A program made the translations under genes and the position numbers. From assembly GCA_049975025.1 (NCBI GenBank), contig JBNGDU010000112.1, positions 9,592 to 42,445 of the forward strand: a DNA stretch of 32,854 bases, in the 5' to 3' direction. The stretch comes from Anaerolineae bacterium. GTDB taxonomy: Bacteria > Chloroflexota > Anaerolineae > B4-G1 > SLSP01. This document shows, in pieces, positions 1 through 32,854 of the stretch. The stretch's first letter is position 1. Each line of letters opens with the position of its first letter. The notes beneath the pieces are model-generated. The model did no database searches, was not told the DNA's origin, and saw nothing but the letters and a program-made list of their open reading frames with translations.

Positions 1-356
1 CGAGCTCGTACATCGCCCAATCTCTGATCTACCTCGTCAATTGCGGCGGTTGTGTTTTCGAGGGAGTCAAGCACTGAGGCCAAAGCTATGGCGCCGGCGA
101 CACGCTGCCAAGTCGCGCTAAGGCGCGACAAGCGCATGGCAGCTTGATCCGTCTGCGTCGTCGCAGGAGATGAACCCGGGCTGCCACTCGTCTTAGCCGT
201 CGTTTTTTCCCTCTTAGCGCTTGATGAGGATGAGGGGGAAGGCACCGTAGATGAGATGCTGCGTCTGGGTCTCGAAGAGGTAGGGCGGGATGACTTGTCG
301 CTGGACCTGGATTTCGTTCCGCCGGAGCTGATATTCGATTTCTTGCTCTTTGCCAT
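1..356 (-). CDS. Partial hypothetical protein (runs off window): Ser/Lys/Arg-rich low-complexity N-terminus followed by a helical/coiled-coil-like segment
   Basis: ATG at 356 preceded by GGAGG. The frame is open to the window edge: MAKSKKSNISSGGTKSRSSDKSSRPTSSRPRRS...AAMRLSRLSATWQRVAGAIALASVLDSLENTTAAIDEVDQRLGDVRA. Absent from the ORF track because it has no stop codon in the window. Confidence 0.75.
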   Translation of the reverse strand, partial: MAKSKKSNISSGGTKSRSSDKSSRPTSSRPRRSISSTVPSPSSSSSAKREKTTAKTSGSPGSSPATTQTDQAAMRLSRLSATWQRVAGAIALASVLDSLENTTAAIDEVDQRLGDVRA

Positions 357-516
357 CGGTGACCTCCACGCTAGTGATGGGTGGGTATGTGGCTGCACAA
401 TCCAGCCATGCTGCTTCTTTTGCAGGCGATTGGTCGAGCGAGACCGCTACGTCGAGAACTCCAGGGTGATTGCCGTGTGCCCGAGACTCATCCCGTCGGC
501 TTAGCCGACCGAGATC

Positions 517-1612
517 TCACTCTTGGCCATTCCCCAATTCATGACGTAGAAAGGCTTCCATGAAAGGTTCGAGGTCGCCGTCAAGAACCCCCTGCACGTT
601 CCCGGTTTCTTGGTCTGTACGATGGTCTTTGACCATCTGGTAAGGATGCAACACGTAAGAACGGATCTGATTTCCCCAGCCTGCTTCAACGTGTTCACCC
701 TTCAACTCGTCGATCTGCTGCTGTCGCTCTTCCTCCTGCATCTGGGTGAGACGTGCTCGCAGGATGCGGAGGGCCGTTTCCCGATTTTGTGTCTGAGAGC
801 GTTCGTTCTGACAGGAGACAACGATACCGGTCGGAACATGGGTGATGCGGACGGCGGTTTCGTTCTTCTGCATATGTTGACCGCCGGCCGATGACGCTCG
901 AAAGGTGTCGATCTGGAGATCACCGGGATCGATCTCGACATCGACGTCCTCCTCGAGATCTGGCCAAACCTCAACCAGGACGAACGAGGTGTGACGGCGA
1001 TGCGCTGCGTCAAAGGGGGAGAGACGCACGAGTCTATGAACGCCCCGTTCGGAACGCAGATAGCCATAGGCGTAAAGTCCGTTCACGGCGATTGTCGCGC
1101 TCTTGATGCCCGCGCCCTCACCTTCCATCGAATCCAGGATCTCGGTCCTGTAGTTCTGTTGCTCCGCCCAACGCAAGAACATTCTCAGCAACATACTGGC
1201 CCAATCCTGCGAATCCGTCCCACCGGCCCCTGCGTGAATAGCCATGATGGCATTGCCGCGATCGTGAGGGCCAGAGAGCATCAACCGGAATTCGGCTTGA
1301 TCGAGCTCGGGTTCGAGCCGCTCAACCTCCTTCTCGAGGTCAGGCATGAGATCCTCATCTCCCAGGGCCTCCAATTCACGAATGTCTTCGACTTCCTGGC
1401 GTAGCTTTGTCCAGTAGGTCACCTCCTCCTGCAGAGCTGACAGACGCTGCATCAGCTTGCGGGCGTTATCCGGATTGTCCCATAGATCGGGTGCTGCACT
1501 TTGTCGCTCTAGTTCGGCGAGTTCTTCAATTCGTGCAGGTAAGTCAAAGACGCCTCCAGATGGCTTCGATGCGACTTACCATATGTTCGATACGAGCTGT
1601 TAGTTCACTCAT
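517..1612 (-). CDS. prfB: Peptide chain release factor 2, translated via +1 programmed frameshift (about 364 aa)
   Basis: SPF (LSPFD) and GGQ motifs present. The true start is ATG 1612 with AAGGAG SD. 22 codons (MSELTARIEHMVSRIEAIWRRL) are followed by CTT TGA C, and the +1 frame continues DLPARIEELAELERQSAAPDLWDNPDNARKLMQRL into the 517..1452 ORF. Confidence 0.97.
1543..1557 (-). promoter_or_regulatory. prfB +1 frameshift cassette (internal SD plus CTT TGA C)
   Basis: The minus strand reads GGAGG CGT CTT TGA C, the canonical RF2 autoregulatory shift site. Confidence 0.95.
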
Positions 1613-1654
1613 TTGACACAAACTCCTTGCTTCTGTTATTCGGTATTCTTCAGT

Positions 1655-2554
1655 TTAGGAATCGCCCAAGAGCCCAGCCACGAAATCGTGGCGGTCGAAG
1701 GGCGCGAGGTCTTCAATGCTCTCACCGGTCCCCACGAAGCGGACCGGCAAGTTCAACTTGTGCCCGATGGAGAGGACCATGCCTCCCTTGGCACTTCCAT
1801 CGAGCTTTGCCAGGACAATGCCGCTGACCTTGACAGCTTCAAAGAACTGCTGTGCCTGGATCAAGCCGTTCTGGCCCGTCGTGGCATCCAGGACAAGAAA
1901 GGTCTCATGCGGTGCCCACGCCACCCGTCTGGCGATGATGCGCTGTATTTTCTCCAATTCCGCCATAAGGTTGTGCTGCGTATGCAGTCTGCCTGCCGTG
2001 TCAACGATGAGCACGTCAGCCTTACGATTTTGAGCGTACTTCATAGCATCAAAAGCGACGGCGCTTGGATCCCCTCTCTCAGGTCCGGTGATAACCGGAA
2101 CATCCGCCCGTTCGCCCCAGATTTTGAGCTGATTCATGGCCCCGGCTCGATATGTGTCCGCAGCGGCTAGCACGACTTTGCGACCTTGGGATTTGAATCG
2201 GGCAGCCAGCTTTCCGATGCTCGTGGTCTTTCCTGATCCGTTGACGCCGACAATCAACACAACTGCCAGGGGCCAATCCAGGTTCAAGGGCTCCGGCTCC
2301 GGCAGCAGTGCTAATATCTCTTGGCTAAGCAATCGTTGTAGGTCCTGGGTTTGGTAGATGCCCTCTTCCTCGACGCGCTCGCGTAGCCTTTCCACCAGCG
2401 CCAAAGTCGTCTCGACGCCGACGTCCCCCTGAATTAGAAGCGCTTCAAGATCCGCCCACGTCTCCTCATCAATCTCGCCGGCACCCAGAATGTTGACGAT
2501 CTGACCAAAGACTGTGTTTCGAGTTTTCCGAAGGCTTTCGAAAATCCCCTTCAT
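1655..2554 (-). CDS. ftsY: Signal recognition particle receptor FtsY (NG domain only, no acidic A domain)
   Basis: GVNGSGKTT P-loop, DTYRAGA, DTAGR, KLDGSAKGG and GTGE motifs; GAGGAG SD. Confidence 0.96.
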   Translation of the reverse strand: MKGIFESLRKTRNTVFGQIVNILGAGEIDEETWADLEALLIQGDVGVETTLALVERLRERVEEEGIYQTQDLQRLLSQEILALLPEPEPLNLDWPLAVVLIVGVNGSGKTTSIGKLAARFKSQGRKVVLAAADTYRAGAMNQLKIWGERADVPVITGPERGDPSAVAFDAMKYAQNRKADVLIVDTAGRLHTQHNLMAELEKIQRIIARRVAWAPHETFLVLDATTGQNGLIQAQQFFEAVKVSGIVLAKLDGSAKGGMVLSIGHKLNLPVRFVGTGESIEDLAPFDRHDFVAGLLGDS

Positions 2555-2604
2555 TTACAGTGGCTCCTCTAATATGGCCTTAGGCACGCTCCGCTTCGGC
2601 TGGG

Positions 2605-2633
2605 ATTATAGTCTCAGCGGGTGGGTCCGTCAA
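2605..2633 (-). promoter_or_regulatory. Sigma70-type promoter for ftsY-prfB, overlapping the 3' end of sfsA
   Basis: Minus strand TTGACG (2633-2628), 17-nt spacer, TATAAT (2610-2605). Confidence 0.8.
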
Positions 2634-3354
2634 GGTGAATGGGTACGGCTTTGTCAAAGCATATTGACTGTAGGGTCACGTGACAGGTGAAAGCCTGAAC
2701 GCCGACACCGGCGCGTGCTGCTTCTCGAAGAGCCGAGCCGAAGTCCGGGTCGGTTGCGTCATACGGCTTGAAGCCCGTTGCGTCATCGCGCTGTACCACA
2801 AAGAACACGCTGGCCTCTTCCCCAGACTGAACAGCATCCTTGAGCTCTTGCAGATGGCGTCTGCCGCGCTGGGTAGGGGCGTCTGGAAAACCAGCTATTC
2901 CATTCTCCACAAGGGTCACAGACTTGACCTCTAGCCAGTGGGGCTGTTGAGTGTCGTCTCTCAGAAGAAAGTCCAGACGACTCGCTCCCCGAGAGGCCTC
3001 ACGTTGAATGTGGGCAGATGCGTCGAACCCAGGCAGTGCTCCTCGACGCAAGGCCAGATCGACCAGCCTGTTAGGAAGATGCGAATCAAGGGACACCAGG
3101 GATTCCGGATGCTGGATCAAAACGGCATCGAAGGCGGTCTTCCGACCAGTTGTCGAGGCTGCTTTCAGCCATATGGCTCTTCCCGTCACCAGTAACTCCT
3201 CAAGCCGTCCCGGATTGGCAAGGTACGCGGTGACGCGGCGTCCCTCGATGGTAGCTTGGATGAGGAATCGGTTAATTCTGTCGACGTAGCGGGCCCGGAT
3301 GAGAGGCCCGAACGTGAGACAAATGTCTTCAATCAGCGTTTGATCTTGGCACAT
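2614..3354 (-). CDS. sfsA: DNA/RNA nuclease SfsA (sugar fermentation stimulation protein)
   Basis: RINRF, ANPGRLEEL, SRLDFLL, LEVKSVTL and FPDAPTQRGRRHL motifs typical of SfsA. Confidence 0.93.
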   Translation of the reverse strand: MCQDQTLIEDICLTFGPLIRARYVDRINRFLIQATIEGRRVTAYLANPGRLEELLVTGRAIWLKAASTTGRKTAFDAVLIQHPESLVSLDSHLPNRLVDLALRRGALPGFDASAHIQREASRGASRLDFLLRDDTQQPHWLEVKSVTLVENGIAGFPDAPTQRGRRHLQELKDAVQSGEEASVFFVVQRDDATGFKPYDATDPDFGSALREAARAGVGVQAFTCHVTLQSICFDKAVPIHLDGPTR

Positions 3355-3527
3355 CTACGACTCTACTCCAGTAATCTGCCGCGCACGTCGCGACCGTTCG
3401 TGCTCACGCAGCCAATTGGCGTGCAGCATTGCGCCAGACGAATCCGCAAGGCTCATCCGACGGGCCACTGAACGCTCAAACAAGAATCTACCCATATTCT
3501 AGCGGAAATGGGCTTTTTGGCTAGCAG

Positions 3528-3556
3528 TTGCGCTACTTTTCTAGCTATGATACAAT
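3528..3556 (+). promoter_or_regulatory. Sigma70-type promoter (extended -10) upstream of the candidate ncRNA
   Basis: TTGCGC (3528-3533), 17-nt spacer, TACAAT (3551-3556), with TG at 3548-3549. Confidence 0.7.
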
Positions 3557-3561
3557 TATCG

Positions 3562-3728
3562 GCGATTGAGAACGCCGACTCGAAGGTAGGAGAGCTTATA
3601 CTGAGGACGCGTTGACCCCCGCGCAACGCTGGATAGGGCCTAGGGCCATGGTGTTGATCAGACCCACGAGCTGATGGACAGGAGCGTTAGCCTCTATGTG
3701 ATGTCGGCCTCCATACCATCCACTTCTC
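3562..3728 (+). ncRNA. Candidate structured non-coding RNA (family not recognised; 6S-like or novel)
   Basis: Has its own promoter and no convincing ORF. Closing helix GCCGAC 3574-3579 / GTCGGC 3703-3708. Two hairpins have different stems but near-identical loops. Ends are approximate. Confidence 0.55.
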
Positions 3729-3742
3729 CCCGTATTTACGAT

Positions 3743-3770
3743 TGCTACTGAGATGTTACCAACTTGTCAC
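3743..3770 (+). promoter_or_regulatory. Three direct-repeat hexamers at 11-bp phase (putative transcription factor binding array)
   Basis: TGCTAC 3743, TGTTAC 3754, TGTCAC 3765, ending 10 nt before the tad -35. Confidence 0.5.
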
Positions 3771-3780
3771 TTGCTTTTCC

Positions 3781-3809
3781 TGGACTATCTGTTAAAAATC
3801 GGTTATAAT
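3781..3809 (+). promoter_or_regulatory. Sigma70-type promoter of the tad operon
   Basis: TGGACT (3781-3786), 17-nt spacer, TATAAT (3804-3809). Downstream TAAGGAGG SD before ATG 3906. Confidence 0.75.
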
Positions 3810-3905
3810 AAGAGGGCCGAGCACTCGATAGGAGCTTAGGTTTCGTCGGATCATGTTGATTCGGCGGTAGCGCTTAAGTCCTGACTCATTTTAAGGAGGC
3901 TTTTC

Positions 3906-5036
3906 ATGCGCGGAAACAGAGGTCTGGTCATAGTCGCTCTAGTGCTGATCGTTCTCGCGTTGCTTGCCGGGGGAGCATATCTCTTGCTGAGCAACGGTGG
4001 ATCTGGGGTTGGCCTCCCCGGACAGGGTGAGGCGGAACCTACTATGGAGGCAGCACCCGTTGAGACCACTGACATTGTGGTGGCAATTCAGGACATTCCG
4101 GTTGGCATGGAGATCAGCGTTGAGAACAACGCTGTAGCCCTGCAGGAGTGGCCAAACGAAAATCTTCCTCTGCAGTACTTCACGTCACTGGAGGAAGTCG
4201 ATGGTAAATATGCCCGTATGGAAATTGCCCGCGGGCTTCCTGTGATGCCCAATATGATAGGACGACCTGGTGGTATGCTTTCTGTCTCTGGGTCGGCGGC
4301 GGCGCTCTTCGAGCCCGATGATCGGGTCGCCTATGCGATTCCGCTGGATACTCAGGGAAGCGTTGCTTGGGCGATAAAGCCGGGGGATCGCGTTGACGTC
4401 TTGGCTGCTCTGAATATGGTCCCTGTGAGTTCCGAGTTTGCGACCGAGGGCATCAAGCAGTTCACTTATCTTGAGGAACCCGAGCTACCGAGTCAGACCA
4501 GCCTCTACGGGCGCTTTGAGCTCCTGCCCAATGGGCGCTGGGCGGCAATCTACACAGTTGACGCGACGACGAATCTTGAGCCGGCCCTGATGGTGCAGAT
4601 GACGGTTCAGGATGCTATCGTGTGGCATGTGGGGCTTTGGGAAGACGAGACTGAGGACGTGCAGCCGGCTGTAGAGACTGGCGGCGATGCCGGCGGTGCC
4701 GGCGGTGCAGCGCCGCTGGGCGGTGGCGGGCAACAGCCGCCTGCGACACCAGTGCCGGTTCCCCAGACCCGTGATATCGAGCTGGTGACCCTCTTGGTCA
4801 GCAGGGAGGACGCACTGATTTTGAAGTATCTCTACGAGATCGGTGCCGATATGGATCTTGTTCTTCGCCCTGCCGGCGTCACCGGGACGGTTTTGCAGAC
4901 TCAACCCGTCCTGTTCCGCTACGTCCTTGATAAGTATCAGTTGCCCAGCACAATGCCGGACGATCCAGTTGGGCCGACGCCTCTACAACCGCCACTGAGG
5001 ATCACACCTGAAGCTACGCCAGAAGTGTCTGAGTAG
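3906..5036 (+). CDS. cpaB: Flp pilus assembly protein CpaB/RcpC (N-terminal TM, SAF domain, RcpC domain)
   Basis: TM helix; VVAIQDIPVG...GKYAR..I.RG (SAF-like); IKPGDRVDVL; VTLLVSREDA; MDLVLRP; first gene of the tad cluster. Confidence 0.85.
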   Translation: MRGNRGLVIVALVLIVLALLAGGAYLLLSNGGSGVGLPGQGEAEPTMEAAPVETTDIVVAIQDIPVGMEISVENNAVALQEWPNENLPLQYFTSLEEVDGKYARMEIARGLPVMPNMIGRPGGMLSVSGSAAALFEPDDRVAYAIPLDTQGSVAWAIKPGDRVDVLAALNMVPVSSEFATEGIKQFTYLEEPELPSQTSLYGRFELLPNGRWAAIYTVDATTNLEPALMVQMTVQDAIVWHVGLWEDETEDVQPAVETGGDAGGAGGAAPLGGGGQQPPATPVPVPQTRDIELVTLLVSREDALILKYLYEIGADMDLVLRPAGVTGTVLQTQPVLFRYVLDKYQLPSTMPDDPVGPTPLQPPLRITPEATPEVSE

Positions 5037-5050
5037 CTAGGAGCGAGTGC

Positions 5051-6340
5051 ATGCCTGACCGAATAAAGGTGATGATTGTCGACGATATCGCGGAGACAAG
5101 AGAGCAGCTTCGCAAGCTGCTCTCCTTCGACCCCGATATCGAGGTCGTAGCTATGGTCCCGACGGGGGAGCAGGCGGTTGAAGTTGTCAGGGATGCCTAT
5201 CCCGACGTTATCCTGATGGACGTCAACTTACCGGGAATGGATGGCATTGCTGCGACTTCGAAGGTTGTCGAGGCGGTTCCGAATGTCCAGGTGATCATGC
5301 TCTCGGTCCAAGGGGAGACCGATTATCTGCGGCGGGCTATGATGGCTGGTGCAAGGGACTACCTGACCAAACCCCCAGGCTCAGATGAGCTGTTGGACGC
5401 TATCCATCGAGCTTACAGACTTAAGCAGAAGCTGGGAACGGGTCCACTAGGGCCGGCACCGGGGACGTCAGTACGATCAGCGGATGTTCAGCCAACTTCC
5501 GCTTTGCAGGGCAAGGTTGTTACTGTCTTCAGTCCCAAAGGTGGGACCGGGTGCACGACTCTGGCGGTGAACCTGGCCATGGCTTTGAAGGATATGTTGG
5601 GCGTGGAGTCCAAAGTCTGCCTGATCGACGGCAATCTCCAGTTTGGCGATGTTTCAATCTTTATGAAGTTGCAGCCTGCGCGCACCCTGGCGGATTTGGC
5701 GCCTCACAGTCAGGACTTGGATCCTGATTTGCTCAGCAGTGTATTAGTCACGCATAGTTCCGGCGTTCAGGTTTTGGTTGCCCCATCCTCTCCCGAGGAA
5801 GCGGAGATTTTCAAGGAGGGTGGTGTTGAGGAAAACGGTGCCAATAGCCGCTTCCACGCGATCCTGGAGTTCGTGCGAGGTGAATACGACTATATCATAG
5901 TTGACACAGCTCATCACGTTGATGATGTGCTTCTGGCTGCTATGGATTTGAGCGATCTCTTGCTCGTTGTCACCCGACCGGTGATTCCCGAGATCAGGGG
6001 GGCCCGCCTTTTTGTGGAGCTTCTCCACAAGCTCGGCTATGAGTTCAACAAGGTCGGACTGACTATCAACGGTGTTGACAACAAGCGAATGGGCATTCAA
6101 CCCGAAGCCATCGAGCGTGCAATGATGCCGGCCCTGGCTCACGTTCCTTTGGATGAGCGTACCGCGTTACGCGCCGCGAATCTGGGGGAACCGGTCATGA
6201 TGAAGGGAGCTCGGACAGCTCTGGGGCAAGGGATCCAGGGATTGGCTGAGAAGATGCACGAACGGGTCCACGCGCCGGAGGAGGAAGAAGCAGAGGAAGC
6301 TGAACCTCAGAAGCGCGCTGGTCTGGGTCGTTTGCTGTAG
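5051..6340 (+). CDS. cpaE: Receiver domain fused to CpaE/TadZ (MinD/ParA-like) pilus localisation ATPase
   Basis: N-terminal REC domain (IVDD, LMD, LSV, LTKP), then FSPKGGTGCTT deviant Walker A, LIDGNLQFGDV, YIIVDT. Confidence 0.88.
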   Translation: MPDRIKVMIVDDIAETREQLRKLLSFDPDIEVVAMVPTGEQAVEVVRDAYPDVILMDVNLPGMDGIAATSKVVEAVPNVQVIMLSVQGETDYLRRAMMAGARDYLTKPPGSDELLDAIHRAYRLKQKLGTGPLGPAPGTSVRSADVQPTSALQGKVVTVFSPKGGTGCTTLAVNLAMALKDMLGVESKVCLIDGNLQFGDVSIFMKLQPARTLADLAPHSQDLDPDLLSSVLVTHSSGVQVLVAPSSPEEAEIFKEGGVEENGANSRFHAILEFVRGEYDYIIVDTAHHVDDVLLAAMDLSDLLLVVTRPVIPEIRGARLFVELLHKLGYEFNKVGLTINGVDNKRMGIQPEAIERAMMPALAHVPLDERTALRAANLGEPVMMKGARTALGQGIQGLAEKMHERVHAPEEEEAEEAEPQKRAGLGRLL

Positions 6341-6558
6341 TGGAGCCATGTAGCTGTTCTGCTGCATGAAATGAGAAGAGCAAGCTGGTAGATGGAGCGA
6401 GCTTGCCCGAAATGGATATGTCTGGTTCAGCCACGGTAAGCGTTTCTGTTCGTCGGCATAGATAGTGTGTAGAGTCCGGACAGTTATGCAAGGGCGTCTA
6501 CGAAGACCCAGGTCGAGGTTGACTGGACCGGATGAAAGGATCAAGGCAAAGGTGAATT

Positions 6559-7971
6559 ATGTCTCTCTTGCGTAGGATCGAAAAGAAGCCTGGCGGATCA
6601 TCGGATGCGACTAGACAGGGACCGTCCTCCACTCCCTCGCAGAAACCGGGGGGCTCTGGGGGAAATGGATCAGTACAAAGACGACCGGTACCGCGCGCGC
6701 GCGACGCCTATATGGATCTGAAGAATCGCGTGCAAAACCGGCTCATCGCCGAATTGGACCCCGCTATGGATGTCTCGCGGACTCAAGAGGTGCGTGAGAC
6801 CATTAAGGAAATGTACGACGAGATCCTGCAGGAAGAGAGCATCATCCTGGGACGTCGTGAGCGGGATGTGCTCTTCCAGCAGATCGTCGCAGAGATCCTG
6901 GGTTTGGGTCCGCTAGAGCCTTTGCTTGCCGATGAGGCTATCAGTGAGATTATGGTCAACGGCGCCAAGCAGATCTTTGTGGAGCGAGAAGGTAGACTTC
7001 ACAGAGTCAACATCACCTTTGAGTCTGACGAGCACCTGATGAGGATTATCGAGCGCATTGTGGCGCCGCTAGGTCGCCGGATCGATGAGAGTAGCCCGAC
7101 GGTTGACGCCCGGCTTAAGGACGGTTCGCGCGTCAATGCCGTTATCCCGCCGATATCGCTTCAGGGCCCCATCTTGACGATTCGTAAGTTCTTCAAGAGA
7201 CCTCTCACGGTGGAGGATCTGATCCGATTTGGGACCATCACCGAGGAGTCCATCGAGTTCCTCCGGTCGTGCGTGGTAGCGGCCCTCAACATCATTGTCT
7301 CCGGTGGCACCGGCACCGGTAAGACGACGTTCCTCAACGTCCTCTCAGGCTACATACCGGTCGAGGATCGGATCATCACGATCGAGAACGCCGCAGAGCT
7401 GCAGCTACGCCAGGAGCATGTGGTTACCCTTGAGTCACGCCCCCCCAATGTCGAGGGCAAAGGCGAGGTCTCAATTCGAGACCTGGTCATCAACTCTCTG
7501 CGAATGCGACCAACGCGGATCGTCGTGGGCGAGTGTCGTGGCGGGGAGGCGCTTGACATGCTGCAGGCGATGAACACCGGACACGACGGCAGTATGACGA
7601 CGCTGCACGCTAACAACACGCGGGACGCGCTTTCGCGTCTTGAGACGATGGTTTTGATGGCGGGCATGGAATTGCCACACCGCGCGATTCGGGAGCAGAT
7701 TGCTTCCGCTATCGACCTGATCGTCCAGCTAGAGCGTATGCGCGATGGTTCCCGCCGTGTGGTTTCCATCACTGAGGTTCAAGGCATGGAGGGCGACGTC
7801 ATCACAACGGCGGATATTTTCAAGTTTGAGCAGAGCGGATACGAGGACGGCAAGGTGATCGGCAGATTAAGGCCTACCGGCATTCGCCCGAAGTTCATTG
7901 ATCGCATCGAACAAGCAGGCATTCATCTACCTCCCTCTGTCTTCGGCGTTGCTCAGCGACTACGTTATTAG
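6559..7971 (+). CDS. cpaF: Tad pilus assembly ATPase CpaF/TadA
   Basis: GLGPLEPLL, EIMVNG, GGTGTGKTT, LRMRPTRIVVGECRGGEA, AMNTGHDGSMTTLHAN. Confidence 0.96.
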   Translation: MSLLRRIEKKPGGSSDATRQGPSSTPSQKPGGSGGNGSVQRRPVPRARDAYMDLKNRVQNRLIAELDPAMDVSRTQEVRETIKEMYDEILQEESIILGRRERDVLFQQIVAEILGLGPLEPLLADEAISEIMVNGAKQIFVEREGRLHRVNITFESDEHLMRIIERIVAPLGRRIDESSPTVDARLKDGSRVNAVIPPISLQGPILTIRKFFKRPLTVEDLIRFGTITEESIEFLRSCVVAALNIIVSGGTGTGKTTFLNVLSGYIPVEDRIITIENAAELQLRQEHVVTLESRPPNVEGKGEVSIRDLVINSLRMRPTRIVVGECRGGEALDMLQAMNTGHDGSMTTLHANNTRDALSRLETMVLMAGMELPHRAIREQIASAIDLIVQLERMRDGSRRVVSITEVQGMEGDVITTADIFKFEQSGYEDGKVIGRLRPTGIRPKFIDRIEQAGIHLPPSVFGVAQRLRY

Positions 7972-8033
7972 TGTGGGTCCGCAAGCTATGCGACCGGCTG
8001 CAGATTAGCAGGATCTAGAGAGGCTGGTTCATC

Positions 8034-8987
8034 ATGACGTTTCTAATTGTTGTTGGGGCGATCGTGCTCGTATCCGTCTTACTTCTCCTCGTGGGCCTGT
8101 CCGGTCGCCCTTCCGGGGATGCGTTGGTTCAGGAGCGCTTAGGTCGTCGATCACGAAAGAGGGACGAGGAGCAGTCAGATGAGCGTCAAGGCCGGCGGGA
8201 AAGGGGGGTCAGTGCGGCCGTAGACCGTGCGGTGGCCGGACGAAGCTTCGCTCACAACCTGGCCACGCAACTGGCACAGGCTAATCTCAAGTGGACCGTG
8301 GGAGAGTTCCTGGTGCTCACCGTCTTGATAGCTATCTCCCTCGGTTTGGTCTTCTACGTCTTGAGACGTTATGTCTTGATACCCGTCGGGGTTGTCGCGG
8401 GATTCTTCTTGCCTCGAATCTACCTGGGCGTTCGCAAAAATCAGCGTCTCAAGGCCTTCAACGATCAACTCGGCGACGCGCTCAATCTTATGGTGAACTC
8501 CCTGCGTGCCGGTTACAGCACGATGCAGTCAATCGAGGTTATCTCGAACGAGATGCCGGCGCCTATCTCTGAGGAGTTCGGGCGTGTTGTCCTGGAGCTC
8601 CAGTTGGGTGTGCCCTTCGATACTGCTATGGCCAACTTGATACGCCGCATGCCCAGCGCGGATATGGACCTCGTGGTCACCGCGATGAGTGTTCAACGTG
8701 AGGTTGGTGGCAATCTCGCCGAGGTTCTGGATGCGATCAGCTTCACCATTCGTGAACGTGTCCGCATCAAGGGCGAGATCAAGACTCTGACGGCTCAGGG
8801 TACGATCACCGGATACGTGATCACGGCCCTTCCTTTTGGCTTAGCTATTCTACTCTATATGATCAACCCCGGTTTCATGGGCGGCTTGTTCACAGATCCA
8901 TGTGGATGGGTGATGATCGGCGTCGGTCTGGTACTTATCACGGTTGGGTTTATTGTAGTCCGCAAGATCGTGGACATTGAGGTCTGA
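8034..8987 (+). CDS. tadB: Tad pilus inner-membrane platform protein TadB (T2SSF family)
   Basis: QLGDALNLMVNSLRAGYS and VQREVGGNLAEVLD motifs; multiple TM segments. Confidence 0.93.
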   Translation: MTFLIVVGAIVLVSVLLLLVGLSGRPSGDALVQERLGRRSRKRDEEQSDERQGRRERGVSAAVDRAVAGRSFAHNLATQLAQANLKWTVGEFLVLTVLIAISLGLVFYVLRRYVLIPVGVVAGFFLPRIYLGVRKNQRLKAFNDQLGDALNLMVNSLRAGYSTMQSIEVISNEMPAPISEEFGRVVLELQLGVPFDTAMANLIRRMPSADMDLVVTAMSVQREVGGNLAEVLDAISFTIRERVRIKGEIKTLTAQGTITGYVITALPFGLAILLYMINPGFMGGLFTDPCGWVMIGVGLVLITVGFIVVRKIVDIEV

Positions 8988-8999
8988 GGAGGTCACGGC

Positions 9000-9932
9000 A
9001 TGTTACCTGTGCTCATTGTTGCGCTTGTGGCTGTTGCTGCCGTTTTCACCGTTGTAGCTGTAAGGGGACGTGGATCGGCTCAGACCGTGGAGGATCGGCT
9101 CAATGAGTTAGCGGCCTTAGGCCAGTCTGTAACACTTGAGGAACTTGAGCTATCAGAGCCCTTTGCTCAGCGCGTTTTGGTTCCTATGTTCGAGGGATTG
9201 GCACGCACTGCGCAGCGTTTTACCCCGGCGAGTACCATCGAATCAACGCGCCACAAGCTGGAACTTGCGGGCATAGCTCACAAAGTGAAGGCCACACAAT
9301 TTCTGGGCTATCGCGTCGCCGGGGCTCTTGTTCTGGGTGGTATCTCACTTGTCATTGCGGTTGCTGGGGGTAATATCACCTTTGGACGTCGGATTCTTAT
9401 CGTTGTGGTTGCTTTTGTCCTTGGCTACCTGCTTCCCGGTCTCTGGTTGGGTTCCAAGATCAAGAAACGCCAAGATGAAATCACTAAAGCTCTGCCAGAC
9501 GCGTTGGACCTTCTGACGATCTGTGTTGAGGCCGGTCTGGGGTTTGATGCCAGTATGCAGAAGGTCGCTGAAAAGTGGGATAATGAACTCAGCCAAGCCT
9601 TCAGCCGGACGGTGCAGGAAATGCAGCTTGGCAAGCTCCGACGTGAGGCTCTGCGTGATATGGCCGATAGTATCGATGTGCCAGATATGACTACGTTTGC
9701 GGCGGCGATTATCCAGGCGGACCAATTGGGTGTCAGTATGGCCAAGGTGATGCGCATCCAATCTGACACGATGCGACTCAAACGCCGCCAGCGTGCTGAG
9801 GAAAAGGCGCGCCAAGCACCGGTCAAGATGATGTTCCCACTGGTCTTCTTTATCTTTCCCACGATCTTGATCGTGTTGTTAGGCCCGGCCCTTATCACGA
9901 TCAAAGAGGCAGGAGTTTTGGGCGGATTGTAG
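9000..9932 (+). CDS. tadC: Tad pilus inner-membrane platform protein TadC (T2SSF family)
   Basis: LPDALDLLTICVEAGLGFD and RRQRAEEKA..APVKMMFPLVFFIFP motifs. Confidence 0.93.
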   Translation: MLPVLIVALVAVAAVFTVVAVRGRGSAQTVEDRLNELAALGQSVTLEELELSEPFAQRVLVPMFEGLARTAQRFTPASTIESTRHKLELAGIAHKVKATQFLGYRVAGALVLGGISLVIAVAGGNITFGRRILIVVVAFVLGYLLPGLWLGSKIKKRQDEITKALPDALDLLTICVEAGLGFDASMQKVAEKWDNELSQAFSRTVQEMQLGKLRREALRDMADSIDVPDMTTFAAAIIQADQLGVSMAKVMRIQSDTMRLKRRQRAEEKARQAPVKMMFPLVFFIFPTILIVLLGPALITIKEAGVLGGL

Positions 9933-10055
9933 TCTGCTCTTTCCGTGTCCTCTTCGTTGTTGGTTTAGAGGTGTGTATGGCGATGTTGGGGGATTTCCGT
10001 TCTCCCGAATCTGTCTGATCTATGAATGCCGTGACATCCCTTCCGGGAACAGAGC

Positions 10056-10778
10056 GTGAACCCTAAGGTGTGGCGCGGTGTTCACGTGTTTGAGCATCTC
10101 TATGGTGAGTTGCTGAACTTAGTCTTTCCGCCCCGTTGCGTGGTGTGCGGGAAAGTTGAGACCTGGCTTTGTGACTTGTGCGCACGGCAAATCCCGTTGG
10201 TTGATCGTGAAATCTGTCCTCGATGCGGTGATGCTTGGACTGGCCCTGAACTCTGTCCTCGGTGCCGCTCAACTCCCCTGCACGTCGCTCCCGTTCGGTC
10301 GGCTTTCCTTTTCGCTGGGCCTATTCGCAAAGCCATCCATGCGCTCAAATACCGGGGGGCGAGAAGCGTTGTCGCACCCCTGGCTTCGAGAATGGCAGAG
10401 GCCTGGGAGCTTAGCGATATGAGCGGCGCGATCTTGGTGCCGGTTCCACTTCACCCTGAACGAGAAGCGCGTCGAGGTTACAACCAAGCCGGTCTGCTGG
10501 CGAGGGCGCTGTCAGAGCGCATCAGGGTGCCGGCAACGGAGAGCGTGCTTTTCAGGATTCGTCCTACCCTTTCGCAGACTCATCTCGGCCGTGAGGCGCG
10601 ATGGCGGAATGTACAAGATGCCTTTGCGTGCCCAGATGGTTGTGACCTATCCGGCCTTCATGTCACGTTGATCGATGATGTCGCCACGACTGGCGCTACA
10701 CTGAATGCCTGTGCTGTGGCCCTGTTGGCTCAGGGGGCGAGCTCCGTAAGCGCTTTCACTTTAGCACATGCCGTCTAG
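10056..10778 (+). CDS. comF: ComF family protein (double zinc ribbon plus PRTase-like domain)
   Basis: FPPRCVVCG, CDLC, CPRC twice, ALKY, PVPLH..R...RGYNQA, LIDDVATTGATL. Exact start uncertain. Confidence 0.92.
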   Translation: MNPKVWRGVHVFEHLYGELLNLVFPPRCVVCGKVETWLCDLCARQIPLVDREICPRCGDAWTGPELCPRCRSTPLHVAPVRSAFLFAGPIRKAIHALKYRGARSVVAPLASRMAEAWELSDMSGAILVPVPLHPEREARRGYNQAGLLARALSERIRVPATESVLFRIRPTLSQTHLGREARWRNVQDAFACPDGCDLSGLHVTLIDDVATTGATLNACAVALLAQGASSVSAFTLAHAV

Positions 10779-10816
10779 CTTGACCTGAGCTTCAATCCTT
10801 TAAGGAGGAACCACCT

Positions 10817-11374
10817 ATGGAAATGTTACAGATTTACACCCGGGACCTGGAGTTGACGGACCGTCTTCGCGATTATGTGGGGGACAAGGTCTTGAAGCTC
10901 CAGAGGTATCTACCGAATCTCGATAGCATCCGCGTTGATCTCTCCGAGAGCAATGCCAGAGATAGTTCCCGACGGATGGTCGCTCAGATCACCATCTACG
11001 TTCCGAAGGCGATCTTGCGTGCCGAAGAGCGGGCCGGGGATATCTTCACCGCTGTGGATTCGGTGATGGACAAGATGTACCGACGCGTTGAGCGCTACAA
11101 AGGGCGGCGGCGGTCGAGGCGCCGTCAGGCACCGCCGATGCCGACCGTGGCGCCTGACATGTCCGATGTCGAGCTGCTAGAGGAGGAGCTGCCGCCGAGT
11201 ATCGTGCGGGTAAAGGAGTTTGAGGTTAGTTCTGTTCTGGCAGAGGACGCAATCGAACAGATGGAGCTGTTAGGCCATCACTTCTTCATATACATGGATG
11301 CTTCTGACGGCCGGTTGAGTGTCGTCTACAAGCGGGAGGATGGCAACTACGGCGTCTTGAAGCCGATTTACTAG
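10817..11374 (+). CDS. hpf: Ribosome hibernation promoting factor, long form (RaiA/HPF with C-terminal dimerisation domain)
   Basis: LELTDRLRDYVGDK, LRAEE...IFTAVD, C-terminal AIEQMELLGHHFFIY...VYKREDGNYG; TAAGGAGG SD. Confidence 0.95.
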   Translation: MEMLQIYTRDLELTDRLRDYVGDKVLKLQRYLPNLDSIRVDLSESNARDSSRRMVAQITIYVPKAILRAEERAGDIFTAVDSVMDKMYRRVERYKGRRRSRRRQAPPMPTVAPDMSDVELLEEELPPSIVRVKEFEVSSVLAEDAIEQMELLGHHFFIYMDASDGRLSVVYKREDGNYGVLKPIY

Positions 11375-11382
11375 ACACTTGC

Positions 11383-11418
11383 GCAAAGAGAGCGCGCCCT
11401 GGGGTGCGCTCTCTTTGC
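11383..11418. terminator. Strong hairpin, probable bidirectional terminator between convergent hpf and lon
   Basis: GCAAAGAGAGCGC (11383-11395) / GCGCTCTCTTTGC (11406-11418), a perfect 13-bp inverted repeat. Confidence 0.85.
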
Positions 11419-11447
11419 ATGGACAGTCATCGACGCTCTGCGTCTTA

Positions 11448-13883
11448 TCAAGACCCTACTTGCTCGCCTTTGTCGCCTTGGGCGTTCTCGCTATCTGCTT
11501 CCCTCACGAGCGCCACTTCCAACACCTCGCCCATCGTACCAACTAGGACAAGGTCCAGGCTCTTACGCACCTCTTTGGGGATTTCCTGCAAGTCCTTGCG
11601 GTTCCTCTCGGGTAACAGAACTTGCTTCACGCCGGCACGATGCGCGGCCAATAGCTTCTCTTTCAGCCCACCCACGGGTAACACCCGGCCGCGCAATGTG
11701 ACTTCGCCGGTCATCGCAACATCGCGTCGGATTGGATACCCGGTATAGGCCGAGAAGAGGGCGGTGGCGATGGTGATGCCGGCTGAAGGGCCATCCTTGG
11801 GAATGGCTCCCTCCGGTAGGTGAATATGGATACCTGTTTTGTCAAAGAGATCTGCGTCGACATCCCAGAGCTCGGCTTGAGATCGGAGATGGGTTAGAGC
11901 GGCTTGGGCGGATTCCCGCATAACCGTGCCAAGCTGTCCTGTCAAGGTCAGTTCGCCTTTGCCGGGCATCAGTGCTACTTCGACGGGTAGCAAATCACCC
12001 CCGTTGGCTGTCCAAGCAAGCCCCATCGCTACACCTATGGTATCCTCTTTCTCCAGGTGCTCCTCGGAGAACCTGGGAGGGCCGAGATGGCGCTCAACGG
12101 TCTTGTAAGTGATGGTGCGCATGGGACGTTTCCCGTCGGCCAATCGCCGGGTTGCCTTCCGACAGAGCCCCCCGATCTCGCGCTCCAGGTTGCGGACCCC
12201 GGCCTCGTACGTGTACTGACGGATGAGCTTCTGGAGGGTTGAGGTCGGAAATGCAGGTGGCGCCGACGTGAGACCTGTTTTCTGAATCTGCCGGGGTATG
12301 AGGAAGCGCTTGGCGATTTCGATCTTCTCCAACTCCGTGTATCCAGGAAACTCAATCACTTCCATACGGTCCTCTAGGGCCGCCGGCACCGTGCTCAGGA
12401 TATTTGCGGTTGCGATAAAGAGCACGTCGGATAAATCGTAAGGGATCTCCAGATAGTGATCGGAGAAAGCGTGGTTCTGTTCAGGATCCAGCACCTCTAG
12501 CAGCGCTGAAGAGGGGTCACCGCGGAAGTCCAGGCCGATCTTGTCCACTTCGTCGAGCATGAAGACCGGATTCAACGTACCTGCGCGCCGCATGGTCTGG
12601 AGAATTCGACCCGGAAGCGCCCCAATGTAGGTGCGACGGTGCCCTCTGATCTCGGCTTCGTCACGCACACCCCCCAGTGAGATCCGTGCGAACTCCCGTC
12701 CTAATGCTTCAGCAATGGAACGACCGAGCGACGTTTTTCCGGTGCCGGGCGGGCCTACGAAGCAAAGTATGGTGCTCTGCCGCACCTCCGGTGCCATCTT
12801 CTGCACCGCTATGTACTCCAGAATGCGTTCCTTGGCTTTAGGAAGGCCGTAATGCTGTGATTCCAGCACCTTTTCTGCATGGGCGAGATCCAGGTTATCT
12901 TTCGTCTTCCGGCGCCAAGGTAGGTTGATGAGCCAGTCGAGGTACGTACGAATAATGCCTACCTCTGGCGCCATAGCAGGCATCATGGCCAATCGGTTGA
13001 GCTCCTCATCCGCCCGCTCCCTCACGTAGTCAGGCAGGTCCATCTCGGCTAACTGCTCGCGAATCTTCACCACGTCTCGGGTAAAGGCATCGGTCTCGCC
13101 GAGCTCCTGCTGGATAGCGCGCATTTGCTCGCGGAGGAAGTACTCTCGCTGTGTCCTGTCCACTTCTTCCTGGACCGTGGTATGAATCTGATCCTCTAGC
13201 TCCAGGACGTCTAGCTCACGCGCCAGATGGGCACTTATCCTTTGAAGTCGCTCCGCTACATTCAAAGTCTCCAGCAGCTCCTGGCGCGCTTCGGTGTCCA
13301 GGGAGATAATCTGCGCGATGACGTCGGCCAACTGAGGCGGTGCGTCCACATTCATCGCGTAGACGTAAGCTTCCTCCGGCAGCGTCTGATTGAGCTGGAC
13401 TACCTTCTCAAACATGGTGAGCACAGCGCGGGTGAGGGCTTCCATGAGCGCGTTGTCCTCGATCGGTTCGGGAAGACTTTCCACGGTGGCGATCAGGTAA
13501 GGTCGCTCCTGTACGTATTCCAGCACCCGGACTCGACTGACGCCTTGTGCAATAGCGCTCGTCGTTCCATCGGGTAAACGGATGGAGCGAGCGATCACCA
13601 CCTCAGTTCCCACGTTGTAGAGGTCCTGAGCACTGGGGTAGGTCTCCATGTGATCGTCACGTTGAGCGATGACGACCAGAGGCCAGTCCTCTTGTACGGC
13701 AACCGACAAAGCTTGCAGTGAAGGCTCTCGCCCTACGAAGAGCGGGGTGACCATTTGAGGGTAAACGACGAGCTCCCGCAATGGCAGAATGATAGCCTCG
13801 AACGGTCCGTTGTCCTCCGGAACCGCATCAAATCCCTCTCCAAAGAGATCCTCAGGCGTCAGTGGTAGTTTATCCCAGTCCAT
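11448..13883 (-). CDS. lon: ATP-dependent Lon protease (endopeptidase La)
   Basis: LPLRELVVYP N-domain, GPPGTGKTS, MLDEVDK, PKDGPSAG (Ser) and GGLKEK (Lys). Start placed at ATG 13883 (GAGGA SD); ATG 13913 is an alternative. Confidence 0.96.
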   Translation of the reverse strand: MDWDKLPLTPEDLFGEGFDAVPEDNGPFEAIILPLRELVVYPQMVTPLFVGREPSLQALSVAVQEDWPLVVIAQRDDHMETYPSAQDLYNVGTEVVIARSIRLPDGTTSAIAQGVSRVRVLEYVQERPYLIATVESLPEPIEDNALMEALTRAVLTMFEKVVQLNQTLPEEAYVYAMNVDAPPQLADVIAQIISLDTEARQELLETLNVAERLQRISAHLARELDVLELEDQIHTTVQEEVDRTQREYFLREQMRAIQQELGETDAFTRDVVKIREQLAEMDLPDYVRERADEELNRLAMMPAMAPEVGIIRTYLDWLINLPWRRKTKDNLDLAHAEKVLESQHYGLPKAKERILEYIAVQKMAPEVRQSTILCFVGPPGTGKTSLGRSIAEALGREFARISLGGVRDEAEIRGHRRTYIGALPGRILQTMRRAGTLNPVFMLDEVDKIGLDFRGDPSSALLEVLDPEQNHAFSDHYLEIPYDLSDVLFIATANILSTVPAALEDRMEVIEFPGYTELEKIEIAKRFLIPRQIQKTGLTSAPPAFPTSTLQKLIRQYTYEAGVRNLEREIGGLCRKATRRLADGKRPMRTITYKTVERHLGPPRFSEEHLEKEDTIGVAMGLAWTANGGDLLPVEVALMPGKGELTLTGQLGTVMRESAQAALTHLRSQAELWDVDADLFDKTGIHIHLPEGAIPKDGPSAGITIATALFSAYTGYPIRRDVAMTGEVTLRGRVLPVGGLKEKLLAAHRAGVKQVLLPERNRKDLQEIPKEVRKSLDLVLVGTMGEVLEVALVREADSENAQGDKGEQVGS

Positions 13884-13896
13884 AAATCCTCTGATC

Positions 13897-15261
13897 TCAG
13901 GTCCAAGGCTCATCGACCCAATCTCCCATCGGGAGATCGAGCGCTTCATCCTTTGACCACGCTTCGCGTATATCCGCGGCGAGGAATATCGAACCCGTAG
14001 CAATGATGCCCCAGCCGGGTTGCAGTCTCCGGCAAGCCTGCTCCAACGCTCGTTCGGCGCTGACCGCGATCTCGGCGCCCTTTCCCAAGTCTGCACAGAT
14101 ATCGGCTAAGATGTAAGGAGCTGCAGCGCGTGGATGATAGGACCGCGTCACGATGACGTGTTCAGTATGCGGCAGCAGCGCCTTCAGCATCCCTTTGATG
14201 TCTTTGTCATTTGAGGCCCCGTAGATCAGGAGCCAAGAAGTACCAGGAAACCAGGTTTTGAGCGAATCGATAAGGACTTGAGCCGAATACGGATTGTGCG
14301 CACAGTCGATCAGGAGTGGCGGGTTCGAGCTCAAGACCTCCATACGACCGGGCCACTGTGCTTCGCGCAGGGCGATCCTCGTGGCCTCGGGGCTTGCCCA
14401 CGTATGTCCAGTCTTGCCGAGGACTGCGGCGGCAGCGACCGCAACGGTTGCGTTCTCTTGCTGGAAATCGCCGAGAAGTCTCACCTCATAGGTGCCTTCA
14501 AAGGGGGAGGGACCGTTGCGCTTGCTGACGCGAATGACTTGTCCGTCAAGCGATCTTGATATGGGCTCCCAAGTCCATTCCTCACCGACGATGGTCAGCT
14601 CGGCGTCCCGTTCGTGGGTTACATCCCTCAAAACGTCAAGTGCTTCGACCTTCTGAGGTGCTGTGACGACCGGCACGCCCGGCTTGATAATACCGGCCTT
14701 TTCCCAAGCGATCTCAGCCAACGTGTCGCCGAGCAGATAGGTGTGATCGAGACTGAGCGACGTGATGATACTGATCTCGGGGAGGATGACGTTGGTGGCA
14801 TCGAGGCGTCCTCCAAGTCCTACTTCCATCACCGCCAAATCCACTTCTTTGCGTTGGAAGTAAAGAAAAGCGAGGGCTGTGGTGACCTCGAAGGTGGTTA
14901 GCCCTGGGACTGTCTCGACGATGGGCTGTATCTCTTCGACGAGGTTCGCCATCGCGGATCGGCTGATCAACTCCCGGTTGATCTGTATGCGTTCACGGTA
15001 GGTATGCAGATGCGGAGAAACGTAGAGTCCCGTGCGCAGCCCCCCGGCCTTAGCGATCTCCGCCATCATAGTCGAGACGGATCCCTTGCCCTTGGTGCCG
15101 GCAACATGGATCGTTGGGTAGGATGAATGTGGGTTGTCCAGCTTCTCCAGGAAGTCAACCATGCGCTCGAGTTTGAACTCGCGGGGAGAGTATCGCTCGA
15201 TTCGGCGCTTCTCGTAATCGACCAGACCATAGAGGTAACGCAAAACATCATGATATTTCAT
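13897..15261 (-). CDS. folC: Bifunctional folylpolyglutamate synthase/dihydrofolate synthase
   Basis: IHVAGTKGKGS, SPHL....ERI, EVGLGGRLDATNV, EKAGIIK, WPGRME and DCAHN motifs. Confidence 0.96.
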   Translation of the reverse strand: MKYHDVLRYLYGLVDYEKRRIERYSPREFKLERMVDFLEKLDNPHSSYPTIHVAGTKGKGSVSTMMAEIAKAGGLRTGLYVSPHLHTYRERIQINRELISRSAMANLVEEIQPIVETVPGLTTFEVTTALAFLYFQRKEVDLAVMEVGLGGRLDATNVILPEISIITSLSLDHTYLLGDTLAEIAWEKAGIIKPGVPVVTAPQKVEALDVLRDVTHERDAELTIVGEEWTWEPISRSLDGQVIRVSKRNGPSPFEGTYEVRLLGDFQQENATVAVAAAAVLGKTGHTWASPEATRIALREAQWPGRMEVLSSNPPLLIDCAHNPYSAQVLIDSLKTWFPGTSWLLIYGASNDKDIKGMLKALLPHTEHVIVTRSYHPRAAAPYILADICADLGKGAEIAVSAERALEQACRRLQPGWGIIATGSIFLAADIREAWSKDEALDLPMGDWVDEPWT

Positions 15262-15301
15262 GGGCAAAGATCCAAATACTTGTTATCCGTAGGTAAGGGG
15301 C

Positions 15302-15329
15302 ATTCTACCCGGTTTCGATGCGTTGACAA
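15302..15329 (-). promoter_or_regulatory. Putative promoter for folC-lon
   Basis: Minus strand TTGTCA, 16-nt spacer, TAGAAT. Confidence 0.45.
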
Positions 15330-15395
15330 GAATCAGGGAAGGTATCTGAGCGGCGTAGGACCAACCTGCTCAAGACAAACAGAAAATCACACTGT

Positions 15396-15424
15396 TTCAC
15401 CTTTTCTACATTGTGTGCTAAAGT
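15396..15424 (+). promoter_or_regulatory. Putative extended -10 promoter for the SPFH operon
   Basis: TTCACC, 17-nt spacer, TAAAGT with upstream TG. GAGGAGGA SD before ATG 15456. Confidence 0.45.
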
Positions 15425-15455
15425 GGGCGTCACACCGGTCGTGAGGAGGAGATAG

Positions 15456-17102
15456 ATGACCGTCGTGCGCGTGGGGCTCCTGGTAATCTATGCTGTGAGC
15501 TCTTACGTTCTGAGTCGATACTTAAGGGATCATCTCCCGTCTTCCAGTCACACTTTTGTCCCCGCTTGGATGCGCTCGTGGAGAGCGCTTGTCTGGGTCT
15601 GGGGACCTACACTGTGGTTCTTTCCGGGAATTCTCTGGATCGGGGTCTTAGAGCTTCCGGCTCTGCAGATTCTACTGCTCAGCGTTTGCCTGCCTTTGAC
15701 CTGTTACGTCGTCTTTATGCTTGCCGGCGGATTGTTCCCGCTCTCTTCCTCTGCCTCCGCTTCGGATAAACAGACCTCGATCGTCACCGTAGTTGTCGTT
15801 GCACTCGTCACCGGATACTCGCTATTGAACGCCCTTTTGACCCCCGAGCTCTCCTTGATAAGATTCGCGGTGTTTGTCGCGACGGTGCTCTCGCCGCCTA
15901 TGCTCTCAATTGCCTCGCTCTTACAGTGGATTTCGGAGGTCGTGCCGGTTGGGCGCCACCAAGAGAGGCCGGTACGTCGGGCCCTTATGATGCTTTTTGG
16001 CTTCTTCTCGACTTTCCCTAAGACGACGTGGGTGGTAGAGGATGGCACCGTGCACACTCGGGTCGAGGGAAATCAGTTCGCTGGCGCAGGACCGGGATGG
16101 TTGATGACGGAACCTGAGAATACAGTTATTCTCAAGGCCGGACCGAAGGTGACGCGGGTTGCCGGGCCCGGCGTTGCTTTGACAAAGCGTGCGGAGTCGC
16201 CCTTCAAGATCATAGATCTCAGGAATCAGATGCGCACCACTCAGATCAACGCGATCACCCGGGACGGGATTGAGGTTAGCGTATCTGTCTCCTCCCTATT
16301 CCGGGTCAATCGAGGCTATGGGGAGATCATCCTGGACGAGTCATGGCCTTACAGGCATCAGCGTGACATCTTCGGCGTGGCGTTCTCGGAGGAAGTGGAC
16401 CCTACCGGCAAGAGTCCGTTGGAAGCCAATACGGCGTATCCGTGGGGGGATTTGCCGCTACAGATCGCGGCGCACAGGATGGAACAGGCTATCTCTTTCT
16501 ACAGCCTCGATCAGCTGTACAGTGGCATTACGGATCCTATTGGCGCACTCGACGAGGGCGATCCTCAGTTCCAATTGCTGAAGATCCACCGCCAGGTGGA
16601 GAAAGCACTTGGCTTGCCCAGGGCCGAGGGACTTGGCGACCCCCTCACCCGAACAACCATTGGTAAACTGGTCGAACGGGCTGTACGTCAAGCGCTGGAG
16701 CCGCGGGGATTTGAGATTCTCAGCGGCGGCATTGGTGATAAGATCACGCCGCTCAATCAGGACGTGACAGCCAAGCGAGTTGAGGCCTGGAAGTCTCGCT
16801 TTATCCTCAAGGTGATGGACTGGCAAGCCAAGATGCAACGGAGACGCTTTGCCAAGCTGGAGGACCTACGCCAGAGCGCAAGAGATACGATGCTGGATTC
16901 GATGATCAAGGAGATCCAGAAGTACGTCGGAGCCGCTGACGAAGGAGCCTGGCGGGACTATGTGGCTTATCATCTCCTTGATGATTTGATTCGTATGGCG
17001 CGGAATCCGGATGTTCAGGAGATGTTGCCTGAATCGGCTTTGCCGACGCTGGAAGGTATCTATGCACAGGTGCGCGGCGAAGAGGAGTTTCAAGATCGAT
17101 GA
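15456..17102 (+). CDS. Multi-TM membrane protein with SPFH/Band-7-like domain and C-terminal helical region
   Basis: About 5 hydrophobic segments, then RVAGPG...KIIDLRNQ...AITRDGIEVSV..LFRV (SPFH-type pattern). Confidence 0.75.
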   Translation: MTVVRVGLLVIYAVSSYVLSRYLRDHLPSSSHTFVPAWMRSWRALVWVWGPTLWFFPGILWIGVLELPALQILLLSVCLPLTCYVVFMLAGGLFPLSSSASASDKQTSIVTVVVVALVTGYSLLNALLTPELSLIRFAVFVATVLSPPMLSIASLLQWISEVVPVGRHQERPVRRALMMLFGFFSTFPKTTWVVEDGTVHTRVEGNQFAGAGPGWLMTEPENTVILKAGPKVTRVAGPGVALTKRAESPFKIIDLRNQMRTTQINAITRDGIEVSVSVSSLFRVNRGYGEIILDESWPYRHQRDIFGVAFSEEVDPTGKSPLEANTAYPWGDLPLQIAAHRMEQAISFYSLDQLYSGITDPIGALDEGDPQFQLLKIHRQVEKALGLPRAEGLGDPLTRTTIGKLVERAVRQALEPRGFEILSGGIGDKITPLNQDVTAKRVEAWKSRFILKVMDWQAKMQRRRFAKLEDLRQSARDTMLDSMIKEIQKYVGAADEGAWRDYVAYHLLDDLIRMARNPDVQEMLPESALPTLEGIYAQVRGEEEFQDR

Positions 17103-18463
17103 GACTGCGCGGTCTGTTAATGGCACTAACCGTCGTGGTCATATTAGTAGCGTTTGCCGGTTTTGTGCTTTTGGCGCTTTGGGAACAGCCTGGGCAACTG
17201 CCATCGGTTTCAGAGCTGGTGACATATTTCGTTCTGGTTATCGGCCTCGCCGTCGCACTCTATCTCGGATTTCAGAGGGTTGTCCGGGTCTTCGTTCAGT
17301 ATGTTCAGGCCTTTCACGACCTTTCGCTGGATGAGGCTGAGGGTCTCGTGAACCGGTTGCTTTACAGCTCTCGTCATCCTGGCTCGATGGGGGTTTTGCT
17401 CCGGGTCCAAGCCGGACAGGTGGATCTGGACGGTCCTGCTGTCGTCCACAAGGTTGGGGGACCGGCGTTTCTCAACGTGGATCACGATAGCGTTGTGGTG
17501 ACGAGCCGGCTTGGCTATCTACATCGCGTACTTGGCCCGGGTGGTCATCCCCTAGAGCCCTTCGAGCGGGTTTGGGATGTCGTGGACCTACGTCCTCAAC
17601 GTAGAACGGTCGTGGTGGATTTCATGACGCGGGATGGCATTCCCGCATCCTGCCAGGCGACGATTGTCTGCAGCATCGCTGGTCCGGAGTCCGTGACCGT
17701 GGGGCTCGAGCATAAGACCCACAACGCTGCTTATCTCGACTATGCTGACGATGCGATCCTCCAAGTCTCAACGTCTAAGTTCGTGAAGCGCGTGGATAGC
17801 GGCTATCGTGTCAACGATTGGGTTGTGGGTATGAGTGGTGCTTTGGAGAGTGTCATCCGGGACACACTTGAGCAATACACACTTGATGAATTCCTTAACC
17901 CGCAGTACTGGCTAGAGGAGGATGAAGGTCGACCCCGCAGTGCCGCCGCACCGAAGCTTGTTTCTGAACTCGAGGAAGCGATTGAGCGTGACATAAAAGC
18001 CGTGGGCCGTGAGCGGGGGGTGAGTGTGATACGCGTGGAAATGGGCACGGTACGTCCCGCCGAGGAAGCCATATCCCGGCAGTGGTTGGAGTTCTGGCAG
18101 GCTAAGTTGCAGAAACGCGTGGATCGCTACGCGATGCAAGCGGAAGTGACGCGTGCCGAGCTTGCGGTATTCGCTCGGGTGGAGGTCCGCGTTGATTTCC
18201 TCAACCGGGTGCTGGAGCGTCTGCAGAGTCTTCACGGTCAGGGCATCGATATTCCCGGTGAGCTTGTGGTTTCGACCATCACGGAGGTTCTCCAAACAAT
18301 GCATAGGCGTGGTTCTGAAACGGAACGTGCGCTCTATCCGTCGATGGAGAAAGTTGAGAGCCTGGCGCGGGCCGTCAAGATCATCCAGGCTGATGAGGAC
18401 GTCGACGCTCTAGATGACGTCGGGTCCGAGCAGGCCCCCTCTTTGACGGTCGACGAAGATTGA
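17099..18463 (+). CDS. Two-TM membrane protein with SPFH/Band-7-like domain, paralogue of the upstream gene
   Basis: RVLGPGGHPLEPFERVWDVVDLRPQRR....FMTRDGIPA; GVSVIRVEMG; ATGA overlap with the upstream stop. Confidence 0.8.
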   Translation: MRLRGLLMALTVVVILVAFAGFVLLALWEQPGQLPSVSELVTYFVLVIGLAVALYLGFQRVVRVFVQYVQAFHDLSLDEAEGLVNRLLYSSRHPGSMGVLLRVQAGQVDLDGPAVVHKVGGPAFLNVDHDSVVVTSRLGYLHRVLGPGGHPLEPFERVWDVVDLRPQRRTVVVDFMTRDGIPASCQATIVCSIAGPESVTVGLEHKTHNAAYLDYADDAILQVSTSKFVKRVDSGYRVNDWVVGMSGALESVIRDTLEQYTLDEFLNPQYWLEEDEGRPRSAAAPKLVSELEEAIERDIKAVGRERGVSVIRVEMGTVRPAEEAISRQWLEFWQAKLQKRVDRYAMQAEVTRAELAVFARVEVRVDFLNRVLERLQSLHGQGIDIPGELVVSTITEVLQTMHRRGSETERALYPSMEKVESLARAVKIIQADEDVDALDDVGSEQAPSLTVDED

Positions 18464-18476
18464 GTCCACACTGTAG

Positions 18477-19442
18477 ATGCGCTGGATCTCTTTGCCCGAG
18501 GAGCTGGCCCTGCCACATTTGCTGGAACTGCAGGACACACAGCTATATCTTCGAGACGCGTTCTCCCAGATATTGACGTTGCTTCGGACCGCACATTTTG
18601 AGTCAGCGCTCAGGTTAAGCGAGCGGGCCTATACCTTAGCTTATCGCAAGCGGGATCGAGCTGCGCAGCCACTTGCCCTCTTGCTCCGAGCCGGCGTTTG
18701 TTGGCGTTTGGGGCGTTGGGAGGATGCCCTGGATGCGATACGTCACGCCCTAGGCTATCTTGAGCTTCAAGTCTCGCCCACTGCCCACTATAACGAGGCC
18801 CTAGCCGTTTACGCAGAAGGCTTGCTGCATTGGGTGCTGCGAGCCGACGAGAAAGTCGTCGAGACCTTCGCTTATGCCCATCAGGGACTGGTGGAGAGCG
18901 AACGTTACTGGGGATTTGAGCAAAACGCTGGGCGTGTCGCGGCATGCCGGGATGTCATTCGGTGGATGTCAAGTCTACTAGATGCCCTGGACCCCCTGGA
19001 TTCCAGTGAGGTGACAGTGATTCTCCCGGTCTACGAGTTCGTGAACGGTAGATGGATCCGGACTGACATCAAGAGGGTGGGCCCGTATCAAGTCGCCATT
19101 CCGGCGGAGGTGGTGGCGCGCTATTTGCCTTCGACCTACGTACCGATTCAGCTGGATACCCTGCTCTTCTTTCCGCTGAATCCCAGCTCGATCTACATCG
19201 CTGTTCGGATACCTGCTGACTCGCAGATGTTGAGTCAGGGACGGCGAGGAGATCTTCTGGTTGTAGAGACGGTCGTACCGAGATCACTGAATGAGGAGTT
19301 GGTCTTGACGTCTGAGAAGCCATTTGTGCGTCGCAGCGACGGTCGGGTCGAGTTCAGACCTGCGTTCCGGGATGGGGCCGAGCCTGCGGAACGCTTGGTC
19401 GGTATACCTCGAGTTCTTATCAGGGAAGGGGATGAGCCATGA
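18477..19442 (+). CDS. Hypothetical protein: TPR-like helical N-terminus plus putative degenerate LexA/S24 peptidase-like C-terminal domain
   Basis: TPR-like pattern ALLLRAGVCWRLGRWEDALDAIRHALG. C-terminal AVRIPADS...GDLLVV...RVEFRP...LVGIPRVLIREGD resembles the LexA CTD by eye. Confidence 0.6.
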   Translation: MRWISLPEELALPHLLELQDTQLYLRDAFSQILTLLRTAHFESALRLSERAYTLAYRKRDRAAQPLALLLRAGVCWRLGRWEDALDAIRHALGYLELQVSPTAHYNEALAVYAEGLLHWVLRADEKVVETFAYAHQGLVESERYWGFEQNAGRVAACRDVIRWMSSLLDALDPLDSSEVTVILPVYEFVNGRWIRTDIKRVGPYQVAIPAEVVARYLPSTYVPIQLDTLLFFPLNPSSIYIAVRIPADSQMLSQGRRGDLLVVETVVPRSLNEELVLTSEKPFVRRSDGRVEFRPAFRDGAEPAERLVGIPRVLIREGDEP

Positions 19443-20374
19443 ATTACGGAGAGCATCGCGTTCTGGTTATCGGAGCTGCAGGGCTTGACCTCAAGGTGCA
19501 GCCGAGAACAGCGGTCGTGGAGTTGGCGCGCTCCAATCCGGGCGTCATCCGCTGGGGTTGGGGAGGGGTGGCCCGCAATATCGCTGAGAACATGGCGTTG
19601 TTAGACACCGAAGTGCATCTTATCACAGCGGTGGGAGATGACTGGTGGGGTCGTACGCTGCTCAATCAGCTCAAGGATCTCGGCATCAACACGGAGGCCT
19701 GTGTGGTCACTGCCGAACATCCAACTGCCTCGTATGTCGCTCTCTACCACATGGACAAGCAGCTATGGGTTGCTTTCGATGATATGATGGCTATTCAGGA
19801 GATCACGGCCGGTCACATCCATCGATTCCGGCGGTTGATCAGAGATGCGGACATGGTGTGCATCGACGCGAACTTGTCCGACCGGGCCCTTGACACCCTT
19901 TTCCGCTTGACGGATCAGTATGATGTACCGGTGTGTGCGGATCCCACCACTGCCCTGTTGGCACACCGTTTGAAGCCGCATTTGCCGCAGTTGATGGCTA
20001 TCACGCCCGATCGTGATGAGGCTGAGGCGCTCCTCGAGGACGCACTGGATAGCGAGGAGAAGATCAGCGTGGGGGCGCGCAGGCTCGTTCAGGCCGGCGT
20101 AGAGCTCGCTGTGATTACCTTGGGCGCGGAAGGCCTCTACTATGCTACCTCTGAGGAGAGTGGACGGCTGCCGGCTTTCCCCGTCGATGTCGTGGACCCA
20201 ACCGGTGCCGGTGATGCCCTGACCGCGGCCGTGGCGTATGGATTATTGGAGGGCGTGAATCCCGAGGAAGCCGTGCGACTGGGCATGGCTGCTGCTGCAC
20301 AGACGATAAGCTGTCGAGACACGGTCTGCCCGGACATCAGTCCCGAGTCGCTCTACGAGCGCTTGGTGCTTTGA
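19439..20374 (+). CDS. PfkB/ribokinase family kinase, pseudouridine-kinase (PsuK/YeiI)-like
   Basis: SNPG.I..GWGGVARNIAEN, AVGDD..G, IDANL, ITLGAEG, VVDPTGAGDA; ATGA overlap with the upstream gene. Confidence 0.88.
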   Translation: MNYGEHRVLVIGAAGLDLKVQPRTAVVELARSNPGVIRWGWGGVARNIAENMALLDTEVHLITAVGDDWWGRTLLNQLKDLGINTEACVVTAEHPTASYVALYHMDKQLWVAFDDMMAIQEITAGHIHRFRRLIRDADMVCIDANLSDRALDTLFRLTDQYDVPVCADPTTALLAHRLKPHLPQLMAITPDRDEAEALLEDALDSEEKISVGARRLVQAGVELAVITLGAEGLYYATSEESGRLPAFPVDVVDPTGAGDALTAAVAYGLLEGVNPEEAVRLGMAAAAQTISCRDTVCPDISPESLYERLVL

Positions 20375-20466
20375 TCGGTTTTCTAGATACATTGTAAAGA
20401 TGGAAAATGGACTCGCAGTCACGAAGAGCATCATCTGTCGATCATCATGTAGAGATAGGAGATACT

Positions 20467-22998
20467 ATGAATAAAGTTTCTAGACCCTCTGAAGCGCTAT
20501 TTCGTGAAGCAGGTACGGGGGATGCGTGGGCCCCCGCTCGGTTACCAGGCTCCGTTCATACTGATCTTATGGCGCTCGGTCGGATCCCCGACCCCTTTGT
20601 CGCCGACAACGAGCTAGAGGTGCAGTGGGTGGCCGAGAGGGACTGGGAGTATCGGGTGCATTTCCGCCCGGACGAGGGGCTCTTGGCGGAAGAGAGAATC
20701 TTTCTGGTTTGTGACGGTCTGGACACTTTGTCAGACGTGAGATTCAACGATCAGTTCCTAGGTCATACGGAGAACATGTTCCGCCAGTACCGTTGGAACG
20801 TCACGGATCTAATAACCAAGGGACAGAACGAGGTCCACCTTCTCTTCTCCTCAACGGTCAACTATATGCTTGATAAGCAGGAAGAAGAGCCCCTCATCGG
20901 TCCCTCGCAATCCATTCCGGGTGGGGCGCACGTTCGCAAGGCCCCCAGTCAATTTGGCTGGGATTGGGGACCGCAATTGCCTCCCATGGGCATCTGGCGG
21001 GAGATACGCTTGGAGGGCTATACTACGGCGCGTTTGAACGATGTGCACCTTCGACAGATTCACCGTCTTGAGGGCGTGACGTTGAGGGTGGGCGTCGCCG
21101 TGGAGCGATGGCGAAGCGCTGATCTTGAGGCCCGAGTCCAGGTGACAGCGCCCACCGGTGAGGTCCAGGCGTGCCGGATATCTCTAGATGGCGTGGACAC
21201 CGAGGGGCGGGAGGAGATTGACATCAAGGATCCTCAACTCTGGTGGCCTAACGGTTATGGGCCTCAACCGCTCTACCAGGTCCACGTGTCCCTCTACGAG
21301 GGCGAAATCCTTCGTGACGAACGGGATCTTCAGATCGGCCTTCGCAAGCTTGAGTTGCTTCAGGAGCAGGATGACTTTGGGACCTCTTTCACATTTGTCG
21401 TCAACGATGTGCCCATCTTTGCCAAGGGCGCGAATTGGATTCCCGCGGACTCCTTTCCGACACGCCTGACAGCGGCCCGCCTTGAGCACCTGATCCGCAG
21501 CGCGGCGGAGGCCAACATGAATATGCTGCGCGTTTGGGGCGGCGGGTTGTACGAGGACGACCTGTTCTACGATCTCTGTGATCAATATGGCCTCCTGATC
21601 TGGCAGGACTTCATCTTCTCGTGCAGCGTCTATCCGGCAGATGAGGCGTTCTTGGACGATGTTCGCGACGAGATCATTTACAATATCCGCCGGTTGCGGC
21701 ACCATCCGAGTATGGCGCTGTGGTGTGGCAACAACGAGATGGAGTGGGGATGGGTCGGCTGGGGATGGGCCGAGCGGACGGGGCCCGAGTACAAGACCTA
21801 TTACGACCAGATGTTCCACCACATGTTGCCCGAGCTTTGTGAAACCTACGATCCAGACACTCCCTACTGGCCGAGCTCCCCGTCATCGGGTATTCCCTTC
21901 GAGGATCCCGGTGGGGTGCGCGCTGGGGATACGCATAACTGGGAGGTCTGGCACGGTGGCGCGCCCTTTGAGCAGTATCGAGATCATCCGTCGCGCTTTG
22001 TGAGCGAGTTTGGGTTCCAGTCCTTGCCGCCTTTGGACACAGTACGCACGTATGCGGCAGAGGCGGACTGGAATATGACCTCCTACATTATGGAGCATCA
22101 TCAGCGCAACGCGTCCGGTAACGGCAAGATCATCACCTATATGACCGCACACTTCCGCATGCCCAAGGACTTCCCGTCGCTCATCTACCTATCGCAATTG
22201 CTGCAAGCGGAGGCCGTCCGTACGGGTGTCGAGTTCTGGCGTCGCAATCCATCCACCAGCGGCGCTCTTTACTGGCAGCTGAACGATTGCTGGCCCGTGG
22301 CGTCCTGGGCAAGCCTGGACTACTATGGCCGATGGAAGGCGCTACACTACGCCGCACGCCGTTTCTTCGCGCCCTTGCTGCTCTCGGCCGAGAAGCGGAA
22401 CTACCGGGAGGGCAGCGCTACGACGACCCATGCCACAGGCTACCTTTTCCAACCGGAGCCTGGGCCCTTCGTCGACCTCTTCTTGACCAGTGATCTGTTG
22501 GAGCCCTGGGAGGGCACAGTGCTATGGTCGCTTGAGACGCTGGATGGCGATGTGCTGCAGGCCGGGCGCCAGCAGGTAGCGCCGGGTGCGCTGAGCGCGG
22601 ACAAGATCATCTCCCTGGACTTCGAGGATAGGGTTGACCCCACAAACGAGCGCTCTGTCGTCCTGGTCTATGAGCTCACGGGAGATGACGAGCGGCAGAG
22701 CCTAGGTGTGCTGCCCTTCGTTCCGTCGAAGCATCTCGAGCTATCTGATCCCGAGCTTTCTGCGACGGTCCGGGAGACGGCGTGGGGCTTTGAGATCGAG
22801 ATCACGGCGCAGAAGCTGGCGCGTTTCGTGTGGCTGACGGTTGAGCAAGCCGATGAGAGCTTCGGGGCATTTAGCGACAACTTCTTTGATCTACCGGCCG
22901 GCCGCTCGACGACGGTGACGTTGCCGACTCTCGATGGCTGGGATGTCGAGCGCCTGGAAGCCGCGCTACGGATCCGCAGCCTTGTGGACAGTTACTGA
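20467..22998 (+). CDS. Beta-mannosidase, glycoside hydrolase family 2 (no signal peptide seen)
   Basis: GLDT, RKAPSQFGWDWGP, KGANWIP, NMNMLRVWGGG, WCGNNE (acid/base), SEFG (nucleophile), YWQLNDCWP. Start at ATG 20467 after AGGAG. Confidence 0.93.
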   Translation: MNKVSRPSEALFREAGTGDAWAPARLPGSVHTDLMALGRIPDPFVADNELEVQWVAERDWEYRVHFRPDEGLLAEERIFLVCDGLDTLSDVRFNDQFLGHTENMFRQYRWNVTDLITKGQNEVHLLFSSTVNYMLDKQEEEPLIGPSQSIPGGAHVRKAPSQFGWDWGPQLPPMGIWREIRLEGYTTARLNDVHLRQIHRLEGVTLRVGVAVERWRSADLEARVQVTAPTGEVQACRISLDGVDTEGREEIDIKDPQLWWPNGYGPQPLYQVHVSLYEGEILRDERDLQIGLRKLELLQEQDDFGTSFTFVVNDVPIFAKGANWIPADSFPTRLTAARLEHLIRSAAEANMNMLRVWGGGLYEDDLFYDLCDQYGLLIWQDFIFSCSVYPADEAFLDDVRDEIIYNIRRLRHHPSMALWCGNNEMEWGWVGWGWAERTGPEYKTYYDQMFHHMLPELCETYDPDTPYWPSSPSSGIPFEDPGGVRAGDTHNWEVWHGGAPFEQYRDHPSRFVSEFGFQSLPPLDTVRTYAAEADWNMTSYIMEHHQRNASGNGKIITYMTAHFRMPKDFPSLIYLSQLLQAEAVRTGVEFWRRNPSTSGALYWQLNDCWPVASWASLDYYGRWKALHYAARRFFAPLLLSAEKRNYREGSATTTHATGYLFQPEPGPFVDLFLTSDLLEPWEGTVLWSLETLDGDVLQAGRQQVAPGALSADKIISLDFEDRVDPTNERSVVLVYELTGDDERQSLGVLPFVPSKHLELSDPELSATVRETAWGFEIEITAQKLARFVWLTVEQADESFGAFSDNFFDLPAGRSTTVTLPTLDGWDVERLEAALRIRSLVDSY

Positions 22999-23006
22999 GG
23001 GAATGT

Positions 23007-24002
23007 ATGAAAGCTCTGGTAGTGACCCAGCCAAACGAGGCTGAAGTTCAGGACAGATCGTTACCCCAGCCAGGGCCTGGTGAAGCTCTGGTCAAGGTCG
23101 CGGTCTGTGGTATCTGCGGCACCGACGTCCACATCTTCCGAGGGGAGTACATGGGCGACTATCCGGTGGTGCCCGGCCATGAGTTCGCGGGGGAGGTCGT
23201 GGCGGTGGGAGAGAACGTCACCCGGGTCGAATCGGGTGACCGGGTCGCCGTCGAGCCCAACATCGCCTGCGGCAGGTGCTACAATTGTCTTCACAACCGG
23301 CAGAATTTCTGCCTGAACTGGCAGGCCATCGGGGTGACGCGACCGGGTGCTATGGCCGAGTACGTCGTGGCTCCCGAAGAGAACGTCTTCAAGATCGGTG
23401 ACCTCGCCTTCGAGCAAGGGGCCTTCGTGGAACCGCTATCCTGCGTGATCCACGGCATTGAGCGAGCTGAGATTCGTATGGCGGATCGGCTGGCGATACT
23501 GGGCGCCGGGCCGATCGGCATCCTGCACGTGCAGTTGGCGCTGAGTCGTGGCGCTACCGACGTCACGGTGCTGGAGCGTCAGGCCGCCCGGGCGCAGCTT
23601 GCCGAGGACTACGGGGCCCATCACATCGTGCGGGAGCTCCATGAATTGCCGGAGGACGCCTATGACGTGGTGATCGACGCCACGGGCGCCCTACCGGTGA
23701 TGTCTCGAACGATCGCCTTGGCGCGCAAGGGGGGCACCGTGCTTCTCTTCGGTGTGCCGCCCCGGGGCGCTGAGCTGGAGCTCGACGCCTTTGCGATCTT
23801 CGAGAAGGGTTTGACCCTTCGCTCGTCCTACACGTCCTTGCGCAACTCCTACCAGGCGGTGGACCTGCTTCAGTCCGGGGTGGTGGACGTCTACGATCTG
23901 ATCTCACACCGTCTGCCCTTGCCCCAATTTGAGGAGGGCGTGAAGCTGATCGAAGAGGGGCTGGAGGACGTTAAGAAGGTCCTGATGGTCCCAGCTGCCT
24001 AG
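23007..24002 (+). CDS. Zinc-dependent medium-chain alcohol/polyol dehydrogenase
   Basis: CGTD, GHEFAGEV, C..C..C.......C structural Zn site, EPLSC, GAGPIG. Substrate not determinable. Confidence 0.92.
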   Translation: MKALVVTQPNEAEVQDRSLPQPGPGEALVKVAVCGICGTDVHIFRGEYMGDYPVVPGHEFAGEVVAVGENVTRVESGDRVAVEPNIACGRCYNCLHNRQNFCLNWQAIGVTRPGAMAEYVVAPEENVFKIGDLAFEQGAFVEPLSCVIHGIERAEIRMADRLAILGAGPIGILHVQLALSRGATDVTVLERQAARAQLAEDYGAHHIVRELHELPEDAYDVVIDATGALPVMSRTIALARKGGTVLLFGVPPRGAELELDAFAIFEKGLTLRSSYTSLRNSYQAVDLLQSGVVDVYDLISHRLPLPQFEEGVKLIEEGLEDVKKVLMVPAA

Positions 24003-24140
24003 GGCAATCGCATCTAAGGCTCAAAGCCCCGTCCTCGGGGCGGCCTGAGCACGGACCAGCCTCTGCAACGGGGCTTTCTGCGCCAGAAACGCCCCCGAGA
24101 CGGGGGCTACGAGCATCTATATCCAAATGCGATCGCCCTA
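24000..24140. mobile_element. 141-bp MITE/REPIN-like element with terminal inverted repeats and internal REP-like palindromes
   Basis: TAGGGCAATCGCAT ... ATGCGATCGCCCTA (13/14 IR match, TA at both ends); three related AGCCCC-type hairpins inside. Confidence 0.7.
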
Positions 24141-24159
24141 CCCCGGTGCCTAGATGTGC

Positions 24160-24187
24160 TTGACACTCTCAAGAACTATGGTACCGT
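24160..24187 (+). promoter_or_regulatory. Sigma70-type promoter of the his operon
   Basis: TTGACA (24160-24165), 16-nt spacer, TACCGT (24182-24187) with extended TG. Confidence 0.7.
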
Positions 24188-24194
24188 TGGGTCA

Positions 24195-24290
24195 ATGAAA
24201 TCATACAATCTGATCAACACCTGGCACCATCATACCAGCCGACGCCGCCCAGTTCGGGAGGTGCGTTTGGTGATGCCTGGTCGGATTTGA
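24195..24290 (+). CDS. hisL: his operon leader peptide (31 aa, MKSYNLINTWHHHTSRRRPVREVRLVMPGRI)
   Basis: Tandem CAC CAT CAT codons, located between the promoter and the attenuator terminator upstream of hisG. Confidence 0.85.
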   Translation: MKSYNLINTWHHHTSRRRPVREVRLVMPGRI

Positions 24291-24314
24291 TCAAGTAGCA
24301 CCCGCTAGAATAGC

Positions 24315-24347
24315 ACAACCCCCCGAATTGGATCGGGGGGTTGTTTC
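24315..24347 (+). terminator. Attenuator intrinsic terminator of the his leader
   Basis: ACAACCCCCCGA-ATTGGA-TCGGGGGGTTGT inverted repeat with TTGTTT 3' tract, immediately before the hisG SD. Confidence 0.88.
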
Positions 24348-24366
24348 ATGATAGGAGGTGGATGTG

Positions 24367-25377
24367 ATGACCATCGAACGAGAGGATATCCGCTTATCTC
24401 TTCCCAGTAAGGGGCGGTTGGCGGATGACACGGTGGATTTCCTAGCCGCCTGCGGCTTGAGGATCTACAAACCCAACCCCAGGCAGTACGCAGCATCTAT
24501 CCCGGCCTTGCCTAACGTCACAGTGATCTTCCAGCGCCCCACCGACATCGTCGTGGGCGTGCGGGACGGAAGCGTGGACCTCGGCATCACCGGTCTGGAC
24601 GTGACCCTGGAGTACGGAGGGGATCGCGACGCGATCCTGGTGCTCCATGACGCTCTGGGCTTTGGCGAGTGCCGCCTGGCGATCGCAGTGCCGGAGGCCT
24701 GGGACACGGTCTTCACGCTCTCTGATCTGGCTGACTATATCCCGGCGCTGGGTCACCCGCTGCGGGTCGCGACCAAGTTCAGCAATCTTGCAGGGGCTTT
24801 CCTGACCCAACACGGCATCGAGCCCTACCAGCTGGTCCACGCCGAGGGCACGCTGGAGGTCGCCCCTGCCATTGGCTACGCGGACTGCATTGTGGATCTC
24901 GTCTCCTCGGGGCAGACGTTGCGCGACAACCGGCTGCGACCTTTGGAGGACGGTGTGATCGTGCGATCCCAAGCGGCTTTAGTCGCCAACCGGGCTGCAC
25001 TGCGCGCGAGGCCCGAGGTTCTGTCCGTGGCGCGAACGCTGCTGGAGTTCACCGAGGCCCATTTGCGCGCTCAGGACCATATTATGATTGTCGCGAACAT
25101 GCGTGGGGAGTCTCCCGAAGCCATCACTGAGCGGATGTTCGCTCAGGATGTGCTGGGGGGGCTGCAGGGACCGACCGTGGCTCCCGTGGTCGTGCGGGAT
25201 GGCAATCAGCATTGGTATGCCGTTCAGATCGTCGTGCGGCGCGACGCGCTGATTCAGGCGATCGCCGAGCTGCGCGCCATCGGCGGGAGCGGCGTTGTGG
25301 TCACCCCGGTGACGTATATCTTTGAGGAAGAACCGGCCCGGTATCTTGCGATGATGGAGGCCGTCAAGGCACCCTAG
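24367..25377 (+). CDS. hisG: ATP phosphoribosyltransferase, long form
   Basis: LPSKGRL, RPTDI...V.DG..DLGITGLD, RVATKF, GTLEVAPAIGYAD.IVDLVSSGQTLRDNRL, plus C-terminal regulatory domain (GPTVAP). AGGAGG SD. Confidence 0.96.
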   Translation: MTIEREDIRLSLPSKGRLADDTVDFLAACGLRIYKPNPRQYAASIPALPNVTVIFQRPTDIVVGVRDGSVDLGITGLDVTLEYGGDRDAILVLHDALGFGECRLAIAVPEAWDTVFTLSDLADYIPALGHPLRVATKFSNLAGAFLTQHGIEPYQLVHAEGTLEVAPAIGYADCIVDLVSSGQTLRDNRLRPLEDGVIVRSQAALVANRAALRARPEVLSVARTLLEFTEAHLRAQDHIMIVANMRGESPEAITERMFAQDVLGGLQGPTVAPVVVRDGNQHWYAVQIVVRRDALIQAIAELRAIGGSGVVVTPVTYIFEEEPARYLAMMEAVKAP

Positions 25378-25413
25378 AGGTATCTTGACGATTTGGGAAC
25401 AGAGGAGAAGGTG

Positions 25414-26754
25414 ATGATCAAGATCTATGAGACGTTGGAGGCGGCTGAGTACATCTTGACGCGCCGGACGATGCAGACGGTTGATGAGGTGCCCGAGGTG
25501 GTGCTCGCGTCCATCGAGCGCGTCTTCGGAGAGCCGCTCACGCCTGAAGAGGCCGTGCGACGTCTGCTCGCCGACGTGCGTGTTGGAGGCGATGCCGCGC
25601 TGCGGACGTGGACTGAGAAGATCGATGGTGTTGAGCTCGAGGCTTTTGAGGTGCCCAAATCGGAGTGCGAGGCCGCCTTTGAGGCGCTTTCGCCCGAACT
25701 GCGCGCATCCCTGAATCTGGCCGCTGATCGGATTCGAGATTTCCACGCGCGGCAGCCGATCCCGGATTGGACCACGGAAGAGATGGGGGGCACCCTCGGG
25801 CAGCGACTGGTACCCCTGGAGCGCGTAGGTGTCTATGTGCCGGGGGGGACAGCTCCGCTTCCTTCCTCGCTGCTGATGGCGGTGATCCCGGCTCGCGTCG
25901 CGGGCGTGGACGAGATCTATGTCTGCACGCCGGCAGGGCGTGAGACGGGTGTGGTGTCTCCCTTGATCCTGGCAGCGGCTTGGGTGGCCGACGCCGATCG
26001 TGTCTTCCAATTGGGGGGCGCGCTCGCCGTAGGCGCCATGGCCTTCGGCACGGAGAGCGTACCCCGGGTCGATAAGGTCGTCGGTGCGGGCGGTATCTTC
26101 ACCACGATCGCAAAGCGGCAGGTCTTCGGCATTGTGGGCCTTGACGGGCTCTACGGTCCCACTGAGACGGTGGTGGTGGCGGATGACTCCGCAACCCCTG
26201 AATGGGTGGCTGCCGATCTATTAGCCCAGGCCGAGCACGACGTCCTGGCGACGGCGATTCTGCTGACGCCATCCCGAACGCTGGCCGAAGCCGTGCGGCA
26301 GGAAGTGACGCGCCAGATGGCTTCCCTCGAACGCTCAGAGATCATCGAGACCTCTCTGGCCGGGCAGGGCGGGATCGTACTGACCCCCGATCTTGCTTCG
26401 GCGGTGCAGGCCGCTGATGCCTTCGCTCCCGAGCACCTCTGTCTGTCGGTGGCGAACGCCGAGGCGTGGGCTGAGCGGATCCGCAACGCCGGCGGGGTCT
26501 TCATCGGCGAGCACTCCTTTGAGGTGCTGGGCGACTACGTCGCCGGTCCCAGCCATATTATGCCTACGGGGGGGACCGCGCGGTTCAAGGGTCCCGTCAA
26601 CGTGCTCGATTTCGTCAAGGTCCTCAATATCATCGGTGTGGATGAGACAACCGCTGCTGAGCTGGCCGCGGACGCCGACCGCCTCGCTCGGGCGGAGTCC
26701 CTGACCGCTCACGCGGCGGCTGCGCGCTATCGCGCTGTCACAACAACCGAGTGA
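25414..26754 (+). CDS. hisD: Histidinol dehydrogenase
   Basis: RVGVYVPGG, DLLAQAEHD, APEHL, LGDYVAGPSHIMPTGGTARF. Start set at the ATG after GAGGAG. Confidence 0.97.
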   Translation: MIKIYETLEAAEYILTRRTMQTVDEVPEVVLASIERVFGEPLTPEEAVRRLLADVRVGGDAALRTWTEKIDGVELEAFEVPKSECEAAFEALSPELRASLNLAADRIRDFHARQPIPDWTTEEMGGTLGQRLVPLERVGVYVPGGTAPLPSSLLMAVIPARVAGVDEIYVCTPAGRETGVVSPLILAAAWVADADRVFQLGGALAVGAMAFGTESVPRVDKVVGAGGIFTTIAKRQVFGIVGLDGLYGPTETVVVADDSATPEWVAADLLAQAEHDVLATAILLTPSRTLAEAVRQEVTRQMASLERSEIIETSLAGQGGIVLTPDLASAVQAADAFAPEHLCLSVANAEAWAERIRNAGGVFIGEHSFEVLGDYVAGPSHIMPTGGTARFKGPVNVLDFVKVLNIIGVDETTAAELAADADRLARAESLTAHAAAARYRAVTTTE

Positions 26755-26774
26755 GTCTCGCGTTCTGGAGAGAT

Positions 26775-27881
26775 ATGATGACGTCGACGACAAGTCCTAC
26801 TGATCTTATTCGGTCCGATATCGCCGAGATGGAGCCCTATACGCCGATCTTCCCCTTTGACGTGTTGGCCGCGCGTTTGAACCGGCTGCCCGAGGAGATC
26901 GTCAAGCTCGATGCGAACGAGAATCCGTATGGTCCCTCCCCGCGCGTGCGTGAGGCTCTAGCGCGTTTGGCGTACATCAACATCTATCCGGACCCGGAGA
27001 GCCGCGCTCTGCGGAGCGCGATCTCAAACTTCACCGGGTTACCGTCGGAGTATCTGTTGGCGGGGGCCGGTGCCGATGAGCTCCTCGATCTGATCATGAG
27101 GCTTTTTCTGAGCCCGGGTGATGCGATTTTGAACTGTCCGCCCACCTTCGGTATGTATCCCTTCGATGCTGCCGTCAGTGGTGCCGATGTGGTCTCGGTG
27201 CCCCGCCGCGGCGACTTCTCCCTGGACATCGAGGCCGTTGAGGCCGCCGTCGTCGAGCACCGTCCCAAGCTCCTCTTTGTGACCTCCCCCAACAACCCCG
27301 ATGGCAGCTGGTTGCCCGACGATATCCTGGGGCGCTTGCTGGCCTTGCCCCTGGTGGTGGTGCTGGACGAGGCTTACGTTGAGTTCGCGGGTATGGAGCG
27401 CAGCCGTATTCAATGGGTGCCGGAGCACGAGAATCTCATCGTTTTGCGGACCTTTAGTAAACTTGCCGGACTCGCCGGTCTCAGGGTCGGCTATGGTGCG
27501 TTCCCGAGGGCCTTGATGCCCCATCTCTGGAAGATCAAACAGCCCTACAACGTGTCGATCGCTGCGTCCGCGGCGGCAATCGCAGCCCTGGAGGACCTCG
27601 ATTGGCTCGTGGACAAGGTGGATCGCATCGTCGCAGAGCGGGAACGGTTCAGCAAACTGCTGACGTCCATCCCGTATCTTCGCCCCTACCCCTCTCAGTC
27701 GAACTTCATTCTCTGCCGGGTTGTGGAGCGAGATGCTCATGCTCTCAAACTGGCTTTGGAGCAGGAGGGGATTCTCATACGCTATTATCGGAAGCCTCGG
27801 CTGAGTGATCATGTCCGCTTCACCGTGGGCAAACCAGAGCAGACGGACGCGGTGATCACGGCGCTTCAGGTATTGACTTGA
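26775..27881 (+). CDS. hisC: Histidinol-phosphate aminotransferase
   Basis: [41 protein letters not shown]. Confidence 0.96.
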
Positions 27882-27946
27882 CGAGTGCGTGTGATGTCGC
27901 CGAACGAGGCGTCAAACGCGCTGTTTTAGAAGGAGGTAGACGGGGG

Positions 27947-28534
27947 ATGAGACGCGCAGAGACAAGACGTGAGACGAAAGAGACCCAGATTGCCATCACG
28001 ATCGATATCGATGGGAACGGCGCGTACACCATCGAAACGGGTCTTGGCTTTCTCGATCATATGTTAAGTCACATTGCTGTCCATGGCCTCTTCGACCTGA
28101 ATATCGAGGCTCACGGTGATTTGGAGGTCGACCCCCACCATACGGTGGAGGACGTCGCGCTGACGTTGGGGAGCGCCCTAGATCAGGCTCTAGGCGACCG
28201 TGCCGGGATCGTCCGCATGGGATCGGCTTATGTCCCAATGGACGAGTCCTTGGCCCTGGTCGCCGTGGATCTCTCGGGCCGTCCGTATGCGGTTGTCGAT
28301 GTGGCGTGGACGGGCTTGGACGTGGGGGGCCTTCCGGTGACTTTGATCGAACACTTCTTCGAGTCCTTAGCGGTCACGGCGCGGGCCAACGTCCACGCTC
28401 GCGTGTTGTACGGACGTGACGATCACCACAAAGCCGAGGCACTCTTCAAGGCGCTGGGACGGGCGTTGGACGCGGCGACGCAAGTGGACTCACGTAGAGG
28501 AGATAGCGTGCCATCGACAAAGGGGGTGCTCTAG
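27947..28534 (+). CDS. hisB: Imidazoleglycerol-phosphate dehydratase (monofunctional)
   Basis: [46 protein letters not shown]; AGGAGG SD. Confidence 0.97.
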
Positions 28535-29148
28535 TGATCGCTTTGATCGACTACGGTGCCGGCAACGTGCGCTCGGTCCACAAGGCGCTGACGGCTGTGG
28601 GCGCCGAGGTCACGCTGACTCAGGAACCGGACCTCGTGCTGTCGGCTGAGAAGGTCGTACTTCCCGGTGTAGGGGCTTTCAGTGACTGCATGGAGAGCCT
28701 GGAACGCCTGGGACTGATCGAACCGATTCGCGAGGTCGTGGCGCGGGATGTGCCGTTCCTGGGCATCTGCGTGGGCATGCAGGTGCTCTTTGACGAGGGT
28801 GAGGAGCTGGGTGGCCACGCTGGATTGGGTTTGCTGCCGGGGCGCGTGATCCAGTTCGACATCGGCCCTGAGTTGAAGGTGCCCCACACGGGCTGGAACC
28901 AGGTCATCCCAAGGCTGGAGATCCCTTTATTGGCGCAACTGCCCGATGGCGCCTGGACCTACTTCAACCACGGCTTCTACTGTGAGGCGCTGCCCGAGCA
29001 TACGCTGGCGGTGACGGACTACGGCGGTCCGTTCCCGAGCGTCGTGGGACGAGGGCAGCTCTTTGGGGTGCAGTTCCATCCGGAGAAGAGCCAGACCGCG
29101 GGTCTACGCATCCTGCGCAACTTCGTGGAGGGGGTTGGCCATGGGTGA
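28534..29148 (+). CDS. hisH: IGP synthase glutaminase subunit
   Basis: IDYGAGN, LPGVGAF, LGICVGMQ, PHTGWN, QFHPEKS. Confidence 0.97.
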   Translation: MIALIDYGAGNVRSVHKALTAVGAEVTLTQEPDLVLSAEKVVLPGVGAFSDCMESLERLGLIEPIREVVARDVPFLGICVGMQVLFDEGEELGGHAGLGLLPGRVIQFDIGPELKVPHTGWNQVIPRLEIPLLAQLPDGAWTYFNHGFYCEALPEHTLAVTDYGGPFPSVVGRGQLFGVQFHPEKSQTAGLRILRNFVEGVGHG

Positions 29149-29878
29149 GTTCACGGTATATCCGGCGATTGACCTGCGCCACGGTCGGGTGGTGCGTCTT
29201 GCGCAGGGCGATCCGAATCGAGAGACGGCCTATGATGATGACCCGCTGCACGTTGCCGAGCGTTGGCAGGCGGCGGGCGCTTCCTGGGTGCACGTGGTCA
29301 ATCTCGATGGCGCCTTTGGCGAGGCGAGCTCTGAGAACTCACGGGCGCTGGAGGCCGTGCTGACGACCTCACTCTCCGTGCAGTTTGGCGGCGGCATCCG
29401 AACTATCTCCGACATGGCTCAGGTTCTGGATCTGGGGGGCGCTCGTGTGGTCGTGGGCACTGCGGCGGTCGAAAACCCATCTCTGCTGGCGGAGGCTTTG
29501 GCGCGTTTTGGCGCGGATCGGGTGGCGGTGGGTATCGATGCGCGCGATGACGTCGTGCAGATCCGCGGCTGGCAGGCGGCGGCACCGATCACCGCTGCGG
29601 CGCTAGCTCGTCGTTGGGCGGACCTTGGCGGTCGTTGGATGATTTTCACCGATGTCTCTCGGGACGGCATGGGGAGCGGCGTCAACGTCGCTGCCACGGC
29701 CTCGCTGGCGCGAGAGACCGGGCTACAGGTCATCGCGTCCGGTGGGGTGAGATCGCTGGATGACGTCCGACGCGTGCACGATGCCGGGCTTGACGGTGTG
29801 ATTATCGGACGCGCGCTCTACGAGGGCCACCTTGAGCTGGTGGACGCTCTGGACGTGGCTCGCAAGAGCGGTGCATAG
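29141..29878 (+). CDS. hisA: ProFAR isomerase
   Basis: YPAIDL..G.VVRL.QG, HVVNLDGA, QFGGGIR, TDVSRDGMGSG, IASGG. Start at ATG 29141. Confidence 0.96.
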   Translation: MGEFTVYPAIDLRHGRVVRLAQGDPNRETAYDDDPLHVAERWQAAGASWVHVVNLDGAFGEASSENSRALEAVLTTSLSVQFGGGIRTISDMAQVLDLGGARVVVGTAAVENPSLLAEALARFGADRVAVGIDARDDVVQIRGWQAAAPITAAALARRWADLGGRWMIFTDVSRDGMGSGVNVAATASLARETGLQVIASGGVRSLDDVRRVHDAGLDGVIIGRALYEGHLELVDALDVARKSGA

Positions 29879-29978
29879 CGGTAATTGAGAATGCCCCCGG
29901 GACGGTCGGCGTTGGCTCGGGAGTGTGGGTTCTGTTCAACAGAAGCTCTCGGCCCCTTGGGCCGATGAAGGAGGTCGC

Positions 29979-30743
29979 ATGTTAGCCAAAAGGATTATTC
30001 CGTGTCTGGATGTGAGAGAGGGACGAGTTGTTAAGGGTGTCAACTTCGTCAATTTGCGAGACGCCGGGGATCCCGTGGAGCAGGCTCGTGTTTACGATGC
30101 CCAGGGCGCTGATGAGTTGGTCTTCCTCGATATCTCCGCAACGCATGAAGGGCGCAAGACGATGATCGACGTGGTCCGTCAAGTAGCCGTGGAGGTCTTT
30201 ATGCCCTTCACTGTCGGCGGCGGCGTCCGCACCATCGACGATGTGCGCAATCTGCTGTTGGCCGGGGCTGACAAGGTCAGCATCAACTCTGCGGCGGTTC
30301 GGACGCCGGAGATCCTCACGCGGGGCGCCGAGCGCTTCGGAAGCCAGTGCATTGTGTTGGCCGTCGATGCGAAGCGCATCGCTGATGATCCCGTGAAGTG
30401 GGAGGTCTACATCAGCGGCGGACGTATCCCCACGGGTTTGGATGCGGTGGAATGGTGTGCTCGCGGTGTGGAGTTAGGCGCCGGTGAGATCCTGCTCACG
30501 AGCATGGATGCCGATGGCACGTTGGCGGGGTACGACGTCGAGTTGACTCGATCCGTAGCCGACGCTGTTTCGGTTCCGGTCATCGCCAGCGGCGGCGCCG
30601 GCGAGCCGGCGCATTTCGCGGAAGTGCTGACAGTGGGGCGGGCGGACGCCGCGCTGGCTGCGTCGCTCTTTCACGATCGGGTGCTGAGCATTCAGGATGT
30701 CAAGTCCTATCTGCGGTCCGAGGGTATTACGGTACGTTCCTGA
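29979..30743 (+). CDS. hisF: IGP synthase cyclase subunit
   Basis: [39 protein letters not shown]; AAGGAGG SD. Confidence 0.97.
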
Positions 30744-30839
30744 TGCGCCCAGCCGTGCACGCTATGTGGGGAGGTGGATGAGTTCATGGATTCGCTGAGC
30801 AAACTCTCTTCGGGGGGACCTTCGAAGGAGGGGCCCTCT

Positions 30840-31160
30840 GTGGATGAGTTGAAGTTTGACGATCGCGGTCTGATTCCGGCAATTCTGCAAGACGCCGAGA
30901 ACGGTCAGGTGCTGATGGTGGCTTGGATGAACGCTGAGGCCCTCCGTCTCACCCAGGAGACGGGAGAAGCGCATTTCTGGAGCCGGAGTCGACAGGAGCT
31001 CTGGCACAAGGGAGAGACATCCGGCAACTTCCAGCGCGTGCGAGAGATCTGGGTGGACTGCGACGCGGACACGCTGCTGGTCATGGTCGACCCGGTCGGG
31101 CCGGCCTGTCACACGGGGGAGCAGAGCTGCTTCTTTCGCCGGATGTGGAGGAAGACCTAG
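30840..31160 (+). CDS. hisI: Phosphoribosyl-AMP cyclohydrolase
   Basis: [40 protein letters not shown]. Start ambiguous (30774, 30786 or 30840). Confidence 0.95.
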
Positions 31161-31161
31161 G

Positions 31162-31446
31162 ATGAACGGAGACCGAATACTTGACGAGCTCTTCGAGGTC
31201 ATTCTCGACCGCAAGGCCAACCCGACACCGGGTTCTTACACGGCGAAGCTGCTGAGTGGCGGCGATGAGGTGCTCAAGAAGGTCGGCGAGGAGGCGATGG
31301 AGGTGATGCTTGCCGGCAAGGGACAGAGCGATCAACGTCTGATAGAGGAGTCGGCGGATCTTATCTACCATCTTCTGGTTTTGCTGGCCTCGCGCGATCT
31401 ATCGCTCGATGATGTCAGGGAGGAACTGGCGCGCCGTCGCAGATAG
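31162..31446 (+). CDS. hisE: Phosphoribosyl-ATP pyrophosphatase
   Basis: SYTAKL, KKVGEEAMEV, ESADLIYHLLVLL. Confidence 0.96.
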   Translation: MNGDRILDELFEVILDRKANPTPGSYTAKLLSGGDEVLKKVGEEAMEVMLAGKGQSDQRLIEESADLIYHLLVLLASRDLSLDDVREELARRRR

Positions 31447-31713
31447 CCGGTAGATCACTTTCTCCGGCACGTCCCAGACCTCCGTTTGTCTCCCTGATAT
31501 CTGATCCCTACAACCCGCGAGAATCGGATTAGTTGCGGTCCGATGTGACCGTCTACGTCAAGTCGTAGCTATGCGGGATGCTAGTTTCAGAAAGCTGCCG
31601 ACATCTCTGTCAATGTGAGCGTCGAGCATTGGCGACGGTTTTTCGATTGTGACGATCCTCACGGAGCTTCCGGGCAGGCACAGGCGCATGCTCTCGCGCC
31701 GTTTTGCCTGAGA

Positions 31714-32454
31714 TCAGCTCGTCGTCTCGAGGCTAGACCGCTCCTCCGGCCTCGGCGTCTCCAAAGCGTTGGGACGCGCCACCGACCACAGTAGGAGGCC
31801 TGCGCCAATCAGCACCATCACGGCGGGCGCGATCCACCGCCACACGCGCCAGAAGGGGGATAGCGCGATCAGCGATGCGATCCCTACGGAGGCGATCATG
31901 CCCAGACCCGCGACGATGCAGAAAGCCAGGCCCGTGGCGAGAAGCCCCGCTTTGTGGTAATGGGCGTTGAGGATCAGGAGCGCCAGGCCGATAGCCAGCG
32001 GCTCGATGGTCCACAACACGGCCCAGGTCTCCCAGAGTCCGGTTAGCGCGCAGAACTGCATAAGCAGGCCGTTGGCACCGATGACGATCGCCGGCGCCAC
32101 CATCCAGTAGGCTCGCATGGTGATGGCAGCGAAGAGGAACCCCAGGGCCGGGGCGATGACCTCCAGCGGCCACAGCCAGGACCAAACGCTCCACCACCGT
32201 AAGACGCTGGCGAGAAGCAGAATCCCGCCGGTCGCGAGGGTTGGTACGCCGAATATGAAGAGCACGCCTAACCCACGTCTGCGGCGAGCGAACAAGGGCG
32301 GCATAAGCATGAGAAGCCCGACCGACACGACGATCAGGGGCCAGAGTTGCCAGATCCTGAAGGCGAAGAGTGCACCCAGCAGGCTGAGGACCAACGCGAC
32401 GACGCCGGTCAGGATCAGGAGCAGACTGATGGCGATCGAGAGTTGTTTGTTCAT
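31714..32454 (-). CDS. Polytopic membrane protein with repeated W..LWP-type helices (LiaF/DUF5668-like TM repeats)
   Basis: About 8 hydrophobic segments; repeats WQLWPL, WSWLWPL, WAVLWTI, WRWIAPA; ATG 32454 after GAGGG. Confidence 0.7.
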   Translation of the reverse strand: MNKQLSIAISLLLILTGVVALVLSLLGALFAFRIWQLWPLIVVSVGLLMLMPPLFARRRRGLGVLFIFGVPTLATGGILLLASVLRWWSVWSWLWPLEVIAPALGFLFAAITMRAYWMVAPAIVIGANGLLMQFCALTGLWETWAVLWTIEPLAIGLALLILNAHYHKAGLLATGLAFCIVAGLGMIASVGIASLIALSPFWRVWRWIAPAVMVLIGAGLLLWSVARPNALETPRPEERSSLETTS

Positions 32455-32699
32455 GACTACCCTCAAGGCTTTCCTTTGTGGATGGACTTACGTGCTCAAG
32501 ATATCACATCTATCCCTTGTATGCCTATCCGGTGACTATCAGGTAGCTAACAAAGGGCCCTAAGCCCGGGGAATCAGAGAGATAGGTGCTGCACGTGATT
32601 TGGAGGGGCGAAGCTTGAGGTTGAGGACCCAAGCTAAGGGCGCTTGGACGCTGAGCGCTGCCAGCATCGATGGGGCTGGCGTGGCGGGAGGAGCGAGAA

Positions 32700-32854
32700 C
32701 TACCGCAACCAGTTCCCGATGCGGTTGAGCAAGTCGAGGGCGATCGAGCCCCCTTGCACGGCAAGAGCCATCATGACCGCGGCAACACACCCAACCCAGC
32801 CGAGGAGCTTACTCGTCTTGCGCGCGTTCGCGGGCTCGCGTGCCAGGAAACGCG
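32700..32854 (-). CDS. Partial (3' end) of a probable membrane protein
   Basis: Open frame from the window edge: RFLAREPANARKTSKLLGWVGCVAAVMMALAVQGGSIALDLLNRIGNWLR*. The start lies outside the window. Confidence 0.5.
   Translation of the reverse strand, partial: RFLAREPANARKTSKLLGWVGCVAAVMMALAVQGGSIALDLLNRIGNWLR

Follow-up and report, generated by a model that had tools for sequence, protein, structure and literature searches.

A pair of genes for membrane-anchored SPFH proteins, followed by a gene whose product joins a TPR domain to a diverged LexA-type domain, is a real and conserved arrangement, and apparently an undescribed one, that varies the theme of an SPFH scaffold with its own dedicated Ser-Lys protease. 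These genes (A, B and C) and the kinase gene that follows them (K) lie in the window, by which we mean the whole 32,854-nucleotide stretch analysed, from an Anaerolineae bacterium (contig JBNGDU010000112.1). Our best overall explanation is that A-B-C is a lineage-specific cassette, vertically inherited in the class Anaerolineae (Chloroflexota), in which an SPFH pair is accompanied by a pseudo-protease partner, C, and sits beside a gene set for pseudouridine; taken jointly, the parts of this account stand at about even chances. A literature search found no description of the triad, in keeping with the proposal in a first-pass annotation that it was new.

The ORF list places gene A (548 aa) at 15456-17102, gene B (454 aa) at 17099-18463 and gene C (321 aa) at 18477-19442, with K (311 aa; PfkB family by Pfam) at 19439-20374, all on the forward strand. 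Read directly, the sequence agrees with the four co-oriented genes first described: ATGA stop/start overlaps join A to B (17099-17102) and C to K (19439-19442), so that K is translationally coupled to C, and a 13-nt gap separates the TGA of B (18461-18463) from the ATG of C at 18477. This pattern is repeated in orthologous loci, with the A/B overlap, a short gap between B and C and, in many, a 4-nt C/K overlap. A Shine-Dalgarno-like GAGGAGG stretch lies just 5' of the gene A start codon. The single promoter once assigned to all four genes is only putative, because no sigma-70-like match occurs on the forward strand of the 188-bp intergenic region (15268-15455) and terminator-like matches are no more frequent than chance (6 found, 6.2 expected). 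The sole sigma-70-like match in that region is on the minus strand (15329-15302), facing the divergent gene. That gene had been named as lon; it is folC (13897-15267, minus strand; TIGR01499, 383.6 bits), and lon (11448-14096 as listed, minus strand) lies behind it. Beyond K the tight co-directional string continues, with a GH2 glycosidase carrying beta-mannosidase-type domains (Pfam; 20407-22998, forward strand) 32 nt downstream and then, 8 nt further by ORF coordinates, a Zn-dependent alcohol dehydrogenase (Pfam; 23007-24002, forward strand). Both are kept next to the module within the genus only and are therefore placed outside it.

By sequence comparison, A and B are paralogues, both of them SPFH proteins anchored in the membrane, as first proposed. 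Pfam Band_7 (PF01145) recognizes B at 53.7 bits, above its cut-off of 23.6; A alone scores 14.3 bits, below that cut-off, and is counted as SPFH/Band_7 because it is homologous to B. The two proteins match each other by BLASTP at E 2e-8, and their families align by hhalign with probability 100 (E 3e-50, 359 columns), the alignment running on through the long helical C-terminal part. For both profiles the best solved-structure match is the stomatin PH1511 (2.9e-5 for A, 1.6e-6 for B); the B profile also matches QmcA at 2.5e-3, and 26 of 30 Atlas feature matches for A fall within the Band_7-carrying cluster set. Hydropathy gives A several hydrophobic helices (about residues 1-160) ahead of its SPFH and helical regions, and B two N-terminal transmembrane helices, so that all membrane segments of the pair precede the SPFH region. 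Close to the C-terminus of A is a conserved LLPE..LP.L..L motif. The positive-inside rule predicts that the N-terminus of B lies inside the cell and its SPFH domain in the cytoplasm.

C is a soluble protein, free of hydrophobic segments by hydropathy, in which a TPR domain (residues 1-175; 18477-19001, forward strand) precedes a beta domain of degenerate Peptidase_S24, LexA-like type (residues 176-321; 19002-19442, forward strand); the TPR plus LexA/S24 architecture read from the translation thus holds. An AlphaFold2 model of C has pLDDT mostly 86-97 across the first 170 residues, and VIA-align pairs the TPR domain with that of Pins/LGN (Z 14.4, rmsd 2.8, 141 aligned) and with Rap proteins (Z 12.7-13.0); Pfam TPR matches are all below their cut-offs. 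For the diverged LexA-type domain, homology to S24-bearing relatives is the stronger evidence: the C family of the window's order aligns with them at an hhalign probability of 97.4 (E 1.3e-11, 237 columns). The fold evidence is weak. Modelled alone (pLDDT 79.6), the domain finds LexA or phage-repressor C-domains as the best four of 48,161 chains, with Z scores of 6.4, 6.3, 6.2 and 5.7 that lie below the tool's safe level, and an Atlas model aligns to S24 clusters below that tool's bar. Foldseek, suggested earlier as a check, returned LexA as the best match but at an E value of only 0.08. Pfam found no Peptidase_S24 (PF00717) in the window's C at E up to 10.

The kinase had been suspected of being only a neighbour, a suspicion not supported here: its recurrence beside the SPFH pair across the class shows that it does not stand there by chance. 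K matches Pfam PfkB at 168.8 bits, and its best NCBIfam model is pseudouridine kinase (179.1 bits, far below the equivalog cut-off of 540), which makes it probably a pseudouridine kinase. K follows C in 36 of the 60 loci of the window's order. Genes for Indigoidine_A/PsuG (385-432 bits) follow the SPFH pair, C or K in nine of 40 class loci and also in locus L174, and stand directly after K orthologues in L183 and L195; in some loci K or PsuG comes directly after B. A 220-aa membrane protein, D, which has no family match that we could find, also recurs beside the pair. Of the 40 class loci, 15 contain K, 12 contain D and 23 contain at least one of K, PsuG and D. Together the three look like a second gene set that recurs beside the SPFH pair and resembles pseudouridine salvage. 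In E. coli, psuK and psuG form an operon.

The same observations invite a reading in which the whole cluster serves to import and break down a nucleoside, pseudouridine: the SPFH pair would organize or gate a membrane transporter, which could be D or the multi-transmembrane domain of A, PsuK and PsuG would process what is imported, and C would regulate the assembly. This overlaps in part with our preferred account, and the family of K, the recurrence of PsuG and D, and the position of K after C, or of K or PsuG after B, all favour it. It nonetheless seems a minority possibility. In the window's genome PsuG and D sit on other contigs; K was not found in any of the five f2 genomes that keep A-B-C and lies away from A/B in four of five other genomes; the score of K is remote from that of an equivalog; and a transporter role for D is a guess. 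The likeness to psuK-psuG lies in the best model of K and in the K-PsuG adjacency of two loci, the difference in that score and in the separate contig of PsuG here. The literature search found no link between pseudouridine and SPFH genes.

The cassette of our preferred account, A-B-C, is widely kept, its genes staying adjacent and in that sequence across the class. Examination of gene neighbourhoods, as had been recommended, found the triad adjacent in 57 of the order's 60 loci, two of the three exceptions being cut by contig ends; in a set of 80 loci retrieved by a motif in B, C comes after B in 73, the genomes overlapping those of the 60-locus set. Of the order's 145 genomes, 112 contain C, as do 49 of the 59 that are of high quality; the 33 that gave no C match include many incomplete genomes. 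Across the class the A/B family occurs in 111 of 301 sampled genomes, and in a phylum-wide sample in 23 of 401, only one of the 23 lying outside the class. Seven loci have an A-B-K arrangement without C (L135, L144, L182, L186, L195, L196 and L202), and C is therefore not obligatory for the SPFH pair. Within the genus, A, B and C show 33-54% identity against 64-80% for their neighbours, a fast relative divergence of a pattern also known from conflict systems.

Adjacency of this kind could be inherited synteny, with C (or K) having no physical or functional coupling to the SPFH pair. We consider this somewhat less probable than the uptake reading. Some lineages do without C and some without K; against this, A-B-C remains contiguous where the genes around it are wholly different from one genus or family to the next, and its start/stop overlaps and short gaps persist at protein identities of 20-30%.

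Whether C keeps the features of a protease depends on the lineage. Outside the order, the third gene passes the Pfam Peptidase_S24 cut-off (23.3) in six of 11 phylum-sample loci, and the class sample contributes eight third-gene proteins from seven loci above that cut-off, with up to 77.0 bits; relatives in the C position score 28.7-77.0 bits. Of 29 C-like proteins outside the order, 15 have both Ser and Lys at the dyad columns, and an Ala-Gly pair stands at the LexA-like position in five of eight S24-type rows (alignment A6). Within the window's order, hmmalign found a Ser-Lys dyad in none of 61 C proteins. The Ser column of the dyad holds Ser in three of 57 orthologues, and no column reaches 40% Ser or Lys in those 57. 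Neither dyad nor Ala-Gly site being conserved in the order, C of the window is probably a pseudo-protease adaptor.

The first reading had allowed for a working protease, and in its strongest form this would make the window's C a functioning LexA-like autoprotease or protease and the module a proteolytic switch for membrane stress. Ser249 and Lys281 do fall under the catalytic columns in both MAFFT and hhalign alignments, and relatives with an intact dyad occupy the same gene position, so that residual activity may persist in this one species. As a description of the module the reading is improbable: Ser is as rare among orthologues as stated, and the closest relatives (e.g. L011) have Gly at the Ser column; the GxSM context is broken to ADSQM; FVNGRW stands at the LexA-like position, where the Ala-Gly (or Cys-Gly) self-cleavage site of the linker strand is absent (alignment A6); and Pfam S24 is missing even at the permissive threshold given above.

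The genomic setting is that of a core chromosome. On one side of the module the window carries RF, FtsY, a Tad pilus cluster, HPF, Lon and FolC, and on the other the his operon, and the GC content of the module is similar to that of its flanks. Synteny of folC and lon with the triad extends to the genus only; in other genera and families the upstream neighbours differ. None of the defence-system models of PADLOC-DB 2.0 matched A, B, C or K (E up to 0.1), and a tblastn search with B against 72,556 plasmid and 50,697 phage records gave no match. This context and these null searches make a mobile defence system unlikely, and they do not bear out the anti-phage role once entertained. An anti-phage or conflict system, in which the SPFH proteins would be the sensor at the membrane and the TPR/S24 protein the effector-regulator, is the least probable of the alternatives considered: fast evolution of A, B and C, repeated loss of catalytic residues, variable accessory genes and the common use of S24/LexA-like and TPR domains in phage-related switches speak for it, but besides those null searches the locus lies between housekeeping operons, occurs in the majority of the order's genomes with stable genus-level synteny, genome G000 contains one A/B pair and, besides it, no more than a single weak match, and no nuclease, NTPase or toxin-like effector adjoins the module within the window.

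Known SPFH systems provide closer parallels for the preferred account, that of an SPFH pair with a pseudo-protease partner. The p-stomatin/NfeD (STOPP) operon likewise sets an SPFH gene beside a dedicated Ser-Lys dyad protease partner; in Pyrococcus horikoshii, PH1510-N (Ser97/Lys138) is described as cleaving the C-terminal region of the stomatin PH1511 (PMC4208085). The partner there has a ClpP-like S49 fold, membrane spans and an OB domain, whereas C is soluble and combines TPR with an S24 (LexA) fold; Pfam found neither an NfeD OB nor a ClpP-like protease domain in A, B, C or K. Moreover, two SPFH paralogues are present here against one in the p-stomatin operon, and the dyad is not conserved in the window. 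HflK and HflC (SPFH3a/3b) with FtsH offer a second likeness, that of adjacent paralogous SPFH genes whose presumed hetero-oligomer is tied to proteolysis; Hinderhofer et al. (2009, PMC2636767) describe HflK/C as a duplicated pair that interacts with FtsH. Here A has several transmembrane helices and the SPFH domain of B is predicted to be cytoplasmic, whereas HflK and HflC have a single transmembrane helix and a periplasmic SPFH domain, and no NCBIfam model for HflK or HflC matched either protein (E up to 0.1). The first-pass annotation had remarked on the lack of FtsH and NfeD in the window, and a scan of 27 window ORFs turned up neither domain, although FtsH need not be adjacent. The third parallel is with LexA, lambda CI and UmuD: C relatives outside the order share their plan of an effector domain, an Ala-Gly linker and an S24 Ser-Lys domain. 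Unlike LexA, they have a TPR domain rather than a DNA-binding HTH at the N-terminus, and their gene goes with membrane SPFH genes and not with the SOS response; the window lineage further differs in its lack of a conserved dyad or cleavage site.

By analogy with HflK/HflC and other SPFH proteins, A and B would most likely co-assemble as a hetero-oligomeric ring or cage, here at the cytoplasmic face of the membrane, and C would be the cytoplasmic partner dedicated to them. Its ancestor was probably one of two things, a self-cleaving switch of the LexA kind or a Ser-Lys protease directed at SPFH proteins; the second would have its analogue in the NfeD/STOPP protease encoded with stomatin. In the window's order only a non-catalytic adaptor would remain, its TPR domain binding a peptide and its S24-like domain dimerizing or docking.

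A more ambitious extension can be envisioned, tentatively and with the odds clearly against it, in which Anaerolineae possess an undescribed membrane signalling module of SPFH cage and LexA-like TPR protein, wired to pseudouridine or nucleoside salvage, whose protease became a pseudo-enzyme adaptor in several lineages including the window's order. If that is true, a self-cleaving TPR-S24 protein would have a hetero-oligomeric SPFH cage as its co-protease or platform, giving these bacteria a switch of the LexA kind that is independent of both RecA and DNA.

Four co-directional genes on the forward strand make up the arrangement studied here: A (15456-17102, an ORF of 548 aa) and B (17099-18463, 454 aa), paralogous genes for SPFH proteins; C (18477-19442, 321 aa), whose product joins a TPR domain to a LexA-type (S24-like) domain; and K (19439-20374, 311 aa), a PfkB kinase gene. 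The first-pass annotation had this right from the sequence, including the ATGA stop/start overlaps at 17099-17102 (A/B) and 19439-19442 (C/K) and the 13 nt between the TGA of B and the ATG of C. A GAGGAGG stretch lies just 5' of the A start codon, and the tight co-directional string runs past K to a GH2 glycosidase gene 32 nt on and, by ORF coordinates, a Zn-alcohol dehydrogenase gene 8 nt further. Because a simple scan of the 188-bp intergenic region found no sigma-70-like site on the + strand, and because terminator-like matches are at chance level (6 found, 6.2 expected), the promoter and the limits of the operon are only putative. The divergent neighbor, earlier given as lon, is folC (TIGR01499, 383.6 bits), with lon behind it; lon is rejected as a functional partner of the A-B-C triad, the adjacency being confined to the genus. 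The lon ORF as listed (11448-14096, -) starts at a GTG and shares 200 nt with the end of folC; since lon orthologues align only from about residue 34-72 on, the true start is probably downstream, near the folC stop.

Behind two hydrophobic helices, B has a Band_7/SPFH domain (53.7 bits; cut-off 23.6) that, given the N-in topology predicted from the charge distribution, would be exposed to the cytoplasm. The Band_7 score of A is only 14.3 bits; its relationship emerges from direct comparison with B (BLASTP E 2e-8 across 293 residues) and from the alignment of the two family profiles (hhalign probability 100, E 3e-50, 359 columns), which at the level of sequence mark A as a clear paralogue of B. 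For both family profiles the top solved-structure match is the archaeal stomatin PH1511 (1.6e-6 for B, 2.9e-5 for A), and 26 of the 30 Atlas feature matches of A lie in the Band_7-carrying cluster set, most commonly in Chloroflexota. The N-terminal block of A is larger than that of B, with several hydrophobic helices. Near the A C-terminus an LLPE..LP.L..L motif is conserved, with a similar motif in some B proteins; as a speculation, these could be candidate ligands for the TPR domain of C.

The matches of C to TPR models are weak and below the Pfam cut-offs, and no sequence in the PDB matches it. In an AlphaFold2 model based on 18 orthologues (pLDDT 80.2, pTM 0.79) the TPR domain spans residues 1-175; structurally it is closest to Pins/LGN (Z 14.4, rmsd 2.8 over 141 aligned residues), ahead of Rap proteins (Z 12.7-13.0). 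Folded alone with 57 orthologues, the beta domain (176-321; pLDDT 79.6) finds its best matches among 48,161 chains in Thermotoga maritima LexA (Z 6.4) and a lambda-186 hybrid repressor (6.3), then in the 186 repressor C-domain (6.2) and E. coli LexA (5.7); Foldseek likewise ranks LexA first (E 0.08), and the independent Atlas model of C aligns to S24 clusters, under the bar of the Atlas tool. By themselves these model-based matches are leads to a LexA/S24 fold rather than proof of one. An NfeD-like OB fold can be set aside, with no OB or NfeD chain near the top of the structure ranking and with relatives that carry Pfam S24.

Those relatives come from outside the window's order. A profile of the C proteins of the order (order-type C, with a degenerate S24 domain) has no full-length match elsewhere in the phylum, and the triad seemed restricted to the order because this profile is too diverged to see more distant members. 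That restriction proved wrong. A B profile retrieves A and B genes side by side in further families of the class and in a single genome from a different class, and 11/12 of these loci have a third gene downstream of B in the same orientation. Six of these 11 third genes exceed the 23.3-bit cut-off of Pfam Peptidase_S24 (loci L168, 58.1; L179, 56.2; L178, 48.4; L174, 41.9; L176, 41.1; L177, 39.4), two fall just under it (L172, 23.0; L171, 22.2), and several also match TPR models in Pfam. A second sample of 40 class loci adds more TPR + S24 genes at the C position (28.7-77.0 bits). The order-type and S24-type C families align from the TPR part into the S24 domain (hhalign probability 97.4, E 1.3e-11, 237 columns), and so the earlier call of a LexA-type protease fold is right as a statement of homology. 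An exhaustive search with the S24-type C profile finds 343 cluster representatives of the TPR-S24 family at E<=1e-30; among the 150 matches listed of these 343, most are full-length, single-stretch proteins of 320-450 aa.

The catalytic residues are not kept throughout the family. In S24-type C proteins the serine of G-x-S-M, the strand GD-x-V-L-V and the lysine of K-[RK]-[FY] match those of a true LexA; across the eight aligned S24-type sequences Ser, Met, Asp and Lys do not vary, and five of the eight S24-type rows of the C alignment have Ala-Gly in a LexA-like position just after the TPR domain. The LexA used for this motif comparison is a canonical one (LexA_DNA_bind + Peptidase_S24; L065:1920-2660, +) that happens to lie about 500 nt upstream of A-B-C-K in one genome of the order, a single occurrence that is probably due to chance. 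By hmmalign, both residues of the catalytic Ser-Lys dyad are present in 15/29 C-like proteins outside the order (8/11 in the phylum sample, 7/18 in the class sample); the remaining 14 lack the complete pair, most of them failing to align in that region. Genes whose products have the dyad intact include those at L188:2167-3168 and L207:4294-5322. Within the order hmmalign shows the dyad in 0/61 proteins. Among 57 orthologues, the Ser column holds Ser in 3, and neither Ser nor Lys makes up 40% of any column in the domain; Ala-Gly is absent from the window's C and from the order-type rows of the alignment. In the window's C, Ser249 and Lys281 fall under the dyad columns by both MAFFT and hhalign. 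Its closest relatives have no equivalent dyad and its local motif is broken; we read this placement as a coincidence, with some residual activity a possibility.

The cassette is widespread and holds together. In the order, the C profile (E<=1e-8) detects C in 112/145 genomes, in 49 of the 59 of high quality and, by family, in 62/70, 26/48 and 23/26. Among 60 order loci fetched around C, A-B-C is contiguous in 57; two of the exceptions are cut by contig ends, and the third has no B match in a B-sized gap. A B-specific peptide pattern, taken from the B alignment and run against 185,579 species genomes, gave 80 loci, a set that overlaps the 60 and is not independent of it, with C after B in 73; all are annotated as Chloroflexota-lineage MAGs save one "uncultured bacterium". 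With a broader B profile (E<=1e-25), the A/B family appears in 111/301 genomes of the class sample (81/216 of high quality; 69/176 genera) and in 23/401 of a phylum-wide sample, where only one genome is labeled as outside the class. Flanking genes vary among genera and families (folC, GT2 and GT4 glycosyltransferases, DUF11 proteins, cNMP-binding proteins, M50, PALP, VanZ), and the cassette persists although its flanks change.

Some loci depart from the common layout. Certain Anaerolineae have two A/B pairs side by side (L135:13-5948, L144:4149-12017; also L182 and L199), arranged as A-B-K-A-B, as convergent A-B / K-B-A, or as two A-B-C sets; in the first two arrangements a C gene was not detected. 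A double-zinc-ribbon protein of 399 aa replaces C after the SPFH gene at two loci of the class (L213:2138-3337, -; L219:2134-3333, -). In one genome of family f2, the gene after C (L046:3255-5891, -) encodes a protein of 878 aa in which a KAP-family P-loop NTPase is fused to an FGE-sulfatase-like domain.

The kinase had been allowed to be only a neighbor, a view that its recurrence next to SPFH pairs across the class, together with that of two other genes, does not bear out. K has a PfkB domain (168.8 bits). Among NCBIfam models pseudouridine kinase fits it best, scoring 179.1 bits, well short of the 540-bit equivalog cut-off; K is probably a pseudouridine kinase. It follows C in 36/60 order loci, and in other families of the class it stands directly after B (L182, L186, L195, L196, L202) or after C (L191, L194). 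In 9/40 class loci, and in L174 as well, the gene next after the pair, C or K encodes PsuG, an Indigoidine_A-domain protein (385-432 bits). The same clusters repeatedly contain D, a polytopic membrane protein of about 220 aa with its own alignment (A5), whose gene comes right behind C, K or PsuG. Over all loci D has 32 matches (L028:5908-6573, -, L051:7001-7666, + and 30 further ORFs in related loci), among them 12/40 class loci and, immediately behind C, 10/60 order loci. Pfam, NCBIfam and PDB sequences contain nothing that matches D; this protein may serve the pseudouridine set as its transporter, and its motifs may resemble those of polyprenol/phytol-kinase-type membrane enzymes. At least one of K, PsuG and D is present in 23/40 class loci. 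The SPFH pair is thus recurrently co-located with a pseudouridine-salvage gene set, and one possibility is that it organizes a nucleoside transporter. K itself is dispensable: it was not found (E<=1e-20) in any of five f2 genomes with A-B-C, and of five further genomes in which it is not next to the pair, four encode it elsewhere. The genome of the window carries PsuG and D on other contigs, D at C410:5659-6351.

A role in conflict is favored by one feature only, the fast divergence of A, B and C, which within the genus are 33-54% identical to the window's proteins (64-80% for lon, folC, K, GH2 and the alcohol dehydrogenase). Neither A, B, C nor K has a PADLOC match, B has no tblastn match in plasmid or phage collections, and GC content is uniform across the region. 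The genome has one A/B pair and only one weak further match. Upstream of the cassette lie genes for a release factor, FtsY, SfsA, HPF, Lon and FolC, a double-zinc-ribbon protein gene upstream of HPF (10056-10778, +), and a Tad/Flp-type pilus set (3906-9932, +; a CpaB-like SAF/RcpC protein, a response-regulator/ParA-like ATPase, a CpaF-type T2SSE ATPase and two T2SSF, TadB/TadC-like, genes). Downstream, a near-complete histidine biosynthesis operon (24358-30743, +; HisG, HisD, an aminotransferase, IGPD, GATase and two His_biosynth genes) underlines the core-chromosome context.

The analysis establishes that A and B are paralogues, which domains make up C, that the gene order is conserved and that catalytic residues have been lost in this order. 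By analogy with known SPFH families, A and B would together build a ring attached to the cytoplasmic face of the membrane, and C would be its soluble partner. Two modes of action are plausible for the ancestral C: LexA-like self-cleavage that would free the TPR domain, or cleavage of the SPFH C-terminal region, comparable to the action of the Ser-Lys protease PH1510 on stomatin PH1511 (PMC4208085). The window's C would act without catalysis.

One survey divides prokaryotic SPFH proteins into 12 subfamilies, some of them linked to NfeD or FtsH (Hinderhofer et al. 2009, PMC2636767), and "TPR" occurs nowhere in its text. Literature searches, at the level of titles and the starts of abstracts, yielded neither an SPFH-TPR/S24 triad nor an SPFH-pseudouridine link. 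An abstract gives Thermoflexus hugenholtzii as the only cultured member of Thermoflexales (PMC8129789). With few cultured members in the clade, tests of function would probably need heterologous hosts. The finding fits the theme in which an SPFH scaffold is paired with a Ser-Lys protease of its own; distinctive here are the probable pseudo-enzyme state of C in this lineage and the recurrent linkage to pseudouridine salvage.

SPFH proteins occur throughout cellular life, and to our knowledge partners are known for few families only. FtsH is the partner of HflK/C and prohibitins, and NfeD/STOPP that of stomatins and flotillins. S24, with its LexA fold, would be a second, structurally unrelated type of Ser-Lys protease tied to an SPFH pair. 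If so, the scaffold plus dedicated protease would have arisen more than once, active and inactivated partners would form a natural series for asking what the protease does, and LexA-type autoproteolytic switches would extend from DNA-binding repressors to a membrane setting. The repeated tie to pseudouridine-salvage genes is an unexpected part of this biology.
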